This document shows, piece after piece, positions 1 to 64,000 of a DNA stretch of 64,000 nt. Within the stretch, counting starts at the first letter, position 1. Each line of letters opens with the position of its first letter. The DNA is from Gaiellaceae bacterium (GTDB lineage Bacteria > Actinomycetota > Thermoleophilia > Gaiellales > Gaiellaceae), in contig JBHEMZ010000054.1 in assembly GCA_046262315.1 (NCBI GenBank), forward strand, positions 267 to 64,266. The letters run 5' to 3'. Both the position numbers and the translations under genes were made by a program. The notes under the pieces are model-generated. The model did not search any database and had not been told where the DNA came from. It saw nothing but the letters and a program-made list of their open reading frames with translations.

Positions 1-167
1 GGTCGATCGAAACGTCCGTTCCTACAACTGACCACCCGGCGGGCGCGAGAGCAGGAATGGCACGGCCCGTTCCGCAGCCAAGATCCAGGCATCGGCCCGG
101 CCCTCTTCCAAGCAGCCGCACGACAACGTTGCGCGCGCTCGAGAACATGTCAGCCGACGTGATTGAC

Positions 168-626
168 TCATACCACTACGTCTGGCCGTCGTAGCGCGCC
201 GTGGTCATAGCTCAGTCTAGGCTGGTCCTGCAGGAGCGACCAGGACGCCGTTCGGGCGCGGATGAGGGCCACCGTCTCGCCCCAGGGCTTCGCGGTGGGC
301 GGCGCGACCGGTATCGCACCGGCAGCAAGCGCACCCTCGTAGGCCGTTGCAACCTCGGGAACTGTCAGGCCGATCTCGACTCCCGCCGGTGGGCCGGACG
401 GATCATGCTCGTTCCCGGGGACCGGCAGATGTCGATCTACGAGTTCGGGTGAGGCGAAAGCGAGCTTGGTGTCGCCGGTGCGCAACTCTGCGTACGCGCC
501 GTTCTCGTGCTCGTCGAGGCGCAGCGGCTCGAGACCGAACGCACGCTCGTAGAACGCGACGCCTGCGGCCACGTCGCCGACGTAGAAGACGGTCGTGGAG
601 AACCGAACTTGGCCCGAGGCCGTCAC
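168..626 (-). CDS. VOC (glyoxalase/bleomycin-resistance/dioxygenase) family protein; the 3' end is possibly frameshifted
   Basis: 152-aa ORF. FYVGDVAAGVAFYERAFGLEP and a C-terminal PWGETVALIR segment are typical of the VOC fold. The expected ending PNGVLV appears in another frame. Confidence 0.7.
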   Translation of the reverse strand: MTASGQVRFSTTVFYVGDVAAGVAFYERAFGLEPLRLDEHENGAYAELRTGDTKLAFASPELVDRHLPVPGNEHDPSGPPAGVEIGLTVPEVATAYEGALAAGAIPVAPPTAKPWGETVALIRARTASWSLLQDQPRLSYDHGALRRPDVVV

Positions 627-1171
627 GTGCTCGGCGCGACAGCGTCATGGCGAACGATGTGCAGGTCCGGGAGGTTGCGGTAGCGCTCGCCGAGGTCGAA
701 GCCGTAGCCGACGAAGAACTCGTCCGGCACAGTGAAGCCCACGTAGCGGACGGGCAGGTCGTCGACGAGTCGGCGGTACGGCCGGTCGAGCAGCGTCGCC
801 GCTACCAGCGAGGCGGGCCGCCGCAGCGTCAGGATCTTGCGCAGGTAGTTAAGCGTCAGGCCGGTGTCGACGACGTCTTCGACCACGACGATGTCGCGGC
901 CTTCGATCGGCGCGTCGAGATCCTTGAGTAGCCTGATCGAGCCGCCGTTCGAGCCCCCGTTGTACGAGGCCAGCTCGACGAAGTCGACGTGGTGCGCGAT
1001 CGGCGTCGCCCGCGAGAGATCGGCCAGAAACACCATGCTGGCCTTGAGCGGGGCCACGAAGAGGGGCTCGCGTCCCGCATAGTCCGCGGCCACCTCGGCA
1101 CCGAGTTCGGCCACACGCGCGGCGATCTCCTTGCCAGAGAGGTAAACCTCACCGACGCCGGAGCCGCTCAG
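623..1171 (-). CDS. hpt: Hypoxanthine-guanine phosphoribosyltransferase
   Basis: The PRPP-binding motif IVVVEDVVDTGLTL and GYGFDLGERYRNLPDL match the HPRT family, and the size is ~182 aa. The start is uncertain: the only well-placed candidate is a CTG overlapping the upstream stop (CTGA). Confidence 0.8.
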   Translation of the reverse strand: MSGSGVGEVYLSGKEIAARVAELGAEVAADYAGREPLFVAPLKASMVFLADLSRATPIAHHVDFVELASYNGGSNGGSIRLLKDLDAPIEGRDIVVVEDVVDTGLTLNYLRKILTLRRPASLVAATLLDRPYRRLVDDLPVRYVGFTVPDEFFVGYGFDLGERYRNLPDLHIVRHDAVAPST

Positions 1172-1539
1172 GTCGCGAGAGTCAGGCCGTATCGCTGTGC
1201 CAGTCGCTCGATGTCCCGTCGGTAGAAGAGCTTCGCGCGCACGCCTGGGTACCGCTCCCGCAGCTTGCGCAGCTTGCGGTTCTTGCGCGTGACGAGGGAT
1301 TGCTTCATGGTCGTGACCTCGAGGTACAGGTCCTGCTCCGGGAGGTAGAAGTCGGGCGTGAACGCCTCGAGCACGCGGCCGTCCGCGGAGCGCTCGAGCA
1401 CGAAGGTGCGCGGCTCGTACTCCCACCGGAGCCCGTGATAGTCGAGAATCTTCGCGCACTCAAGCTCCACGTCGTTCGCAAACCGCGGCTGGATGGTACC
1501 GGAATATGCCTGGAAAACGGGCATTTCTCCACGCGGCAC
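1168..1539 (-). CDS. Small hypothetical protein with a PD-(D/E)XK nuclease-like motif
   Basis: 123-aa ORF immediately upstream of hpt. The segment TPDFYLPEQDLYLEVTTMK fits the PD...(D/E)xK pattern. No family was recognised beyond that. Confidence 0.45.
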   Translation of the reverse strand: MPRGEMPVFQAYSGTIQPRFANDVELECAKILDYHGLRWEYEPRTFVLERSADGRVLEAFTPDFYLPEQDLYLEVTTMKQSLVTRKNRKLRKLRERYPGVRAKLFYRRDIERLAQRYGLTLAT

Positions 1540-1592
1540 CAGCGTAGCAGCGGCGCCGGATGAGCCCTTGCGCGGGCTCTAGACTCTGCTTG

Positions 1593-2390
1593 ATGCCGCA
1601 CACGGAGCCATTCCGCCTCGCGCACATCTCCGACATCCACTGCGGCGGGTCGCATTTCGTCCCCAGCCTGATGGACCGGGCGATCGCGGAGATCAACGAG
1701 CTGCGACCGGACATTGTCGTCTGCTCGGGAGACCTGACCACCTACGGCTTCAAGCAGGAGTACCTGGAGGCGAAGAGCTACCTCGACAAGATCGAGTGCG
1801 ACGCCTTCGTGATCATCCCGGGGAACCACGATTCGCGGAACGTCGGCTACCTGCACTTCGAGCAGCTCTGGGGCGACCGAAATCCGGTGTTGCGCATGAA
1901 CGGAATCACCGTCGTCGCGGTCGACTCGACGCAGCCCGACCTCGACGAAGGGCAGATTGGTCGCGGGCGCTACTCCTGGATCGAGGAGCAATTCGCGCAG
2001 CCCTCCGACCTCAACATCTTCGTCTTGCACCATCACCTGCTGCCTGTGCCGGGCACCGGGCGCGAGCGCAACATCGTCTTCGATGCGGGCGACGCGATCG
2101 AGTGTCTCCAGCGCGCGGGTGTCGACCTCGTCCTCTGCGGCCACAAGCACGTGCCGTACGCTTGGCGCCTGGAGGACCTCTTCGTCGTGAACACGGGCAC
2201 GGTCTCGTCCACACGGCTGCGCGGCAACACGCGGCCGTGCTACATCGTCGTCGAGATCACGGGCAAGCACGTGGACGTCTGGCGCAAGTACCCGTTCCAC
2301 GGGCAGGAGCGGATCATCCAGTTCTCGACGGAGACGCGCGCCTTCGAGAAGTACACCGACCGCATCGAGGACGAAGTCACCACCCGCTGA
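1593..2390 (+). CDS. Metallophosphoesterase (calcineurin-like phosphoesterase)
   Basis: The motifs HISDIHCG, SGDLTTYG, IPGNHD and VLHHHLLP are the canonical metallophosphoesterase signature. The start was taken at the ATG giving MPHTEPF. Confidence 0.8.
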   Translation: MPHTEPFRLAHISDIHCGGSHFVPSLMDRAIAEINELRPDIVVCSGDLTTYGFKQEYLEAKSYLDKIECDAFVIIPGNHDSRNVGYLHFEQLWGDRNPVLRMNGITVVAVDSTQPDLDEGQIGRGRYSWIEEQFAQPSDLNIFVLHHHLLPVPGTGRERNIVFDAGDAIECLQRAGVDLVLCGHKHVPYAWRLEDLFVVNTGTVSSTRLRGNTRPCYIVVEITGKHVDVWRKYPFHGQERIIQFSTETRAFEKYTDRIEDEVTTR

Positions 2391-2430
2391 TGGGCAGCGT
2401 GCCGGCCGGGAGCCGAAGGCGCCCAGGAAC

Positions 2431-3696
2431 GTGAGGGCGTTGGCGATCATCGATGGCGAGCACCACGCGCCGGTCGTGCGTGACGCACTGGAGACGCTGC
2501 CGCACGAGGTCGTGGCGGCGTGGCTCGCAGGCGGGCGGGAGAAGCTGCGCGGCGGCGAGGACTACGGCGTCCCGCTCGCCGCCGGGCTCGAGGAGGGTGT
2601 GGCGGAATACGGCCCGGATCTCGTCGTCGACCTCTCGGACGAGCCCGTGCTCGGGCCGCCAGAGCGCCTCCGCGTCGCGAGCCGCGTGCTCGCGCTCGAC
2701 CTCCCGTACGTCGGCCCGGACTTCCGCTTCGACCCGCCCTCGGCGCCTCCGGTAGACGTCCCGGCTCTCGCGGTGATCGGGACGGGGAAGCGCGTCGGCA
2801 AGACCGCCGTCACGGCACATGCCGCCCGGCTGCTCGCTGCGGATCGCGCCGTCGTTGTGGTCGCGATGGGCCGGGGCGGCCCGCCGAAGCCCGAGCTGCT
2901 CGAGCGGTCGCCGTCACTCAATGAGCTGCTTTCGCGGTCGCGCGCCGGCTTGCACGCGGCCTCCGACTATCTTGAGATCGCGGCGCTCACGGGCGTCCCG
3001 ACCGTCGGCTGCCGGCGCTGCGGCGGCGGGCTCGCGGGCTCACCGGCTGTCTCGAACGTCGCCGCCGGCGTCGAGCTCGCCGCGGAGCGAAGGCCCGACC
3101 TCGTGCTCCTCGACGGCAGCGGCGCCGCGCTGCCGCCGGTTAAGGCCGATGCCCGCGTGCTCGTGATCGGCGCGGACCAGGGACCGCTCCTGGCGACGGG
3201 CTACCTGAACGCCTACCGCATCCTCGTGGCCGACCTCGTGGTGCTGACGATGTGCGAGCAGGGCACGCCCTACGAGGCGGTACGGTCGGCCGTTGCGGAA
3301 CTCAGCCCGGTGCCCGTCGTGGCGACTGTCCTGCGGCCGCGGCCAACCGCGCGCGTCGCCGGCCGCCGCGTCGGGTTCTTCACCGTCGCGCCGGCCGCCG
3401 CGCACGCGACACTCGCCGAGCACGTGCGTGCCGAGCACGGCGCCGCGGAGGTGGTCGTCTCGGGTCACCTGGCCGACCGGGCGGCGCTCAAGCGGGACCT
3501 CGCCGGGCTCGACGCCGACGTCTTCCTCGTCGAGCTGAAGGCGGCGGCGGTGGACGTCGTGCTCGAGGCGGCGGTCGCGCGCGGCATCGAGGTGGTGCTC
3601 GCCGATGCGGAGGTACGGGCGTTACCCGGCGAGCTCGATCTTGACGGCCGGCTGTGCGCGCTTGCGGACGCCGCCGCGCGGCGGAGCCTGCCGTGA
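2431..3696 (+). CDS. cpgS: Cyclic 2,3-diphosphoglycerate synthetase-like protein
   Basis: 421 aa. The N-terminus is IIDGEHHAPVVRDAL and the P-loop is VIGTGKRVGKTAV, an architecture I recognise from the archaeal cDPG synthetase family. The neighbouring 2-phosphoglycerate kinase gene supports the call. Confidence 0.7.
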   Translation: MRALAIIDGEHHAPVVRDALETLPHEVVAAWLAGGREKLRGGEDYGVPLAAGLEEGVAEYGPDLVVDLSDEPVLGPPERLRVASRVLALDLPYVGPDFRFDPPSAPPVDVPALAVIGTGKRVGKTAVTAHAARLLAADRAVVVVAMGRGGPPKPELLERSPSLNELLSRSRAGLHAASDYLEIAALTGVPTVGCRRCGGGLAGSPAVSNVAAGVELAAERRPDLVLLDGSGAALPPVKADARVLVIGADQGPLLATGYLNAYRILVADLVVLTMCEQGTPYEAVRSAVAELSPVPVVATVLRPRPTARVAGRRVGFFTVAPAAAHATLAEHVRAEHGAAEVVVSGHLADRAALKRDLAGLDADVFLVELKAAAVDVVLEAAVARGIEVVLADAEVRALPGELDLDGRLCALADAAARRSLP

Positions 3697-4601
3697 CAGA
3701 GCCGCGCCGCTTGGAACCGCTGCCGCTCGGCGGGCCGGATGGGCCGCCCTACTCCAAGGGGCTCATGGCCCGCGCGCTGATGGCAACGGGACTACGAGCC
3801 GACCGTGCGTACGAGCTGGCGCGGCGCGTCGAGAAGGACCTGCGCCGCCTCCCGGGGGAGAGCGTCTCGCTGAACCGCATCGGCGAGCTCGCCGTGGAGC
3901 TCTTCGGCGAGCAGGAGGGAACACGCGTCGCGGGCAGCTTGCGCCGCTACCACGGTCTCCAGGAGCTCGACGTCCCGATCGTCCTGCTGGTCGGCGGCGC
4001 GACCGGCACGGGCAAGTCCACCATCGCGACCCAGGCCGCCTACCGCCTCGGCATCACCCGCGTCACCTCCACGGATTTCATCCGCCAGACGATGCGCGCC
4101 TTCTTCTCCGGCGAGTTCATGCCGTCCATCCACTACTCGAGCTTCGAGGCGAAAGTCGCCGGCGAGTCGGAGGACGGGCCCGAGGGCGGCATGCTGCCGG
4201 GCTTCCTCGATCAGACGCGCAACGTCCTCGTCGGCGTGCGCGCGGCGATCGATCGTGCGCTCCAGGAGGGCTGGTCGCTCGTGATCGAGGGCGTGCACCT
4301 CGTGCCTGGGATGCTGCCGCCGATCGACGGCCCGCTCGTGGTCCAGGCCGTCGTTGCGATCGACGACGAGGAGGATCATCTGGGTCACTTCTACATCCGC
4401 GACGCGGCCTCCGAGGGCCTCCGGCCGCTCGACAAGTACGTCTCGCACTTCGGCGACATCCGCGCGCTCCAGGAGTACATCGTCGAACGCGCACGCCGAA
4501 ACGACGTCCCTGTGATCGTGAACGAGGACCTGGACGACGCGGTCGCGGCCGTCATGGAGCTTGTGCTGGAGCGCGCCGAACAAGTACAAACCGTGGCATG
4601 A
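3693..4601 (+). CDS. 2-phosphoglycerate kinase-like protein
   Basis: The N-terminal PYSKGLMARALMATGLRADRAYELARRVE (ATP-cone-like) and the P-loop VGGATGTGKSTIA are typical of the 2PGK family. The GTG start overlaps the cpgS stop (GTGA). Confidence 0.7.
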   Translation: MTEPRRLEPLPLGGPDGPPYSKGLMARALMATGLRADRAYELARRVEKDLRRLPGESVSLNRIGELAVELFGEQEGTRVAGSLRRYHGLQELDVPIVLLVGGATGTGKSTIATQAAYRLGITRVTSTDFIRQTMRAFFSGEFMPSIHYSSFEAKVAGESEDGPEGGMLPGFLDQTRNVLVGVRAAIDRALQEGWSLVIEGVHLVPGMLPPIDGPLVVQAVVAIDDEEDHLGHFYIRDAASEGLRPLDKYVSHFGDIRALQEYIVERARRNDVPVIVNEDLDDAVAAVMELVLERAEQVQTVA

Positions 4602-5608
4602 CTCAGACCGCCGATGAGAAGCAACAGGTCGAGGCCGGTACTGAACGGGCGTGCGGGTGTGAGACATACGCGCGCGTGACGGAGCGTGCGGCGCTTGCGG
4701 GGGCGCGCTGGCTTGGCCGCGCGGATCAGGAAGCGGCCGCGTCGAGCGCGTCGCGTGCGATGTGGGGGGCGCTCAAGATCCAACCGATCGACGGCAAGGT
4801 CGTCGTCGGCGCCGCAGAAGGCCTCGAGGAGCTCGCCGCCGGGCAGCACGTCGGCGCGGGGGGAGAGGAAGTCGACCTCGCCGTCGATCCCATCGAGGGC
4901 GCGGGTATCGTCGCGCGGGGCGCCAGTGGGGCGATGTCCATGGTCGCGGTCGGGCCGGCGGGTTCGCTCCAGACGCTTCCGGACATGTACATGCGCAAGA
5001 TGGCCGTGGGGCCGCGCGCGCTGGGGAAGATCGACCTGCGCGCGCCGATCGCAGACAACGTCCGCGCCATCGCGGATGCGTTCGGCCGGCGTCCCGAGGA
5101 CATCACCACGATCGTGCTCGACCGGCCGCGCCACCACGATCTGATCGAGGAGATCCGACAGGCCGGCGCGCGCATCAAGCTCGTCCAGGACGGGGATGTA
5201 ACCGCGTCGATCTCGGCCGCGATCCGCGGCACCAACGACCATCTCGCCGTCGGGATCGGCGGCACGCGCCAGGCGGTCCTCGCCGCCGCCGCGCTGCGCT
5301 GCCTCGGCGGGGAGCTGCAGGCCCAGCTCTGGCCGACCTCGCGCGGTGAGATCGAGCAGGCCGGCACGCAGGGCATCGACGACATCGAGCGGGTGTTCGG
5401 CATCGACGACCTCGCGCCGAGCGAGGTGATCTTCGCGGCGACCGGTGTCTCGAACGGCGATCTTCTGCGCGGCGTGCGCTACCTCGCGGACAGCGCCCTC
5501 ACGCACACGCTCGTCATGTGCACGCGGTGCAACTGGGTGCGCTTCGTCGACGGCATCCACTTCTTCGCCCGAGAGCGGCGTGAGGAAGTTCGGTTGCCCG
5601 GCTTTTGA
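4598..5608 (+). CDS. glpX: Class II fructose-1,6-bisphosphatase (GlpX type)
   Basis: 336 aa. VDLAVDPIEGAG, GIGGTRQAVLAAAALRCLGGELQAQLWP and FAATGVSNGDLLRGV match GlpX. The ATG overlaps the upstream stop (ATGA). Only the C-terminal part of the 667-aa ORF in the track is used. Confidence 0.85.
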   Translation: MTQTADEKQQVEAGTERACGCETYARVTERAALAGARWLGRADQEAAASSASRAMWGALKIQPIDGKVVVGAAEGLEELAAGQHVGAGGEEVDLAVDPIEGAGIVARGASGAMSMVAVGPAGSLQTLPDMYMRKMAVGPRALGKIDLRAPIADNVRAIADAFGRRPEDITTIVLDRPRHHDLIEEIRQAGARIKLVQDGDVTASISAAIRGTNDHLAVGIGGTRQAVLAAAALRCLGGELQAQLWPTSRGEIEQAGTQGIDDIERVFGIDDLAPSEVIFAATGVSNGDLLRGVRYLADSALTHTLVMCTRCNWVRFVDGIHFFARERREEVRLPGF

Positions 5609-5775
5609 CCCTCGAACGTCCGGCGCGCTGGGCGCGCCCTGCCGAGGATTCCAAGTCAGACGCGTCGGGGTAGCGAGGTGGCTGCGCCGGGCAAAGCCGG
5701 CTCCGCCTATGTTCCGCGGGGTGCGCGCTCTGATTCATGCGGAGAAGCAGATGCCCTCCGGGCTAGACTGGTTCG

Positions 5776-6081
5776 GTGAGCGCGCCGACTAGAGAGGACG
5801 TCATCGAGGCTCTCCGCACGGTCGAGGACCCGGAGCTCGGCATGGACATCGTCGATCTCGGACTGTTCTACGACGTCGAGATCGAAGACTCGCGCGTGAA
5901 GGTTATTCACAGTCTGACGTCGATGGGCTGCCCGGCTGGGGCGATGATCGACGAGGGAATCCGCGAGGCCGCTGCCTCGGTGCCCGGCGTCGAGCATGTG
6001 GATGTCGAGCTTGTCTGGGACCCCGCCTGGACGCCGGAACGTATGTCCGACGACGCCAAATTCATCCTTGGCTTTGGCTGA
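5776..6081 (+). CDS. DUF59/SufT-like Fe-S cluster assembly protein (MIP18 family)
   Basis: 101 aa. The sequence VEDPELGMDIVDLGLFYDVEI...SMGCPAG...VELVWDPAWTPERMS is the typical DUF59 pattern. Confidence 0.8.
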   Translation: MSAPTREDVIEALRTVEDPELGMDIVDLGLFYDVEIEDSRVKVIHSLTSMGCPAGAMIDEGIREAAASVPGVEHVDVELVWDPAWTPERMSDDAKFILGFG

Positions 6082-6091
6082 CGCCAAAGCC
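6070..6091. terminator. Hairpin between convergent genes (GGCTTTGGC-TGAC-GCCAAAGCC)
   Basis: A perfect 9-bp stem with a 4-nt loop. It contains the DUF59 stop codon and abuts the stop of the convergent pseudogene. Confidence 0.45.
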
Positions 6092-6647
6092 TAAGAGTGT
6101 TTGGCGAAACGCTCGTCTAACGTGTAATGCCAGCCCTCCTGGAACTGTGCGGGGAGCGGCTATGAGTTCCTCTAGCGGTTGGCCACCAACGAGGTGATCG
6201 AAAGCCCACCAGGTCGAGACGTGGCGATCATTAGCACGCGCGCTCCGTCATGCCGGTGCACGACGTCTGAGAACAGCCAGCGGTGTTGCTCGACTGCCTG
6301 CCGCCAGCTCTCGCCGCCCGGAAACGCCGTGTCGATTCGAAGCTGGCGCTCCTCGACGAGCTGGTCCACCGGCATCCGTTCAGGTCGCCGTAGTTGCACT
6401 CGCGCAAGCGCCAGTCCTTGAAGATCGGGATCGCGGGGTCGCCGAACGCTATGTCCGCGGTCTCGACCGCGCGAGCGAGATCAGATACGAAAACAGCCAC
6501 CAATGGCTCTGATCCTCGGCGCTCGCCCAGCTCCCCGGCCAGCCGCCTCCCGTCCTCGGAGAGACGGCCCTCAAGCCACCCAGTCGCCCGTCCGCGCGCG
6601 TTGTCTTCCGTAAGCGAGTGCGTCTCGAAGATGACTTGGACGGCCAC
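6091..6647 (-). pseudogene. Histidine phosphatase (phosphoglycerate mutase-like) family gene disrupted by at least 3 frameshifts
   Basis: A continuous family-like sequence is recovered only by switching frame three times: VIFETHSLTEDN...RECNYGDLNG / MPVDQLVEER...VLMI / HVSTWWAFDHLVGGQPLEEL / FQEGWHYTLDE. Confidence 0.65.
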
Positions 6648-6765
6648 TCTTGCTCGATTATCCCAGGGCCCTCCACGCCGACCATTCCATCCTCGGACGC
6701 CCTCGTCGCGTTCGTGGGCCTCCGCTCGCGCTTTGGGCCGACCGGCCAAAGCCTCACCATTCCGA

Positions 6766-7755
6766 TCAGCCCGGAATGGCCAGCATGATCTTGCCGAAGT
6801 GCTCGCCGCTCTCCATGCGCTCGTGCGCCTTGCGCGCGTCCGCCAGCGGGAAGACGGAGTCCACGACGGGCATCGCACGCCCGCTCGCGACGAGCTCGTA
6901 AGCGCCCTCGAAGTCGGAGCGCGTGCCCATCGTCGAGCCGTACACGACGAGCTGCTTCCACCAGATGCGGTGGAGCGCGGCGGGCGGGTTCGGACCGCTC
7001 GTTGCCCCGCAGACGACGATGCGGCCCTCCTGCCGCGCGGCCTGGAGCGACGTCTGCCACGTCGCCTGGCCCACGTGCTCGACTACGACGTCCACACCGC
7101 GCCCCTCGGTCGCGCGTTTCACCGACGCGGCCACGTCGCCCGTCTCGTGGTTGACGACGGCGTCCGCGCCCAGCTCGCGGGCCCGCTCGAGCTTCGCGTC
7201 GCTCGACGAGGTAGCGAGCACGCGTGCGCCGAGCGCCTGTGCGATGGCGAGAGACGCCGAGCCGACGCCGCTGCCGACGCCCCAGACGAGCACCCACTCG
7301 CCCTTGGCAAGCTGCGCCTTCGTCACGAGCATGCGGTATGCGGTCTCGAAGACGAGTGGGAACGCGGCGGCCTCCTCAAAGGACAGGCCGCCCTCGAGCG
7401 GGTAGACGTTAGACGCCGGCACCGCGATCAGCTCGGCGTGCGTCCCGTCGGTGTGCTCGCCGACGACGGTAATCCGCCCCTCGTGCTCGAGGCCGGGGTT
7501 GATGACGACCTGCTGGCCCGGCTCGAACCCCTCGACGCCCTCGCCGAGCGCCTCGACGAAGCCGGCGCCGTCCGCTCCGAGGATGCGCGGCTTCGGCACG
7601 GAAGGCAGTCCCTTGCGGATCCAGACGTCGAGGCGGTTGAGCGAGGCGGCGCGCAGCCGGATCAGCACCTCGCCGGGGGCGGCCTCTGGATCGGGCGCGT
7701 CTTCGTAGCGCAGAACCTCAGGCCCGCCGTCCTCGTGGATCCGGATCACCTTCAC
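6766..7755 (-). CDS. Zinc-type alcohol dehydrogenase / quinone oxidoreductase family (MDR superfamily)
   Basis: VKVIRIHEDGGPEVL..., ILGADGAGFV, the Rossmann motif VWGVGSGVGSASLAIAQALGARV, and a C-terminal GKIMLAIPG. A GTG start was chosen at the family-typical N-terminus. Confidence 0.85.
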   Translation of the reverse strand: MKVIRIHEDGGPEVLRYEDAPDPEAAPGEVLIRLRAASLNRLDVWIRKGLPSVPKPRILGADGAGFVEALGEGVEGFEPGQQVVINPGLEHEGRITVVGEHTDGTHAELIAVPASNVYPLEGGLSFEEAAAFPLVFETAYRMLVTKAQLAKGEWVLVWGVGSGVGSASLAIAQALGARVLATSSSDAKLERARELGADAVVNHETGDVAASVKRATEGRGVDVVVEHVGQATWQTSLQAARQEGRIVVCGATSGPNPPAALHRIWWKQLVVYGSTMGTRSDFEGAYELVASGRAMPVVDSVFPLADARKAHERMESGEHFGKIMLAIPG

Positions 7756-7879
7756 GGCCCGGATCGTAGGGCCTCGCGCCCGTCGCGCTTCCGGGAGGAA
7801 GTCGTCACCCACGCGCGCGCTTTTCCTCGCTACCGTGAAACCGGAGGGAGGCCCGCGGCCGGCCCCTGAGGAGAAGGAC

Positions 7880-8905
7880 ATGTCCGTTGACGACACGGTG
7901 GTGAGCGCGGCCGAGCTGGCCCGGCTGGCCGAGAAGCTCGGCATCGACGTCGTGGGCGCCGCCCCCGTCGAGCCCTACACGGAGACGGAACGGCACATCC
8001 GCGAACGCCGCGCGCGCGGTCTCTTCGCCGACATGAAGTTCACGATGGCCCAGCCGGACCTCTCATGCCATCCTGAGCGGCTGCTCTCCGGCGCGCGCAC
8101 GGTCGTCTCGGCTGCGCTCTGCTACTACACGCCAGGCCCCGAGCCCGGGCCGGGTGAAGGGCGCCTGCCTCGGTATACCTGGTACGACGCCTACGCGGAG
8201 CTGCGCACGAAGCTCGATGCGCTCGCCCGGCGGCTGGGCGGTTCCTACCGCGTGCTCGTCGACGCCAACCAGCATGTCGACCGCGAAGGCGCCGCGCGCG
8301 CGGGCGTCGGATTCTACGGCAAGAACACGATGCTGATCACGCGCCGGCACGGCTCGTGGGTCGTGCTCGGCACGCTCGTCAGCGACCTCGAGATCGAGGC
8401 CACGCCACGCCTCGAGCTGGACTGCGGCACGTGCACCCTCTGCATCGACGCCTGCCCGACAGGCGCGCTCGACGAGCCCGGAACGCTCGACGCCACGAGG
8501 TGCCTGTCGTACTGGACGCAATCCGCGAGTCCAATGCCCGAGCCGTACCGGGAGGAGATCGGCGCGCAGGTCTACGGCTGCGACATCTGCCAGGACGTCT
8601 GCCCGTGGAACCGCGGCATCGAGAAGCGCCGGGCCGGCCAATCGCTGCCCGAAGGCGCCGAAGCAATCGTCTCGCTCGTGGACTGGCTCGAGTCAGAGCC
8701 GGAAGAGCTCCGCCGCCGCTACGACCGCCTCTTCGTGCCGCGGAACGACGGGCGCCACCTGAGGCGCAACGCGCTCGTCGCGCTCGGTAACACCGGCGGA
8801 GCAGAGCTGCTGGGCACGGCAGAACGATTCGTCGAGGACGCGGACCCGGGCGTCGCGGACGCCGCCGTGTGGGCGGCACGGCGCATCCGTCCCGGTACCG
8901 GCTAG
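7880..8905 (+). CDS. queG: Epoxyqueuosine reductase
   Basis: The 4Fe-4S motifs CGTCTLCIDACPTGA and CDICQDVCPWN, the segment RCLSYWTQ, and C-terminal HEAT-like repeats. A GGAGAAGG Shine-Dalgarno-like (SD, ribosome-binding) element precedes the ATG. Confidence 0.85.
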   Translation: MSVDDTVVSAAELARLAEKLGIDVVGAAPVEPYTETERHIRERRARGLFADMKFTMAQPDLSCHPERLLSGARTVVSAALCYYTPGPEPGPGEGRLPRYTWYDAYAELRTKLDALARRLGGSYRVLVDANQHVDREGAARAGVGFYGKNTMLITRRHGSWVVLGTLVSDLEIEATPRLELDCGTCTLCIDACPTGALDEPGTLDATRCLSYWTQSASPMPEPYREEIGAQVYGCDICQDVCPWNRGIEKRRAGQSLPEGAEAIVSLVDWLESEPEELRRRYDRLFVPRNDGRHLRRNALVALGNTGGAELLGTAERFVEDADPGVADAAVWAARRIRPGTG

Positions 8906-10905
8906 GCCGGCGCGCCGACCTTCAACTGCTGTGCCAGCGCCTTGGCCCGCACCGCGACTTGCTTCCTGAGGTCGGCCGGCTCGAGCACGACCGCCTCGCC
9001 GCGGTCCGACAGGATCTCGCCGACGAGCCACTCGGGCGAGCCCACCGCCGGCTCGGCGATCGCCGCCCCGTCCGTCAGTGGTCGCGCGCCGCGCTCCACC
9101 TTCCAGCGAGCGATCGCCGGCGAGTACCAGATGCGCGCCCGGCGCGCGTCCCGCAGTCGCTGGGGCTCGAAGCCCGCGCGAGGCTCGAACCCATCCTTTG
9201 ACGGCATGGCGCTGCGCATGCGGTCGAGCCGGAACGAGCGCTCTCCGCCGCTCGTGCGATCCCACGTGTGCACGTACCAGTGCGGCAACCGGCGCTCGAG
9301 CGCGTAGGGCTCGACCAGGCGGTGCGACGGAGTCTCGTCACCCTCCTTCAGGTACTCGAGCTCGACGAGGCGGCGATCCCGGATGCCTTCGGTGAGCGCG
9401 GCGATCAGGGACTCCTCGTCGCGGTCGACGTGCGGCTCCGGCGTCTGCGCAAGCTGGAACGCTCCGAACGTCTCCTCGAGCTTGCGGCGGACGCGTTCGA
9501 GCGGGGTGTGCGCGTCCGCAGCGATCATCGGCCCGACGAACTCGAGCGCGAGCCGAATCGCCCGCGCCTCGAGCGGCGTGAGACGCGGCGGCGAGCGAAA
9601 TGTGTCGCCGAAGAGCTCCTTCTCCACGTGCACCGCGTTGCCCTTGAGCTCTGCGTACACGGCGTAACAGCCGCCGCCGAAGTTGACGAGGTTCAGCAAC
9701 GACAGATGCTCCTCGAGCGCTTCGTAGGGGATGTGGAAGCGCTCGACGAGCTCAGCCGCCGGGAAGTCGGCAGACGTCTCCTCGCCGCAGCGGTCGAGCA
9801 GGTACGCGAGCAGTGCCTGGAGGACGCCGAATCGTTCCGGCGCGACCGGGCCCGCCGGCCGCTCGGGCGGCTCGCCCTCCTCAGCGCCCAGTTCAGCCGC
9901 GACGTCGGGACCGGCGCCACCGTGCCGCTTCCGCACGCGTCCAAGTGCCGCCTGCACCTCGCGCACGAGCTTCGGTGGTTCCAGCGGTACGGCGCGACCG
10001 TCCTGGCGCAGGATCCACGAGGCGAGCAGTGGGAGCGAGGCGTACTCGGTGACGAAGACGCCGTCCTCCACTCGGCCGCGGTCGCCGAACACGCGCTCCA
10101 CCCACCAGGCCGTGTCGCCGGCGACCGCGATGCGCGCCTCGCCGGCCGGCTCGCCGACCTGCCACGGGGGGCGGCCCCGAAACTGCTCGACGTCGAACTC
10201 GGCCGGCAGCCGGAAGTCGCGCTCGCGCCGCGTCGCGAGCCGGATGTCGCCACGGATCCGCGCCACGCGAAACGTGCGCATCGCGTCGCGGTCGAGGTCC
10301 TGGCCGACGAGGTACCAGAGTCCGTTGTCCGAGAGCAGCGCGTACGGGTTGACGAGCCGCTCGGAGATCTCGTCCCGGCCGATCGACCAGTACGAGAACC
10401 GCACGGTGCGCTGCTTCGATATCGCCGACTCGAGCTTCGCCAGCCGGCCCGGCATCTCGGGCGAGTAATCCGGGTCGAACACCTCCACCCGCACGGCCGT
10501 CTCCGTGGCCGGCTCCCTGAAGCCCGGCCGTCCGAGCGCCAGGTTCTGAAGCGCGAGGCGCAGCGGCTCCGCATAGGCGAACTTGCCCTCCAGCAGGTAG
10601 AGCGCCGTCTGGAGCGCCGCCAGCTCATCGTCGCGCAGCTTCAGCTCGGGGAGGAAGTACCGCTCAGAGCGCAGCGTGTACAGCTCCTCTCCCGTGAACT
10701 CGTCACGCTGTGAGTCGAGCGGCACGCCCAGTGCCAGCAGCTCGGCTCGGTCGGAATAGAAGCGCCGCGCGAAAGCCTCGTCCGACATCTCGGAATAGCC
10801 CTCGACGTTCTGCTTGACATCGCGCGCGGTGATGGGCCGGCGTTCCGCCATGAGGAAGGCGACCAGCGAGAGCTGCCTGATGAGCTTGTCGGTGTCGTGG
10901 GACAC
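8902..10905 (-). CDS. Fused PafB-PafC-like transcriptional regulator (two tandem HTH-WYL-WCX modules)
   Basis: 667 aa. The first module has an N-terminal HTH and NGLWYLVGQDLDRDAMRTFRVARI. The second has LNLVNFGGGCYAVYAE and HWYVHTWDRTSGGERSFRLDRM. Confidence 0.75.
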   Translation of the reverse strand: MSHDTDKLIRQLSLVAFLMAERRPITARDVKQNVEGYSEMSDEAFARRFYSDRAELLALGVPLDSQRDEFTGEELYTLRSERYFLPELKLRDDELAALQTALYLLEGKFAYAEPLRLALQNLALGRPGFREPATETAVRVEVFDPDYSPEMPGRLAKLESAISKQRTVRFSYWSIGRDEISERLVNPYALLSDNGLWYLVGQDLDRDAMRTFRVARIRGDIRLATRRERDFRLPAEFDVEQFRGRPPWQVGEPAGEARIAVAGDTAWWVERVFGDRGRVEDGVFVTEYASLPLLASWILRQDGRAVPLEPPKLVREVQAALGRVRKRHGGAGPDVAAELGAEEGEPPERPAGPVAPERFGVLQALLAYLLDRCGEETSADFPAAELVERFHIPYEALEEHLSLLNLVNFGGGCYAVYAELKGNAVHVEKELFGDTFRSPPRLTPLEARAIRLALEFVGPMIAADAHTPLERVRRKLEETFGAFQLAQTPEPHVDRDEESLIAALTEGIRDRRLVELEYLKEGDETPSHRLVEPYALERRLPHWYVHTWDRTSGGERSFRLDRMRSAMPSKDGFEPRAGFEPQRLRDARRARIWYSPAIARWKVERGARPLTDGAAIAEPAVGSPEWLVGEILSDRGEAVVLEPADLRKQVAVRAKALAQQLKVGAPA

Positions 10906-11108
10906 GCCGCCCTATTCTGTCGCATCCGGCACCGGGGCTTGCATTCCGACCGCGCGTCCTGTATTTCAAGCCCTCGGCGTTCCCCAACCGGGCGCCGGAT
11001 CTTCGGGGGTACGTTGCCGCAAAAGGCAACCAGGCGCCCGAGTTTGTAACAGGACTGTGAAAACGTTAGACTGACGGCTGAGCAGCCGCTCGTTCCCCCC
11101 AGATCCGC

Positions 11109-11603
11109 ATGACGACAACCTTCTCGCCCCCTTACGCCGCTGAAGCATGTGGAGAAACGAACGGGCGCGCCGAACTAATTCAGGCGTGTATGTATCAGTA
11201 CTCGCGAGCAATTTATCGCTCGATTCGAGACCTGATCGACCCGTACGCACCGGACGACGTGCGGCTCGAGTACCGTCGGGCTGTCCTCTGGGAGTGCGAG
11301 CAGACGATGGAGCGGCTCGCCCGAGACCCCCAGTACTTCTCGAAGCCCGACCGCGCGCTCTTCCAGGATATCCGGCGCTACTTTCCGATCACCGCGCAAG
11401 CGCAGGTCGCGTGGACGGTGAGCGAGGGCATCACTGCTGCGGTCGACTTCGTGGAGGAACAGATCGAGGCGGGCGCGTTCGACGGCGGCGTGCCTCGCTG
11501 CCGCGCCACGACGCGCAAGGGCAAGCCGTGCCAGCGCACGCCCCTCCCGGACCGCGACTACTGCCCGTCCCACCAGCATCTCGAGAGCGCAAGAGCGGCG
11601 TAG
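11109..11603 (+). CDS. Hypothetical protein with a C-terminal CX9CX10CX2H zinc-finger-like motif
   Basis: 164-aa ORF divergent from the PafBC-like gene. The motif is CRATTRKGKPCQRTPLPDRDYCPSH. The real start may be the internal MYQYSRAIY. Confidence 0.4.
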   Translation: MTTTFSPPYAAEACGETNGRAELIQACMYQYSRAIYRSIRDLIDPYAPDDVRLEYRRAVLWECEQTMERLARDPQYFSKPDRALFQDIRRYFPITAQAQVAWTVSEGITAAVDFVEEQIEAGAFDGGVPRCRATTRKGKPCQRTPLPDRDYCPSHQHLESARAA

Positions 11604-11623
11604 GATCCCGAGGGAGGGTTAGG

Positions 11624-12298
11624 CTAGGTCACGATCTGGCGCGTGTACGCGCGGCCGTAGCCCAGTTTTTGAGCCTGGGCCAAGGCACTGGCAGCGTCGT
11701 CTGCCGATTCGTAGACGCCGCTGAAGATCACGAAGTAGCCGGGGTGAAGGCTCGGGTAGCGCGAAGAGTCGAGCAGGCCCACGTCTGGGAGGCCCGCACG
11801 GCTCGCCTTCCTGGCCGTCTTCGTGGCGGCCGCGCGGCCGACGGTTGACGGGAGCGACGCGATGACCACCGTGTAGGCGCTGCTCGCGAGCGGCCACTCG
11901 ACAAGCTCGCCCCGCTTCCGGCCGGGCGGCCGCTTCGCGGCGCCAGGCCCGGTCGTGCGCTCCTCAGGCGCGGGCGTCGAGGTCGCCTGGCGCGGACGCT
12001 GCGCGGGCGGCACCGGCCGGTCAGAGGTGGCCACGATCGGGAGGGCGCGCGGCTCTCCCTCGTCCGTCATCACGAGCGCGACTGTCCCCGCGGTGGCTGC
12101 GACGACCAGCAGGAGCAGCGCGCTCCAGATCCAGTCACCGGGATACCACGGCAGCCTGGCTCGCCACGCGCCCGCCAGCGCCGGCAGCATTCCACGCCCG
12201 GGCGCGAGGCGTCCTCCGCACTCCAGGCAGTACTCCTGGCCCGGCTCGCCCTCGGCGCCGCAGGCGGGGCACGCCTGACCGTCGGGTACCGCTCTCAC
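11624..12298 (-). CDS. Zinc-ribbon / transmembrane / SPOR-domain protein
   Basis: An N-terminal CPACG...CLECG motif, a TM helix (WIWSALLLLVVAATAGTVALV), and a C-terminal SPOR-like segment (YTVVIASLPS...GYFVIFSGVYESADDAASAL). The GTG start overlaps the upstream stop (GTGA). Confidence 0.7.
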   Translation of the reverse strand: MRAVPDGQACPACGAEGEPGQEYCLECGGRLAPGRGMLPALAGAWRARLPWYPGDWIWSALLLLVVAATAGTVALVMTDEGEPRALPIVATSDRPVPPAQRPRQATSTPAPEERTTGPGAAKRPPGRKRGELVEWPLASSAYTVVIASLPSTVGRAAATKTARKASRAGLPDVGLLDSSRYPSLHPGYFVIFSGVYESADDAASALAQAQKLGYGRAYTRQIVT

Positions 12299-12864
12299 GG
12301 ATCCTCCTCGCCCTCGACCTCGCGCCAGAACTGCTCGCCGGCCGCGGTCTGTTCGTAGGTCGCGGACACGTGCTCGGGACCCGCCGTCTGCCCTGCGACG
12401 CTGCCGCAGCTCGAGCAGAAGCGCGCGTCGGCCGGGAGCGCCGCTCCGCAGCGGGCGCAGGTGACGACGGCCTCGCCGCCCGGCCGCCCGCAGTTCGCGC
12501 AGAAGTGCGTCCCCCAGGCAAGCGGAGCCCCGCACTCGCAGTGCGCCCCCGGCCGCCGCCGGCGCGCGGCCGCGGCGCGCGCCAGGATCGCCTCGATCTC
12601 GCCGATGCGATCCTCGAGCACGAGAACCTCGCGGCACTGCTCGAACAGCAGGTCCTGCCGGAAGCGGCCGCGGCGGACCATCTCCAGGACGAGTCCACCG
12701 AGGTCGCGGATCCGATCCTCGCGCACGCGCGCCAGCGCGCGTCGCTCGCGTCGCAGGGCCCCGGGAGGCGCCGGGACGGTCCGAGCGTCGCCGGGCGTCG
12801 CCGGCGACGGCGGAGAGCTGCCGCTGCGCCCGCGCAGGCGGCCGAGCACCGGGCGTCGCGCCAT
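12295..12864 (-). CDS. Double zinc-ribbon domain protein
   Basis: CECG...CANCG and CARCG...CSSCG pairs follow a helical segment (IRDLGGLVLEMVRRGRF). The start (MARRPVLG) is uncertain. Confidence 0.5.
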   Translation of the reverse strand: MARRPVLGRLRGRSGSSPPSPATPGDARTVPAPPGALRRERRALARVREDRIRDLGGLVLEMVRRGRFRQDLLFEQCREVLVLEDRIGEIEAILARAAAARRRRPGAHCECGAPLAWGTHFCANCGRPGGEAVVTCARCGAALPADARFCSSCGSVAGQTAGPEHVSATYEQTAAGEQFWREVEGEEDP

Positions 12865-13031
12865 CCGGCGGCCGAGTGTACCCGCCGCGCCTGTCGAGCC
12901 GGTTCTACGGCGATGGCGGCGATGCGCGCGGCCGATCCCGAGCGGGTACGCGCCGACCTGCATCGCGACGCTCCCCCAAGGAGTGCGAGTCCGATCACGC
13001 CCGCGCCTTCCCCCGGCGGCGTGTCGCAAAG

Positions 13032-14459
13032 CTACTCCCCGACGACGACGACGCGATGTTCGGTGAGCTCGCGGACGGCGTAGGCCGGCCCCTCGCGCGT
13101 GTTGCCGGACGCCTTCATGCCGCCGTACGGCATCTGGTCGGCGCGGAACGTCGGCGCTTCGTTGATCGTGACGCCGCCGAACTCGAGCTCGCGGGCCGCG
13201 CGCAGCGCACTCGCCAGGCTCCCCGTGAAGATCCCCGCCTGAAGGCCATAGCGCGTGGCGTTCGCGAGCATGATCGCTTCTCCCAGCGAGTCGTACGCCG
13301 TGACGGTCACCAGGGGCCCGAACACCTCCTCGCAGGACACTTTCGCGTTCCTCGGCGGCTCCGCGAGCACAGTCGGGCTAACCAGGCCGGCCTCGAGAGT
13401 TCCGCCCGTCAGAAGTCGCGCGCCGCCCGCGTGGGCCTCCTCGATCCAGGCCAGTACGCGGTCGCGCGCTTCCGTGTCGATCAGCGGCCCGACATCGGTC
13501 TCCTCGTCGGCCGGGTCGCCGACGGACAGCGCCTCTACCGCGGGCACGAGAGCCTCGAGGAAGCCGTCGTACGCGGGGCGGGCCACGTAGACCCGCTGCA
13601 CCGAGATGCAGCTCTGGCCCGCAAACGAGAAGCCGTGCTGCGCGACCGCCTGCGCCGCCGTCTCGACGTCCGCGTCCGCCTCGACGATCAGCGGCGTCGC
13701 GTTTCCCAGCTCGAGCAGCACGTGCTTGCGCGGCGCCCGCCCGCGTAGTCTCCACCCGACCTCGCCCGAGCCGGTGAAGGTGAGCACGGCCACGCGCGAA
13801 TCCCCGACGAGTACGTCTCCGATCTCCGACGAGGGCCCAACGATCACGTTCAGCCACCCCGGCGGCAACCCGGCTTCGTGCTCGAGCTCCGCAAGCAGAA
13901 GCGCCGAGAGCGGCGTCTGGCTCGCGGGTTTCAGGACGACCGCACAACCGGCGGCCAGCGCGGGTGCGATCTTGTGGGCCACGAGGTTCAGCGGGAAGTT
14001 GAAGGGCGAGATCGCGCTCACGACACCGCGCGGGATCCGCAGCGTGAAGGCGAGCCTGCCCTCGCCAGCCTGTGAGGCGTCCATCGGCACCATCTCGCCG
14101 GCGAGCTTGCGCGCCTCGACCGCCGCCATCGTGTAGGTGGACATGGCGCGCCTCGCCTCGACGCGCGCCGCCTTCATCGGCTTGCCGGCCTCGTCGGAGA
14201 TCAGCCGCGCTACCTCGTCGTGGCGCCGGCCGAGCGCTCCGGCCACGCGCACGAGGATCTCCGCGCGCTTGTGAGCGGGCAGCGGCTCGCGCATCGCGCG
14301 CTCGGCGGCGTCGATCGCCCGGCGCGTCTCGGCGGCACCCGCCTTCGCCACGCGGCCAACCACGTCACCGGAGTAAGGCGAGCGAACCTCGAGCCACTCG
14401 CCTGTCTCGACCCACTCGCCGTCGATCAGGAGCTCGTGCTCCACCGCCGTTGCCGCCAC
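13032..14459 (-). CDS. NAD(P)-dependent aldehyde dehydrogenase
   Basis: 475 aa. ISPFNFPLNL, FTGSGEVGW, LELGNATP, and the catalytic FAGQSCISVQR. Confidence 0.9.
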   Translation of the reverse strand: MAATAVEHELLIDGEWVETGEWLEVRSPYSGDVVGRVAKAGAAETRRAIDAAERAMREPLPAHKRAEILVRVAGALGRRHDEVARLISDEAGKPMKAARVEARRAMSTYTMAAVEARKLAGEMVPMDASQAGEGRLAFTLRIPRGVVSAISPFNFPLNLVAHKIAPALAAGCAVVLKPASQTPLSALLLAELEHEAGLPPGWLNVIVGPSSEIGDVLVGDSRVAVLTFTGSGEVGWRLRGRAPRKHVLLELGNATPLIVEADADVETAAQAVAQHGFSFAGQSCISVQRVYVARPAYDGFLEALVPAVEALSVGDPADEETDVGPLIDTEARDRVLAWIEEAHAGGARLLTGGTLEAGLVSPTVLAEPPRNAKVSCEEVFGPLVTVTAYDSLGEAIMLANATRYGLQAGIFTGSLASALRAARELEFGGVTINEAPTFRADQMPYGGMKASGNTREGPAYAVRELTEHRVVVVGE

Positions 14460-14484
14460 GTGGCAAGTCTAGGAAACTGGCAAC

Positions 14485-15795
14485 GTGGAGCCGGACATCC
14501 ACTACGTGCGCAGCGGGGGAGTGTCGATCGCGTACCAGATCGTCGGCGCCGGCGACACGGATCTCGTCTACGTCCCCGACTATGTCTCGAACCTCGTCTA
14601 CGGGTGGGAGTCGCCGCACTGGCGCCGGTTCTACGACCGACTCGCGCAGTCGTTCCGGCTGATCCTCTTCGACAAGCGCGGGACCGGGCTCTCCGACCTC
14701 GGCGGTCACTTCCCCGCACTCGAAACGCGGATGGAGGACCTCCACGCGGTCCTCGAAGCAGTCGGCTCGTCGAGCGCCGTCCTCTTCGGCTCCCACGACG
14801 GCTGCTCCATGGCCGCGCTCTACGCCGCCACCTATCCGGAGCGCACGCGCGCGCTCGTGCTCTTCCATCCGGTGGCAGAAGACCCGACCGCTAGTGACCC
14901 CCGGGAGCAGGCCAGACTGACGCGGATGCGTGACGAGTGGGGAACGCAGGCGTACAGCGACGAGATACTGGAGGCGAGCTGTCCGGAGCTCTTCGAACGC
15001 GAGGAGAATCGCCTCTGGTTCGCGAATTGGCTGCGCGTCGGCGCGAGCCCCTCGGTGGCGTATGCGCTGAACCGCGCCTGGTTCGAGACCGACCTGCGTG
15101 ACGTGCTTCCTGCCGTGCGGATCCCCTCGCTCGTGCTCTTTCGCCGCCACACGGACGCCGAGGAGCCCGCGCTGGACGTCGCGCGCCGGATTCCCACCGC
15201 TCACGCGGCGGTGGTTTCGGGCGACGCGTACTGGGGCGTTTTCCTGTCACCGGAGATCCCCGACGAGATCGAACGCTTCGTCGCCGGCGAGGAGCTCCCG
15301 TCGGTTCCCGACACGGTGCTCGCGACGCTGCTCTTTACGGACATCGCCGGCTCGACAGAACGCGCGGCCGAGCTCGGGGATCGCGCCTGGCGCGAGCTCC
15401 TCACGCGGCACCACACGCTCGTGCGGCGTGAGCTGACGCGCTTCCGCGGCGAGGAGAAGGACACCGCGGGGGACGGGTTCTTCGCGACGTTCGACGGCCC
15501 CGCTCGCGCGATCCGATGCGCGCAGGCCGTGGTCGGCGGCGTGCGCGAGCTCGGCCTCGACCTGCGCGCAGGCGTCCACACCGGCGAGTGCGAGCTCCAC
15601 GACGAGAAGGTGGCGGGACTCGCCGTCTCGATCGGAGCACGCGTCGCGGCGGCCGCCCAGCCGGGAGAGGTGCTCGTCTCGCAAACCGTGAAGGATCTGG
15701 TCGCCGGCTCGGGGCTCGAGTTCGACGACCGTGGCGCTCACTCGTTGAAGGGCGTGCCGGGCGAATGGAGGCTCTATGCCGTCGGCGCTGCCTGA
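14485..15795 (+). CDS. Alpha/beta-hydrolase-fold / class III adenylate-guanylate cyclase fusion (LipJ-like), paralog A
   Basis: The N-terminus has LILFDKRGTGLSD. The C-terminal cyclase domain has LFTDIAGSTE, DTAGDGFFATFDGPARAIRCA and GVHTGECE. The nucleophile-elbow position reads GSHDG. Confidence 0.85.
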   Translation: MEPDIHYVRSGGVSIAYQIVGAGDTDLVYVPDYVSNLVYGWESPHWRRFYDRLAQSFRLILFDKRGTGLSDLGGHFPALETRMEDLHAVLEAVGSSSAVLFGSHDGCSMAALYAATYPERTRALVLFHPVAEDPTASDPREQARLTRMRDEWGTQAYSDEILEASCPELFEREENRLWFANWLRVGASPSVAYALNRAWFETDLRDVLPAVRIPSLVLFRRHTDAEEPALDVARRIPTAHAAVVSGDAYWGVFLSPEIPDEIERFVAGEELPSVPDTVLATLLFTDIAGSTERAAELGDRAWRELLTRHHTLVRRELTRFRGEEKDTAGDGFFATFDGPARAIRCAQAVVGGVRELGLDLRAGVHTGECELHDEKVAGLAVSIGARVAAAAQPGEVLVSQTVKDLVAGSGLEFDDRGAHSLKGVPGEWRLYAVGAA

Positions 15796-17113
15796 GACGC
15801 GCTATGCGAAGAGCGGCGACCTCAACATCGCGTACCAGGTCGTCGGTGAGGGGCCGCTCGACCTCGTCTACGTGCCCGGCTGGATCTCGAACGTCGAGCT
15901 CATGTGGGATGAGCCCGCGCATGCCCACGTACTCCAACGGCTGGCCCGCTTCTCGCGCCTGATCCTCTTCGACAAGCGGGGGACGGGACTCTCTGATCCG
16001 GTTCCGCTCGACCGCCTGCCCACGCTCGAGGAGCGCATGGACGACGTCCGAGCGGTGCTCGACGCCGTCGGCTCCGAGCATACGGCGCTCTTCGGTTTCT
16101 CCGAGGGCGGCCTGATGAGCTTGCTCTTCGCGGCCACGTATCCGGAGCGGACGACGGCGCTCGTCGTGTACGGCATCTTCGCCAAGAGAATCTGGAGCCC
16201 CGACTATCCATGGGCGCCAAAGCCCGAGCCGCGGCGGCGCGAGATCGAGGCGCTGGAGCGGAACTGGGCGGAGAAGATGGATCTCGATCAGCTCGCGCCC
16301 AGCGAGGACGACGCCTTCAAGCGCCGGCTCGCCACCTACTTTCGCCGGAGCGCGAGTCCCGGCGCAGCGGTCGCCCTTCTGCGCATGAACACGCAGATCG
16401 ACGTGCGGGACGTGCTGCCGTCGATCCAGGCGCCGACACTCGTCCTCCATCGCAGCGACGACCGCGACGTGAAGGTGGAGGAGGGGCGTTGGATCGCCGC
16501 CCGCATCCCCGGAGCGAAGTACGTCGAGCTTGCGGGGGATGCCCACACGATGTGGGCAGGCGACACGGACGCGATCGTCGACGAGGTGGAGGCGTTCCTA
16601 ACCGGCGTCCGTCGCGGCCCGGAGCCCGACCGTGTGCTCGCGACCGTGCTCTTCACCGACATCGTCGGCTCGACCGAGCGGGCGACCGAGCTCGGCGACC
16701 GCCGCTGGCGCGAGCTGCTCGATCGGCACCACACGCTCGTGCGTCAGCGGCTGGAGCGCTTCCAGGGCCGCGAGGTGGATACGGCGGGTGACGGCTTCCT
16801 CGCCACCTTCGACGGGCCTGCGCGCGGGATTCGCTGCGCCCGGGCGATCGGTGACGCCGTGCGCGAGCTCGGCGTCGAGATCCGCGCTGGCCTGCACACG
16901 GGTGAGTGCGCGGTCGGCAACGGCAAGGTCAGCGGGATCGCCGTCCACACCGGCGCGCGGGTCGCGGCGAAGGCCGGCGCCGGCGAGGTGCTCGTGTCGA
17001 GCACCGTGAAGGACCTCGTCGCCGGGTCGGGGATCGAGTTCGAGGATCGGGGTGCCCACGAGCTCAAGGGCATGCCCGGCGAATGGCGGCTCTATGCTGT
17101 TTCCAGTGTCTAG
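15776..17113 (+). CDS. Alpha/beta-hydrolase-fold / class III adenylate-guanylate cyclase fusion (LipJ-like), paralog B
   Basis: Same architecture as the upstream gene. The GFSEG nucleophile elbow is intact. The cyclase domain has LFTDIVGSTE, DTAGDGFLATFDGPARGIRCA and GLHTGECA. Confidence 0.85.
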   Translation: MPSALPETRYAKSGDLNIAYQVVGEGPLDLVYVPGWISNVELMWDEPAHAHVLQRLARFSRLILFDKRGTGLSDPVPLDRLPTLEERMDDVRAVLDAVGSEHTALFGFSEGGLMSLLFAATYPERTTALVVYGIFAKRIWSPDYPWAPKPEPRRREIEALERNWAEKMDLDQLAPSEDDAFKRRLATYFRRSASPGAAVALLRMNTQIDVRDVLPSIQAPTLVLHRSDDRDVKVEEGRWIAARIPGAKYVELAGDAHTMWAGDTDAIVDEVEAFLTGVRRGPEPDRVLATVLFTDIVGSTERATELGDRRWRELLDRHHTLVRQRLERFQGREVDTAGDGFLATFDGPARGIRCARAIGDAVRELGVEIRAGLHTGECAVGNGKVSGIAVHTGARVAAKAGAGEVLVSSTVKDLVAGSGIEFEDRGAHELKGMPGEWRLYAVSSV

Positions 17114-18338
17114 CTGGGCCTCCGATGCGCTCATCGTCGACGCCGTCCGTTCGCCGATCGGCAGGAGGAACGGCTCGCTGGCCGGCATGCGCGGCGACGA
17201 GCTCGCCGGCCGGGTGCTGAACGCGCTGGTCGAGCGTGTGGGGGTGGAGGCAAGCGAGGTGGAGGACGTACAGATGGGCTGCGTCACCCAGATCGGCGAG
17301 CAGGGCTGGAACATCGCGCGGATGGTCCCGCTCGTGGCCGGCTGGCCCGAGACGGTGTGCGGCACCTCGGTCGACCGCCAGTGCGGCTCGTCGATGCAGG
17401 GCAACTTCAACGCGGCGGCGGCGGTGTGGTCGGGGCAGCTCGACGTGGTCGTCTCGGCGGGGGTCGAGATGATGTCGCGCGTCCCGATGGGATCGAACGG
17501 CGGCGAGCTGTCTCCGGCGCTGCTCGAGCGCTGGGAGATCGTCCCGCAGGGGATCTCCGCCGAGCTGCTCGCAGACGAGTGGGGGTTCTCGCGTGAGGAG
17601 CTCGACGCATACTCGCTCGAATCGCACCGGCGGGCGGTGGCTTCGACGGACGCCGGGAAGTTCGAGCGGGAGATCGTGCCGATCGAGCTGCCGGATACCG
17701 GCGTGGGTGCCAGCCCCGCCGCGCCGCAACCAAGTCCAAGTAACAGTGTGTTACAAGGCGGAGGGGGCGTGGCGATCGCTGCCCGCGTCCTCGCCGCCGA
17801 CGAGACGCCGCGCCGCGACACCTCCGCGGAGAAGCTCGCGGCGCTCGCGCCCGCCTTCCTGCCGGAGGGGCGGGTCACGGCGGGCAACTCGTCGCAGATC
17901 TGCGACGGGGCGGCCGCGGTGCTCGTCGCGAGCGAGGCGGCCACCGGAAGACTTGGCCTAGAGCCGCGCGGGCGCTTCATGTCGTTCGGGCTCGCGGGCG
18001 TCGATCCGCGTCGGATGCTGCACGGCAACCCAGAGGCGTGCGCGAAGGCGCTTGCCCGGGCCGGGCTCACCTGGGACGACATGGCGGTGATCGAGGTGAA
18101 CGAGGCTTTCGCGTGCGTGGTTCTCCAGTTCGCGCGCGACGCGGGCCTCGAGGACCGCTGGGACGACATCAACCCGAACGGCGGCGGCATCTCGCTCGGT
18201 CATCCGCTCGGCGCCACCGGCGCACGCGTCACTGCGACGCTCCTCAACGAGCTCGAGCGCCGCGGCGAGCGCTACGGCATCGCGTCTATGTGCGTGGGCT
18301 TCGGCATGGCGATCGCGGGCATCGTCGAGCGCCTTTGA
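17094..18338 (+). CDS. Acetyl-CoA C-acyltransferase (thiolase)
   Basis: VDAVRSPIGRR, the active-site segment VDRQCGSSMQ, GNSSQICDGAAAV, GGGISLGHPLGATG and MCVGFGMA. An alternative GTG start lies at 17106. Confidence 0.9.
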   Translation: MLFPVSSWASDALIVDAVRSPIGRRNGSLAGMRGDELAGRVLNALVERVGVEASEVEDVQMGCVTQIGEQGWNIARMVPLVAGWPETVCGTSVDRQCGSSMQGNFNAAAAVWSGQLDVVVSAGVEMMSRVPMGSNGGELSPALLERWEIVPQGISAELLADEWGFSREELDAYSLESHRRAVASTDAGKFEREIVPIELPDTGVGASPAAPQPSPSNSVLQGGGGVAIAARVLAADETPRRDTSAEKLAALAPAFLPEGRVTAGNSSQICDGAAAVLVASEAATGRLGLEPRGRFMSFGLAGVDPRRMLHGNPEACAKALARAGLTWDDMAVIEVNEAFACVVLQFARDAGLEDRWDDINPNGGGISLGHPLGATGARVTATLLNELERRGERYGIASMCVGFGMAIAGIVERL

Positions 18339-18429
18339 AGCGCGGCACGAAACGCCGGGGTCAGACCCCCTATATCAGCGAAGGTGTGACGGGTCTGTGC
18401 CGAATGTGTGACGAGGCGCGCACAGCTCG

Positions 18430-18819
18430 GTGAGCGGTCGCTGGTTGCTGGTGTGCGGCCGCGTCGACCGGCCGCTCGACGCACACGTGCTCACCGACGA
18501 CGAGATCCGTGCGCACTCCTCCTCGAAGCGGCCCAGTGTGCAGCCGGGCGACGGCGCGATCCTCTACGCCGCGGTCTGGCAGGTTGTGTTCGCGGTGGCC
18601 GAGGTGACCGGCGAGCCGGAGAACGATCGTTCGCTCACGCGCTGGGCGTGGCGCTTCCCGATCCACCCGGTAGCCGTCGTCGACGACCTTGAGCGCGCAC
18701 CGCCCGTCGAGGCGGCTGGGATTTTCCCGCATAGCGTGTGGCGCCACTCGCACATCCGGCTCGTGCCCGAGCAGTTCGACGCCGCTCGCGAACTGATCGT
18801 CGCCGCGGCGCGAGACTAG
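18430..18819 (+). CDS. Hypothetical protein, possibly with an EVE/PUA-like fold
   Basis: 129-aa ORF in the sense direction of an otherwise gene-free gap. GDGAILYAAVWQVVFAVAEV and RWAWRFPI loosely resemble EVE/ASCH-type domains. This is a weak call. Confidence 0.4.
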   Translation: MSGRWLLVCGRVDRPLDAHVLTDDEIRAHSSSKRPSVQPGDGAILYAAVWQVVFAVAEVTGEPENDRSLTRWAWRFPIHPVAVVDDLERAPPVEAAGIFPHSVWRHSHIRLVPEQFDAARELIVAAARD

Positions 18820-18825
18820 AGCCCC

Positions 18826-19455
18826 GTGGACGACCCGAAAAAGATCGTGGAGCGCGGCTGGGACGAAATCGCCGATCGCTTTGCCGAGTGGCAGCGCGGC
18901 GTCGAGGGCTCGCAGCGGCTCGAGCGACTCAACGACCTGCTCCGCCGCCTGCCGCTCCAGCCCGACGTGCTCGAGCTCGGCTCGGGCGCCGGCGTTCGCT
19001 CGACCCAGCTCCTCGCCGAGCGCGGCCGCCTGACCGGGGTGGACATTTCCGCCGAGCAGGTACGTCGCGCGCGCGAGCGCGTGGGGGAGGCGCGCTTCGT
19101 CCACGCCGATGTCATGGAGGTCGAGTTCGCGGCGGGGACCTTCGACGCGGCCGTCTCGTTCTATGTGCTGAACAACCTGCCGCGCGAGGAGCTCGGGCCT
19201 CTGTTCGAGCGCATCCGCCGCTGGCTGCGCCCCGGCGGTTGGCTGCTCGCCTCCCTTCCCACCACGGACAATCCGGGCTGGCGCGGCGACTGGCTCGGCG
19301 CGGAGATGTTCTTCAGCGGCTGGGACATTCCCGAGACGGTCCGGCTCGCGCGCGACGCGGGCCTCGAAATCGTCGAGGAGGAGGTCGAGACGATGATCGA
19401 GCCGGATCATGGCGAGGCGTGCTGGCTCTGGCTGCTGGCGCGGCGTCCGGTCTAG
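18826..19455 (+). CDS. Class I SAM-dependent methyltransferase
   Basis: Motif I VLELGSGAGV, then GVDISAEQV, FDAAVSFYVLNNL and LRPGGWLL. Confidence 0.8.
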   Translation: MDDPKKIVERGWDEIADRFAEWQRGVEGSQRLERLNDLLRRLPLQPDVLELGSGAGVRSTQLLAERGRLTGVDISAEQVRRARERVGEARFVHADVMEVEFAAGTFDAAVSFYVLNNLPREELGPLFERIRRWLRPGGWLLASLPTTDNPGWRGDWLGAEMFFSGWDIPETVRLARDAGLEIVEEEVETMIEPDHGEACWLWLLARRPV

Positions 19456-19464
19456 GATCGAGGG

Positions 19465-20316
19465 GTGGAGATTCGCTCGGTCGGCGTCGTCGGTTTGGGC
19501 ACCATGGGCGCCGGCATCGCCCAAGTCTGCGTCGAAGCCGGTTTCGACACGGTCGGCCGCGAGATCACGGCCGAACTGGGTCAGCGCGCTGAGGACCGCA
19601 TCGAGCACTTCCTCACGCGCAAGGTCGAGAAGGGGCGCATGGACGAACCCGCGCGCGACGCCGCCGTGGCGCGTCTGACCACGACCACCGATCTCGCCGA
19701 CCTGGCCGGCTGCGACCTCGTCATCGAGGCGGCCCTCGAGGAGCTCGAGGTCAAGCGGGAGGTCTTCTCGGAGCTCGACCGGGTGCTCGCGCCCGAGGCG
19801 ATTGTGGCGACGAACACCTCCGCGCTCTCGGTCACGGAGATCGCTGTCGCCAGCGGCCGGCCGGCGCGCGTCGTTGGCATGCACTTCTTCAACCCGGCTC
19901 CGCTCATGGCGCTCGTCGAGGTCGTGCGTACCGAGATCGCCGACGACGACGCGTATGAGACCGCCTACGCCTTCGCAGGGCGGCTCGGGAAGACGGCGGT
20001 CCGCTGTCATGACACACCCGGCTTCGTCGTCAACCGGGTGCTGATCCCGCTGCTGAACGACTGTGTGCGCGTGCTCGACGAGGCGCGGGTGACGCCCGAA
20101 GACCTCGACGCGGCGATGAAGCACGGCGCCGGCTGGCCGATGGGACCGTGCGCGCTGATCGACCTGGTCGGCATCGACATCCACGTCCATGCATCCGAGG
20201 CGCTCTACGACGCCGTGCGGGAGCCGCGCATGGCGGCGCCACCTCGCCTCGTGCGCATGGCCCAGGCCGGGCTGCTAGGCCGCAAGTCGGGCCGCGGATT
20301 CTTCGCCTACGGGTAG
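19465..20316 (+). CDS. hbd: 3-hydroxybutyryl-CoA / 3-hydroxyacyl-CoA dehydrogenase
   Basis: VGVVGLGTMGAGIAQV, ATNTSALSV, GMHFFNPAP and PGFVVNRVL. Confidence 0.9.
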   Translation: MEIRSVGVVGLGTMGAGIAQVCVEAGFDTVGREITAELGQRAEDRIEHFLTRKVEKGRMDEPARDAAVARLTTTTDLADLAGCDLVIEAALEELEVKREVFSELDRVLAPEAIVATNTSALSVTEIAVASGRPARVVGMHFFNPAPLMALVEVVRTEIADDDAYETAYAFAGRLGKTAVRCHDTPGFVVNRVLIPLLNDCVRVLDEARVTPEDLDAAMKHGAGWPMGPCALIDLVGIDIHVHASEALYDAVREPRMAAPPRLVRMAQAGLLGRKSGRGFFAYG

Positions 20317-20321
20317 GAGGG

Positions 20322-21542
20322 CTAGTAGTCGCTCTCGGGCGCCTCGGCGTCGCGCATCGGCACGCCCAGGCGGCGCGCGGCGAGCGAGATGGTCGACCCC
20401 TGCACGATCACCGACAGGGCGACGACCACGAACACGATGTCGTAGATCCGCTCCGCCTCGTCGACCGCGGCGAGCAGCGCGAAGGCGGCGAGCAGAATCG
20501 GGACGGCGCCCTTCAGGCCACCCCAGGCAACAAACGCGCGCTCGCCCCACGTCAGGCGCGCGGGGAGCAGGAGCAACGCCACGACGACCGGCCGCGCGAC
20601 GAGCGCGAGGATGCCCGCGAGCAGCAGACCTTCGACCGCGACGGTGTCGGAGAGTACCTCCGTGAGGTCGAGCGTCAGCCCGAGCGCGGCGAACACGGCG
20701 ATCTCCGCGAGGCTCGCGAGGGACGTGTGGAAGCGCTCGATCTCGTCCTTGAGCGGCGCCGGCGCGTTGCCCACGAGCAGGCCCGCCACGAAGACGGCGA
20801 GGAAGCCCGACCCGTGCGCGACTGAGGCGACCCCGTAGATCACGCCTGCGGCGGCGAGCGTCCGCAGAGGGTACAGGCCCGCTGAGGGCAGCGAGACGCG
20901 GCGCATCAGCGGCAGCAGCAGGGCGGTGCCCCCGAGGCCCACGCCCAGCCCGACCCCCATCTCGAGCGAGAACTCGCCCACGATCGTCCAGACTGTGCCG
21001 TCGTCCGCGGTGGCGAACTCGAGCATGCCGATCATCAGCGCGATTCCGACCGGGTCGTTCGCCCCCGACTCGCCCTCGAGGATCGTGCCGGTGCGCCCCG
21101 CCACCTCGCGGTTGCCGAGCACCGAGAACATGACCGCCGGATCGGTGGGGGCGAGGGCGGCGCCGAGGATCCACGCGGCCGTCCAGTCGAGCCCGAGTAG
21201 CACATGCGCTGCCACGGCCAGGATTCCGGCGGTTGCGAACGTGCCGAGCACGCCGAGCGACGCGATCGGGAGTGCCGCGGCGCGGAAGCGCGTCCAGCCG
21301 ACGTGCATGCCCCCGTCAAAGAGGATGAGGATCAGCGCGACGACACCGATGCGCTCGACGTCGCGGATCGAGAGGGCGTCCTCCAGCGAGGAGAAAACGT
21401 CCGAGGCCACCGCGGCCGCTACTAGGAAGAGCACGGGCGCGGGCAACGGGAAGTAGTCCGTGACCTTGTTGGCCAGGATCGCCACCGAGAACCCGCCCGC
21501 AACGACGAGGACGACGGTGCCGAACGCGCTCAGCTCGTCCAC
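20322..21542 (-). CDS. Cation:proton antiporter (CPA1 / NhaP-type Na+/H+ exchanger)
   Basis: 406 aa and polytopic. GAALAPTDPAV and LEGESGANDPVGIAL are typical of Na+/H+ exchanger family proteins. Confidence 0.85.
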   Translation of the reverse strand: MDELSAFGTVVLVVAGGFSVAILANKVTDYFPLPAPVLFLVAAAVASDVFSSLEDALSIRDVERIGVVALILILFDGGMHVGWTRFRAAALPIASLGVLGTFATAGILAVAAHVLLGLDWTAAWILGAALAPTDPAVMFSVLGNREVAGRTGTILEGESGANDPVGIALMIGMLEFATADDGTVWTIVGEFSLEMGVGLGVGLGGTALLLPLMRRVSLPSAGLYPLRTLAAAGVIYGVASVAHGSGFLAVFVAGLLVGNAPAPLKDEIERFHTSLASLAEIAVFAALGLTLDLTEVLSDTVAVEGLLLAGILALVARPVVVALLLLPARLTWGERAFVAWGGLKGAVPILLAAFALLAAVDEAERIYDIVFVVVALSVIVQGSTISLAARRLGVPMRDAEAPESDY

Positions 21543-21638
21543 GCTTCGACTCTACGAGCACGGGCCGACGCAGGGCTCTTTACACCTTCTTTACGTGTCA
21601 CACATTCGAGGCACACCGCCGCGGGTGATACTTGACTT

Positions 21639-22148
21639 GTGCACGTGCGCGGGCTCCTTGCTGCTTCGGTCGCCGTCCTGGCCGTGCTCGCCGCGGCGAC
21701 CGCCTCGAGCGGGTCGCCGGGGGTGGGCCCCGGGGCCGGCACGCTGACGCTGCGCGACGGGCGCGGAAACTTCGTGCTGCAGATGAAGGGCGCCGTGATC
21801 GGCCGTGTCGACCGCGGCCGGATCACGATCGAGGACCCCGACGCCACGGACGGTGCGGCGCCGATCGTCAAGGGGGCCGAGTTGCGCAAGCCGGTTTCGG
21901 AGGGCGTCACCACCTACGGCGGCAAGGGCATCCGCTTCCGCCTCTTCGGCGGGCGCTTCACGGTACGGATCACGAACGGGACGGGCGTGCAGCTGAGCGT
22001 GGTCGGGCGCGGCAAGGCCATGCTCGAGGGGGCGGGATTCCAGGAGTTCGGCCTCCGCAACGGCAGCTACGCGGTCAACAGCGACCAGTTCCTGCCAGTG
22101 CCCGACGAGCGCGTCTGGGTGCAGCTCAGGGCGCCGAGCCGGTTCTGA
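21639..22148 (+). CDS. Secreted hypothetical protein
   Basis: The N-terminal signal-peptide-like segment is LLAASVAVLAVLAAATASS. No family was recognised. Confidence 0.55.
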   Translation: MHVRGLLAASVAVLAVLAAATASSGSPGVGPGAGTLTLRDGRGNFVLQMKGAVIGRVDRGRITIEDPDATDGAAPIVKGAELRKPVSEGVTTYGGKGIRFRLFGGRFTVRITNGTGVQLSVVGRGKAMLEGAGFQEFGLRNGSYAVNSDQFLPVPDERVWVQLRAPSRF

Positions 22149-22173
22149 CTGGTCGCTCTGGCATCCTGAGACC

Positions 22174-22896
22174 ATGGGCAAGGCGCACACGGTGCTCGTC
22201 GTCGAGGACGAGGAATCGATTGCCTCGTTCGTCGCGCTCTATCTGAAGAACGCCGGCTACGACGTCCACACGGCCGCGACCGGTGCAGAGGCGCTCTCCA
22301 AGGCGGAGGCGACGAAGCCCTCGATCGTCGTGCTCGACCTGATGCTCCCGGACGCCGACGGGATCGAGGTCTGCCGCCGCCTCCGGCGCACCTCCGACGT
22401 GCCCATTCTGATGCTGACGGCCCGCGACGAGGACGTGGACAAGATCATCGGGCTCGAGGTTGGGGCGGACGACTATATGACGAAGCCGTTCAACCCGCGC
22501 GAGCTCGTCGCGCGCGTGAAGTCGATCCTGCGCCGGGCGAACGTCGACCGGCGCCCGCCTGAGAGCCGCCAGATCCGCCATGGCGATCTCTTCGTCGACG
22601 CGGGGCGGCGCGAGGCGCGTGTCGGCGAGGACGAGATCCAGCTCGCGCCGAAGGAGTTCGACCTGCTCTGGGAGCTGCTCGATCACCGCGGTATCGTGCT
22701 CACGCGGGACCAGCTCCTCGAGCGCGTCTGGGGCTACACCTTCGCGGGCGATACGCGCACCGTCGACGTGCACGTCCGGCAGCTCCGCCGCAAGCTCGGG
22801 GAGGCGTCGCCGATCGTGACCGTCTGGGGCGTTGGTTACAAAGTCGGGCCGGCCAGGGGACAAGAGGCCGGCGTCGCCGACCTCTCGTCGAGCTAG
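22174..22896 (+). CDS. OmpR-family response regulator (canonical receiver)
   Basis: VLVVEDEE, IVVLDLMLPDADG, LMLTARD and MTKPF, with a winged-helix C-terminus ending VWGVGYK. Confidence 0.9.
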   Translation: MGKAHTVLVVEDEESIASFVALYLKNAGYDVHTAATGAEALSKAEATKPSIVVLDLMLPDADGIEVCRRLRRTSDVPILMLTARDEDVDKIIGLEVGADDYMTKPFNPRELVARVKSILRRANVDRRPPESRQIRHGDLFVDAGRREARVGEDEIQLAPKEFDLLWELLDHRGIVLTRDQLLERVWGYTFAGDTRTVDVHVRQLRRKLGEASPIVTVWGVGYKVGPARGQEAGVADLSSS

Positions 22897-23026
22897 AGGG
22901 CCGGTTGCGGTGTGCGTGATCCACTCGGAGGTTCGGGCTGAACGACCGCTGACGCGCGCCAGCGTCCGCGGGTTGGCCTCTCGCGAAACGCCGTCCACGT
23001 ATCGCGCGGCCCGAAGGGGCGCGTGA

Positions 23027-24415
23027 ATGCGCTCACTTCGCTTCCGCCTGCCGGCGCTCTTCCTGATCGGGATCGTGCTGTCAGGCCTGGTAGCGGCCGC
23101 GACGGCGGTCGGGCTGTTCCAGAACTACGTCGAGACCCGCACGCGCAACGAGCTCCGTCGCGAGGCGAGCGGGCTGGCCAGCCTCTACGGTCAGCAGGCG
23201 ATCCGCGCGCAAGACGAGGACCGCCCGCCGGCCGAGTTCGCCGTCAGGGAGCTCGAGCGCGCGAGTGGGAACCGCCTCTTCTACGTGGGCGCGTCCATCG
23301 ACACGAGCAGCAAGTCGGGGACGCTGGGCCTGCCCCGGCTGTCCGAGGAGTTCGTCCCGGACTGGCGTCTCGGCCGCATCCGCACGTTCGACTTCGTCCC
23401 GCCGGGAGCCGATGAGACGTACTTCGCCGTCTCGCACCCGGTCAAGCTCGCGGGCAGGCTGTTCGGGGCGCTGGTCGTCGCTACGCCGAAGGACGAGCTG
23501 CGGGACCGCTGGATGACGCTGATGGAGCGCCTGGCGCTGGCGTTCATCGTGGGCATCCTCGTCGCGGGAGCGCTTGCGTGGTACCTGTCGCGGCGCATCA
23601 CGAAGCCCGTGCTTGCGCTCACGAAGGCAGCGGACGAGATCGCCGCGCGCAACTACGGCGTGGAGGTGCCGCACGTGCCGGGAGGCGGCGAGATCGGCGA
23701 CCTGGCCGAGCGCTTCGGCGAGATGGCCACCCGACTGGCCGAGGCGGAGGCGCTCGAGCGCAATTTCCTCATGACGGTCTCGCACGAGCTGCGCACGCCG
23801 CTGACCGCGATCCGCGGGCACGTGGAGGCGCTCCGCGAGGGGCTCGTGGACGATCCCGAGCTGCGCGCGCGCTCGCTCGACGTCGTCGCCGCCGAGACGG
23901 GACGGCTCGAGCGGCTCGTCGGCGACGTGCTCGACCTGGCAAAGCTCGACACGCGGCGCTTCACGGTGCTGCACGAGGAGGTCGACATGGGCCGGCTGCT
24001 GGAGCGTGCGTACGAGGCATTCGGCGAGGAGGCGCGGCGGCGCGAGATCGACTATCGCGCCGATGTGGCCGCGCGGCCGGTGATCGTGTCGGACGGCGAC
24101 CGTGTGCTCCAGATCATCTCCAACCTGCTCACGAATGCGTTCCGCTGGACGCCCGACGGCGGCACGGTCGAGCTGGCACTCTCGCAGTCGAATGGCGCGG
24201 TCTCGGTCGCGGTGGCGGACTCAGGGCCGGGCATCCCGTCGGAGGAGCGCGAGCGCATCTTCCGTCCGTTCTTCACGCGCGACGGCGGCGGGACGGGGCT
24301 CGGTCTCGCGATCGCGCGCGAGCTGGCGGCCGCGCTCGGCGGGCGCATCGAGCTGGACAGCGAGCCCGGACGCGGAAGCCGCTTCGAGCTCGTGCTGCCG
24401 GCGCCGCGGGTCTAG
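23027..24415 (+). CDS. Sensor histidine kinase (2 TM helices, HAMP, HisKA, HATPase)
   Basis: The H-box is VSHELRTPLTAIRGH, the N-box NLLTNAFRW, and the G-boxes DSGPGIP and GTGLGLAIAREL. Confidence 0.9.
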   Translation: MRSLRFRLPALFLIGIVLSGLVAAATAVGLFQNYVETRTRNELRREASGLASLYGQQAIRAQDEDRPPAEFAVRELERASGNRLFYVGASIDTSSKSGTLGLPRLSEEFVPDWRLGRIRTFDFVPPGADETYFAVSHPVKLAGRLFGALVVATPKDELRDRWMTLMERLALAFIVGILVAGALAWYLSRRITKPVLALTKAADEIAARNYGVEVPHVPGGGEIGDLAERFGEMATRLAEAEALERNFLMTVSHELRTPLTAIRGHVEALREGLVDDPELRARSLDVVAAETGRLERLVGDVLDLAKLDTRRFTVLHEEVDMGRLLERAYEAFGEEARRREIDYRADVAARPVIVSDGDRVLQIISNLLTNAFRWTPDGGTVELALSQSNGAVSVAVADSGPGIPSEERERIFRPFFTRDGGGTGLGLAIARELAAALGGRIELDSEPGRGSRFELVLPAPRV

Positions 24416-24855
24416 GTGGCCCGGCGCTCTTCAATGCGGTAGACGATCGCCCCGCTCGACGATTCGAGGCCGCGCTCGATGCGGGCGAGGCGGCGGTCCG
24501 CGCCCTCCCAGCTCGACGAGATGAGGTCGACGAGCAGCGCGAGGTCGTCGAGACGGGCGCGCCGCTCGGCGCCGATCTGGCCTTCGAGCCGCTCGAGGCG
24601 GCGAATGGAATGGCCGGCGAGTCCGCGCACCTCGGCCATCTGGCGCGCCACCGGCAGCGCCTCGGCTCGCATGCCGTCGCGGACGGCGTTTCCGACACGA
24701 TCGGGCAGGGATGCCTCGAGGTTGGCCGCGAGCTCCGCGAGCGACTCAACCTGCGCCCGCGTGCGCTCGAGGGCTGTGTCCACGTCGGCTGTGTTGGTGC
24801 GCTCGCGGGCCACTTCGGCGAGCCGCTGGTTGGCTCTCTCGAGGGCGTCGTCCAT
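24412..24855 (-). CDS. Hypothetical coiled-coil protein
   Basis: 147 aa from MDDALERANQ to the stop. Only this part of the 478-aa ORF in the track lies outside queA. The sequence is helical and heptad-like. No family was recognised. Confidence 0.4.
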   Translation of the reverse strand: MDDALERANQRLAEVARERTNTADVDTALERTRAQVESLAELAANLEASLPDRVGNAVRDGMRAEALPVARQMAEVRGLAGHSIRRLERLEGQIGAERRARLDDLALLVDLISSSWEGADRRLARIERGLESSSGAIVYRIEERRAT

Positions 24856-24882
24856 GCGTGAGCACGCTAGCGTTCGTGTCGG

Positions 24883-25821
24883 ATGAGGTCCGACGAGCTT
24901 GACTACGAGCTTCCGCCGGAGCTGATCGCCCAGCGTCCCGTCGAGCGGCGTGACCAGTCGCGGCTGCTCGTCTACGACCGTGCCACGCGGGAGGTGCGCC
25001 ACCGGCGCTTCGCGGAGCTGCCGGAGGAGCTCACCGACGAGCTCGTCGTCGTGAACGACACGCGCGTAATCCCGGCGCGCATCCGCGCGCGGCGGGCGAG
25101 CGGGGGAGAGGCCGAGGTGCTGCTGCTCGAGCCGCTCGGCGGCGGCGAGTGGGAGGCGCTCGCGCGGCCGTCGAAGCGCCTGCGCCCCGGTCACCGCGTC
25201 GGCCCCGCGGAGCTCATCGAGTTGCTCGCCGAGGGGCGCTGGCGCGTCCGTCTCGAGGGAGAGCCGGCGGGCGAGACCCCGCTGCCGCCGTACATCGACG
25301 AGCCGCTCGCCGACCCGGAGCGCTACCAGACGGTCTACGCCGACGCGGCGGGGTCGGCGGCGGCGCCGACGGCGGGGCTGCACTTCACCGAGGAATTGCT
25401 CGCACGGCTCGACGTCGAACGCGTCACCCTCCACGTCGGCCTCGACACGTTTCGGCCGATCGCGGCCGACCGCGTCGATGAGCATCGCCTCCACAGCGAG
25501 CGCTATCAGGTCGCCGCCTCTGCGTGGGAGCGGATCCGTGCGGCGCGACGCGTGCTCGCGGTGGGCACGACGACGGTGCGTGTGCTCGAGTCGCTCGCGC
25601 GGAGCGCGCCGCTCGCCGGCCGCACTGACCTGTTCGTGCAGCCCGGGTTCGCGTTCGCGCGTGTGGACGCGCTGTTGACGAATTTTCACCTGCCGCGCTC
25701 GACGCTGCTCGCGCTCGTGATGGCGTTCGCCGGCGTCGAGGAGACGCGCGAGCTCTACCGCCTGGCAATCGCCGATCGGTACCGCTTCTATTCGTTCGGC
25801 GACGCAATGTTGATCCGCTGA
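24883..25821 (+). CDS. queA: S-adenosylmethionine:tRNA ribosyltransferase-isomerase
   Basis: DYELPPELIAQRP, SRLLV, LPPYI, AAPTAGLHFT, AVGTTTVRVLES, TNFHLPRSTLL and YRFYSFGDAMLI. Confidence 0.92.
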   Translation: MRSDELDYELPPELIAQRPVERRDQSRLLVYDRATREVRHRRFAELPEELTDELVVVNDTRVIPARIRARRASGGEAEVLLLEPLGGGEWEALARPSKRLRPGHRVGPAELIELLAEGRWRVRLEGEPAGETPLPPYIDEPLADPERYQTVYADAAGSAAAPTAGLHFTEELLARLDVERVTLHVGLDTFRPIAADRVDEHRLHSERYQVAASAWERIRAARRVLAVGTTTVRVLESLARSAPLAGRTDLFVQPGFAFARVDALLTNFHLPRSTLLALVMAFAGVEETRELYRLAIADRYRFYSFGDAMLIR

Positions 25822-25919
25822 AAGTCCGCCGCCGCTCCGCGGCGGCATGACGACTTTCAGCGGATTCGAAGATCACGACGCGTCTACGCGCGTCGTGACT
25901 GCGGCGGGGGAACCCCGCC
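25815..25919 (+). terminator. Cluster of three strong GC-rich stem-loops downstream of queA
   Basis: Hairpin 1 (25815-25863) has a 12-bp outer stem (CCGCTGAAAGTC/GACTTTCAGCGG) and an 8-bp inner stem. Hairpin 2 (25873-25898) has a 10-bp stem (TCACGACGCG/CGCGTCGTGA). Hairpin 3 (25903-25919) has a 7-bp stem (GGCGGGG/CCCCGCC). Confidence 0.5.
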
Positions 25920-25949
25920 TCCGTCGGTGGGGGAGGCTGAGCCGGCAGC

Positions 25950-26370
25950 GGGCGTAGGCACCACCCCGGCGCCGGGCCGTTTGCCTGGAGGTCTACGGTG
26001 GCGCCGTACTCGCGCGTCGCCCTCGATCTTGGCCGCGCTCGCGACTCTCCACATCACGACAAGGCAGTCGACGCCTTCTAGCGCCGCGGCGTGACGGGAG
26101 CGCCTGAGCGGTGGTTGGCCGCCGAGATCCCGATCACGCCGGCGCGCTTCTCGTCCGCCGTCAACGCGGCTAGGTTGGTGAGCGCGCCACGCGGCTTGAA
26201 CGACCCCATGCGCTGGAACAGCTCGGCCTCGAGGCGCACGTCGGCGCCGGTCCGCCGCGACAGCGTCGCGGACGTGAGCGTCGGCGTGCGGTGCAGACGC
26301 CGTTCAACCGCCTCGCGGGCGCGGTGAGCATCGTCCGGCGACGGGAAACGGCACGTGCCGATCGTAGGCC
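25950..26370 (-). pseudogene. Decayed and truncated PLP-dependent threonine/serine dehydratase-like gene
   Basis: Family-like pieces are spread over three frames with an in-frame stop: HRTPTLTSATLSRRTGADVRLEAELFQRMGSFKPRGALTN...GVIGISAANH / AQAL / GVDCLVVM...AKIEG / EYGATVDLQ. Only the N-terminal ~140 residues remain. Confidence 0.55.
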
Positions 26371-26406
26371 AGACCCGCGGACCGCCTCAGCGGCGTGCGT
26401 AGGCGC

Positions 26407-29400
26407 TCATGGGGCGCAGAGGGTCTTCCCGTTCAGGAAGAACGCTTCGTGGACGTCGGTCGGCCCTGACCCCTGGACGATGCCGCCGCCCGCGATGTAG
26501 ATGCCACCGTCGCAAACCGCGGCTTGGACGCCGTGCCGCGCCGTCGGCATCGGCGAGAGCGCCCGCCAAGAGTTCGCGCCCGGGTCGTAGGCCTCCACGG
26601 TGTTGAACACCTTGCCGCCGCCCTCGCCGCCGATGACGACAATCTCGCCGCCCATCGCGGTCGCGGCGAAGCCGCCGCGCGCCGTCGGCAGCGGCGCGAA
26701 GCCGGTCTTCCACGAGCCGGACGGGAAGTCGTACGCGTCGTTGGCGGTCGTCGTGGCATTGATGTCCTTGTTGCGTCCGCCGATCGCCCAGAACTTGCCG
26801 TTGAGAACGACGGCGTGGAAGTGGTCGCGTGCGCGCGGCATGTCCGGCAGCTGCTGCCACGTGTTCGCAACCGGGTCGTACACGTCGAACCACGGGACCG
26901 CGATGCCGTTGTTCAAGCCGCCGGCGTAGTAGATCTTGCCGTTGTGCACGGCGACCCCGCCTGCGCCGCGCGGCCTCGGCATCGGCGCCCCCTGCGTGAA
27001 CGTGTTCGTCGTCGGGTTGTAGACGTAGACCGAGGCCACTGCCGGCGACGGCCACGACGCGAGTCCGCCGACGTAGTAGATCCGCGCCCCGTACTCGACG
27101 CCTTGAATGTGGTCGAGCGCGGCCGGGAGCGGCGCGACCTCCGTCCACGAGTCGACCGCGGGGTCGTACGCGTACTGATTCGTCCCACCGCCGGCGAGGT
27201 ACAGCTTCCCGCCCGCTTGCACGAACGAGACCTCCTGCCGCGCGACCGGGAGCTTCCCGCGACTCTCCCACGAGCCCACCGGCTTGCCGCTGCCGTCGAG
27301 GACCTCGATGAAGTCCCAGCTTGCCGGGAACTCCGGCGCGGGGCCTGCCGAGGTGGAGATGATGCCGACCGCGAGGCCCCTCGTCGCCGTGAACCAGCCG
27401 GCGGGGATCGGCTCGGCGGCACCGAGCAGAGTTCGCGTACCGGGCGTCCCGTCGATCGTCACGACGTAACTGGGCTGGACGGTCTTCGCAGCCACGTTGA
27501 CCTCGAAGTAGAGATCGATCGCGCTCGGGCCGGGCAGCGCGACCGCAGACGTGCGCGCCGCGCTCGTCACGGCGCCCGCCTCCTTGAGGAAGGCGACGGC
27601 CCCGGGGCCGCCGTTCGCCGAGACGACGATCTTCACGTAGTTGTCTTGGTCGCCGGCCCCGACGAAGAGGCCCATCGACTGGTTGCCCTGCGGCACGAGA
27701 CCGGCGAAGGGGGCGAGGACGCGTGTGTGTGCCGTGAACGAGCCGCTCGTCGGGGGCTTGACGCCGAACTGGAAACCGTACTTCTGCGTGTTCGTCGTTC
27801 CGAGCGCGTCGCCCTCGGCCACCTTGTCGACCGTCGTCACGCCCGCGGCGCCGCCCGCCGTCATGTTGGCCGGGTCGAACAGCGACTCGTAGTTCGCCGT
27901 CCCGTTCGTCATCAACCCGGTGAATCCGAGCCCGAGGAGGCCGCCGGCGCGCGGCGCGTCGTTGTCCCACGAGTACCGAACCGGAATCGTCGTCGCGGTT
28001 CCGTTGGTGCCGTCGACGGCGAACGGGTCGGACGTGTCAGGAAGCGTGTCGTTGTCGTCGTCCGGGTCGTTGAGGTCCGAGATCTTGTCTCCGTCGGCGT
28101 CCTTGGGCACGTCGGCCGCCGAGCACGGGCTCGTCCCGTTGTCGATCTCGTCGGCGTTCTTGAACCCGTCGCCGTCCTCGTCGCTCGTCCACGAGTCGAC
28201 GCCCGTGCAGGTGATCGGTGCAGCGCCGCCGAGGTCGTTCGGCTCGAAGACCACGATCGAGCCGTTGCCGTGGTCTCCGACCCAGATCGTCCCCGGGAAC
28301 GTGGTGCCGTCCCCCAGCGTCGTGACGTCGAGCGGCACCGAGCCGACGGTCGAGAACAGCGCCTGCTTGAGCGTCACCGCGTTCCCGGAGCTCGAAAGCT
28401 CGATCCGGTAGATCTTGTTGTCGAACGACGCGGTGAGGAGATCGCCCTTCAGGGCGCCGCCGAAGTTCGAGGCCGTGTACTCCGTCAAGCCGTTGGTCGA
28501 GGCGGAGAAGCTCGTAAGCGCCCCGCGCACCGAGGGCGGGCGGTAGTCGCATTCCACGGGATTTGCGGTTGGCACGGGCGACTGCTTGTTGAACGTGTTG
28601 GACTGGTTGCCGCGAGTCGGGTTCGGATGGCCACCGTAGTAACCGGCGGCGGAGACGAAGTGCAGGGTGTCCGGTTCGGTCGCCCCCGCCTCGCTGATCT
28701 CGTTGGTGCAGACGCCGGAGGGTCCCTCGTTCTTCGGGATACCGCCCCATCCGGCGTTTCCGCCGTTGTCGATGGTGTACATCCGTCCGCTCGACGTGAG
28801 GACGAGGTCGTACGCGTTCCTGAAGCCCGCGGCGTACACCTGCACCGGGCCGCCTGCGACGACCTTCGCCTGGTTCGTGCCATCGTTTCCGCCGAAGGGG
28901 TCGTACTTGTCGGCCTTGCCCTTGCCCGTCAGCGTCGGCAGGTCGTACGTCGTGTTGCCGATGGCACCGAGGTTGATCTTCAGAATCGCCGCCGACAGCG
29001 CGAATTCAGGCAGCAGCGCAAAGTTGTTCGACGGCGCGCCCTCGTTGGTGTTCCCGCCCTGCGCGACGTACAGCATGTTGGTCGCGGCGTCGAACTGCAT
29101 GCCGTTTGCCGAGTGGTTCTCTTCGGAGCGCGGCAGGCCGCGAACGAGGTCGAGCTTCTGCCACGACGAGCCAGTCCACGTCAAACGAGACACCAGGCTG
29201 GAGTTCGTGTCGAGGCCGAGGTCCACCCCGGCGGGACCCGAGCCGATTCTCGGGTCACTCGATGTCGCGTAGATCACCGGGTTCGCCGCCGTGCCCGTGA
29301 CGAGGATGCCGGTCACGATGCGAGTCATCACGCTCGGGTTCGGCCTGCCGTCGTCGTTGTGGTTCGGGATGTCCCGGATTCCCGTAAGCGTCTCGGTGGC

Positions 29401-30453
29401 GCTGACCGAGTACGCGTTCGGCCCGTTGCGCTTGACGGTGTAAATCTTGATCAGGCCATCGAGTTGGGCAACGTAGAGCCGCCCGTCGGGGCCGAACTGG
29501 AGCGACGTTACCTGCGACGACGTCTCGCCAGCGAGCAGACTCTTTCCGAAGCCGATCGGCGCGGCGGCGCCGGCTTGACCGCTCAACGGGATCGAGACCG
29601 TGTTCGCGCCGGACTGGGCGACGTGGAGCATCGCCGACTTGGCGCCCATCGTCGTGGGAGCAAACGTCACGTTGAGCGCCGCCGACGCGCCCGGTGCCAG
29701 CGTCACGCTGCCGGCGTCGTCAAAGGAGTCCTTGAACTGCGCCGCCTCGACGCCCGTGATCGAAGTCGAGTCGATGACAATCGCGGGGTCACCGGCACTG
29801 CCGACGTTCGTCAGCGTCACCTGCTTCTGGCCCGTCTGACCCACCGAGACCGACCCAAAGGAGACGTTTGTCGGCAGCGCACCGAGCTGGTTCGGCGCCG
29901 CCGCGACGATCTCGATGCCGTTGACCGCAGGGTTTTGGACGACGTGGCCGAAGTCGACGTCCAGCGAAGCGTCGCTCTTGACGAGAATTCGCTTGACGAC
30001 ACCCTTGTTGCCACCCACCGCGGCGTAGACGTCGTAGTCGTCGAGAGCGAGCTTGCCCTCGACGGAGACGTCGAAGACCCGGTTGCCGACGGCCATCGCG
30101 CCGCTGTAGATCTCCGCCAGGTAGAGCCGTACCTCGTAGGCGCCCGCCTCGACCGGGAGATCCCACTGCATCTCCGGCGCCGTGACGGGGTCCCAGCGCT
30201 CCGTCTGGAAGACCGCGGCGGGGGTGCCTACCGGGACGGACGGATCCGTCACGTTGATCGCGGTCGACGTTGCGTAGGTCTTCGTCGCCGACGAGTTCGA
30301 GTACGGGGAAGGCGCGGTTGCTGTATCAGCCGTCCAGCCCGTTAGAGTCGGGCCGCCGACATTGATGCGGTGGACGACGGAGCCCGGCGTGGCGGTCATT
30401 CCGGCCGACGCGAGCAGGCCCGCGAGTACGAAAGCGACCGCAGCTAGCTTCAC
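26407..30453 (-). CDS. Large secreted multidomain protein
   Basis: 1348 aa from the GTG preceded by GGGGGAG.
- Domain order: signal peptide, malectin, ASH/PapD-like, glucose/sorbosone-dehydrogenase-like beta-propeller, TSP3-type Ca-binding repeats, lectin-like domain, Kelch beta-propeller.
- Malectin: INVGG...FQTERW...YEVRLYLAEIY...NRVFDVSVEG...VNGIEIV.
- Propeller: GFRNAYDLVL...YTIDNGGNAGWGG.
- TSP3 repeats: DEDGDGFKNADEIDNGT...DADGDKISDLNDPDDDND.
- Kelch repeats: GKLYLAGG, ARIYYVGG, GKIYYAGG, GKFWAIGG, GEIVVIGG, GGIYIAGG. Confidence 0.85.
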   Translation of the reverse strand: MKLAAVAFVLAGLLASAGMTATPGSVVHRINVGGPTLTGWTADTATAPSPYSNSSATKTYATSTAINVTDPSVPVGTPAAVFQTERWDPVTAPEMQWDLPVEAGAYEVRLYLAEIYSGAMAVGNRVFDVSVEGKLALDDYDVYAAVGGNKGVVKRILVKSDASLDVDFGHVVQNPAVNGIEIVAAAPNQLGALPTNVSFGSVSVGQTGQKQVTLTNVGSAGDPAIVIDSTSITGVEAAQFKDSFDDAGSVTLAPGASAALNVTFAPTTMGAKSAMLHVAQSGANTVSIPLSGQAGAAAPIGFGKSLLAGETSSQVTSLQFGPDGRLYVAQLDGLIKIYTVKRNGPNAYSVSATETLTGIRDIPNHNDDGRPNPSVMTRIVTGILVTGTAANPVIYATSSDPRIGSGPAGVDLGLDTNSSLVSRLTWTGSSWQKLDLVRGLPRSEENHSANGMQFDAATNMLYVAQGGNTNEGAPSNNFALLPEFALSAAILKINLGAIGNTTYDLPTLTGKGKADKYDPFGGNDGTNQAKVVAGGPVQVYAAGFRNAYDLVLTSSGRMYTIDNGGNAGWGGIPKNEGPSGVCTNEISEAGATEPDTLHFVSAAGYYGGHPNPTRGNQSNTFNKQSPVPTANPVECDYRPPSVRGALTSFSASTNGLTEYTASNFGGALKGDLLTASFDNKIYRIELSSSGNAVTLKQALFSTVGSVPLDVTTLGDGTTFPGTIWVGDHGNGSIVVFEPNDLGGAAPITCTGVDSWTSDEDGDGFKNADEIDNGTSPCSAADVPKDADGDKISDLNDPDDDNDTLPDTSDPFAVDGTNGTATTIPVRYSWDNDAPRAGGLLGLGFTGLMTNGTANYESLFDPANMTAGGAAGVTTVDKVAEGDALGTTNTQKYGFQFGVKPPTSGSFTAHTRVLAPFAGLVPQGNQSMGLFVGAGDQDNYVKIVVSANGGPGAVAFLKEAGAVTSAARTSAVALPGPSAIDLYFEVNVAAKTVQPSYVVTIDGTPGTRTLLGAAEPIPAGWFTATRGLAVGIISTSAGPAPEFPASWDFIEVLDGSGKPVGSWESRGKLPVARQEVSFVQAGGKLYLAGGGTNQYAYDPAVDSWTEVAPLPAALDHIQGVEYGARIYYVGGLASWPSPAVASVYVYNPTTNTFTQGAPMPRPRGAGGVAVHNGKIYYAGGLNNGIAVPWFDVYDPVANTWQQLPDMPRARDHFHAVVLNGKFWAIGGRNKDINATTTANDAYDFPSGSWKTGFAPLPTARGGFAATAMGGEIVVIGGEGGGKVFNTVEAYDPGANSWRALSPMPTARHGVQAAVCDGGIYIAGGGIVQGSGPTDVHEAFFLNGKTLCAP

Positions 30454-31302
30454 CACTCCCCCGTGCCGGCTTCGACCACCGACTCGGCCGATCACGAGCC
30501 GAAGCCCGCATACGACTCGCGGCACGAGAACGAGGCTACGGTGACGACGTGGTAATCAGCAGCGTCTCGAACGCCGGCGTCGCGTCGCTCCGGCGAGGCG
30601 GAGTGCGATGAGGCGCTCCCGCGCTTGCTCGTTATCGATCCTCCTCGTCCAAAAGCGTCGTTTCTCACCACGAGTAGTGATTACCATATGGCACCACGGC
30701 TAAGGGTCTCAACCCAAGCGCGGCAGCGGCGAGCGCCGCTGCGAGCAGGACGAGCGCGATTGCGCAAGCCATCTAGTCGCTGGACGCTCACGGTGACCGC
30801 CGGTCAGACCGCGACCGCGACGATGACGCTCGTCCGCAACTGGGCGTCGACATCACGGTGAAGCTGGGTGGAGGAGCATGCTTCGTGCGGGCGCTGAACC
30901 GGCCGTCGCCGTGGCGGCGTTCGTCGTCGCCGACCTGCCGGCCGCGGACGCCGTGCCCTTGACGCCCATCGTCAGGAGCCCGTCGCGCGTGTTGTTGAGG
31001 CCGCCGGGACCTGGCGGAACGTGAGGACGTGGCCGTCGCTGCCTGTGAGCGGGCGCGGTCAGCTGTCCGTCTTGAGGCTGTCGAGCAACGCGAGCCGGAA
31101 GAGCGCCTTGTTCGCGGCCAGCCAGTTTCCGCGCCGCTGCCTCCGCGGTCACCCCGGACGCGGTTCCGAGAAGCCGGATGCGGTCGAACCTACTCCACTC
31201 GGGCGAAAAGGGAAAATTGCTATCGGTCCGAGCGCGATCGGACGCGCCCCCCGCAGCCCCGCCTTTAGTGGAGGTATGGAGCCCGTTCCCGGCGCATGTT
31301 TT

Positions 31303-31320
31303 GCACATGTGTTAATGTGC
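31303..31320 (+). promoter_or_regulatory. Candidate vapBC operator (GCACA-N8-TGTGC, containing the palindrome CACATGTG)
   Basis: An inverted repeat in a locally AT-rich patch, 6 nt upstream of the vapB ATG. Autoregulation of TA modules at such sites is established; assigning that role here is inference. Confidence 0.3.
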
Positions 31321-31325
31321 TGGCC

Positions 31326-31559
31326 ATGTCGAAGATGATCCAGATCCGCAACGTCCCCGAAAACCTCCACCGCCGGCTGAAGAGCCGCGCGGCCGAACAG
31401 GGCCTCACGCTTTCGGACTTCCTCTTGCGCATGGCCGAGCGGGAGGCGGAGCTTCCGACCATCGAGGAGCTCACGGAGCGGATCCGCCGCCGTGGTCCGG
31501 CGCACGCCGGCGTGGCGAGCGCCGAGATCGTGCGCGAGCTGCGTCACGAGAACGGTTGA
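31326..31559 (+). CDS. vapB: Type II antitoxin, ribbon-helix-helix (FitA/VapB-like)
   Basis: MIQIRNVPENLHRRLKSRAAEQGLTLSDFLL is the typical RHH antitoxin N-terminus. The gene overlaps the PIN gene by 4 nt. Confidence 0.8.
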   Translation: MSKMIQIRNVPENLHRRLKSRAAEQGLTLSDFLLRMAEREAELPTIEELTERIRRRGPAHAGVASAEIVRELRHENG

Positions 31560-31945
31560 TCGTCCTCGACAGCTCGGCCGCCGTCGACTTCGTCGCGCGC
31601 CTCGGTTTCGGGGAGTGGGTTGGCGCGGCGATCCGGGCGGAGCCGACCGTGCACGCGCCCCACGTGCTGGACGTCGAGGTTCTCGGAGCTCTGCGCAGGC
31701 TTGTGCTCCGAGCCCTGATCACAGAGGACGAGGCACACGGCGCCTTGGAGGATTTCAAAGCTCTGCGGGTCCGCCGGTACCCGCACGTGCCCTTCGTCGC
31801 TCGGATCTGGGAGCTACGGCAGACGCTCTCGCCGCCGGACGCGGCATTCGTCGCGCTCGCCGAGGCGCTCGACGCTCGGCTCGTGACCACGGACCAGCGA
31901 CTCGCGCGCGCCCCCGGTCTGGCAGTGGAGGTGCTCGCTCCATGA
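31556..31945 (+). CDS. vapC: PIN-domain ribonuclease toxin
   Basis: IVLDSSAAVDF (first acidic residue), a conserved E (LDVEVLGAL), DAAFVALAEAL and RLVTTDQRL. The TTG start overlaps the vapB stop. Confidence 0.85.
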   Translation: MIVLDSSAAVDFVARLGFGEWVGAAIRAEPTVHAPHVLDVEVLGALRRLVLRALITEDEAHGALEDFKALRVRRYPHVPFVARIWELRQTLSPPDAAFVALAEALDARLVTTDQRLARAPGLAVEVLAP

Positions 31946-33069
31946 CCTTCGCGGTGGTCGCGACCGACGGCGACGCCCGCGCCGGCGTCCTGCGCACTGC
32001 CCACGGCGAGGTGCCGACGCCCGCGTTCATGCCCGTGGGCACGAAGGGGACGGTCAAGGGCGTCGACCCCGACGAGTTGCGCGCGCTTGGCGCGCCGATC
32101 GTGCTCGGTAACACGTACCACCTGCACTTCCGCCCGGGCGCCGACGCGATTGCGGAGCTCGGCGGCCTGCACCGCTTCATGGGCTGGGACGGCCCGATCC
32201 TCACCGACTCGGGCGGCTTCCAGGTCTTCTCGCTGCGCCACACGATCGTTGCCGCGGACGACGAGAGCGTCACGTTCCGGTCCGTGTACGACGGGGACAC
32301 CGCGCGCTTCACGCCACAGGCAGTCGCGGCGGTGCAGGCGCAGCTCGGCTCGGACGTCGCCATGTGCCTCGACGTCTGCCCCCCGGCGGGCGCAACGCGC
32401 GAGGAGCTTGCCGCCGCAGTCCGCCGCACCTCCATTTGGGCCGCCCGCCAGCGCCACGCCCACCGCGCACCAGGCCAGCTCCTGTTCGGGATCAGCCAGG
32501 GCGGCGTCGACGACGAGCTGCGGCGGCGCTCGATCGACGAGCTCGTTCCGCTCAACTTCGACGGGTACGCGATCGGCGGCCTCTCCGTCGGTGAGCCGCG
32601 CGACCTCACCTTCGAGGCTGTCGCCCGTGCCGCCCCACTGCTGCCCGCCGACCGTCCCCGCTACTTCATGGGCATCGGCGACTCGCAGGGCATCCTCGAG
32701 GTGATCGAGCGCGGCGTGGACATGTTCGACTGCGTGCTGCCGACCCGTCTGGGGCGCACCGGGACAGCGCTGACGGCCGCGGGCCGCCTCAACCTTCGCA
32801 ATGCCGGCTTCGCTCGCGACTCCGCGCCGCTCGAGGACGGCTGCGCGTGCCCGACCTGCTCCCGCTTCTCGCGCGCGTACCTCCGGCACCTCGTCAACCA
32901 GCAGGAGCTGCTAGGCCTGCGCCTGCTGACGCTCCACAATCTGTACTTCCTGCTCCGTCTGACTGCGGGCGCGCGGGCCGCGATCGAGCGCGGCGAGCTA
33001 GCATCCTTCAAGGCCGAGGCGCTCGCCCGGCTGCGCGAACCGTCCCGGGAGGCAGCTTGCAGCCACTGA
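31942..33069 (+). CDS. tgt: Queuine tRNA-ribosyltransferase (tRNA-guanine transglycosylase)
   Basis: TPAFMPVGT, LGNTYHL, ILTDSGGFQVFS, GYAIGGLSVGE, the zinc site CACPTCSRFSRAYLRHL, and HNLYF. The ATG overlaps the vapC stop (ATGA). Confidence 0.93.
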   Translation: MTFAVVATDGDARAGVLRTAHGEVPTPAFMPVGTKGTVKGVDPDELRALGAPIVLGNTYHLHFRPGADAIAELGGLHRFMGWDGPILTDSGGFQVFSLRHTIVAADDESVTFRSVYDGDTARFTPQAVAAVQAQLGSDVAMCLDVCPPAGATREELAAAVRRTSIWAARQRHAHRAPGQLLFGISQGGVDDELRRRSIDELVPLNFDGYAIGGLSVGEPRDLTFEAVARAAPLLPADRPRYFMGIGDSQGILEVIERGVDMFDCVLPTRLGRTGTALTAAGRLNLRNAGFARDSAPLEDGCACPTCSRFSRAYLRHLVNQQELLGLRLLTLHNLYFLLRLTAGARAAIERGELASFKAEALARLREPSREAACSH

Positions 33070-33383
33070 TCTTCATCGGCGTGATGGTCGTGCTGATGTA
33101 CGTGCTCTTGATCGCGCCGCAGCGCCGCCGTCAGGCCGCGCAGCGCCGCATCCTCGAGGACGTGTCGGTCGGCGACGAGGTGCTGACCGCAGGCGGCGTC
33201 TACGCGACTGTCCAGGCCGTGCGTGAGGACGATCTCACCGTCGAGATCGCGCCCGGTACAAGCGTCCGCCTCGACAAGCGGGCGGTCGCGCTCGTGCTCA
33301 GCGAGGACGATTCGGCGGACGGCGAGGCGGAGCCCGCCGAGACGGCCGAGGACGAGGAGCCGACAGAGGCGGCACGAACCTAG
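33057..33383 (+). CDS. yajC: Preprotein translocase subunit YajC
   Basis: A single TM helix followed by LLIAPQRRRQ and VGDEVLTAGGVYATV. A TTG start is proposed (GTG 33081 or ATG 33084 are possible). The position between tgt and secDF is canonical. Confidence 0.8.
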   Translation: MQPLIFIGVMVVLMYVLLIAPQRRRQAAQRRILEDVSVGDEVLTAGGVYATVQAVREDDLTVEIAPGTSVRLDKRAVALVLSEDDSADGEAEPAETAEDEEPTEAART

Positions 33384-33405
33384 TCGCTACCCTGAGGTCT
33401 CCCGC

Positions 33406-36300
33406 GTGTCGAACCGGCGTACACAGCTCTTCCTAGTTCTCGCCGTCCTCGCGGCGCTCGTCGGCGTCGCTCTGCTGGTGATCCCGGGCACGCCGATCCA
33501 CCGCAGCCCGACGCTCGGTCTCGACCTCCAGGGCGGCCTCGAGGTCGTGCTCGAGGCGCAAACTCCCGCGGAACAGCAGCTGACCGACAGCGACATCGAC
33601 CGTTCGGTCACGATCATCCGCGACCGCATCGACAAGCTCGGCGTGTCCGAGCCCGAGGTGCGCAAGCAGGGGAACAACCAGATCGTCGTCCAGCTCGCCG
33701 GCGTCTTCAACCAGGATCGCGCGGTGCAGATCATCGGCTCGACCGCGCAGCTCGAGCTCTACAAGCTGGAGGCGGATCTGGTTCAGCCGTCGTTCGACGC
33801 GATCAATTCGTCGCCCGTCGCGCAAGAAGGGCTCTTCGACCTGCTCGCGCCCGTCTCCCAAACGGCACAGGACGGTACGCCGGAGGCCTGGTTCTTGTTC
33901 AACCCACAGAAGAAGCTGATCGCCGGGCCGGCGAAGACCCGTGATGAGATCGAGCGCTCCCGGGCCTACCGGTGCGCCACGGGGGGCCGCGTGGGCGAGG
34001 ACGTGGACTGCGCGAAGATCACCGGCACGACCGGCGGCGGACAGCCAGGCGGGGGCACCACCGGGGGAGCGGGCGGCAAGAAGGCGGGCAAGCCTGCGAC
34101 CGGCGAGCTTCCGAAAGGCTACAAGCTCTTCGCGCAGCCGGCGAACACGAAGATCATCACGTGCGACGACAGCTCGGACGTGTGCCCGAGCGTGCAGGAG
34201 TCGCCGCCCTCGCAGACCTACTACTACCTCTTCAAGTACGAGCCGGACGCCGAGGAGCCGGTCCCGGAGATGACCGGCGAGGATCTCAAGCTCGACGGAA
34301 CGCGGCAGGACTTCGACCCATCGTCGCGCGAGCCGATCGTCCTCATGCAGTTCACCGACTCGGGCGCCGACAAGTTCCACAAGATCACGCGTGAGCTGGC
34401 GCAGGCGGGGCTGATCCTGCACGGCCGGGTCGGGGGGGAGGAGCGAAACGCGTTCCAGAGCTTCGCGATCGTGCTCGACGACGAGATCAAGTCGTTCCCG
34501 ACCATCGACTTCAGTGAGAACCCCGACGGGATCGCGGGCGACAACGGGGCGCAGATCACTGGCATGGGCTCGATCGGCGAGGCCAAGGACCTCGCGCTCG
34601 TGCTCCAGACGGGTGCCCTGCCCATCGAGTTCAAGATCGTCGACCGGACGAACGTCTCGGCCACGCTGGGCAAGGACTCGCTGCGCCAGGCCATGCGCGC
34701 CGCCGTCGCCGGCTTGGCGATCGTCGCCCTCTTCCTGATCCTCTTCTACCGCTTCCTCGGCGTCGTCGCCGTGGCCGGCCTGGGCGTCTACGCCGCGCTC
34801 CTGTACGCGGTGCTGCTGCTCTTCAACGTCACGCTGACCCTGCCGGGCTTCGCCGGCATGATCCTCACCATCGGCGTCGCCGCCGACGCCAACATCGTCA
34901 TCTTCGAACGGATCAAGGAGGAGTCCCGCGCGGGCAAATCCGTGCGAGCGGCCATCGGTGCGGGCTACTCGAAGGGCTTCGCGACGATCGTGGACGCGAA
35001 CGTGGTGACGGCCATCGCTGCCCTCGTGCTATTCGCCGTGGCCACCGCCGGCGTAAAGGGCTTCGCGCTCATGCTGCTGATCGGGACGGCGATCTCGATG
35101 GTCACCGCAGTCGCCGCTACACGCGCCCTGCTGGGCCTGCTGGCCGGCTTCCGCTGGTTCGACAGCCCCCGCTTCATGGGCGCGCAGGGCCAGCAGACGG
35201 CGCGCTGGCTCCAGATCGACTTCATGGGACTCAGGCGCTACTGGTTCGCAATGTCGGGCCTGGTGCTCTCCGTCTGCATCGGGGCGCTGATCCTCTCCGG
35301 GCTCAACTTGGGCATCGACTTCAGGGGCGGCACGCAGATCACCTTCGAGACGCCCCGGGCGGTCGCCATCGAAGACGTGCGCGACGTGATGCGCACCGTG
35401 GACCAGGGCGACGCCGTCATCCAGGGCCGCGGCACGGCGCAGGCGGACAAGTTCACAACCTTCCAGGTGCGCACCGAGTCGCTGTCGCAGCCCAAGATCG
35501 AGACGGTGCAGGACGCGCTGAAGACCCGTTACGGCGAGAACATCGCGTCGGGCGTCAAGAGCGTGTCCGAGAGCTTCGGCAGCCAGATCGCCAAATCGGC
35601 GCTGCTCGCCATCTTCGTCTCGTTCCTGCTGATCGTCATCTACATCTCGCTGCGCTTCCAGTGGAAGTTCGCCGTGCCGGTGCTCGTGGCGATCGGCCAC
35701 GACGTGCTGATCACGGTCGGGATCTACGCGCTGCTCGGGCGGGAGGTGACGACGGCAACCGTGGCCGCGGTGCTGACCGTGCTCGGCTACTCGATGTACG
35801 ACACGATCATCATCTTCGACCGCATCCGCGAGAACCTGCCGCTCATGCGTCGGGCGTCGTTCGCGACGATCGCCAACGTTTCCATCTGGGAGACGGTGCG
35901 CCGCTCGCTGGCGACCACCTTCATCACGCTGCTGCCGGTCGGCGCGCTCCTGCTCTTCGGCGGCGAGACGCTCAAGGACTTCGCGTTCGCCCTGCTCATC
36001 GGGATCGGCACCGGCGCCTACTCGACCATCTTCATCGCCTCGCCGCTTTTGACCATCTGGAAGGAGCGCGAGCCCGAGTTCGCCCGCAAGCGCGACCAGG
36101 AGGCCGGGGGCGGCGACGGCAAGGCGCGCGGGGCGGAGGCGGACCGGGTGCTTGCTGCCGCCACCGTCGCGGCCGCGGAGCAGCCGGCGCCGGAGCTCGC
36201 CCCCACGATCGACGGTGGCGACGGCGCCTCCCGCAGCGACGCCCGCCGTGAGCGGCGCCGCCAGCGCAGGCGCTCGCGGCCGCACGGCCGGGCCCGGTAG
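33406..36300 (+). CDS. secDF: Fused protein-export membrane protein SecDF
   Basis: The SecD part has LGLDLQGGLEVVLEA and GFAGMILTIGVAADANIVIFERIKEE. The SecF part has IDFMGLRRYWF, LGIDFRGGTQITFE and YSMYDTIIIFDRIREN, all in one ORF. The start is the GTG giving VSNRRTQLF. Confidence 0.9.
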   Translation: MSNRRTQLFLVLAVLAALVGVALLVIPGTPIHRSPTLGLDLQGGLEVVLEAQTPAEQQLTDSDIDRSVTIIRDRIDKLGVSEPEVRKQGNNQIVVQLAGVFNQDRAVQIIGSTAQLELYKLEADLVQPSFDAINSSPVAQEGLFDLLAPVSQTAQDGTPEAWFLFNPQKKLIAGPAKTRDEIERSRAYRCATGGRVGEDVDCAKITGTTGGGQPGGGTTGGAGGKKAGKPATGELPKGYKLFAQPANTKIITCDDSSDVCPSVQESPPSQTYYYLFKYEPDAEEPVPEMTGEDLKLDGTRQDFDPSSREPIVLMQFTDSGADKFHKITRELAQAGLILHGRVGGEERNAFQSFAIVLDDEIKSFPTIDFSENPDGIAGDNGAQITGMGSIGEAKDLALVLQTGALPIEFKIVDRTNVSATLGKDSLRQAMRAAVAGLAIVALFLILFYRFLGVVAVAGLGVYAALLYAVLLLFNVTLTLPGFAGMILTIGVAADANIVIFERIKEESRAGKSVRAAIGAGYSKGFATIVDANVVTAIAALVLFAVATAGVKGFALMLLIGTAISMVTAVAATRALLGLLAGFRWFDSPRFMGAQGQQTARWLQIDFMGLRRYWFAMSGLVLSVCIGALILSGLNLGIDFRGGTQITFETPRAVAIEDVRDVMRTVDQGDAVIQGRGTAQADKFTTFQVRTESLSQPKIETVQDALKTRYGENIASGVKSVSESFGSQIAKSALLAIFVSFLLIVIYISLRFQWKFAVPVLVAIGHDVLITVGIYALLGREVTTATVAAVLTVLGYSMYDTIIIFDRIRENLPLMRRASFATIANVSIWETVRRSLATTFITLLPVGALLLFGGETLKDFAFALLIGIGTGAYSTIFIASPLLTIWKEREPEFARKRDQEAGGGDGKARGAEADRVLAAATVAAAEQPAPELAPTIDGGDGASRSDARRERRRQRRRSRPHGRAR

Positions 36301-36308
36301 CGCGGCCG

Positions 36309-36668
36309 ATGAGCAGGCCCTCGGCGGTTCGCGAGCTGCTCGAGCAGCTCGGCCTGGCGGCGGTCGGCGCCGTATCTCTGACCGCCGAGCGCGCAGACCG
36401 ACTGGCGGACGACCTGGCCTCCCGCGGCGGGCTGCGGCGCGAGGAGGTGCGTACGATGATCGACGAGGCGACCGCGCGCTGGCGTGGCGACACGGGCCAC
36501 CTGGGTGAGCTCGCAGGCGTGGCGCTCGACAAGCTCTTCGCCGACCTCGGCCTCGTGGTGCGCGACGATCTCGAGGAACTCGAGCTGCGCCTCGCCCAGC
36601 TCGAGCACCGCCTGCGGCTGCTGGAACCGCCCTTGAGCGGCGCGGACGGCGCCCCGCCGGCCGCCTGA
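36309..36668 (+). CDS. Phasin-like helical hypothetical protein
   Basis: 119 aa and all-helical (LLEQLGLAAVGAVSLTAERADRLADDLASRG...). It resembles the phasin-type proteins often found next to ABC1/UbiB kinases. Confidence 0.5.
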   Translation: MSRPSAVRELLEQLGLAAVGAVSLTAERADRLADDLASRGGLRREEVRTMIDEATARWRGDTGHLGELAGVALDKLFADLGLVVRDDLEELELRLAQLEHRLRLLEPPLSGADGAPPAA

Positions 36669-36688
36669 GCCCGTGTCACACTGAGCCC

Positions 36689-38335
36689 GTGGCGCAGGCA
36701 CCGCCTCGCAACCTCGGCCGCCTGTCAGAGATTGCGCAGGTGGCGGCGAAGCACGGCTTCGGCTACCTGTTCGAGTCAAGGCGCATGCGCCGCGCGGACA
36801 ACGTCCACGGCGTCCCCTCGCAGCGGGGCGTCCACCTGCGCGCGATGCTCGACGAGCTGGGGCCTACCTTCGTCAAGTTCGGCCAGCTCCTGTCCATGCG
36901 TCCGGACGTACTGCCGCCGGACATCATCGGCGAGCTGCGTGGGCTCCAGGACGACGTGCGCCCGTTCACCTACGAAGAAGCAGAGCTCGTCGTCCAGGCT
37001 GAGCTAGGTCTTCCGCTCGAGCGCCTGTTCCGTGAGTTCGACGAGACGCCGATCGCGGCCGCGTCGATCGGACAGGTGCACAGCGCGGTGCTGCCGGACG
37101 GCCGCCGCGTCGCCGTAAAGGTGCAGCGACCCGACGCGCCGCGCCAGATCGAGGCCGACATCGCCCTGCTCTACCAGGCGGCCAAGATTGCCAAGGAGCG
37201 CGTCCGCCGCCTCGACTTCATCGACGCGCGGGGCATCGTGGACGAGTTCAGCCGCTCGATCCGCCAGGAGCTCGACTACCGCCACGAGGCACGCAACGCG
37301 GAGACGTTCCGCCGCCACTTCGCCGGGCATGCGCGTGTCCGCATCCCGCGCGTCTACTGGAGCTACACGCGCGCCCGCGTCCTCACCCTCGAGTTCATCG
37401 AGGGGACGCAGCTCGCGGACATCGACGGCACGGCCCTCTCGCTGCTCGACCGCCGCCGGCTCGCCGAGATCATCACCGAGACCTGGATGGCAATGATCTT
37501 CCGCCACGGGTTCTTCCACGCCGACCCGCACCCCGCCAACATCCTCGTGCTCGACGGCGCGGAGCAGATCGGGCTCGTGGACTTCGGCCTCGCCGGCAAG
37601 TTGACCGACGCGGACATGTCGACGATGACGCGGCTGTTCATCGACGCCGTCAACGAGAACGTGGATGCGCTCCCGAAGCGCCTTGCCGAGCTCGGCGTCC
37701 GCTACCCGCGCGAGCGCGAGGACGAGTTCGTGGCTGAGCTGCGGGAGCTGTTCTACCGCTACTACGGGGCGCCGCTCTCCGAGATCGACCCGCTCCAGGT
37801 CATCCGCGAGGGCTTCGACCTCATCTACTCGATGAACCTCGAGCTGCCCACGCGCTTCCTCCTGCTCGACAAAGCGATTGCAACACTCGCCTCCGTCGGC
37901 GTCGAGCTGTACCCGGACTTCAACGTCTTCGAGGTCGCCAAGCCGTACGCCCGCAACCTCCTGATCGGCCGCTACAGCCCGGGCCGCGTCGCGTCGCGCG
38001 CGCGACGCGAGACGGTGGAGCTCGCCCGCATCGCTCGCGGTCTGCCATACCAGGTGAGCGACGTGCTCGAGCAGGCGCGCGACGGCCAGATCGAGGTCGG
38101 CTTCGTGCACAAGGGCATCGACGAGTTCATGCACAAGATGGACATCGCGTTCAACCGGCTCGTGGTGGCCCTTGTCGTGGCTGCCGGGCTGATCGCGTCG
38201 AGCCTGATGGGCATCTTCGCGGAGGAGGGACCGCAGATCCTCGGCATCCATGTCGTCTCGGTCGTCGGCTTTCTCGTCTCGGGGCTGCTCGGGGGGTGGC
38301 TGCTCCTCGGAGTGTTGCGCTCGGGTCGTCTTTAG
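36689..38335 (+). CDS. ABC1/UbiB-family atypical protein kinase (AarF domain)
   Basis: GPTFVKFGQLLSMRPDVLP, AAASIGQVHSAVL, VAVKVQRP and FFHADPHPANILV, with two C-terminal TM helices. Confidence 0.88.
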   Translation: MAQAPPRNLGRLSEIAQVAAKHGFGYLFESRRMRRADNVHGVPSQRGVHLRAMLDELGPTFVKFGQLLSMRPDVLPPDIIGELRGLQDDVRPFTYEEAELVVQAELGLPLERLFREFDETPIAAASIGQVHSAVLPDGRRVAVKVQRPDAPRQIEADIALLYQAAKIAKERVRRLDFIDARGIVDEFSRSIRQELDYRHEARNAETFRRHFAGHARVRIPRVYWSYTRARVLTLEFIEGTQLADIDGTALSLLDRRRLAEIITETWMAMIFRHGFFHADPHPANILVLDGAEQIGLVDFGLAGKLTDADMSTMTRLFIDAVNENVDALPKRLAELGVRYPREREDEFVAELRELFYRYYGAPLSEIDPLQVIREGFDLIYSMNLELPTRFLLLDKAIATLASVGVELYPDFNVFEVAKPYARNLLIGRYSPGRVASRARRETVELARIARGLPYQVSDVLEQARDGQIEVGFVHKGIDEFMHKMDIAFNRLVVALVVAAGLIASSLMGIFAEEGPQILGIHVVSVVGFLVSGLLGGWLLLGVLRSGRL

Positions 38336-38444
38336 TAGCCCCGGCTGCACCCGACGGCTGTCGAAGAATCTGCGAATCCTTCGTCGCACACTCGCGCGAA
38401 AGGACATCTGGCGTCCACGGGCCGCCGGCTCTACCGTCGTCGAC

Positions 38445-39137
38445 ATGAACGCCGTCGTCGTCGCCGAGCACGAGAGCGACACCCGCGAGTTCCTCGAACG
38501 GCACCTCTCGCGGGACGGCTTCGAGGTGCTCGCCGCAAGCGCGGCCGGCGAGGCACTCGAGCTCGCGGAGCAGGCCCACCCCGACCTAGTCGTGCTCGGG
38601 CTGCCCAACGGCTCGGCGCTCGACGTGTGCTCGCGCCTACGCGAGGGCGAGCCGGGCCGGTCCTGGAATCGCGACGTGCCGGTCATCCTGCTGGGCGACG
38701 AGACCTCAGGCCCGGTCGACCGCGTGCGAGCGTTCGCGCGCGGCGCCGACGACTGGGTTTCCAGGCCGCTCATGTACGACGAGCTGCTCGCGCGCATCCG
38801 TGCCGTGCTGCGCCGCACGAACGTGGCGGAGCGTGAGCGGGTGGAGGCGGGCGCGCTCGTCGTCGACCGGCGCACGCGGCGCGTCACGGTGGACGCCCGG
38901 CCGGTCGAGCTGGCGTCAAAGGAGTACGAGCTGCTGCTGAAGCTGGCCTCCGAGCCGACTCGTGTCTTCACGAAGGAGCATCTGCTCCGAGAGGTGTGGG
39001 GATTCCGCTCGCTCGGCCGCACCCGCACGCTCGACTCGCACGCATCGAGGCTCCGTCGCAAGCTGGCCGGGATCACCGAGAAGCCTTACGTAATCAACGT
39101 TTGGGGCGTCGGCTACCGGCTGGTCGATCCGGACTGA
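38445..39137 (+). CDS. OmpR-family winged-helix regulator with a degenerate (pseudo-)receiver domain
   Basis: The DNA-binding domain is intact (ELASKEYELLLKLA...VWGVGYRLV). The receiver positions are substituted: DD to EH, the phospho-Asp to G (VVLGLPNG), T to G (LLGDE), and K to R (SRPL). Confidence 0.8.
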   Translation: MNAVVVAEHESDTREFLERHLSRDGFEVLAASAAGEALELAEQAHPDLVVLGLPNGSALDVCSRLREGEPGRSWNRDVPVILLGDETSGPVDRVRAFARGADDWVSRPLMYDELLARIRAVLRRTNVAERERVEAGALVVDRRTRRVTVDARPVELASKEYELLLKLASEPTRVFTKEHLLREVWGFRSLGRTRTLDSHASRLRRKLAGITEKPYVINVWGVGYRLVDPD

Positions 39138-39199
39138 TGAACTGCCCCGGCGTACGGCCCGCGCAGTAGAGTCGTGGCACCACCGGAAAGGAGCGGGCC

Positions 39200-39802
39200 G
39201 TGCAGCTGATCGAGCGGATTCACGAGGCGCAGAGGCGCTGGAATGTCCTTACCCATCCCTTCTACGAGCGCTGGGACGCGGGCGCGCTCACTGCCGGGGA
39301 GCTGCGTGTCTACGCAGGCCAGTACCGCCACGCGGTCGCCGCCGTCGCGTCGGCCGCGTGCACGGGCGGCGCGCTCGACGACGGCGGCCACGCGGCGGAG
39401 GAGGCGGCGCACGTAAAGCTCTGGGACGCGTGGGCGCAGTCGCTCGGCGCGGCCCCCGCGGAGCCCGCGCCCGAGGCTGAGGCGTGCGCGGAGGCGTGGG
39501 CGCCGCCCGACGCCCTGGCTGCGACGGCGGTGCTCTACGCCGTCGAGTCGGCGCAGCCCGCGATCGCCGAGACGAAGCTGCGCGGCCTCGTGAGCCACTA
39601 CGGGTTCGACGAGGCGTCGCCGGCGCTCGAGTACTTCCGCCTGCACGCCGAGCGGGACCACGAGCACGCGCGCCGTGCGGAGGACGTCCTCGCGCGCGAG
39701 ACGCGGCCGGAGGACGCCGACCGCCTCGCGGCCGCCGCCGAGGCCGCGCTGCGGGCGAACTGGCTGCTGCTCGACGGTGTCGAGCGGCTGAACGGCCGTT
39801 AG
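39200..39802 (+). CDS. Heme-oxygenase-like fold protein (TenA / PqqC / CADD-like, possible di-iron enzyme)
   Basis: HPFYERWDAGALTAGELRVYAGQYRH, plus two E..H-type motifs (EEAAH, ERDHEH). Assignment is at family level only. Confidence 0.6.
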   Translation: MQLIERIHEAQRRWNVLTHPFYERWDAGALTAGELRVYAGQYRHAVAAVASAACTGGALDDGGHAAEEAAHVKLWDAWAQSLGAAPAEPAPEAEACAEAWAPPDALAATAVLYAVESAQPAIAETKLRGLVSHYGFDEASPALEYFRLHAERDHEHARRAEDVLARETRPEDADRLAAAAEAALRANWLLLDGVERLNGR

Positions 39803-40356
39803 AGCGAGCCCTCGAGCGCGAGCAGGGCGCGCTTGCGCTCGAGGCCGCCGCCGTAGCCGACGAGCGCGCCCGTCGACCCGACGACGCGGTGGCACGGCAG
39901 CACGATCGGGATCGGGTTGCGGTTCATCACCGTTCCGACGGCCCTCGCCGCGCGCGGGCGGCCGGCGCGCTGCGCGAGCGTCCCGTAGGTGGTCACCTCG
40001 CCGTACGGGACGCGCGCGAGCTGCTCGAGCACGTTCCGGCTGAAGTCGCGCGCGAGGCGGAGGTCGAGCGGCACGTCGAACGAGCGCCGCCGGCCGGCGA
40101 AGTACTCGTCGAGCTGCCGGCGGACGTGGTCGAGCGCCCGCGGCACCCGCAGCAGGCGGACCCCGAAGGTCCGCGCCAGCTCGTCCTCGATCTGCTCGGG
40201 CACCGGGTCGTACGTCACACGGCAGAGACCGTGTTCGCTGCCTGCGACGAGCAGTGGGCCGAGGGGCGAGTCGGCGAAGTCGTAGGCGACGTCGAGCAGC
40301 CCTTCGGCCGCGGCGTGTTCTCGGAAGCGGCGGTCGAGGTCGGGCGTGACGGTCAT
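39799..40356 (-). CDS. ogt: Methylated-DNA--protein-cysteine methyltransferase
   Basis: VPYGEVTTYG, RAVGTVMNRNPIPIVLPCHRVV and GYGGGLERKRALL. Confidence 0.9.
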   Translation of the reverse strand: MTVTPDLDRRFREHAAAEGLLDVAYDFADSPLGPLLVAGSEHGLCRVTYDPVPEQIEDELARTFGVRLLRVPRALDHVRRQLDEYFAGRRRSFDVPLDLRLARDFSRNVLEQLARVPYGEVTTYGTLAQRAGRPRAARAVGTVMNRNPIPIVLPCHRVVGSTGALVGYGGGLERKRALLALEGSL

Positions 40357-40832
40357 CGTTCCTCCTCGCGTCGTAGCCGGCGGACGCCCGACGAGGCCGC
40401 CTGGCGTGCGGCCTCGGGGCTCGAGCCGATCGCCGTCCCGATCTGGCCGTAGTCGAGGTCGTAGCCGTAGCGCAGCACGACTGCAGCGCGTTCCTTGGGT
40501 GGCAGTCCCGACGTCAGCTCACTCAGCTCGGCGTAGCTCGGGCGGTCGTCGACCGCCTCGACGTCCGGGATATCGCTCGCGGACAGGCGGCCGCGGCGCC
40601 GATGCTCGTCCACGGCGACCCGCGTCGCGATCGTGAAGACCCACCCGCGCAGGTGATCGGCGTGGCGCAGACCTCCGTATGCGCGAAGCGCTCGCAGGAA
40701 GGTCTCCTGGAAGGCGTCCTCGGCGGCGCTCGCGCCGAGCTGGCGCGTCAGGTACGCGAAGACGGCGTCTCGATGATCGCGGTAGAAGCGCTCGAACGGC
40801 GGGGCTCCGGTCACGGGCGTCCATTCCATCAT
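40353..40832 (-). CDS. ECF-type sigma-70 family RNA polymerase sigma factor
   Basis: Region 2 has FERFYRDHRDAVFAYL and FQETFLRALRAY. Region 4 has ERAAVVLRYGYDLDYGQIGTAIGSSPEAARQAASSGVRRLR. There is a 4-nt overlap with ogt. Confidence 0.85.
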   Translation of the reverse strand: MMEWTPVTGAPPFERFYRDHRDAVFAYLTRQLGASAAEDAFQETFLRALRAYGGLRHADHLRGWVFTIATRVAVDEHRRRGRLSASDIPDVEAVDDRPSYAELSELTSGLPPKERAAVVLRYGYDLDYGQIGTAIGSSPEAARQAASSGVRRLRREEER

Positions 40833-41052
40833 TCGTGAAACGCGCGGACGCGGCCCAGCGTGAGATGAGGCGGACCAACGGGTCCCAGCGCGGCGAGGAT
40901 CCAGGCCCGGCACCGCCCGACGCGTCCTGCGCGGACACCTCGCGTAGGTGCCCGAAGCCTCCTCCCCGCCGCGATCCTATTCGCCAGAGACGCACGTGTC
41001 CGGGCCGGATTCGTGACGGCTTGCGCGCGGCGTCTTCTGGGACACTTGCCGC

Positions 41053-41871
41053 GTGCGCGTTGCCGTCGTCGGTCACGTGGAGTGGGTGCACTTCGCGCGC
41101 GTCGAGCGGCTGCCCTCGCCCGGCGAGATCATCCATGCGTCGGAGCACTGGGAGGAGGCCGGTGGGGGTGGCGCCGTCGCGGCGCTCCAGCTCGCCGCGC
41201 TCGCGGGCGAGGCGACCATCTACACGGCGCTCGGCGACGACGAGTGCGGGCATCGCGCCGGGTGGGAGCTGTGCGAGCGCGGCGTCCGGGTGGCCGCGGT
41301 GTACCGGGACGAGCCTCAGCGGCGCGCCTTCACCTTCGTGGATGCGGCGGCCGAGCGGACGATCACCCTGCTCGGCCCGAAGCTCACTCCCCGTGGCGAC
41401 GACGCGCTGCCCTGGGAGGCGCTGGACGACTTCGACGGCGTCTACTACACCGCGCGCGAGGCCGGCGCCCTCCGGCAGGCCCGGCGGGCGCGCACCCTGG
41501 TCGCCACCGCGCGCGAGCTGACCACGCTCCTGGAGGCGGGCGTCGAGCTCGACGCACTCGTCCACTCCGGTCAGGACGCCGGCGAGCGCTACGAGGGGGG
41601 CGTGCTCGATCCGCCACCGCGGCTGCTCGTGACGACCGCCGGGCGCAGCGGAGGCACGTACCGGACGGCCGAGGGCGCGCTGGGGACGTTTCCCGCCGCC
41701 CCGCTGCCGGGAGCGCCGGTCGATGCGTACGGCGCGGGCGATTGCTTCGCCGCGGGCCTGACCTTCGCGCTCGCCCATGGCGAGCCGCTCGAGGAGGCGC
41801 TGGCCCTCGCCGCCCGCTGCGGGGCCGGCGCGCTGTCCGGCCCGGGGGTGCACGTCACAGCTCCTCCGTAG
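41053..41871 (+). CDS. PfkB-family carbohydrate/nucleoside kinase
   Basis: GGGGAVAA near the N-terminus, and C-terminal DAYGAGDCFAAGLTFAL (the PfkB anion-hole/catalytic Asp motif). Confidence 0.8.
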   Translation: MRVAVVGHVEWVHFARVERLPSPGEIIHASEHWEEAGGGGAVAALQLAALAGEATIYTALGDDECGHRAGWELCERGVRVAAVYRDEPQRRAFTFVDAAAERTITLLGPKLTPRGDDALPWEALDDFDGVYYTAREAGALRQARRARTLVATARELTTLLEAGVELDALVHSGQDAGERYEGGVLDPPPRLLVTTAGRSGGTYRTAEGALGTFPAAPLPGAPVDAYGAGDCFAAGLTFALAHGEPLEEALALAARCGAGALSGPGVHVTAPP

Positions 41872-41895
41872 GGCCGCGCGTCACCCGGTGGTGCG

Positions 41896-41932
41896 AAAGT
41901 GTTGCGGTATGGGTTAAAGTGGTTTAAAGTGG
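41896..41932 (+). promoter_or_regulatory. Candidate MraZ operator: AAAGTG(T/G) direct repeats with 10-bp phasing
   Basis: AAAGTGT at 41896, AAAGTGG at 41916 and AAAGTGG at 41926, with a degenerate unit at ~41906. They sit 30-70 nt upstream of the mraZ ATG in a locally AT-rich patch. Confidence 0.5.
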
Positions 41933-41963
41933 CGCGCAGTACCCACAACCCACCACCTGCACA

Positions 41964-42398
41964 ATGCTGCTGGGCGAGTTCGACCACACGATCGATGACA
42001 AGAACCGCGTCACGCTTCCGGCCCGCTTTCGCGAGACCTTCGCGGAGGGAGCGGTGATGACGCGCGGGATGGACGGTTGCCTCTCGGTCTACCCGCGAGG
42101 CGTCTGGGAGCGGCTCGCGGAGGAGCGTCTCGGCGGGCTCGACACCCTGACGCCCGAGGGGCGCAGGCTCGAGCGGTACTTCTACTCGGCGGCCGCCGAG
42201 GTTGACCTCGACCGCCAGGGCCGTATGGTCATCCCCGGTCGTCTCTCGCGGTACGCGGAGCTCGGAAAGGACGTCGTGGTGGCGGGCCTACGCGACCGGG
42301 TGGAGATCTGGGACCGCGACGCGTGGGGCAGGGAGCGAGACGACATCGAAGGGAGCGCGGAGCATGTTGCCGAACGTATTGCAGGCAGACGGGACTGA
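41964..42398 (+). CDS. mraZ: Transcriptional regulator MraZ
   Basis: The first SpoVT/AbrB-like repeat has DDKNRVTLPARFRE and the second DRQGRMVIPGRL. It is the first gene of the dcw cluster. Confidence 0.92.
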   Translation: MLLGEFDHTIDDKNRVTLPARFRETFAEGAVMTRGMDGCLSVYPRGVWERLAEERLGGLDTLTPEGRRLERYFYSAAAEVDLDRQGRMVIPGRLSRYAELGKDVVVAGLRDRVEIWDRDAWGRERDDIEGSAEHVAERIAGRRD

Positions 42399-43329
42399 GC
42401 ACGTCCCCGTGCTGGCCGCCGAGGTGCGCGAGCTCCTCGACGTCCGGCCGGGCGAAACCGTGGTCGATGCCACCTTCGGAGCGGGCGGCCACGCCGCGCT
42501 GCTCGCTGCGGACCTCCGCGGCAGCGGCCGGTTCGTCGCAGTCGATCGAGATCCCACGGTACGTCCCTACTTCGAGCGCTTTCGCCGGCGCGCCGGCGTA
42601 CCCGCCCGCTTTCTGCGCGGCGAGGCGTCGCTCGTGCTCGGCCAGCTCGCGGACAACGATTTCCGTGCCGACGCGATTCTGCTCGACCTCGGCGTCTCGA
42701 GCATGCAGATCGACCGGCCGGAGCGCGGCTTCTCGTATGCGACGGATGCCCCGCTCGACATGCGCATGGACCCGCAGGCCGAAACGACCGCGCGCGACCT
42801 TGTCAACGAGGCCGGCGAGCGGGAATTGGCGCGCATCTTCCGTGCCTACGGCGAGGAGCGCTATGCACGCCAGGTCGCGAGGGCCATCGGCCGGCGTCGG
42901 CGCAAGGAGCCGTACGAGCGCACGGGTGAGCTCGTGGAGACGATCCGCGCGGCCATCCCGGCGCCCGCGCGCTTCGGCGACGGGCATCCCGCGAAGCGTG
43001 TCTTCCAGGCCCTGCGCATCGCTGTAAACGACGAGCTTGGCGAGCTCGAGGAAGCGCTGCCGGCAGCGGTCGAGATGCTTCGGCCCGAGGGTCGCCTCGC
43101 CGTCATCAGCTTCCACTCGCTCGAGGACAGGGTGGTCAAGCGGTTCATTCGAGATCTCGAGCGCGGCTGCGATTGCCCTCCGGACTTTCCGGTCTGCCGC
43201 TGTGGCCGGAAACCGGAGCTGCGGGCCCTGGTTCGGCGTCCGGTCCGGGCATCCGCGGCCGAGGTCGCCGCGAATTCGCGTGCGGCTTCGGCGCGCCTCC
43301 GGGTAGCCCTCAAGACCGAGGCCGACTAG
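42364..43329 (+). CDS. rsmH: 16S rRNA (cytosine1402-N4)-methyltransferase
   Basis: HVPVL, VDATFGAGGH, LLDLGVSSMQID, RGFSY, PLDMRMD and ISFHSLEDRVVK. Confidence 0.9.
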   Translation: MLPNVLQADGTEHVPVLAAEVRELLDVRPGETVVDATFGAGGHAALLAADLRGSGRFVAVDRDPTVRPYFERFRRRAGVPARFLRGEASLVLGQLADNDFRADAILLDLGVSSMQIDRPERGFSYATDAPLDMRMDPQAETTARDLVNEAGERELARIFRAYGEERYARQVARAIGRRRRKEPYERTGELVETIRAAIPAPARFGDGHPAKRVFQALRIAVNDELGELEEALPAAVEMLRPEGRLAVISFHSLEDRVVKRFIRDLERGCDCPPDFPVCRCGRKPELRALVRRPVRASAAEVAANSRAASARLRVALKTEAD

Positions 43330-43691
43330 TGGCCGTTGACGCCGCTCGCGCGCATGCACCTGCAGTCCCGTCGCGGCCGCGTCGTCCTCGCACGGCTTCA
43401 CGCGGCCTGCCGCGGCGGCGGCTGGCGGGTGGCGTCGTATGGATCGGCGCCGTTGCCGCGCTGCTTGCGGGCGTGGTCGCACTCAACGTGGCCGTCCTGC
43501 GCCTGAACCTCCAGCTCGACCAGCTCGGCAGCGAGCGCGCCCGCCTGCGCGCGGAGAACGCCGAGCTTCGCACGCGCGCTGCGAGCGCCGCCTCGGCCGC
43601 GCGCATCCGCGCGGCTGCGTACGTGGGTGGCTACCGCCCGTTCGACCCGACCGCGACCCGGTTCGTCGAGCTGGGCGCCCGCGCACGGTGA
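43329..43691 (+). CDS. ftsL: FtsL-like cell division protein (TM helix plus coiled coil)
   Basis: It occupies the canonical slot between rsmH and ftsI. The TM helix is VVWIGAVAALLAGVVALNVAVL and is followed by the leucine-zipper-like LRLNLQLDQLGSERARLRAENAEL. Both ends overlap their neighbours. Confidence 0.6.
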   Translation: MAVDAARAHAPAVPSRPRRPRTASRGLPRRRLAGGVVWIGAVAALLAGVVALNVAVLRLNLQLDQLGSERARLRAENAELRTRAASAASAARIRAAAYVGGYRPFDPTATRFVELGARAR

Positions 43692-45364
43692 GAGATAAGC
43701 GCCAGGCGGCGCGTCACGCGAACCGTCGTATCCGCCTGCTTCTGCTCGTCTTCGGGCTGATGTTCGCCGCGCTCTTCGGGCGCGCCGTGTGGCTCCAGGC
43801 GATCCAGGCAAGCTCGCTCGAGCGGCTCGCGGACACGCAGCATCGCGTCACCGTCTCCCTGCCCGCCGGGCGCGGCACCATCTTCGACCGCGCCGGCGTA
43901 CCGCTCGCGATCGGAACCCAGGCCACGACGGTCTACGCTGATCCGCGGCGCGTGCGCAACTCCTGGGAGGTTGCGCTCGCCGCCGGGCGCGCGCTGCACC
44001 TGGAGCCGGACGACCTGTACGCGCAACTCGCCGACCGGCGCCGGCGCTTCGTCTACGTCGCCCGCCAGTCCGACCGGGCGGGGGCGGAGACGCTGCGGGC
44101 CCAAAATCTGCCGGGCCTCGGGTTCTACCCGGAGGAGCGGCGGATCTACCCGCAAAACGACGTGGGCGCTCATGTGGTCGGGTATGCGGGAGTTGACAAC
44201 CGTGGGCTGGCGGGCGTCGAGCGGCAGTTCGACGCGGTGCTCGCCGGCGCGTCCGGCTCCGAGACCTACGTGCGCGAGCCGACCGGCCGCGCCGTGGAAG
44301 TCGTCCGCCGCGTGGTGCCGCGCGAGGGGCGCGACGTGCACCTCACGCTCGATCGTCTCATCCAGGCGAACGCCGAGCAGGCGCTGCGTCGCACGGTCCA
44401 GAAGTGGCAGGCGAAGGCGGCTACGGCGATCGTGCTCGACCCGCGCACCGGCGGAATCCTCGCGATGGCGGCGGTACCGCGCTTCGACGCGAACCGGTTC
44501 GACGAGACCTCGCCGGACGTCTCGCGCAACCGCGCGGTCACGGACACCTACGAGCCGGGTTCGACCTTCAAGGTCGTGACGGTCGCCGCCGTGCTCGCGC
44601 ATCGGATGGTGACGCCGCAGACCGGCTTCACGCTGGCGCCCTCGATCGAGGTGGCCGACCGCGTCATCAAGGAGTCGGAGCGCGATTACACGAAGTGGAT
44701 GACGGTCGCGGACATCGTCGCCGAGTCGTCGAACGTCGGCGCGGTCACGCTCGCACAGAGGCTCGGGCCCGATCTGCTGAGCCGCTGGATTCAGCGCTTC
44801 GGCTTCGGGCGCCGCACGGGCGTCGACTTTCCCGGCGAGACTCCGGGCATCGTTCCCGCGCTCGTGGGCTGGTCGGGCTCGACGATCGGCACGCTGCCGA
44901 TCGGGCACGGGATCGGCGTGACGCCGGTGCAGATGGCGGCCGCGTACGGTGCCATCGCGTCCGGCGGTGTCTGGCGTCGCCCGCACCTCGTCGAGCGCAT
45001 CGAGGGCGAGCCCGCCGTGCGGCCGGAGCACCGGCGTGTAATGCCGCAGCGCGTGGCCCGCCAGCTCCTCGACATGCTGCGCGGGGTCGTCACGCGCGGC
45101 AGCGGGGAAGCCGCCGCGGTGGCGGGCTACCGCGTCGCGGGCAAGACGGGCACGGCCGCGAAGCCAGACGACCGCGGTTACTCGCACACCCGTTATGTCG
45201 CGTCGTTCGTCGGCGTCGTGCCGGCGAGCAAGCCGCGATTCGTGATCCTCGTGGCGGTGGACGAGCCCCAGGGCGCCATCTGGGGAGGCAAGGTGGCCGC
45301 GCCGGCCTTTGCGGAGATCGCGCGTTTCGACCTGCAGTACGCAGGCGTAGCCCCCGACGGGTAG
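43688..45364 (+). CDS. ftsI: Class B penicillin-binding protein / peptidoglycan D,D-transpeptidase FtsI
   Basis: An N-terminal TM helix, RGTIFDRAG, and the catalytic motifs STFK (EPGSTFKV), SSN (ESSNVG) and KTGT (GKTGTA). Confidence 0.9.
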   Translation: MRDKRQAARHANRRIRLLLLVFGLMFAALFGRAVWLQAIQASSLERLADTQHRVTVSLPAGRGTIFDRAGVPLAIGTQATTVYADPRRVRNSWEVALAAGRALHLEPDDLYAQLADRRRRFVYVARQSDRAGAETLRAQNLPGLGFYPEERRIYPQNDVGAHVVGYAGVDNRGLAGVERQFDAVLAGASGSETYVREPTGRAVEVVRRVVPREGRDVHLTLDRLIQANAEQALRRTVQKWQAKAATAIVLDPRTGGILAMAAVPRFDANRFDETSPDVSRNRAVTDTYEPGSTFKVVTVAAVLAHRMVTPQTGFTLAPSIEVADRVIKESERDYTKWMTVADIVAESSNVGAVTLAQRLGPDLLSRWIQRFGFGRRTGVDFPGETPGIVPALVGWSGSTIGTLPIGHGIGVTPVQMAAAYGAIASGGVWRRPHLVERIEGEPAVRPEHRRVMPQRVARQLLDMLRGVVTRGSGEAAAVAGYRVAGKTGTAAKPDDRGYSHTRYVASFVGVVPASKPRFVILVAVDEPQGAIWGGKVAAPAFAEIARFDLQYAGVAPDG

Positions 45365-45419
45365 CCCGGCAGAGAGGTAGTTCCAGGCTCGCCGTGCGGT
45401 CGGCGAAGCCTCATTACGC

Positions 45420-45443
45420 GCCACCTGCGCCGGCGCAGGTGGC
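45420..45443 (+). terminator. Perfect 10-bp GC-rich hairpin after ftsI
   Basis: GCCACCTGCG-CCGG-CGCAGGTGGC lies 56 nt after the ftsI stop and is followed by TTCTCCCCT. There is no clean U-tract. Confidence 0.4.
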
Positions 45444-45685
45444 TTCTCCCCTGTCCGATACCCTCTTCTGCCGAACGGAGGGGCAAGGGAACCCGATGTT
45501 CCCGGAGAAAGCGACTTCCGGTGAGACTGCGACGAGGCGACGCCGGAGCCAGGCGCCCGGCGGGAGGCAAACGAGACGCCTAGGCAACGGTTGACTCATC
45601 GCGCGAGCAACGGGCTCCCGGGACCTCGAGCATCAGCGGAAACGCCGGCAAGGAGGGGTCTCACGGACGAACCAGGGGTTCGCTC

Positions 45686-47128
45686 GTGAACCTGTCGCGC
45701 CTCCTCGAGGCGATCGGGCCGGCCCGCGTCCTAGGCGACCCGCGTGTGGAGGTGCGCGACCTCGCGTACCGCGCCAAGGCCGCCGCCGAGGGGTCGCTGT
45801 TCTTCTGCGTGCGCGGCGCTCGCGCGGACGGCCACGACTTCGCCGCCGAGGCGGTCGAGCGCGGAGCCTCGGCGCTCGTCGTCGAGCGGGCACTCGACCT
45901 TCGAGTCCCGCAGCTCGTCGTCCCGGACGCCCGGGCGGCGATGGCTCCCGCGGCCACGACGTTCTTCGGCGATCCCACCTCCGAGCTCGAGGTCGTCGGC
46001 ATCACAGGGACGACCGGGAAGACGACGAGCGCGTTCCTGCTCTGCGAGATCCTCGACGCTGCCGGCCGCACGCCGGGTCTCGTCGGCACAGTCGAGACCC
46101 GGATCGGCGGCGAACGGCACCCTGCCGTGCGCACGACGCCGGAATCCATCGACCTCCAGCGAACCTTCAGGGCGATGCTCGACGCCGGTAACAGCAGCTG
46201 CGTGCTCGAGGCCACGTCGCACGGGGCCGAACTCGGCCGCCTGGACGGCGTCCGCTTCGCCGCGCTCGCCTTCACGAACCTGACCCAGGACCACCTGGAC
46301 TTCCACGGCTCGATGGAACAGTACTTCGCGGCGAAACGGCGGCTGTTCGTGACCGAGCCCCGCCCGCCCGCGGCGGTCAACGTTGGCGACGCCTGGGGAC
46401 GAAAAATGGCCGACGAACTGCGCGGCGGCGGCACGCTGCTCACCTACGGGTTCGCGGACGACGCCGAGGTGCGTCCCAACGCGTTCGTGCTGTCCGCGGA
46501 CGGTGCGCGTTTCCGGCTGGACGGCGTGGAGGTGCGAACCGCGCTGCGGGGACGGTTCAACGTGGAGAACGCGCTAACGGCGGCGGCTGCAGCCAGGCTC
46601 GTCGGCGTCCCTGACGAGCTGATCGCGGCCGGGCTCGCCGCGCTCCGCAGTGTTCCGGGTCGCTTCGAGACAATCGACGAAGGCCAGCCTTTCACCGTGG
46701 TGGTCGACTACTCACACAAGCCCGATGCACTCGCCAACGTCCTTCGAACGGCACGCGAGCTCACGCCGGGCCGCGTGCTCTGCGTGTTCGGCGCGGGCGG
46801 CGACCGCGACCGCACCAAACGGCCCGTGATGGGCCGGATTGCCTCCGAGCTGGCCGACGTGGCCATCCTCACCTCCGACAACCCCCGGAGCGAGCGACCG
46901 CAGGCCATCGCCGACGAGATCCTGGCCGGCGTAACGGCGAACATCGATGTCGAGCTCGACCGCCGCGCCGCGATCGCGCGCGCGCTGCAACTCGCCGGCC
47001 CGGACGACGTTGTCGTGATCGCCGGCAAGGGCCACGAACAGGGACAGGAGAGCGGCGGACGCGTCCTGCCGTTCGACGACCGCGAGGTCGCGCGTGAGGA
47101 GCTGCGGCGCCTGGGAGCCCTCGCGTGA
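45686..47128 (+). CDS. murE: UDP-N-acetylmuramoyl-L-alanyl-D-glutamate--2,6-diaminopimelate ligase
   Basis: GITGTTGKTT and the DNPR motif (TSDNPRSE), which is associated with meso-DAP specificity. It is in the canonical dcw position. Confidence 0.92.
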   Translation: MNLSRLLEAIGPARVLGDPRVEVRDLAYRAKAAAEGSLFFCVRGARADGHDFAAEAVERGASALVVERALDLRVPQLVVPDARAAMAPAATTFFGDPTSELEVVGITGTTGKTTSAFLLCEILDAAGRTPGLVGTVETRIGGERHPAVRTTPESIDLQRTFRAMLDAGNSSCVLEATSHGAELGRLDGVRFAALAFTNLTQDHLDFHGSMEQYFAAKRRLFVTEPRPPAAVNVGDAWGRKMADELRGGGTLLTYGFADDAEVRPNAFVLSADGARFRLDGVEVRTALRGRFNVENALTAAAAARLVGVPDELIAAGLAALRSVPGRFETIDEGQPFTVVVDYSHKPDALANVLRTARELTPGRVLCVFGAGGDRDRTKRPVMGRIASELADVAILTSDNPRSERPQAIADEILAGVTANIDVELDRRAAIARALQLAGPDDVVVIAGKGHEQGQESGGRVLPFDDREVAREELRRLGALA

Positions 47129-48432
47129 TCCCGCTCGGGCTGGACGAGGTCGAAGGCCTTTGCGGCGGCAACCTCGTTCGCGCCGGCTGGACCGGCGAAG
47201 TCACCGGCGTGCAGATCGACTCGCGCCGCGTCGATGAGGGCGATCTCTTCGTCGCCGTCGGAGGTGGCTCGGCGTTCCGCGATCACGCGTTCGCGCGCGG
47301 CGCTGCGGCTGTTCTGCTTCCCGACGATGCGTTCGCCGCGCTCGGGGTGCTCGGCCGCACCGTACGCGAGCGCAGCTCGGCCCGGGTGGTGGGGATCACA
47401 GGCTCGACGGGAAAGACGTCGACGAAGGACATCCTCTTCGCGCTCTGCCGTCGGCACGCGCGCACCGTTGCGGCGGAGGCAAGCTACAACGCTGAGCTCG
47501 GCGTCCCGCTGACGCTCTGCCGCCTGGAGTCCGACACCGAGCTCTGCGTGCTGGAGCTCGCTATGCGGGGCTTCGGTCAGATTGCGGCGCTCTGCGAGAT
47601 CGCCAGACCGCACGTCGGCGTGATTACCACGATTGCAGCGGCGCATCTGGAGTTCGTCGGCTCGCTTACGGGCGTCGCGCGCGCGAAGGCGGAGCTGCTC
47701 GCGGCTCTCCCCGACGGTGGGGTCGCGATCGTTCCTGCGGGCGCGCCCGGGCTGGACGAGCACCTCCGTTCGGACCTGGATGTGCGACGTTTCGGCCGGG
47801 GTGGTGAGGCGGTGCTGGAGCACTTCGAGCGCGCCGGCCAGGGATCGCGGGCCACCTATCGGCTCGGCGACCGCATGCTCGACCTCGAGTTGAGCCTGAC
47901 CGCACGTCACCAGGCGGAGAACGCACTCCCCGCGTTGCTCGCCTACGACGCACTCGGCCTCCCGCTCGACCGCGCCCATGAGGGCGCTCGCACGATCGAG
48001 CTCTCCCGCTGGCGCGGCGACGAAGTGCCACTGCCGGGTGGCGGTCTGCTCATCAACGACGCCTACAACGCCAACCCGCTCTCGATGCGAGCCGCGCTGG
48101 CGCACCTCGTGGAGCGCGCCGAGGGCCGGCGCACCGTCGCGGTACTCGGTGACATGGCCGAGCTGGGTCCGGACGCGCCTGCTTACCACGAGGAGGTCGG
48201 GCGCAACGTACGCGACCTCGGGATCGACGCGCTGCTTGCGGTTGGGCCGCTCGCGGCGGGGTACCTGCGCGGAGCCGAGGGGCTCGCGAGCGTCGAATGG
48301 GTGGCGGATCTTCCCGGTGCGCTCGAGCGTCTCGACACATTCGTGCGCCCTGGCGACTGCGTGCTCGTCAAGGCCTCGCGCGCGGCGGGCTTGGAGGAAA
48401 TCGCCGAGGCGCTCGGAACCGTGCTCGCGTGA
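47125..48432 (+). CDS. murF: UDP-N-acetylmuramoyl-tripeptide--D-alanyl-D-alanine ligase
   Basis: GITGSTGKTSTKD, NDAYNANP and VLGDMAELG. There is a 4-nt overlap with murE. Confidence 0.9.
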   Translation: MIPLGLDEVEGLCGGNLVRAGWTGEVTGVQIDSRRVDEGDLFVAVGGGSAFRDHAFARGAAAVLLPDDAFAALGVLGRTVRERSSARVVGITGSTGKTSTKDILFALCRRHARTVAAEASYNAELGVPLTLCRLESDTELCVLELAMRGFGQIAALCEIARPHVGVITTIAAAHLEFVGSLTGVARAKAELLAALPDGGVAIVPAGAPGLDEHLRSDLDVRRFGRGGEAVLEHFERAGQGSRATYRLGDRMLDLELSLTARHQAENALPALLAYDALGLPLDRAHEGARTIELSRWRGDEVPLPGGGLLINDAYNANPLSMRAALAHLVERAEGRRTVAVLGDMAELGPDAPAYHEEVGRNVRDLGIDALLAVGPLAAGYLRGAEGLASVEWVADLPGALERLDTFVRPGDCVLVKASRAAGLEEIAEALGTVLA

Positions 48433-48449
48433 GCGAGGTCGCAAGCTAG

Positions 48450-49463
48450 ATGGAACGCGTCATCCTGGCGGGCATCCTCGGGATGGTCATCGCCATCGTC
48501 GCGGGCCCGAAGTTCATCGAGTTCCTGCGCCGCAACGAGCTGGGCCAGCACATCCGCGAGGAGGGGCCCGCCGGTCACGTCGTCAAGCAGGGCACGCCGG
48601 TCATGGGCGGCTTGCTGATCGTCATCGGCGCTGCGCTGCCCTTCTTCGCGCTCAGCCACTACACGGTGCAGGCGTTCGCCGTGTTCGCCGTCACCGTCGG
48701 CTGCGCGGCGGTCGGCTTCCTTGACGACTTCATCAAGCTCACGCACCGCCGCTCACTCGGCCTGAACGGGCGCTGGAAGCTCCTGCTGCTGGCCGGGATC
48801 ACCTTCATGCTGGGCTGGGCGGCGTTCCACGAGGATCTCGAGACGCGCGTCTACGTTCCCGGGGTCGGCTCGCTCGACCTCTGGTGGCTCTGGTACGGCC
48901 TGCTCTTTTTCGTGATCGCCGGCGCTGCGAACGGCGTGAACCTCACGGACGGGATCGACGGCCTCGCCGCGGGCACCGGGATCATCGCGCTCATCACCTT
49001 CACCGCCATCAACGTCTTTACCTCGATCCGTCTGGGCCAGCCTGCGTTCGAGGGGCAGCGTGAGGCGTACCTGGACATGGCCATCCTGGGCGGGGCGCTC
49101 GCGGGGGCGGCGATCGGCTTCCTCTGGTTCAACGCGTTCCCGGCGGACGTGTTCATGGGAGACACGGGCTCGATGGCGATCGGCGGTGCGCTCGGCGCGT
49201 TCGCGGTCATGACGAAGACGGAGCTCCTTCTGCTGCTCGTCGGCGGGATCTTCGTGATCGAGGCGCTGTCCGTGATCCTCCAGGTTGCCAGCTTCAAGTA
49301 CTGGGGTCGGCGAATCTTCCTGATGGCGCCGATCCACCACCACTTCGAGATGAAGGCCTGGTCGGAGACGAAGATCATGGTGCGGTTCTGGATCGTCGCG
49401 GCCATCCTCTGCGGCGTCGCCTTCGCCCTCTACCGACAGTACTTCCCCGAGTTCCCGAGATGA
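48450..49463 (+). CDS. mraY: Phospho-N-acetylmuramoyl-pentapeptide transferase
   Basis: KQGTPVMGG, NGVNLTDGIDGLA, FMGDTGSMAIGG and APIHHHFE. Confidence 0.95.
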   Translation: MERVILAGILGMVIAIVAGPKFIEFLRRNELGQHIREEGPAGHVVKQGTPVMGGLLIVIGAALPFFALSHYTVQAFAVFAVTVGCAAVGFLDDFIKLTHRRSLGLNGRWKLLLLAGITFMLGWAAFHEDLETRVYVPGVGSLDLWWLWYGLLFFVIAGAANGVNLTDGIDGLAAGTGIIALITFTAINVFTSIRLGQPAFEGQREAYLDMAILGGALAGAAIGFLWFNAFPADVFMGDTGSMAIGGALGAFAVMTKTELLLLLVGGIFVIEALSVILQVASFKYWGRRIFLMAPIHHHFEMKAWSETKIMVRFWIVAAILCGVAFALYRQYFPEFPR

Positions 49464-50713
49464 GCGAACTGCCCGTCCGCGCGCTCGTCGTCGGGCTCGC
49501 GCGCTCGGGGCAGTCGGCAGCGCTCGCACTCGCGCGGCGGGGGGTGCGCGTGACGGGCGTGGACCGCCGCGACCTCGACGCCGGGAGGCTTCGCGAGGCC
49601 GGCGTCGAAGTGCGCCTCGGGAGCGAGGAGGGAGCATTGGCAGGCGACGTGGACGTGGTGATCAAGAGCCCGGGGGTGCCCGCAGGGGCGCCGCCGGTCG
49701 CCGCCGCGCGCGATCGGTGCGTGCCCGTCTGGAGCGAGGTCGAGCTCGGCTTCCGCCTGCTTGAAAACCCGATCGTGGGCGTTACCGGCACCAACGGCAA
49801 GACGACGACGAGCGAGCTCCTGGGCGCGGTCTTCCGGGCCGCGGGCCGCGGGGTCGCGGTGGCCGGCAACGTCGGCAGGCCTCTGACCGCGCTGGACGGC
49901 GAGCTTTCGAGCGACGCCTGGATCGTCTGCGAACTCTCCAGCTTCCAGCTCGAGGACATCGAGCGCTTCCGCCCGCGAATCGGCGTGCTGCTCAACCTCG
50001 AACCGGATCACCTCGACCGGCACGAGGGCTTCGAGCGCTACCGGGAAGCCAAGCTTCGCCTCTTCGAGAACCAGCGCGCGGGCGACACGGCGGTGCTGCC
50101 CCGGGGATTCGGACCGGTGCCCGGGGAGGCCGAGCGCCGGGAGTTCGACGCCGCCGACCCGCTCCCCGCCGAGCCCCGCATCCCGGGCCGGCACAACCGC
50201 GAGAACGCCGCCGCTGCAACCGCAGCCGCGCGTGCGGCAGGCCTCGGGGACGAGGCGATCGGCCAAGCCCTGGCGAGCTTCGCGGGCGTCCCGCACCGGC
50301 TCGAGCTTGTGCGCACCGTACGAGGCGTGCGCTGGGTGAACGACTCGAAGGCCACGAACACGGCCGCGGCTCGGCGGGCGCTCGAGGCGTATGCCGGCGA
50401 GTCCGTCCGCCTCATCCTGGGCGGCACGCCGAAGGGAGAGCTGTTCGACACGCTCGCAGCGCAGATCGGTCCGAGCGTCCGCTCCGTTCACCTCGTCGGC
50501 GACGCCGCCGACGAGCTCGCGGCCGTCCTCGACGTCGCCGGCGTTGCCTACCGGCGCGAGGGCACGCTCGAGCGCGCGGTCGCCACCGCAGCCGCGGAGG
50601 CCGAGCCGGGCGACGTCGTCCTGCTCGCGCCCGCGTGCGCGAGCTACGACCAGTACGCGAGCTTCGAGGAGCGCGGCGACCATTTCCGTCGGCTCGTGGA
50701 GAGGCTGCCGTGA
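49460..50713 (+). CDS. murD: UDP-N-acetylmuramoylalanine--D-glutamate ligase
   Basis: VVGLARSGQSAA, GVTGTNGKTTT, NDSKATN and SYDQY. Confidence 0.92.
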   Translation: MSELPVRALVVGLARSGQSAALALARRGVRVTGVDRRDLDAGRLREAGVEVRLGSEEGALAGDVDVVIKSPGVPAGAPPVAAARDRCVPVWSEVELGFRLLENPIVGVTGTNGKTTTSELLGAVFRAAGRGVAVAGNVGRPLTALDGELSSDAWIVCELSSFQLEDIERFRPRIGVLLNLEPDHLDRHEGFERYREAKLRLFENQRAGDTAVLPRGFGPVPGEAERREFDAADPLPAEPRIPGRHNRENAAAATAAARAAGLGDEAIGQALASFAGVPHRLELVRTVRGVRWVNDSKATNTAAARRALEAYAGESVRLILGGTPKGELFDTLAAQIGPSVRSVHLVGDAADELAAVLDVAGVAYRREGTLERAVATAAAEAEPGDVVLLAPACASYDQYASFEERGDHFRRLVERLP

Positions 50714-51945
50714 GGAAGGGGCAGCTCGAGGCGAGCCTGCTTGTGCTCGTGACGCTGTGCCTCGTGGCGTTCGGGCTTGTGATGGTCTACAGCGCGACCT
50801 CCGCGCCGGCCGCACTCGGCAATTCGGATCCGGGCTTCTACCTGAAGCGGCAGTCGGTGTACGCGCTGATCGGCCTGGCGCTGATGATGGGAGCCGCGCG
50901 CCTCGATTACCACGCGCTCCGCTACTTCTCGCCGATCCTGCTCGGGACGGCATTCGTGCTCTGCGTCGCCGTGCTCGTCGTCGGCGAGTCCGTCAACGGC
51001 GCGAGGCGCTGGCTGACCGCCGGCCCCGCCGTGTTCCAGCCTTCGGAGCTGGCGAAGCTCGCCGTCGCCGTCTGGGCCGCCGCCTACCTCAGCCGCCGTC
51101 GGGCGCCGCGTACCGTCGGCGAGCTGGCGCGCCCGATCGGCCTCGTCGCCGGCCTGTTCTGCCTGCTCCTCCTCGCCGAGCCCGATCTCGGCACCACGAT
51201 CACGCTCGTCGTCATGCTCGGCGGCCTGCTCCTCGTCGTTGGCACGCCGCTGCGATTGCTCGCGCTCGCAGGCGGCGTGTGCATCGCGCTCGGCTTCGCC
51301 GCCATCTGGGTGGAGCCGTACCGGCGCGACCGTTTCCTCAGCTTCCTCGACCCGTGGCAGGACGCGCAAGGGAGCGGATTCCAGGTGGTGCAGGCGATGC
51401 TCGGGATGGGCTCCGGCGGCTTGTTCGGAAAGGGCCTCGGCGAAAGCGTGCTCAAGCTCTTCTACCTGCCGGAGGCGCACACGGACATGATCTTCGCCAT
51501 CATCGGCGAGGAACTCGGGCTCGTCGGCGTGACGGCCGTGCTGGCCGCGTACAGCGTCTTCGCCTATGCGGGTTTCCGGGTCGCGCTGCGCTGCAAGGAC
51601 GCGTTCGGCAAGTGTCTCGCCGCCGCGTTGACCACGCTCGTCTGCGGCCAGGCGGTCGTCAACCTCGCCGCTGTGCTCGGGCTGGCGCCGCTCACCGGGA
51701 TCCCACTGCCGTTCGTGTCGGCGGGCGGCTCGAGCCTCGTCGTCGCGCTCGCGGCAGTCGGCATCCTCCTTAACATCGCGAGTGATGACTCCGCCGAGAG
51801 ACGAGCTCGCCTGCCTGATCGCAGCAGGCGGGACGGCAGGTCACGTGCTGCCGGCGCTCGCCGTCGCGGAGGAGCTTCGAGACAAAGGCGTCCGCGTGAC
51901 ATTCGCCGGGTCGCCGGAGCGACTCGAGGCGCGGCTCGTCCCTGA
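50710..51945 (+). CDS. ftsW: Peptidoglycan glycosyltransferase FtsW (SEDS family) with an unusual Arg-rich C-terminal extension
   Basis: QPSELAKL, GSGFQVVQAMLGMGSGGLFGKGLG, PEAHTDMIFAIIGEELG and PLPFVSAGGSS. The GTG overlaps the murD stop. The frame stays open 164 nt into murG. Confidence 0.88.
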   Translation: MRKGQLEASLLVLVTLCLVAFGLVMVYSATSAPAALGNSDPGFYLKRQSVYALIGLALMMGAARLDYHALRYFSPILLGTAFVLCVAVLVVGESVNGARRWLTAGPAVFQPSELAKLAVAVWAAAYLSRRRAPRTVGELARPIGLVAGLFCLLLLAEPDLGTTITLVVMLGGLLLVVGTPLRLLALAGGVCIALGFAAIWVEPYRRDRFLSFLDPWQDAQGSGFQVVQAMLGMGSGGLFGKGLGESVLKLFYLPEAHTDMIFAIIGEELGLVGVTAVLAAYSVFAYAGFRVALRCKDAFGKCLAAALTTLVCGQAVVNLAAVLGLAPLTGIPLPFVSAGGSSLVVALAAVGILLNIASDDSAERRARLPDRSRRDGRSRAAGARRRGGASRQRRPRDIRRVAGATRGAARP

Positions 51946-52864
51946 GGCAGGCTTCGAGATCGAGATGTTCCGCGTGGCCGGGTTGCCGCGCCGCCCGAGT
52001 CTCGCGCTCGTCCACGCGCTCATCACGGACGTGCGCGCACTGCGTGTGTGCGGGCGCATCCTGGCCCGCCGCAGTCCGGACGTCGTGCTCGGCGGTGGCG
52101 GGTACGTCGCCGGGCCGATGGTCGCCGCGGCGGCGCGGCGGCGCATCCCTTCCGCGCTGATGGAGGCGGACGCGCACCTGGGTCTCGCCAACCGGCTGGC
52201 GGCGCCGCTCGCGCGGCGCGTCTTCCTGTCCTTCCCGGTTGAGGGGCGGGCCGGCGGAAAGTACCGGGTGACCGGGCGGCCCATCCCGCAGCGCTCGCGT
52301 GCGATCGACCAGGCCGAGGCGCGCGCGCTGTTCGGACTTCCCGGTGATGAGCCCGTGCTGCTGGTCTTCGGGGGAAGCCAGGGAGCCAGGGCACTCAACG
52401 AGCTCGTCGTCGAATCGTTCGGCGCGGCGGGCCCCGCGGTGCTGCACCTCTCGGGTGAGCGCGACCACGCGACCCTCGCCGGCCGCGTGCGGCGCGCCGA
52501 CTATCGTCTGCTTCCGTTCACGAACGACGTGGGCGCCGCCTACTCCGCGGCCGACCTCGTGCTCGCGCGCGCCGGTGGCTCCGTGTGGGAGCTGGCGGCC
52601 GCGGGCAAGCCGGCGGTGCTCGTACCGTTTCCGTTCGCGACGGCCGACCACCAGACGAAGAATGCCCGCCACTTCGAGCGCGCGGGCGGCGCGATCATCG
52701 TGCCCGAGACGGAGCTCGGCCGCGTGCCGGAGCTGGTGCGGTCGCTGCTGGGCGATCGCGGCCGCCTGGCCGATATGGCACGCGCGCAACTCGCAGAGGC
52801 GCGGCCGGACGCGGCCGCCGAGGTCGCCGAGGAGCTGATCGAGCTTGCAGCCGCTCGCAGGTAG
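51782..52864 (+). CDS. murG: UDP-N-acetylglucosamine--N-acetylmuramyl-(pentapeptide) pyrophosphoryl-undecaprenol GlcNAc transferase
   Basis: AAGGTAGHVLPALAVAEEL, GGYVAGP, FGGSQGA, RAGGSVWELAA and HQTKNA. Confidence 0.9.
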   Translation: MMTPPRDELACLIAAGGTAGHVLPALAVAEELRDKGVRVTFAGSPERLEARLVPEAGFEIEMFRVAGLPRRPSLALVHALITDVRALRVCGRILARRSPDVVLGGGGYVAGPMVAAAARRRIPSALMEADAHLGLANRLAAPLARRVFLSFPVEGRAGGKYRVTGRPIPQRSRAIDQAEARALFGLPGDEPVLLVFGGSQGARALNELVVESFGAAGPAVLHLSGERDHATLAGRVRRADYRLLPFTNDVGAAYSAADLVLARAGGSVWELAAAGKPAVLVPFPFATADHQTKNARHFERAGGAIIVPETELGRVPELVRSLLGDRGRLADMARAQLAEARPDAAAEVAEELIELAAARR

Positions 52865-54035
52865 GCGCATCTGGTTCGCCGGCATCGGCGGGGTGGGGCT
52901 GTCGGGCTACGCGCTTCTTTCTGCGGCCTGGGGCGCCGAAACGGCCGGGTGGGACACCGCGGAGACGCCCTACCTCGCACCGCTCCGCGAGGCCGGGATC
53001 GAGGTCAGTGTATTGCCGGAACCGCCCCCGCCGCCGGAGGGCTGGGAGGTCGTGGTGGGCACGGCGTTCCGCGACCGACTCGCGGGACGCACGCGCGCCG
53101 AGCTGCTCGCCGAGCTCGTGTCAATTCGAGACGCGGTCGTCGTCGCGGGCGCGCACGGGAAGACCACGACGGCGGCGATGATCGCCTTCGCACTCGACCG
53201 GCTCGACCACGATCCGGCGTTCGTGATCGGAGGCGACGTGCCGCAACTCGGCGGTAACGCGCGTGCGGGGAAGGGCTGGCTCGTGGCCGAGGGCGACGAG
53301 TCCGACCGCACCATCGCGTCGCTGCGGCCGCGCGTCGCCGTCGTCACAAACGTCGATCTTGACCATCACACCGAGTTCGCCTCGCGCGCGGACGTGGAGG
53401 AACTCTTCGGCGGGTGGGTGGCGAAGGTCCCGACGGTGATCCGTGGCGACGAGCTCGAGCCGCTCAGGGGAAAGCTCGCGGTGCCGGGAGAGCACAACCG
53501 CCGGAACGCCGCATGCGCTCTCGCCGCGCTGATCGCGACGGGAGCCGACCGGGGTAGCGCGGAGCGTGCGCTGCGAGAGTTCCGGGGCGTCGGCCGCCGG
53601 CTCGAGCGCCGCGGCGAGGTTGGAGGCGTCGCGGTCTACGATGACTACGCCCACAACCCCGTCAAGGTGGCGGCCGCGCTGGCCGCGCTTCGCGAGACGG
53701 GAGCCTCCCGCGTGCTCGCGCTCTTCCAGCCGCACCTCTACTCGCGCACGCGGCATCTGGCGTACGAGCTCGCAGGGGCGCTTGCCGCCGCCGACGCCGT
53801 CGCGGTGACCGAGATCTACCCCGCTCGCGAGCAGCCGGCCGCAGGCGTGACGGGGCGGCTCGTCGTCGAAGCCCTCGCGGGGCGCCGGCCGGGCATGCCC
53901 CTCGCGTGGACGCCCGATTCCGCCGACGGCGCGCGTTTCCTCGCGCGGCGAGCGCGATCCGGGGACGCGCTGGCGACGCTCGGGGCAGGGGATGTGGACA
54001 GTGTCGTTTCGCTCCTCCTCGAGGAGCTCGCGTGA
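52845..54035 (+). CDS. murC: UDP-N-acetylmuramate--L-alanine ligase
   Basis: FAGIGGVGLSGYA, VAGAHGKTTTAAM, DESDRT and DDYAHNP. Confidence 0.9.
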   Translation: MQPLAGRRIWFAGIGGVGLSGYALLSAAWGAETAGWDTAETPYLAPLREAGIEVSVLPEPPPPPEGWEVVVGTAFRDRLAGRTRAELLAELVSIRDAVVVAGAHGKTTTAAMIAFALDRLDHDPAFVIGGDVPQLGGNARAGKGWLVAEGDESDRTIASLRPRVAVVTNVDLDHHTEFASRADVEELFGGWVAKVPTVIRGDELEPLRGKLAVPGEHNRRNAACALAALIATGADRGSAERALREFRGVGRRLERRGEVGGVAVYDDYAHNPVKVAAALAALRETGASRVLALFQPHLYSRTRHLAYELAGALAAADAVAVTEIYPAREQPAAGVTGRLVVEALAGRRPGMPLAWTPDSADGARFLARRARSGDALATLGAGDVDSVVSLLLEELA

Positions 54036-54913
54036 ATATCGAGGAGGGAGTTTTGCTCTCGCGTTTCACCACGCTGGGCACGGGCGGGCCTGCACGCTGG
54101 TTCGCGCGTCCCGAGACGGTGGCCGAGCTCGAGGAGGCGCTGCGCTGGGCTGACGAGCGCGGCACGGCCGTGGCGGTCGTGGGGCTCGGCTCGAACCTGC
54201 TCGTCGCCGACGAGGGAGTAGAAGCGCTGGTGTTGAAGCTCGCCGGCCAGCTCGCCTCGGCGGAGGTGCAGGAGGAGCGGGTTGTAGCCGGCGGCGGCGC
54301 GCCACTGGCCGTCTGCCTGCACCGCGCCCGCTCGGCGGGCCTGGGGGGCCTGGAGTTCGCCTGCGCCATCCCGGGCACAGTCGGCGGCGGCGTCTGGATG
54401 AACGCGGGTGCGTACGGCGGCGAGATTGCGGGCGTGCTCGAGCGGGCACTGGTCGCGACATCGGTCGGCTCGGCGTGGCTCGCTCCCGGCGCGCTGGGTC
54501 TGCGCTACCGGCACTCCGAGCTCCGCCACGGGCAGGTAGTCGCGAGGGCAGAGCTGCGCCTGCACATGCGCCCCATCGAGGACATCTCGGCGACGGTGGC
54601 GGACATGCAAGTCCGCCGCAAAGCGGCCCAGCCGACGAACAAGCGCACATTCGGCAGCGTCTTCCAGAACCCCGAGCACGAGCTGAGCGCGGGTAGGATG
54701 CTCGAGGCCTGCGGGCTCAAAGGTCACCGGATCGGCGGCGCGCAGATCTCGCCGCGTCACGCCAACTTCATCGAGAACGTCGACGGGGCACGGTCGGCCG
54801 ACGCGCTCGCGCTCATGGACGAAGCTCGCCGGCGGGCGCTCGAGGAGTACGGCGTCGAGCTGCGGCACGAGGTGGAGTTCCTCGGCCCGCTCGCGCTTGC
54901 GCAGCTCGGGTAG
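54032..54913 (+). CDS. murB: UDP-N-acetylenolpyruvoylglucosamine reductase
   Basis: FTTLGTGGPARW, GLGSNLLVAD, GTVGGGVWMNAGAYG, GSVFQNP and HANFIEN. The GTG overlaps the murC stop. Confidence 0.9.
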   Translation: MNIEEGVLLSRFTTLGTGGPARWFARPETVAELEEALRWADERGTAVAVVGLGSNLLVADEGVEALVLKLAGQLASAEVQEERVVAGGGAPLAVCLHRARSAGLGGLEFACAIPGTVGGGVWMNAGAYGGEIAGVLERALVATSVGSAWLAPGALGLRYRHSELRHGQVVARAELRLHMRPIEDISATVADMQVRRKAAQPTNKRTFGSVFQNPEHELSAGRMLEACGLKGHRIGGAQISPRHANFIENVDGARSADALALMDEARRRALEEYGVELRHEVEFLGPLALAQLG

Positions 54914-54944
54914 GAGCAACCCGCCGGGTGGCGAAAGACGGCGC

Positions 54945-55769
54945 GTGGACCGCGATCGTCCCCGCACTGCCCGTGCCGTCGCGCTCGCCCCCGGGCGAGA
55001 GGTCGTGCGGCGTTTCGACCTGGATCGGCTCATGCCTTCCGGGCGGTCGCTTGCGGCCGCCGTGGGGCTACTCGTGGGTGGCCTCGCGGCTTTCGTCGTC
55101 GCCCGCCAGTCCACGGTGTTTGCGATCCGGACGATCGAAGTGCAGGGCGCTCCACCGGCGCTCGAGCGCCAGGTGCGCGCGGCGCTTGCGCCCCTCGTGG
55201 GGGAGAGCCTCGTCACGCTGGAGGGCTCGGCCGTCCAGGATCGGCTCGCGCGGCTCCGCGAGGTGCGCGGAGCGACGTATGACCGGTCCTTCCCCAGCAC
55301 GTTGCGGGTTCTTGTACGCCCCGATCGGCCAATCGCCGTCGTGCGAAGCGGCCCGCGGGCCTGGCTCGTGTCGACGCACGGCGCGGTGTTGCGCACGCTG
55401 ACCAAGCGGCCGTACCCGCGCCTCCCGCGGGTCTGGGTGGCGCGCGAGGAGGCGCCCACTACGACCGCGAGAAGCGTGAGCGGCCTCGCGACGAACGCTT
55501 TGCGCGCCCTGGCCGACGCGCGACGTGCGCGCAGCTCACTCTGGCCCGCGCTCTGGACGGTCCGCGCCAAAGCCGGGGAGCTGACGGTCGTCCTGCGCTC
55601 GCGTATGGAGGTGCGGCTCGGCGATGCCTACGACGTCCCGCTCAAGCTCGCCGTCGCGGCGCGCGTCCTGCGCGCGCTCCCCGCAGAGGAACGTCTTCAG
55701 CTGCGCTACCTCGATGTAACCATGCCGGCCCGACCGGTAGGCGGGAACAACCCTCGACTCTCAAGTTGA
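54945..55769 (+). CDS. ftsQ: Cell division protein FtsQ/DivIB (TM helix, POTRA domain)
   Basis: The TM helix is AAAVGLLVGGLAAFVVA and the POTRA segment is FAIRTIEVQGAPPALERQVRAAL. The start could also be the TTG at 54897. Confidence 0.75.
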   Translation: MDRDRPRTARAVALAPGREVVRRFDLDRLMPSGRSLAAAVGLLVGGLAAFVVARQSTVFAIRTIEVQGAPPALERQVRAALAPLVGESLVTLEGSAVQDRLARLREVRGATYDRSFPSTLRVLVRPDRPIAVVRSGPRAWLVSTHGAVLRTLTKRPYPRLPRVWVAREEAPTTTARSVSGLATNALRALADARRARSSLWPALWTVRAKAGELTVVLRSRMEVRLGDAYDVPLKLAVAARVLRALPAEERLQLRYLDVTMPARPVGGNNPRLSS

Positions 55770-55786
55770 GCCTTAGACGACCTTGG

Positions 55787-55815
55787 TTGACACCACGGCC
55801 GGCGGGACTTACCCT
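55787..55815 (+). promoter_or_regulatory. Candidate housekeeping-sigma promoter for ftsZ (TTGACA-17 nt-TACCCT)
   Basis: A perfect -35 hexamer and a TAnnnT-type -10 element at 17-nt spacing, ~60 nt upstream of the ftsZ start. An AT-richer leader with GAGGTAGAGGAG follows. Confidence 0.4.
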
Positions 55816-55874
55816 AGAGGATCGCCAGGCATGAGAAAAGCTCAATTTCCAGTTGAGGTTGAGGTAGAGGAGCA

Positions 55875-56954
55875 TTGAGAGTGCGCGATGACAGCCGTGA
55901 TTTTCTGGCCGTGATCAAGGTCGCCGGGGTAGGCGGCGGCGGCACGAACGCGGTCAACCGCATGGTGGAGGCGGGGCTTGCTGGCGTGGAGTTCATCGCG
56001 GTGAACACCGACGCGCAGGCACTGCTGATGATGGATACGGACGTGAAGGTGCAGGTTGGCACCGACGTCACGCGTGGCCTCGGCGCCGGCGCGGACCCCG
56101 AAGTCGGCCGCGCGGCTGCGCAGGAAAGCCGCGACGAACTGAAGGAGGCGATCAAGGGCGCAGACATGGTCTTCGTCACCGCGGGTGAGGGCGGGGGCAC
56201 GGGCACAGGCGGCGCGCCCATCGTGGCCGAGATCGCGCGCGAGCTAGGAGCTCTCACGGTGGGCGTCGTCACACGGCCCTTCTCGTTCGAGGGTCGCCGT
56301 CGCGCCGACCAGGCCGAGAGCGGCATCCAGGAGCTTTCCGAGCGCGTCGACACCTTGATCGTGATCGAGAACGACCGCCTGCTCCAGGTGGTCGAGAAGC
56401 AGACTTCGATCCTGGAGGCGTTCCGGATAGCCGACGATATCCTCCGCCAGGGCGTTCAAGGCATCACCGACCTGATCACCGTGCCGGGACTCGTCAACCT
56501 CGACTTTGCCGACGTCCGGACGATCATGCGCGACGCCGGCTCGGCCCTGATGGGAATCGGAGTGGCCTCCGGCGAAAATCGCGCGGCCGAGGCGGCCCGT
56601 ACCGCCGTCTCCTCGCCGCTACTCGAGGCGTCGATCGAGGGCGCGACCGGTGTCCTGCTCAACATCACCGGCCCACCCGAGATGGGGCTCTTCGAGGTCA
56701 ACGAGGCAGCTGAGGTGGTCACGGGCGCAGCCGACCAGAACGCGAATGTCATCTTCGGCGCCGTGATCGACGAGTCCGTCGGCGACGAGGTGCGCGTCAC
56801 CGTGATCGCAACGGGGTTCGGCACGCCGCGTGTGCGCCGCCGCCGGTCGGTGACCGGGGCGCGTCCGATCGAGACCCGGCGGGAGCCGCTCTCCGAGCCT
56901 ACGGCGTCATCAGACGACATCGACATCCCTTCGTTCCTCCGCGACGACTCCTAG
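55875..56954 (+). CDS. ftsZ: Cell division GTPase FtsZ
   Basis: [24 protein letters not shown] and the tubulin signature [12 protein letters not shown]. The start is TTG 55875 or GTG 55881. Confidence 0.95.
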
Positions 56955-57021
56955 CCAACTCTCTGGGCGAGTTTGGCCAGGTAGCCCGCGGCCGAAGGGC
57001 GCGGGCTAGCATCCGGCGCGC

Positions 57022-58089
57022 ATGCAGACCTTGCGGCGCACGCCCCTCTACGAGCTTCACCAGGCGGCGGGGGCGAAGATGGTTCCGTTCGCCGGCTGGG
57101 AGATGCCGGTGCAGTACGCGGGAGTCGTCGCCGAGCACCGCGCCGTGCGCGCCGATTGCGGCGTGTTCGACGTCTCGCACATGGGCGAGCTGGAAGTCGA
57201 AGGCCCGAGCGCCCCCGCCCTGTTGCGGGCGCTGCTCTCGAACGACCTCGGCCGCATTACCGACGGCGAGGCCCAGTACACGCTGCTCACGAACGAGCGC
57301 GGCGGCATCGTCGACGACCTGATCGTCTATCGCGTCGACGCGTTTCGCTATCTGCTGATCGTCAATGCTTCCAATCGCGAGACCGACTTCGGCTGGCTGC
57401 AGGAGCGGGAGGTGGCCGGCTCTGACGTCCGCGACGTGTCGGACCAGTACGCACTGCTCGCCGTTCAGGGACCGCGGTCGCTCGAGCGGCTGGGGCTGCC
57501 GGACGCGCCCGCCTTCACCTTCGCGGAGGGAGAGCTGGGCGGCATCGCCTGCATGGTGAACCGCACGGGCTACACAGGCGAGGCCGGGGTCGAGCTCCTC
57601 GTCGAGGCCGACGACGCGGCCGCGCTCTGGGAGCACGTCGTGGCTGCGGGCGCCGTCCCGTGCGGTCTAGGTGCGCGCGACACGCTCCGGCTGGAGGTCT
57701 GCTACCCGCTCCACGGCAATGACATCGGCCCGGACACGGACCCGATCTCCGCGGGCCTCGACTGGACCTGCGCGCTCGAGAAGGACTTCACCGGAGCCGA
57801 GGCGATCCGCCGGGTCAAGGAAGAGGGTCCCGCCCGGCGGCTTGTGCCATTCGTGATGGAAGAGCGCGCTGTCCCGCGGCACGGCATGACGATCACCGAG
57901 GGCGGCGAAGTGACCTCCGGCTCGCACTCGCCGATGCTCGAGCGCGGCATCGGCATGGCATACGTGAACTCGACGCTCGCGCAGCCCGACACGCAGTTGA
58001 CCGTGGACGTCCGCGGACGCTCGCGTCGCGCGCGCGTCGTGAAGAAGCCGATCTACCGCCCTGCCCGGCCGGATGCGGCCGAGGGCTAG
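57022..58089 (+). CDS. gcvT: Glycine cleavage system aminomethyltransferase (T protein)
   Basis: RTPLYELH, MVPFAGWEMPVQY, VFDVSHMGE, TGYTGEAG and ARDTLRLE. Confidence 0.93.
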   Translation: MQTLRRTPLYELHQAAGAKMVPFAGWEMPVQYAGVVAEHRAVRADCGVFDVSHMGELEVEGPSAPALLRALLSNDLGRITDGEAQYTLLTNERGGIVDDLIVYRVDAFRYLLIVNASNRETDFGWLQEREVAGSDVRDVSDQYALLAVQGPRSLERLGLPDAPAFTFAEGELGGIACMVNRTGYTGEAGVELLVEADDAAALWEHVVAAGAVPCGLGARDTLRLEVCYPLHGNDIGPDTDPISAGLDWTCALEKDFTGAEAIRRVKEEGPARRLVPFVMEERAVPRHGMTITEGGEVTSGSHSPMLERGIGMAYVNSTLAQPDTQLTVDVRGRSRRARVVKKPIYRPARPDAAEG

Positions 58090-58147
58090 AGGGAAAGGAG
58101 CACAGGACGATGTCGCAGGGGAGCACGCCGCAGGGAGGCTCGTCGTA

Positions 58148-58543
58148 GTGGCGGCCGCAGAGAGCTATCCGGACGACCTCCGCTACCACGCAGAGCACGA
58201 CTGGGCGCGTGTCGACGGTGACGAGGCGATGATCGGCGTCACCTGGTACGCGCAGGATGCGCTTGGGGAGCTTGTGCACTACGAGCCGCCCGAGGAGAGC
58301 GCCGCCGTCTCCAAGGATCAGTCGTACGGCGAGGTTGAGTCGGTGAAGGCGGTCAGCGACCTGATCGCACCGCTCTCCGGCGAGGTGGTCGCCGTCAACC
58401 AGAAGGTCGTCGACGCGCCCGAGACGGTCAATGAGGACCCGTACGGCGAGGGCTGGCTGATCCGGATCCGCATCTCGGACCCCTCGGAGGTCGACACCCT
58501 CCTCAACGCTGCGGCTTACCAACAGCTTCTCGCCGATCTGTGA
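58148..58543 (+). CDS. gcvH: Glycine cleavage system H protein
   Basis: YHAEHDWARV, and the lipoyl-lysine motif GEVESVKAVSDLIAPLSGEV, then EDPYGEGWL. The GTG is preceded by GGGAGG at about 10 nt. Confidence 0.9.
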   Translation: MAAAESYPDDLRYHAEHDWARVDGDEAMIGVTWYAQDALGELVHYEPPEESAAVSKDQSYGEVESVKAVSDLIAPLSGEVVAVNQKVVDAPETVNEDPYGEGWLIRIRISDPSEVDTLLNAAAYQQLLADL

Positions 58544-58586
58544 CAGTCGCTCAGCCCCTGCGTGAGGCGACGCGCCCGAGTGTCCC

Positions 58587-59924
58587 GTGACGATCCGCTA
58601 CGTGCCGCTGACTGATGGCGACCGCGAGGAGATGCTCGCGTCGATCGGCGTCTCGACGACCGACGCGCTCTTCGAGCAGATCCCTCCGGGCGTCCGGCTC
58701 GACCGTCCACTTGCGCTCGAGCCGCCCCTTTCCGAGCAGGAGCTTGTCGACCACCTCGGTGAGCTCGCCAAGCGCAACGTGCCGGTCGGCGAGGAACTTT
58801 CGTTCCTTGGTGCGGGCATCTATGACCACTACGTTCCGACGGTCGTCGACATGGTGCTCTCGCGGGGCGAGTTCCTGACCGCGTACACGCCGTACCAGCC
58901 GGAGTTGAGCCAGGGCGTCCTCCAGGCCATCTTCGAGTACCAGACGGCGATCTGCGAGCTCACGGGCCTCGACGTCGCGAACGCCTCGGGGTACGACGGC
59001 ACGACCGTCGCGGCGGACGCGTGCTACATGGCCAAGCACGTCACGGGCCGCTCGAAGATCGTGGTCGCCGAGACCGTCAACCCGCAGGTGCGCCAGGTGG
59101 TCAAGACCTATGCGCCGGGCTTCGGGCTCGAGGTGCTCGAGGTACCGCATCGCGGCGGCACCACCGATCCCGAGACGGTGTCCGAGGCGGCGCGCGACGC
59201 CGCGGCCGTGCTCTTCCAGCAGCCGAACTTCTTCGGCTGCCTCGAGCCCGCTCCCGACCTCGCCGCCGCTGCCGCCGAGTGCGACGCGCTGCCCGTCGCA
59301 CACGTCGATCCGCTGTCACTCGGAGTGCTCGACGCGCCCGGTCACTACGGCTGTGCGATCGCCGTAGGCGAAGGCCAGCCCGCCGGCAACAATCTCTCCT
59401 TCGGCGGTCCGCACTACGGCTTCCTCGCCGCTCGCTCCGACCTTGTGCGCCGCATGCCCGGCCGCATCGTCGGCGAGACCACCGACGTGCACGGCCGGCG
59501 CGGCTATGTGCTGACCCTTCAGACCCGTGAACAGCACATCCGACGTGAGAAGGCCACCTCGAACATCACGACCAACCAGACGCTGCTGGCGCTCGGCGGC
59601 CTCGTCTATCTGACGTGGCTCGGGCCACAGGGCTTGCGCGAGCTGGGGGAGACCTGCATGGCGCTCTCCGCCTATGCGCGGGAACGGCTTGCGGGCCGGC
59701 TACTGTTTCCAAACAAGACAACATTCAAAGAGTTTGCCGTCCGGGTCGGACGGCCTGCCCGCGAGGTCGTCGCTGCGGCCCGCAAGCGCGGAGTGCACCC
59801 GGGCTACGCGCTCGACCGCGATTACGCGGGCGTAAACGATGCGCTGCTCGTGTGCGTCACGGAGAAGCGCACGCCGGCGGAGATCGATCGGCTCGTTGAC
59901 GTCCTCGAAGAGGTGAGCGCGTGA
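58587..59924 (+). CDS. gcvPA: Glycine dehydrogenase (decarboxylating) subunit 1
   Basis: [38 protein letters not shown], and [14 protein letters not shown]. Confidence 0.93.
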
Positions 59925-61414
59925 AACTTCTCTACGAACGGTCCCGCGAGGGGAGGATCGCGTACTCGTTACCGCGGCACGACCTTCCGCTTCCTGCGGT
60001 GCCTGACGAGCTCCGCCGCGAGCGGGCGCCGCGGCTTCCCGAGGTCTCCGAGCCCGAGCTCGTGCGCCATTTCACGGAGCTGACGTCGCGCAACTACGGC
60101 GTCGACACCGGCTTTTACCCGCTCGGCTCGTGCACGATGAAGCACAACCCGCGCGTCAACGAGCGAGTCGTCGCGCTTCCGGGCTTTCGCGACCTGCACC
60201 CGCTTCAGGAGGAGGACGGCGCGCAGGGAGCTCTCGAGCTGATGTGGCGCCTCCAGGAGATCCTCGCCGAGATCGCTGGACTGGATGCCGTCTCGCTGCA
60301 GCCCGCCGCGGGGTCGCAGGGGGAACTGACGGGGCTGATGCTCATGCGGGCGTACTTCGCAGACCGCGGCGAGCAGCGGCGCAAGGTGGTCATTCCGGAC
60401 ACGGCTCACGGCACCAATCCGGCGAGCGTGACGATGGCCGGTTACGAGGTCGTCGCGGTCAAGACCGATCCGCGCGGCAACGTCGACCTCGACGAACTGC
60501 GCGCGAAGGTGAACCACGAGACGGCCGGCCTGATGCTGACGAACCCGAGCACACTGGGGCTGTTCGACGAGGGAATCGAGGACGTGGCGCGCATCTTTCA
60601 CGAGGCGGGCGCGCTCCTCTACTACGACGGCGCGAACCTGAACGCCGTCTGCGGTCGCTCCCGGCCGGGCGACATGGGCTTCGACATCGTCCACTTCAAC
60701 CTGCACAAGACGTTTTCGCAGCCGCACGGCGGCGGCGGGCCTGGCGCCGGGCCGATCGCGGTTCGCTCGTCGCTCGTGCCGTACCTGCCGGTGCCCGTGG
60801 TCGCGCGAGATGGCGACCGCTTCCACTGGGACGACGACCGCCCGCGGTCGATCGGTCGTGTGCGCGGGTTTGGCGGCCCATTCGGCGTCTTCGTTCGCTC
60901 CTACGCCTACATCCGCGCGTACGGGCCGCAGTTGAAGGACATGTCCGACGCGGCCGTGCTGAACGCGAACTACCTGCTCGCGCGGCTGCGAGAAGCCTAC
61001 GACTTGCCCTTCGACCGCCTCTGCATGCACGAGTTCGTGCTCTCGGCCCGCACGTTGAAGCGCGAGTACGGCGTGACCGCGCTCGACGTGGCCAAGCGGC
61101 TGATCGACCATGGTTTCCACCCCCCGACCATCTACTTCCCGCTGGTCGTGCCCGAGGCGCTCATGATCGAACCCACCGAGACGGAGCCGAAGGAGACGCT
61201 CGACGCCTTCGCCGACGCGATGCTCGACATCGCGCGGGAAGCGGCCGAGGATCCCAATGCGCTCAAACACGCTCCGACGCGGTCGGTCGTGGGGCGGCTC
61301 GACGAGGTGAAGGCGGCGAAGCGCGCGGTCGTCCGCTATGGCTTCGGCGACCACCCGGACCTGGGCGGCGAGCCGGCTTCCCCGGTCGCGGCGGAAGCGC
61401 CGAAGGGCGTCTAG
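59921..61414 (+). CDS. gcvPB: Glycine dehydrogenase (decarboxylating) subunit 2
   Basis: [18 protein letters not shown], the PLP-lysine motif [16 protein letters not shown], and PTIYFPL. Confidence 0.93.
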
Positions 61415-62424
61415 GGCGCCGAAACCACCGCGCCCCGCGCTTGGGGTATTGCGGCGAGCTGGCCGCACGCAGCTTCGATGTCGCGGCCGCGGGTGAGGCG
61501 AACGGTGGTCGCCACGCCCGCCCTTCGCAGCGTCGCGGCGAATGCGTCGATCGCCTTCGGCGACGAGCCGTCGAAGCGGCCCCCGGTCGGGTTGTACGGG
61601 ATCAGGTTGACCTTGAAGGCGCCGCGCCCCAGGAGGCCGGCGAGCGCCTCCGCTTGCTCGACGCGGTCGTTGACGCCAGCGAGCATCACGTACTCGACGA
61701 AAACCTTGCGTCTGCGCAGGGTCACGTAGCGCCGGCACTCGCCGAGTATGTCCGCCAGACCGTAGCGCTCGTTGACGGGCATCAGCTCGCTGCGCAGCGC
61801 ATCCTCAGGGGCGTGCAGCGACAGCGCGAGCCGTACGGGCTGCACGACCCCGTCGACGAAGCGGCGCAGCCCCGGCAGCCAGCCGACGGTCGAGACTGTC
61901 GTGCGCCGGGGCGTGATGCCGAGGTTGGGGAGCCGTTCGAGGGCTGCCGTGACCGCGTCGAGGTTCAGGAGCGGCTCGCCCATGCCCATGAACACGCAAT
62001 GGTCGACCGCTTCGATGCGGCGGAAATACAGCGCCTGGTCGAGGATCTCCGAAGCCGAGAGGTTCCGGCCGAAGGCCATCGCCCCCGTCGCGCAGAACCT
62101 GCACGTGAGCGGGCACCCCGACTGTGACGACACGCAGATCGAGCGGCGGCCGTCCCGAAAGCGCATCAGCACCGCCTCGACCGGATGGCCGTCGTGCGTG
62201 CGGAAGAGGGCCTTGACGGTGCCGTCGCGCGACCGTGCCTCATGCTCGACCGCGAGGGTCGAGAACGGCACCTCGATGGCGAGCGCGGCTCGTAGGCCGG
62301 CCGGCAAATCCGTCATCTCTTCGTACGATCCGGCGCCCCGCGCGGCCCAGCGCCACACCTGGCGGCCACGGTAGGCGGGCTCGCCGCGCTCGTCGAGCGC
62401 CCGGACGAGCGCCTCCAGATCCAC
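61411..62424 (-). CDS. rlmN: 23S rRNA / tRNA adenine-C2 methyltransferase, radical SAM (RlmN)
   Basis: YRGRQVWRW, the radical-SAM cluster motif [22 protein letters not shown] and NLIPYNP. A GTG start at 62424 was chosen; the track ORF extends to 62544. Confidence 0.88.
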
Positions 62425-62580
62425 TAGTCCGCCTTCAGGTCTGCCTCGGCATCCACCTGAGGAAAGCAAGTGGGGCGAGGACGCAGGGAGCGCCCGCACT
62501 GGCAGGACGGGCGCGACTGAGGACGGCGCATCGCCCTCTGTCACGGGCGGATGCGATGGCGGGGATCACCTGGAGGCGCA

Positions 62581-63597
62581 CTAAGCGAGCCGGATGCGCG
62601 GGTCGATGACCGCGTACAGGATGTCGACCAGCAGCGTGAAGACGATCACGAGTACGGCGGTGAACACGACGATCCCCTGTGTGATCGGAAGGTCGAACCC
62701 GGTGACGCTCTCGAGCGCGATCTGGCCAAGGCCGGGAAGTCCGAAGACGATCTCGAGGAAGACGACTCCGTTCAGGGCGAACGGCAAATCCATGCCAAAC
62801 ATCGTCACGACCGGGAGCATCGCGTTCCGGAGCACGTGCGAGCGGATCACGACGGACTCGGGTGCGCCTTTGGCGCGGGCCGTACGGACGTAGTCCTCAC
62901 TCATCGTTTCCAGCACCTCAGCCCGGATCATGCGGACGTAGATCGCCGCGCCGAGCACGCCGAAGGCGACCCACGGCAGGAGCAGGTGGTACGCCCATTG
63001 CACAGGCCCTCCGCATGCCGTCGACGGGTCGATCAGGTCGCAGTACTCGGCGATCGGCGTCCAGGCGAGCTTGTAGCCGAAGAAGAACGCCATCAGCAAG
63101 CCGATCCACACCGGGTGAGCGGAGACCCCGACGAGCACGAACACCATGCCCGATCGGTCGAGCAGCGAGCGAGGCTTGAGCGCCGAGAGGATCCCAAGCG
63201 GGAAGGCGATCAGGAAGAGGATCACGAATCCGCCGAGTGCCAGCGATGCGCTCACGGGCGCTGCCGCCAGGACGATGTCGTTGACTGGCCGCCGCGACTG
63301 GAACGAGCGGCCGAGCGACGGCTCCTTGAACCCCCAGCCGCCATAGTCGCCGGGCCCGATCTCCTCCTTGCCGAAGGGCAGGAGCCGGTTCAGGAACTTG
63401 ACGTACTGAACGGGGATCGGGTCGTCCAGTCCGAGGAAATGCTTCGCTCGCTCGATGTCCTCCGGCCCGGCGTTCTTCCCGGCCACCATTGCCGCTGGGT
63501 TGACCGGAATGATGAAGAAGATCACGTACGTGACGAAGGTGACGGCCACGAACAGCACGACAGACCAGCCGAGGCGCCGCAGAATGAACCGCCACAT
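62581..63597 (-). CDS. ABC transporter permease (DppB/OppB-like peptide/nickel family)
   Basis: The N-terminus is MWRFILRRLGWSVVLF. The EAA-type loop is DYVRTARAKGAPESVVIRSHVLRNA. The C-terminus is DILYAVIDPRIRL. Confidence 0.88.
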   Translation of the reverse strand: MWRFILRRLGWSVVLFVAVTFVTYVIFFIIPVNPAAMVAGKNAGPEDIERAKHFLGLDDPIPVQYVKFLNRLLPFGKEEIGPGDYGGWGFKEPSLGRSFQSRRPVNDIVLAAAPVSASLALGGFVILFLIAFPLGILSALKPRSLLDRSGMVFVLVGVSAHPVWIGLLMAFFFGYKLAWTPIAEYCDLIDPSTACGGPVQWAYHLLLPWVAFGVLGAAIYVRMIRAEVLETMSEDYVRTARAKGAPESVVIRSHVLRNAMLPVVTMFGMDLPFALNGVVFLEIVFGLPGLGQIALESVTGFDLPITQGIVVFTAVLVIVFTLLVDILYAVIDPRIRLA

Positions 63598-63659
63598 GCC
63601 CGAAGTCTGCCCGGTCCCGCCCGCGTCGGCCATGCAGAGGTCTGCGACAATCCGGCCCC

Positions 63660-64000
63660 GTGATCGACCTGCGCTCCGATACGCTGACCCAGCCAACCGC
63701 GGGCATGCGAGCCGCCATCGCGGCGGCCGTGGTCGGTGACGAGCAGAAGCGCGAGGATCCGACCGTGCTGGCGCTGGAGGAACGCGCCGCAGTGCTGCTC
63801 GGCCAGGAGGCAGCCGTGTACCTGCCGACCGCAACGATGGCAAACCAGATCGCGCTCCGGGTGCTCGGCGAGGCCGGCGACGAGCTGCTCGCCGAGGAGC
63901 ACTCGCACGTCCTGCTGTACGAGCTCGGCGGGCCTGCCGTGCACACCGGCCTCGTCACGCGCGGTCTACCGGGGGTTGCCGGGCGCCTGTCGGTGGAGCA
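63660..64000 (+). CDS. ltaE: Low-specificity L-threonine aldolase (beta-eliminating lyase family), truncated by the window end
   Basis: From GTG 63660 the sequence reads VIDLRSDTLTQPTAGMRAAIAAAVVGDEQKREDPTVLALEE...LPTATMANQIAL. The frame stays open to the last base. Confidence 0.8.
   Translation, partial: MIDLRSDTLTQPTAGMRAAIAAAVVGDEQKREDPTVLALEERAAVLLGQEAAVYLPTATMANQIALRVLGEAGDELLAEEHSHVLLYELGGPAVHTGLVTRGLPGVAGRLSVE

Follow-up and report, generated by a model that had tools for sequence, protein, structure and literature searches.

A four-gene operon in a Gaiellaceae bacterium that probably joins a cyclic 2,3-diphosphoglycerate synthesis module to a candidate turnover enzyme

We analysed a window of 64,000 nt (the whole stretch of DNA considered here) from a chromosome of a member of the Gaiellaceae (Thermoleophilia, Actinomycetota). 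[quoted passage not shown] From these gene products, we infer that the host cell produces cDPG. If true, the compound would not be exclusive to hyperthermophilic methanogens, contrary to the literature, in which it has been reported only from methanogens and is called exclusive to the hyperthermophilic ones (PMC10690619).

Bacterial genes already carry the name (cyclic) 2,3-diphosphoglycerate synthetase at NCBI and JGI, including that of ORF1's own protein: the database entry matching ORF1 at 100% is '2,3-diphosphoglycerate synthetase [Gaiellaceae bacterium]'. Our literature search returned neither a paper discussing bacterial cDPG proteins nor experiments on a bacterial system, in agreement with what the first-pass annotation of this DNA had supposed, and cDPG goes unmentioned in the genome paper on Gaiella occulta (PMC6741124).

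Layout and coding potential of the predicted operon

ORF1–ORF3 are clearly coding, with a GC3 of 0.89–0.91 versus a GC2 of 0.40–0.51, and the GC content of the operon is similar to that of the rest of the window. The first-pass annotation had described three ORFs joined by a GTGA and an ATGA start/stop overlap. We re-read the coordinates and both overlaps and found them correct, and the motifs it had listed (IIDGEHHAPV, GTGKRVGKT, PYSKGLMARALMATGL and GGATGTGKST) were all present in the translations. It had, however, overlooked the metallophosphoesterase gene, which is co-oriented with ORF1–ORF3 and stops 40 nt before ORF1, so that the three-gene operon becomes one of four genes. For ORF2, the mechanical first start is an in-frame GTG at 3654; the in-frame GTG at 3693 forms the GTGA with the TGA stop of ORF1. 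No promoter or terminator was identified at the operon in the window.

Table 1. Genes and junctions of the predicted operon (positions refer to the window)
Feature	Coordinates	Strand	Remarks
Metallophosphoesterase gene	1560..2390	+	Calcineurin-like, GpdQ/Rv0805-like; ATG 1593 is the likely true start
Spacer, phosphoesterase/synthetase	2391..2430	+	40 nt; AGGAA immediately before the GTG start
Cyclic 2,3-diphosphoglycerate synthetase homolog (ORF1)	2431..3696	+	GTG start, 421 aa
GTGA start/stop overlap, synthetase/kinase	3693..3696	+	Read directly in the sequence; GGAG 7 nt upstream
2-phosphoglycerate kinase family protein (ORF2)	3693..4601	+	302 aa from GTG 3693
ATGA start/stop overlap, kinase/GlpX	4598..4601	+	Read directly in the sequence
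GlpX, class II fructose-1,6-bisphosphatase (ORF3)	4598..5608	+	ATG start, 336 aa; variable fourth gene

The synthetase/kinase and kinase/GlpX overlaps are conserved, not accidental. Among related loci, an in-frame start overlapped the preceding stop by 4 or 1 nt at 73 of 83 synthetase-to-kinase junctions and at 49 of 55 kinase-to-GlpX junctions, although these counts are somewhat generous because the script takes the start nearest the stop (the chance rate is roughly estimated at 15–20%). The phosphoesterase-to-synthetase junction likewise overlaps by 4 or 1 nt in 70 of 83 related loci, so the gap of +40 nt in the window is atypical.

ORF1 keeps most ligand residues of the crystallised synthetase

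The first-pass annotation had asked for a comparison of ORF1 with the Methanothermus fervidus cpgS product, and this returned a full-length homolog. Using phmmer, residues 3–392 of ORF1 aligned with residues 6–427 of the M. fervidus cDPG synthetase (cDPGS) chain (PDB 8ORU/8ORK) at E 4.1e-85, and identity in a MAFFT alignment was 42%. Of the 11 published ligand residues that could be mapped onto ORF1, 10 were conserved (E37, K38, K120, R121, K124, T125, D179, E276, E368 and K370). Four of them (K120, R121, K124 and T125) lie in the Walker A motif GTGKRVGKT and do not vary among the 11 aligned sequences; the M. fervidus reference motif is GTGKRIGKT, with the catalytic residues K145, R146, K149 and T150. 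Invariant across the alignment are also E37, K38, D179, E368 and K370, whose M. fervidus counterparts are E45 and K46, which contact 2,3-diphosphoglycerate (2,3-DPG) from the N-domain of the partner subunit, the Mg ligand D208, and E404/K406. The nucleotide-contacting E305 is conserved as E276. The exception is the adenosine-contacting T353, which corresponds to V319 and is changed in ORF1 only, the other ten sequences having T. The published P335 is F in the numbering used here, and the nearby P337 is conserved as P303 of ORF1.

Two N-domain insertions of the M. fervidus enzyme are missing from the bacterial synthetases. Our local Pfam and NCBIfam copies contained no model matching ORF1; PF27272 is a precomputed assignment on the database protein identical to it. 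As judged by alignment to the structure, ORF1 is a synthetase homolog in which the ligands of 2,3-DPG and Mg and most of those of ATP are kept. Given these ligands and the 42% identity to a crystallised enzyme, its product probably carries out the ATP-driven closure of the 2- and 3-phosphates that yields the cyclic pyrophosphate cDPG.

ORF2 belongs to the 2-phosphoglycerate kinase family

ORF2 scored 259.9 bits on NCBIfam PRK04220 (cut-off 343) and 264.2 bits on PRK12337 (cut-off 603), its match spanning positions 16–296 of the 306 in the 2PGK model; on the mevalonate-3-phosphate 5-kinase model it reached only 73 bits, far below the 2PGK models. Synthetase-adjacent kinases of Cloacimonadota, Asgard archaea and other lineages reached 295–313 bits on the 2PGK model and were also under the cut-off. 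By these scores, ORF2, which carries the P-loop GGATGTGKST, is a homolog of the 2-phosphoglycerate kinase family (COG2074) and not a certified equivalog. A search of the PDB returned no relatives of ORF2 at E≤1. The superfamily includes kinases with other substrates, such as plant LPA1. The 'ATP-cone-like N-terminus' that had been proposed for ORF2 is weak in the protein itself (PF03477, E=0.17, 12.9 bits) and better founded for its family, in which 24 of 45 homologs match at E≤0.1, the best at 1.4e-5. Family membership and the obligatory adjacency to the synthetase make it likely that the kinase converts 2-phosphoglycerate (2-PG) and ATP to 2,3-DPG.

The two enzymes might instead have drifted in substrate, the kinase and the 'synthetase' making some other phosphorylated or cyclic-pyrophosphate compound (from another 2-phospho acid or a sugar acid), with the phosphoesterase and the sugar-phosphate enzyme in the same pathway. 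The kinase scores under the equivalog cut-offs would fit this reading, as would a superfamily that includes mevalonate-3-phosphate 5-kinase, identities of only 36–53% between lineages, the missing N-domain insertions, and hosts that are not known thermophiles. Against it, all the 2,3-DPG-contacting and transition-state residues of the crystal structure (E45, K46, K145, R146, K149, D208 and K406) are invariant in the eleven sequences. Furthermore, in Bipolaricaulota and several actinobacterial-type loci, phosphoglycerate mutase (PGM) genes lie close to the cluster or are fused to it, an indication that 3-phosphoglycerate (3-PG) or 2-PG is the feedstock. We therefore regard a change of substrate as improbable and retain 2-PG and 2,3-DPG as the predicted substrates. 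For the host, no PGM type could be assigned from the 64-kb window.

The synthetase-kinase pair recurs across bacterial phyla and Asgard archaea

The order phosphoesterase-synthetase-kinase was present in 80 of 80 Gaiellales genomes (78 of 78 with room), with a kinase homolog directly downstream of the synthetase in all 78 loci with room. The flanking HPRT and SufT-like genes are conserved within Gaiellales as well, so synteny inside this order alone proves little. We also compared 24 further non-methanogen synthetase clusters (linkage at ≥60% identity; GC 0.28–0.69). Outside Gaiellales, the kinase adjoined the synthetase in 19 of the 23 evaluable ones. In the methanogens in which cDPG is established, by contrast, neither a kinase (0/29) nor a phosphoesterase (0/20) was found near the synthetase gene.

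The synthetase family is large (581 confirmed matches in species genomes and >8000 protein clusters), and public genomes and metagenomes contain many Gaiellales cDPGS genes. The family has members in several bacterial phyla and in Asgard archaea, and its divergence is deep and star-like, at 36–53% identity. The genes had initially been called 'archaeal-type'; they are homologs of the cDPG-pathway enzymes, but with this distribution the label is too simple.

A metallophosphoesterase is the best-conserved partner of the pair

The phosphoesterase matches PF00149 at E 3.8e-21 (76.8 bits, gathering threshold 21.5) and contains five metal-binding motifs: DIH25-27, GD57-58, GNHD88-91, HHH157-159 and GHKH194-197. 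Among solved structures, GpdQ (E 7.4e-12) and Rv0805 (E 8.7e-11) are nearest, both at ∼48 bits. Both enzymes hydrolyse phosphodiester or cyclic phosphate bonds in small substrates built on glycerol or ribose.

The synthetase-kinase pair has its best-conserved partner in this upstream metallophosphoesterase, not in GlpX. All 80 Gaiellales loci have it immediately before the synthetase, and homologs (E 1e-34 to 1e-146) adjoin the pair in 16 of 22 evaluable non-methanogen clusters, including those of Cloacimonadota and Asgard archaea; the other six have no adjacent phosphoesterase. Among clusters with an adjacent kinase, the proportion was 15 of 18. The 16 clusters span a GC content of 0.35–0.70 and two domains of life and have the gene in three arrangements (upstream and single-domain, downstream and in tandem with a CBS gene, or convergent), which is hard to explain by inherited synteny. 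Against locus L084, identity was 55% for the phosphoesterase versus 40% for the two enzymes. The cDPG-linked phosphoesterases are much closer to each other, at 120–300 bits, than the window's enzyme is to GpdQ and Rv0805, and they are often tandem-duplicated, ∼500 aa long and paired with a CBS-domain protein.

The phosphoesterase family is nevertheless broader than the cDPG module. Sampled regardless of cDPGS, members from Spirochaetales (L093) and Lokiarchaeota (L094) adjoin an HD-domain gene, with neither synthetase nor kinase within 6 kb. The top 120 relatives found for the tandem phosphoesterase included no Methanobacteriales protein; together with the lack of a phosphoesterase near the methanogen synthetase genes, this suggests that the methanogen hydrolase may be a different protein.

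The enzyme is a candidate cDPG or 2,3-DPG hydrolase. As a degradative or recycling partner, it might convert cDPG to 2,3-DPG, or 2,3-DPG to 3-PG or 2-PG, so that cDPG would be a pool from which carbon, phosphate and charge can be mobilised instead of a dead-end solute. Conserved gene neighbourhood and the chemistry of the superfamily prompt this assignment, which we offer tentatively.

GlpX is an accessory, lineage-specific member

ORF3 is a GlpX-type fructose-1,6-bisphosphatase (FBPase), as had been annotated: it scores 274.2 bits on TIGR00330, over the cut-off of 259.3, and covers positions 7–307 of the 307 of PF03320 (E 1.7e-104). GlpX is adjacent in 54 of 76 Gaiellales loci and missing from the other 22. 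A distant cluster (L156/L159/L166) also has it, and seven other sequence clusters have a TAL/FSA-family gene in its place. Nine clusters have one or the other as their fourth gene, and enzymes of both families act on fructose 6-phosphate. GlpX is thus an accessory, lineage-specific member of the operon and not part of its core. The first-pass annotation had tied cDPG synthesis to gluconeogenic flux through GlpX; in view of the 22 loci without GlpX and the seven clusters with a TAL/FSA replacement, this tie can be kept only more loosely, as a recurring association with fructose 6-phosphate enzymes. In this lineage, co-translation of GlpX would mean that expression of the committed gluconeogenic step accompanies that of the triose-level branch point (2-PG/3-PG).

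A narrower account keeps the same two enzymes and product and limits the functional unit to the synthetase-kinase pair, the phosphoesterase being unrelated and GlpX a housekeeping FBPase that is there by chance. The six clusters lacking a phosphoesterase, the family members away from cDPG genes in L093 and L094, and the general synteny implied by the conserved HPRT and SufT-like neighbours are all compatible with it. So are the Gaiellales loci without GlpX and the position of the FBPase gene in G. occulta, where it adjoins an aldolase gene (PMC6741124). It accounts poorly, however, for adjacency of the phosphoesterase in 16 independent clusters with three gene orders in two domains of life, and for the overlap of its stop with the synthetase start in most loci. 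We consider a unit restricted to the pair unlikely and favour the four-gene operon with a candidate turnover enzyme.

Possible roles of cDPG outside the methanogens

In methanogens, the heat-protective solute cDPG has been placed on a branch of gluconeogenesis that passes through 2-PG and 3-PG, and a role as a store of carbon and phosphate has been considered possible (PMC1224877, PMC10690619). A hydrolase activity is known from Methanothermobacter in membrane-bound and soluble form (van Alebeek 1994 and Sastry 1992, cited in PMC1224877), for which that review names no gene.

The bacterial pathway might end functionally at 2,3-DPG, or at low, regulatory levels of cDPG (as a cofactor for 2,3-DPG-dependent phosphoglycerate mutase or an allosteric effector), in which case cDPG would be neither a bulk solute nor a reserve. 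Protection from heat is not needed by the hosts, which live in soil, sediment and aquifers, and the central-carbon links (GlpX, TAL/FSA, PGM) suggest a metabolic over an osmotic logic. However, hundreds of species genomes keep a dedicated, ATP-consuming cyclase whose catalytic residues are intact, and cyclisation would be superfluous for a cofactor role. Such an endpoint therefore seems very improbable to us, and we keep cDPG as the predicted product.

The broadest version of our proposal is that Gaiellales and members of several further bacterial phyla and of the Asgard archaea make cDPG through a portable three-gene module in which the phosphoesterase is the candidate hydrolase. There, cDPG would serve as a buffer of carbon, phosphate and energy that can be recharged and is connected to fructose-6-phosphate metabolism (through GlpX or TAL/FSA), and not as a thermoprotectant. 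Taken as a whole, this is speculative, and we think it rather doubtful that every part of it holds.

Comparison with known systems

The cDPG pathway of M. fervidus, Methanothermobacter and Methanopyrus uses the same two protein families as found here, 2PGK and the synthetase. With the M. fervidus synthetase, ORF1 shares the Walker A motif GTGKR[VI]GKT, the partner-subunit E/K residues for 2,3-DPG, the Mg ligand and an ELKAAAVDV motif. The host, in contrast, is a mesophile-type soil actinobacterium, in which cDPG is the predicted product. The synthetase and kinase genes lie at separate sites in M. fervidus and Methanothermobacter, whereas here they belong to a translationally coupled operon; a conserved phosphoesterase partner and the absence of the two N-domain insertions further set it apart from the methanogen system.

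The phosphoesterase shares its fold family and five metal-binding motifs with GpdQ, the Enterobacter aerogenes glycerophosphodiesterase, and with Rv0805, the class III cyclic-nucleotide phosphodiesterase of M. tuberculosis, which is binuclear like GpdQ, but it is distant from both. ORF3 belongs to the same family as E. coli GlpX and M. tuberculosis Rv1099c by TIGR00330 and PF03320, and differs from them in position, being translationally coupled to a 2PGK-family gene. Finally, for the candidate phosphoesterase we propose the reaction of the Methanothermobacter cDPG hydrolase, the conversion of cDPG to 2,3-DPG.

Overlapping genes for a cDPG synthetase homolog, a 2-phosphoglycerate kinase family protein and GlpX

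The first-pass annotation had described three ORFs joined by start/stop overlaps. Their coordinates, the GTGA at 3693–3696 and the ATGA at 4598–4601 were all confirmed in the DNA, and the four peptide motifs it had quoted are all present in the translations. In this genome of ∼70% GC, third-position GC of the three ORFs is 0.89–0.91 versus a second-position GC of 0.40–0.51, and we therefore regard them as genuine coding regions. ORF2 has a second in-frame GTG at 3654; we prefer GTG 3693 because a GGAG sits 7 nt upstream of it.

Genes of the operon and other genes of the window
Gene	Position	Strand	Description
ORF divergent from operon	1168–1539	−	123 aa, coding-like GC3 0.85, no Pfam match
Metallophosphoesterase	1560–2390	+	Co-oriented with ORF1
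ORF1, cDPG synthetase homolog	2431–3696	+	GTG start, 421 aa
ORF2, 2-phosphoglycerate kinase family	3693–4601	+	GTG 3693 better candidate start
ORF3, GlpX	4598–5608	+	ATG start, 336 aa
QueG-like epoxyqueuosine reductase	7835–8905		Convergent with 8902–10905
WYL-domain protein	8902–10905	−	667 aa, two WYL domains, PafC-type HTH, WCX domain
Hydrolase–cyclase paralog 1	14485–15795	+	N-terminal alpha/beta-hydrolase, C-terminal class III adenylate/guanylate cyclase domain
Hydrolase–cyclase paralog 2	15776–17113	+	Same domains; adjacent to and overlapping paralog 1
Malectin/Kelch protein	26407–30525	−	1372 aa, N-terminal malectin, ASH/HYDIN-type Ig-like domains, C-terminal Kelch beta-propeller

ORF1 found no match in local copies of Pfam or NCBIfam. 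Its proposed identity as a cDPG synthetase homolog was borne out by comparison with the crystallised Methanothermus fervidus enzyme (PDB 8ORU/8ORK), to which residues 3–392 aligned with an E-value of 4.1e-85 and 42% identity. The structure paper names E45 and K46 in the N-domain of the partner subunit, the P-loop residues K145, R146, K149 and T150, the Mg ligand D208, and further E305, T353, E404 and K406 (PMC10690619). By alignment mapping, ORF1 keeps the equivalents E37, K38, K120, R121, K124, T125, D179, E276, E368 and K370, the sole difference being V319 in place of T353. P335 of the paper was left out of this count, as no proline occurs there in the author's numbering; the nearby P337 corresponds to P303 of ORF1 and is conserved. 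Two short archaeal N-domain insertions are absent from the bacterial synthetases in the alignment. The alignment behind the neighbour-joining tree also included a third deposited cDPG synthetase structure, PDB 9SXB (436 aa, rich in K, E and I), which shares 51% identity with the M. fervidus enzyme; our literature search found no associated paper.

ORF2 matched two NCBIfam 2-phosphoglycerate kinase models over their full length, with 260 and 264 bits, both below the curated cut-offs (343 and 603, respectively), and reached only 73 bits against the sister mevalonate-3-phosphate 5-kinase model. No related solved structure was found at E ≤ 1. The ATP-cone-like N-terminus ascribed to ORF2 is marginal for this protein itself (E = 0.17) and real for the family, PF03477 being matched by 24 of 45 kinase homologs (best E = 1.4e-5). 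The reading of ORF3 as a GlpX-type FBPase holds, as it passes the equivalog cut-off (274.2 vs 259.3 bits; PF03320, E = 1.7e-104).

A phosphoesterase, rather than GlpX, is the constant partner in Gaiellales

Scanning one genome per GTDB species yielded at least 581 confirmed synthetase genes. We examined the neighbourhoods of the best 80 of these hits, all from Gaiellales/Thermoleophilia MAGs. A phosphoesterase gene lay immediately upstream of the synthetase in 80/80 loci, and the kinase immediately downstream in all 78 that had room for it. GlpX came next after the kinase in 54 of 76 loci; in the other 22 it was missing from the ±8 kb locus, with a SufT-like gene directly next. Two further neighbours, an HPRT gene and the SufT-like gene, are kept close to the locus as well, so synteny within the order proves little and distant lineages are needed.

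The junctions in related loci are tight. Taking the start nearest the stop by script, which makes the counts somewhat generous, we observed a 4- or 1-nt start/stop overlap with an in-frame start between synthetase and kinase in 73/83 loci, and a 4- or 1-nt overlap between kinase and GlpX in 49/55, far above the 15–20% that we roughly estimate for chance. The phosphoesterase stop overlaps the synthetase start in 70/83 loci; the window is an exception, its phosphoesterase gene ending 40 nt before ORF1. An event particular to the window genome, either an insertion or a change of frame, may have created this spacer. In 2388–2434, the phosphoesterase stop runs into an ATG at 2390 (TGATG), much as it runs into the synthetase start in many relatives; this ATG opens a frame of only 14 codons that closes at 2434 and is out of frame with ORF1.

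A promoter/terminator scan of 1100–6400 returned nothing and is uninformative in DNA of 70% GC, and Rfam gave no match at E ≤ 1 in 1000–6500, so that no riboswitch or leader was identified. A GC-rich hairpin at ∼5622–5638, after glpX, is not put forward as a terminator, as it folds no better than shuffled sequence (z = 0.02). The divergent ORF upstream of the operon leaves only ∼20–50 nt for a shared promoter region.

The synthetase–kinase–phosphoesterase association extends across phyla

Searching 1.84 billion representative proteins without a profile returned 266 clusters at E ≤ 1e-30, whose members are named as other Actinomycetota, Bipolaricaulota/Acetothermia, Cloacimonadota, and the Asgard archaea Borrarchaeum and Hodarchaeota. 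Neighbourhoods were examined locus by locus and, using tblastn, in 80 loci from metagenomes that a non-Gaiellales alignment had recovered, and single linkage at ≥60% identity grouped their synthetases into 25 clusters. One of these, Methanobacteriales-like, holds 36 loci including M. fervidus and Methanothermobacter, with a nearby kinase in 0/29 and a nearby phosphoesterase in 0/20. Among the 24 other clusters, the kinase adjoins the synthetase in 19 of 23 evaluable ones and a homolog of the window phosphoesterase in 16 of 22; 15 of 18 kinase-bearing clusters also have the phosphoesterase.

Four layouts recurred. The order phosphoesterase–synthetase–kinase–TAL/FSA (a transaldolase/FSA-family gene) was found in seven clusters (GC 0.42–0.69), and the same order ending in GlpX in Gaiellales and in one cluster (L156/L159/L166) whose synthetase is only 45–46% identical to ORF1. 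Seven Cloacimonadota-like clusters carry synthetase–kinase–CBS protein–tandem-duplicated phosphoesterase (∼500 aa), and Asgard and other loci have synthetase–kinase–tandem phosphoesterase, arranged either in one direction or convergently. An iPGM gene overlaps the synthetase in Bipolaricaulota, and archaeal-type PGM genes lie 1–4 kb away in several actinobacterial-type loci. In Methanobacteriales, a RimB-like (PF05618) gene usually follows the synthetase (L091, 8405–8935; L092, 5914–6492; many of L105–L124), a pairing of which we found no mention in the cDPG literature consulted.

Could the bacterial genes be a recent acquisition from archaea? The label 'archaeal-type' is not well supported as a direction of transfer: synthetase identities between lineages are uniformly 36–53%, and a quick neighbour-joining tree, star-like and not robust, places Gaiellales nearest other Actinomycetota and the low-GC bacterial lineage L084 closest to methanogens. 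Nor is recent horizontal transfer supported by composition or setting. Operon GC (0.69–0.73) equals the window mean, without compositional anomaly, and the operon lies in core chromosome, the window also carrying the dcw cell-wall/division cluster through ftsZ, SecDF, queA, the glycine-cleavage system and a PafBC-like regulator.

The WYL-domain gene (8902–10905) looks like a fused PafB–PafC-like regulator. Elsewhere in the window, the tandem hydrolase–cyclase paralogs combine two domains in an unusual pairing, and the malectin/Kelch gene likely encodes a large secreted or surface carbohydrate-binding protein.

The phosphoesterase as a candidate hydrolase

The window phosphoesterase is calcineurin-like (PF00149) with all five metal-binding motifs, and likely starts at ATG 1593, from where its homologs begin to align. 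Among solved structures, the glycerophosphodiesterase GpdQ (E = 7e-12) and the cyclic-nucleotide phosphodiesterase Rv0805 come closest to it. Compared with L084, it is 55% identical, and the synthetase and kinase 40% each. The Asgard tandem phosphoesterase as query recovered 334 relatives, mostly from Asgard archaea and also from Bathyarchaeota, Spirochaetales and others, all annotated only generically. None of the best 120 came from Methanobacteriales, and no phosphoesterase gene was seen near methanogen synthetase genes.

For the reverse association, we picked two family members without regard to cDPG synthetase, from Spirochaetales (L093) and Lokiarchaeota (L094). Both are as similar to the window protein as the cDPG-linked ones (E = 1e-40 to 1e-44), and no synthetase or kinase gene lies within 6 kb of either. 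In each, an HD-domain phosphohydrolase gene follows the tandem phosphoesterase, the ends overlapping or nearly so (L093, 7619–8218; L094, 7629–8213), and this pair may be a second conserved module of the family. The association thus holds strongly one way only: a cDPG pair usually comes with the phosphoesterase, but the phosphoesterase family is wider. Because of this one-directionality, and with our confidence lowered by these two loci, we propose the window protein only tentatively as a candidate cDPG/2,3-DPG hydrolase, the balance leaning somewhat against it.

The Cloacimonadota-like form is a tandem duplication of two metallophosphoesterase domains, and a small CBS-domain protein accompanies it in every case (L087, 8304–10232; L089, 8359–10299; L095–L099, L110, L137, L142, L147, L150, L157 and L163). 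The pairing suggests that an adenosine-nucleotide ligand regulates the enzyme. Other phosphoesterases also flank cDPG genes: a GDPD glycerophosphodiester phosphodiesterase on a Borrarchaeum-like Asgard contig (L088, 3271–4041) and a 5′-nucleotidase-type metallophosphoesterase in Cloacimonadota (L087, 4260–5888).

Proposed pathway and relation to known cDPG systems

The following scheme rests on four genes of one orientation that are closely coupled in relatives, on homology, on the conservation of catalytic and substrate residues, and on a neighbourhood kept across phyla. The kinase would convert 2-PG to 2,3-DPG and the synthetase 2,3-DPG to cDPG, each at the cost of one ATP. The binuclear phosphoesterase would reopen the cyclic pyrophosphate or dephosphorylate 2,3-DPG, returning carbon and phosphate to 3-PG/2-PG. 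A review draws cDPG as branching off gluconeogenesis via 2-PG and 3-PG, considers that it may store carbon and phosphate in Methanothermobacter, and describes a cDPG hydrolase activity, its gene not named (PMC1224877). Whether GlpX or TAL/FSA, the variable fourth gene comes from a family that acts on fructose 6-phosphate, which fits a looser form of the link to gluconeogenic carbon flow drawn in the first-pass annotation. GlpX is, however, not a defining member. The first-pass interpretation is thus partly supported: its enzyme identities stand, but it over-stated the coupling of cDPG synthesis to gluconeogenesis through GlpX and overlooked the more conserved partner, the phosphoesterase.

Databases already carry the identification itself. 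ORF1 is 100% identical over 99% of its length (418 aa) to NCBI 'MAG: 2,3-diphosphoglycerate synthetase [Gaiellaceae bacterium]', encoded on a 65-kb contig, and JGI gives the name cDPG synthetase to many of at least 8000 homologous protein clusters at 90% identity; annotation pipelines thus already know the bacterial genes. In line with the earlier statement that no bacterial cDPG system with this coupling was known to have been studied experimentally, a full-text literature search found no paper discussing a bacterial cDPG system. In the genome paper on Gaiella occulta, compatible solutes are treated but cDPG is not mentioned (PMC6741124). Two Gaiella sp. MAGs, L054 and L064, carry the cluster.

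Should the module be inactive or its product different, a widely propagated database annotation would be wrong. If it is active, the ecology of cDPG would shift from thermoprotection towards a possible desiccation, osmotic or phosphate–carbon reserve in soil bacteria, and a candidate gene for the cDPG hydrolase activity would be at hand. Mesophilic, high-GC, operon-organised enzyme sets would also become available for production of cDPG, an extremolyte under commercial development (PMC10690619; bioRxiv 2025.02.21.639460). cDPG has been stated to be exclusive to hyperthermophilic methanogens (2023 structure paper, PMC10690619). Our comparison shows two things that we did not find in the literature searched: complete, catalytically intact synthetase–kinase pairs occur commonly in bacteria and Asgard archaea, beyond the methanogens, and there the two genes and a conserved phosphoesterase gene make up a compact module with translational coupling.

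What the first reader, a model, noticed from the sequence alone, without database searches (positions are those of the whole stretch)
25822..31941. The conserved queA-tgt-yajC-secDF operon is split by a ~6.1 kb insertion
Established knowledge: queA, tgt, yajC, secD and secF are contiguous in E. coli and many other bacteria.

Seen in the sequence: queA ends at 25821 and tgt starts at 31942. Between them lie:
- a triple-hairpin cluster;
- a frameshifted and truncated PLP-dehydratase remnant;
- a 4-kb secreted-protein gene on the opposite strand;
- ~0.87 kb with no assignable gene;
- a vapBC module whose stop overlaps the tgt start.

No integrase, transposase or direct repeats were seen, so the origin is unclear. 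It could be old and ameliorated, since GC content looks host-like.
Basis: partly seen in the sequence, partly recalled or inferred. Interest (0 to 1): 0.6.

Follow-up and report, generated by a model that had tools for sequence, protein, structure and literature searches.

The report
Mosaic gene insertion between queA and tgt
In this Gaiellaceae-like actinobacterial genome, the normally adjacent queA and tgt genes are separated by about 6 kb of acquired DNA that arrived in at least two pieces, which is ordinary genome plasticity at a site invaded repeatedly in related genomes.

Summary
queA (24883-25821) and tgt (31942-33069) lie 6.1 kb apart. In 31 of the 33 relatives where both genes lie close together on one contig, the gap is under 2.2 kb. 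It is usually 5-150 bp, and no relative has this content.

The stretch is not a single insertion:
- **Triple hairpin (25815-25930).** This is the ancestral spacer, not cargo. It is one copy of a ~112-bp dispersed REP-like repeat with 92 hits in this genome. Three congeners have it at the same place.
- **vapBC (about 31283-31945).** This is a separate unit. Another species of the genus has it alone at the same site, with the same 4-nt overlap between the vapC stop and the tgt start.
- **Remaining ~5.3 kb (about 25950-31286, minus strand).** It holds one intact gene for a secreted malectin/Ig/propeller/Kelch protein with no ortholog in 40 relatives. Elsewhere its homologs sit in polysaccharide clusters.
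- **Edges of that block.** Both ends are broken gene fragments: a PLP-dehydratase 5' remnant and an M36 metallopeptidase remnant. The M36 remnant lies inside the "gene-less" 0.87 kb.

No integrase, transposase, tRNA gene or flanking repeat was found. The best reading is illegitimate integration of foreign chromosomal DNA. At least six other lineages of the order carry different genes at this junction. Interest is low to moderate. Read-level checks of the assembly could not be run.

The parts
24883..25821 (+). queA (S-adenosylmethionine:tRNA ribosyltransferase-isomerase), left flank
   Evidence: PF02547, E 6.4e-108. Orthologs at 73-84% identity in the genus and family.
25815..25930 (.). REP-like triple-hairpin element that encloses the queA stop codon. 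It is the ancestral queA-tgt spacer, not cargo.
   Evidence: Fold of -85.8 kcal/mol, z -6.55. The genome has 92 nhmmer hits, 55 of them near full length. The orthologous copy lies between queA and tgt in G008, G010 and G011, with compensatory stem changes. No Rfam family matches.
25963..26365 (-). Pseudogene: 5' part (about residues 15-150 of ~320) of a PLP-dependent threonine/serine-dehydratase-like gene. It is frameshifted and truncated at its 3' end next to the REP element.
   Evidence: Three-frame reading. PF00291, E 1.5e-13. 75.5% nucleotide identity to the intact copy on C139. Equidistant from all genus orthologs, on a long branch.
26407..30453 (-). Intact gene for a secreted 1348-aa protein (malectin, choice-of-anchor-D/Ig, propeller, Ca-binding Asp-rich repeats, lectin-like region, Kelch propeller). 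The longest ORF extends to 30525.
   Evidence: Pfam and NCBIfam. GC3 is about 0.9 throughout. No ortholog in 40 relatives. Best database homologs are about 64% identical and lie in polysaccharide clusters.
30454..30891 (-). Non-coding upstream region of the Kelch gene, with the only sigma-70-like promoter match of the region (30712-30683).
   Evidence: No codon-position GC periodicity. Promoter-like site TTGAGA-18-TATGGT on the minus strand. No homolog in relatives.
30892..31286 (-). Pseudogene: decayed N-terminal-region fragment (about residues 39-171) of an M36 (fungalysin-type) secreted metallopeptidase gene, with in-frame stops and a frameshift. Its 5' end is cut at the vapBC boundary.
   Evidence: tblastn with the G005 M36-like protein gives two collinear pieces, E 2.5e-11. 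The match to this genome's own C57 M36 gene (PF02128) has E 0.002. DNA hits fall on the conserved motif in G009, G005 and C57.
31283..31325 (+). vapBC upstream region with palindromic operator-like sequence. This is the left edge of the unit shared with G002.
   Evidence: Alignment with the G002 upstream region; homology starts at about 31275-31294.
31326..31559 (+). vapB antitoxin (ribbon-helix-helix, FitA-like)
   Evidence: PF22513, 28.4 bits against a cut-off of 27. 68% identical to the G002 protein at the same site. Alignment.
31556..31945 (+). vapC PIN-domain toxin. Its start overlaps the vapB stop, and its stop overlaps the tgt start (ATGA).
   Evidence: PF01850, E 8e-11. The acidic residues D5, E42, D95 and D113 are conserved in both species. 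Junction sequences.
31942..33069 (+). tgt (queuine tRNA-ribosyltransferase), right flank
   Evidence: PF01702, E 1.2e-141. Orthologs in 39 of 41 genomes.
33066..33383 (+). yajC
   Evidence: PF02699, E 1.5e-21.

Best explanation
**Ancestral state.** queA and tgt were neighbours, separated only by a ~112-bp REP-like triple hairpin plus about 20 nt.

**What happened.** In the lineage of this Gaiellaceae-like MAG, about 6.0 kb (roughly 25940-31941) came to lie between them, in at least two events.

1. A vapBC toxin-antitoxin module was placed directly in front of tgt, so that the vapC stop overlaps the tgt start. One other species of the genus has the same module, alone, at the same base-precise junction.
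2. A ~5.3-kb piece in the opposite orientation (about 25950-31286) was integrated between the REP element and the vapBC promoter.
   - Its only intact gene encodes a secreted malectin/Ig/propeller/Kelch carbohydrate-binding protein. In other Actinomycetota that gene sits inside polysaccharide-synthesis clusters.
   - Both of its ends are truncated, frameshifted gene fragments: a PLP-dehydratase 5' part on the left and an M36 peptidase N-terminal part on the right.

**Inferred mechanism.** The block has broken genes at both ends and lacks an integrase, transposase, tRNA target and flanking repeats. I therefore infer illegitimate (or homology-facilitated) recombination of a linear piece of foreign high-GC chromosomal DNA, not the action of a self-mobile element.

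**Inferred consequences.**
- queA now converges on the Kelch gene across the hairpins.
- tgt-yajC-secDF are most likely transcribed from, and translationally coupled to, the autoregulated vapBC unit.
For: **Synteny.**
- The queA-tgt gap is about 105-148 bp in 9 of the 11 other species of the genus. It is 5-474 bp in most of the family and 14-20 bp in most of the order.
- Adjacency is also common across bacteria.

**Ancestral spacer.** G008, G010 and G011 have the same triple-hairpin element between queA and tgt. Homology with the window ends at about 25935.

**vapBC is a separate unit.**
- G002 has vapB (68% amino-acid identity) and vapC (53%) between queA and tgt, and nothing else. Nucleotide identity is 68% over 684 nt.
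- The last codon and the overlap are homologous: CCATGA here, CCGTGA in G002.

**The block is foreign.**
- No ortholog of the Kelch gene occurs in 40 relatives; only generic Kelch propellers match, at 30-35% identity.
- Its tetranucleotide distance from the genome mean is at the 98.9th percentile, and its GC is at the 11th percentile.
- All four homolog contexts examined are polysaccharide gene clusters.

**Truncated ends.** The PALP remnant and the M36 remnant bound the block.

**No mobility signatures.**
- No boundary repeats.
- No tRNA gene within 15 kb either side.
- Only the listed Pfam families occur in the cargo.
Against: - A MAG chimera is unlikely, since it would need two junctions, but it is not excluded.
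- vapBC occurs in two species that are not sisters. G002's sister G001 lacks it, and G000 sits in an unresolved polytomy. Its history could be ancestral with several losses, exchange between congeners, or two gains. This is open, and so is the order of the events.
- The two pseudogene fragments are heavily decayed. The PALP remnant is 69-74% identical at the nucleotide level to every genus ortholog, this genome's own copy included. The M36 remnant is about 39% identical at the amino-acid level. The 5.3-kb block may therefore have been built by several insertions and deletions rather than one fragment.
- No donor was found. The best homolog of the Kelch protein is about 64% identical.
Confidence: 0.7

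Rival explanations
1. Stepwise accretion at a hot spot. The PLP-dehydratase gene, the M36 peptidase gene and the Kelch gene each arrived separately at the queA|tgt junction, and later deletions left only fragments of the first two. The site would then be a junkyard built by three or more events, not by one 5.3-kb fragment.
For: The same junction holds unrelated cargo in at least six other lineages. Both fragments are far more decayed than the intact Kelch gene. About 440 nt of unassignable DNA lie between the M36 remnant and the Kelch gene.
Against: All three pieces share one orientation, and the truncated genes sit exactly at the outer ends of the block. That is what a single random fragment would give. 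No relative shows an intermediate state with an intact PALP or M36 gene at this site.
Confidence: 0.2
2. One genomic island of about 6 kb, with vapBC as its stabilising module, inserted as a unit by a site-specific or transposition mechanism whose machinery was later lost.
For: From general knowledge, toxin-antitoxin modules often ride on islands. The whole stretch is absent from most congeners.
Against: G002 has vapBC alone at the identical junction. No integrase or transposase domain, no att-like repeats and no tRNA gene were found. The ends of the block are broken genes.
Confidence: 0.05
3. Assembly artefact: the contig is a MAG chimera, and the block belongs to another organism of the community.
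For: The left junction lies next to a repeat with about 92 copies. The Kelch gene has an atypical tetranucleotide profile. The read data could not be consulted.
Against: The repeat copies are only about 75-85% alike, too diverged to mislead an assembler. A chimera would need two false joins 5.3 kb apart inside a 65-kb contig. The PALP remnant belongs to the genus-level ortholog group. GC3 is host-like.
Confidence: 0.04
4. The arrangement is ancestral, and the intervening genes were lost in all the relatives.
For: None beyond the presence of vapBC in one other species.
Against: The gap is 5-20 bp in most of the order, and in two family genomes the queA stop directly abuts or overlaps the tgt start. 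No Kelch ortholog occurs anywhere in 40 relatives.
Confidence: 0.01

Closest known systems
Lineage-specific accessory-gene insertions at permissive intergenic sites of conserved gene clusters ('integration hot spots' between core genes)
   Same: Conserved flanking core genes, different cargo in different lineages, cargo biased towards secreted or accessory functions, and gene remnants at the site.
   Different: No integrase, IS element, tRNA gene or repeat marks the site. The cargo is small, one to a few genes. The evidence comes from MAGs only.
VapBC type II toxin-antitoxin modules (PIN toxin with ribbon-helix-helix antitoxin), as in Mycobacterium and the FitAB type
   Same: An RHH antitoxin gene overlaps a PIN toxin gene by 4 nt. 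The PIN acidic residues are conserved. A palindrome lies upstream.
   Different: The toxin stop overlaps the start of tgt, so the module is fused onto the front of the tgt-yajC-secDF genes in two species. Neither toxicity nor co-transcription has been tested.
REP/BIME-type repetitive extragenic palindromes, and the MIRU-like intergenic repeats of actinobacteria
   Same: A short (~112 bp) intergenic element made of stable hairpins, present in dozens of copies. It is sometimes tandem, stem pairing is kept by compensatory changes, and it overlaps a stop codon.
   Different: It has a three-hairpin architecture and no Rfam match. No RAYT-type gene lies next to any copy. It has not been described for Gaiellales in the papers searched.
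Malectin / choice-of-anchor-D / Kelch 'malectin domain-containing carbohydrate-binding proteins' of Actinomycetota, Acidobacteriota and Planctomycetota
   Same: The same domain set, and 50-70% identity over large parts.
   Different: Here the gene is orphaned from the polysaccharide-synthesis clusters in which all four examined homologs lie.

Membership tests
queA-tgt-yajC-secDF conserved cluster | All four gene families present, co-oriented, in this order | tested here: met
   PF02547, PF01702, PF02699 and PF02355/PF21760/PF22599. secD and secF are fused.
queA-tgt-yajC-secDF conserved cluster | queA and tgt directly adjacent | tested here: not met
   The gap here is 6120 bp, against 5-150 bp in most relatives.
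VapBC type II toxin-antitoxin | PIN-domain toxin with the conserved acidic residues | tested here: met
   PF01850, 43 bits against a cut-off of 23.6. D5, E42, D95 and D113 are conserved with the G002 homolog.
VapBC type II toxin-antitoxin | Small DNA-binding antitoxin gene immediately upstream, overlapping the toxin gene | tested here: met
   PF22513 (FitA-like RHH), 28.4 bits against a cut-off of 27. There is a weak hit to the NCBIfam VapB model, below its cut-off. The vapB stop overlaps the vapC start.
VapBC type II toxin-antitoxin | Toxin arrests growth and the antitoxin neutralises it | not testable with these tools
   Needs expression in a laboratory host.
Integrative genomic island / prophage-like element | Integrase or recombinase gene | tested here: not met
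   The cargo ORFs give only Malectin/Ig/Kelch, PALP, RHH and PIN families. There are no PADLOC hits.
Integrative genomic island / prophage-like element | Flanking direct (att) repeats or a target-site duplication | tested here: not met
   Only chance-level short repeats occur, and none is at the boundaries.
Integrative genomic island / prophage-like element | Insertion at a tRNA or tmRNA gene | tested here: not met
   No tRNA gene in 15000-45000.
Integrative genomic island / prophage-like element | Composition different from the host | tested here: inconclusive
   The Kelch gene's tetranucleotide distance is at the 98.9th percentile and its GC at the 11th percentile, but GC3 is host-like. The repetitive protein may itself bias the k-mers.
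REP/BIME-like repetitive extragenic palindromes | Short palindromic intergenic element in many copies | tested here: met
   92 hits, 55 of them near full length, and 17 adjacent pairs. Stable fold.
REP/BIME-like repetitive extragenic palindromes | Association with a RAYT (Y1 transposase) gene flanked by the repeats | tested here: inconclusive
   The genome has two PF01797 hits (C51, C132), but no repeat copy lies next to either.

The most novel reading that the evidence does not exclude
The queA|tgt junction of Gaiellales could be a true integrase-independent gene-capture site. Double-strand breaks or stalled replication at the hairpin-rich spacer would be repaired by capturing stray linear DNA, which would explain cargo bounded by broken genes. 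The captured vapBC module would then have taken over transcription and translational coupling of the tgt-yajC-secDF genes, tying protein export and tRNA modification to toxin-antitoxin autoregulation in two species.
Probability: 0.12. Interest if true: 0.5.

Novelty: new member of a known kind. Interest (0 to 1): 0.27.

Why it matters
On its own, this is an ordinary example of accessory DNA wedged into a conserved gene cluster, and it does not challenge current knowledge.

It is useful in three modest ways:
- It shows that one junction in an uncultured soil actinobacterial order (Gaiellales) has been filled independently at least seven times with unrelated genes. These encode mostly secreted proteins, a toxin-antitoxin pair, a GNAT and a glyoxalase-family protein.
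- It documents a REP-like three-hairpin repeat family that the papers searched do not describe for this group.
- It gives two natural cases in which a VapBC module is fused in front of tgt-yajC-secDF. This is a testable arrangement for asking whether toxin-antitoxin promoters can drive housekeeping operons.

Tried and rejected
- **Boundary repeats or att sites.** Only chance-level matches.
- **tRNA targets.** None.
- **Rfam.** Nothing for the hairpins or the gene-less region, apart from a spurious snoRNA hit at E 0.86.
- **PADLOC defence models.** No hits.
- **Donor search.**
  - The best Kelch homolog is about 64% identical.
  - The four homolog contexts examined show polysaccharide clusters and no neighbouring PALP or M36 gene, so no donor arrangement was recovered.
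- **Origin of the PALP remnant.**
  - It is not a recent copy of this genome's own C139 gene: 75.5% nucleotide identity by blastn, 73% in the alignment.
  - The tree cannot place it.
- **Traces of vapBC in other congeners' spacers.** None found; the tblastx output was high-GC noise.
- **REP element as the cause of the hot spot.** Not supported across the order. G018 and G031 have cargo with only 22-92-nt spacers and no such element.
- **RAYT association.** Two Y1_Tnp hits, neither next to a repeat copy.
- **Read-level validation.** An exact-sequence look-up of VapC found no other contig.
- **Literature.** Nothing on insertions between queA and tgt or on REP elements in Gaiellales.
Full report
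**1. What is there**

The window is part of a 65-kb contig of a 2.89-Mb MAG with 140 contigs and 70% GC. The closest named genomes are Gaiellaceae and other Thermoleophilia MAGs.

The flanking genes are confirmed by Pfam:
- queA at 24883-25821 and tgt at 31942-33069.
- yajC at about 33066-33383.
- A fused secDF within the ORF 33223-36300.

- A very stable hairpin cluster (-85.8 kcal/mol, z -6.55).
- A frameshifted PLP-dehydratase remnant on the minus strand. Read through, it matches PF00291 at E 1.5e-13.
- A 1372-aa ORF on the minus strand with malectin, Ig-like and Kelch domains. It has a signal-peptide-like N-terminus starting at the GTG at 30453.
- A stretch without codon periodicity.
- A vapBC pair, RHH plus PIN, whose stop overlaps the tgt ATG.

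**2. It is an insertion**

I located queA and tgt in 40 relatives: all 11 other species of the genus, 13 genomes of the family and 16 of the order.

- In the genus, the queA-tgt gap is about 105-148 bp in nine species, 319 bp in G001 and 977 bp in G002.
- In the family, it is 5-474 bp except in G017 (1.7 kb) and G018 (2.2 kb).
- In the order, it is mostly 14-20 bp. G031 has 5.5 kb, and five genomes have the two genes unlinked.
- In G021 and G022 the queA stop abuts or overlaps the tgt start.
- Adjacency is also common across other phyla.

None of the relatives has an ortholog of the Kelch gene. Only generic Kelch propellers match, at 30-35% identity.

**3. The hairpin cluster is resident, not cargo**

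blastn and nhmmer against the MAG show that 25815-25930 is one copy of a ~112-bp three-hairpin repeat. It has 92 hits on 45 contigs, 55 of them near full length, and 17 adjacent pairs.

In G008, G010 and G011, the whole queA-tgt spacer is this same element followed by about 20 nt. The alignment with the window is clear up to about 25935 and shows compensatory changes in the stems. G002 keeps the third hairpin at the same place.

The real cargo therefore starts at about 25940-25960. The element has no Rfam match.

**4. vapBC is an independent unit**

G002 carries, between queA and tgt, two hairpin repeats and a vapBC pair, and nothing else.
- VapB is 68% and VapC 53% identical to the window's proteins.
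- The DNA is 68% identical over 684 nt, and homology begins in the palindromic upstream region at about 31283.
- The junction with tgt is homologous to the base...CCA TGA CC here and ...CCG TGA GC there. In both, the vapC stop overlaps the tgt start.
- The PIN acidic residues are conserved in both.

In a QueA+Tgt tree, G002 is sister to G001, which lacks vapBC, with 100/100 support. G000 sits in an unresolved polytomy. No other genome of the genus or family has vapBC next to tgt.

The module's history could be ancestral with losses, exchange between congeners by recombination in the conserved flanks, or two gains. This remains open. Either way, vapBC exists at this junction without the rest of the insert.

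**5. The remaining ~5.3 kb is a block bounded by broken genes**

*Left end.* The PLP-dehydratase remnant covers roughly residues 15-150 of a ~320-aa protein and stops about 30 nt from the hairpin element.
- It belongs to the ortholog group that every species of the genus has, including this MAG's own intact copy on C139.
- It is about equally distant, 69-74% at the nucleotide level, from all of them, and sits on a long branch.
- It is therefore neither a recent internal duplication nor assignable to a donor.

*Right end.* The supposedly gene-less DNA contains a decayed fragment of an M36 (fungalysin-type) peptidase gene on the minus strand.
- With the G005 homolog as query, two collinear pieces (residues 39-130 and 133-171) align to 31286-31011 and 31005-30892, at E 2.5e-11. 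The alignment runs across two in-frame stops and a frameshift.
- The MAG's own M36 gene on C57 (PF02128) also matches.
- DNA-level hits fall on the conserved NW(L/I)xANKALFRL motif.
- The fragment ends within about 10 nt of the left edge of the vapBC unit.

*Middle.* Between the M36 remnant and the Kelch gene lie about 440 nt with no periodicity. They hold the only sigma-70-like promoter match of the region, correctly oriented for the Kelch gene.

*The Kelch gene.*
- It is intact, with GC3 near 0.9.
- Its tetranucleotide profile is at the 98.9th percentile of distance from the genome mean, and its GC (67.8%) is at the 11th percentile.
- Its best homologs, about 64% identical, are 'malectin domain-containing' or 'choice-of-anchor D' proteins of Actinomycetota, Acidobacteriota and Planctomycetota MAGs.
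- All four homolog contexts I read are polysaccharide-synthesis clusters with Wzy/Wzz, flippase, glycosyl- and sulfotransferases. Here the gene is orphaned from that context.

**6. Mechanism**

*Shown:*
- No integrase or transposase domain in the cargo.
- No att-like or target-site repeats.
- No tRNA gene nearby.
- No defence-system match.

*Inferred:*
- A block whose two ends are truncated genes in one orientation is what integration of a random linear chromosomal fragment by illegitimate or homology-facilitated recombination would leave.
- The alternative is several insertions and deletions at the same site. I cannot exclude this, and I give it about 0.2.
- After the insertion, queA converges on the Kelch gene across the hairpins.
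- tgt-yajC-secDF have lost their link to queA and are probably expressed from the vapBC promoter, given the 4-nt overlaps vapB/vapC and vapC/tgt.

**7. The site is used repeatedly**

Other lineages carry unrelated genes in the same gap:

| Genome | Cargo at the queA-tgt junction |
|---|---|
| G017 | A lipoprotein-like gene on the opposite strand (weak DUF3352 match) |
| G018 | Two RTX-type calcium-binding repeat proteins |
| G031 | A 1793-aa LamG-containing secreted protein |
| G024 | A GNAT acetyltransferase |
| Two further Gaiellaceae MAGs (L061, L062) | A tandem glyoxalase-family protein, plus a membrane protein in L062 |

Gaps of 0.6-3.4 kb also occur in some distant bacteria.

The hairpin element cannot be the general cause, because G018 and G031 have only 22-92-nt spacers around their cargo. 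The simplest reading is a permissive boundary between two genes that tolerate being uncoupled.

**8. Limits**

- The genomes are MAGs, some with obvious frameshift errors.
A chimera would need two false joins inside a 65-kb contig. The repeat copies are only about 75-85% alike. I rate a chimera at about 0.04.
- No donor was identified.

**9. Verdict**

- The insertion reading is supported. The single-event reading is not.
- This is a new instance of a known kind of genome plasticity, so interest is low to moderate.
- The side observations most worth keeping are the repeat family and the vapBC-tgt fusion shared by two species.

Noticed in passing
window 25815-25930 and 5613-5709; G000 genome-wide: A ~112-bp three-hairpin REP-like repeat family has 92 nhmmer hits on 45 contigs, 55 of them near full length, and 17 adjacent (tandem) pairs. 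Stem pairing is kept by compensatory changes between species. It has no Rfam family and is not mentioned for Gaiellales in the papers searched.
   Followed up: partly
window 25810-25825, compared with L002-L010: The queA stop codon lies inside the first hairpin of the repeat. Species with the element end QueA in ...L(L/I)R*, while several species without it end in ...LVL*. The element seems to have replaced the last codon or codons of queA.
   Followed up: no
L017 (G002) spacer between queA and vapB: Two tandem copies of a different ~130-bp hairpin repeat (GGGGGAAACCCGGTTTCCCCC core) share only the third hairpin with the window's element. This suggests modular repeat families in the genus.
   Followed up: no
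G000 C47:57-263 and C94:33-320: A second vapB (40% identity) and vapC (46-47% identity) lie at the ends of two contigs, probably one paralogous vapBC module split by the assembly.
   Followed up: no
G000 C51:4673-4933 and C132:8835-9152: Two Y1_Tnp (PF01797) matches score above the family cut-off and could be RAYT or IS200-like genes. No copy of the hairpin repeat lies next to either.
   Followed up: partly
window 30665-30772 (minus strand): A small hydrophobic ORF (MACAIALVLLAAALAAAALG...) and the sequence just upstream weakly resemble the signal-peptide region of the C57 M36 protein (E 0.21). It may be another remnant, or chance.
   Followed up: no
L042, L043, L146, L147: Homologs of the malectin/Kelch protein sit consistently inside polysaccharide-synthesis clusters (Wzy, Wzz, flippase, glycosyl- and sulfotransferases). 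This hints that the family acts on the cell's own exopolysaccharide.
   Followed up: partly
G002, G006, G007, G019, G022, G038 tgt/queA loci: tgt or queA appear split into several frames or carry internal stops in these few-contig MAGs. This is most likely from indel errors in long-read assemblies rather than real pseudogenes.
   Followed up: no
window 33066-33383 and 33223-36300: The longest secDF ORF overlaps yajC by 160 nt in another frame, so the true secDF start is probably after 33383. SecD and SecF are fused into one ~970-1025-aa protein.
   Followed up: no
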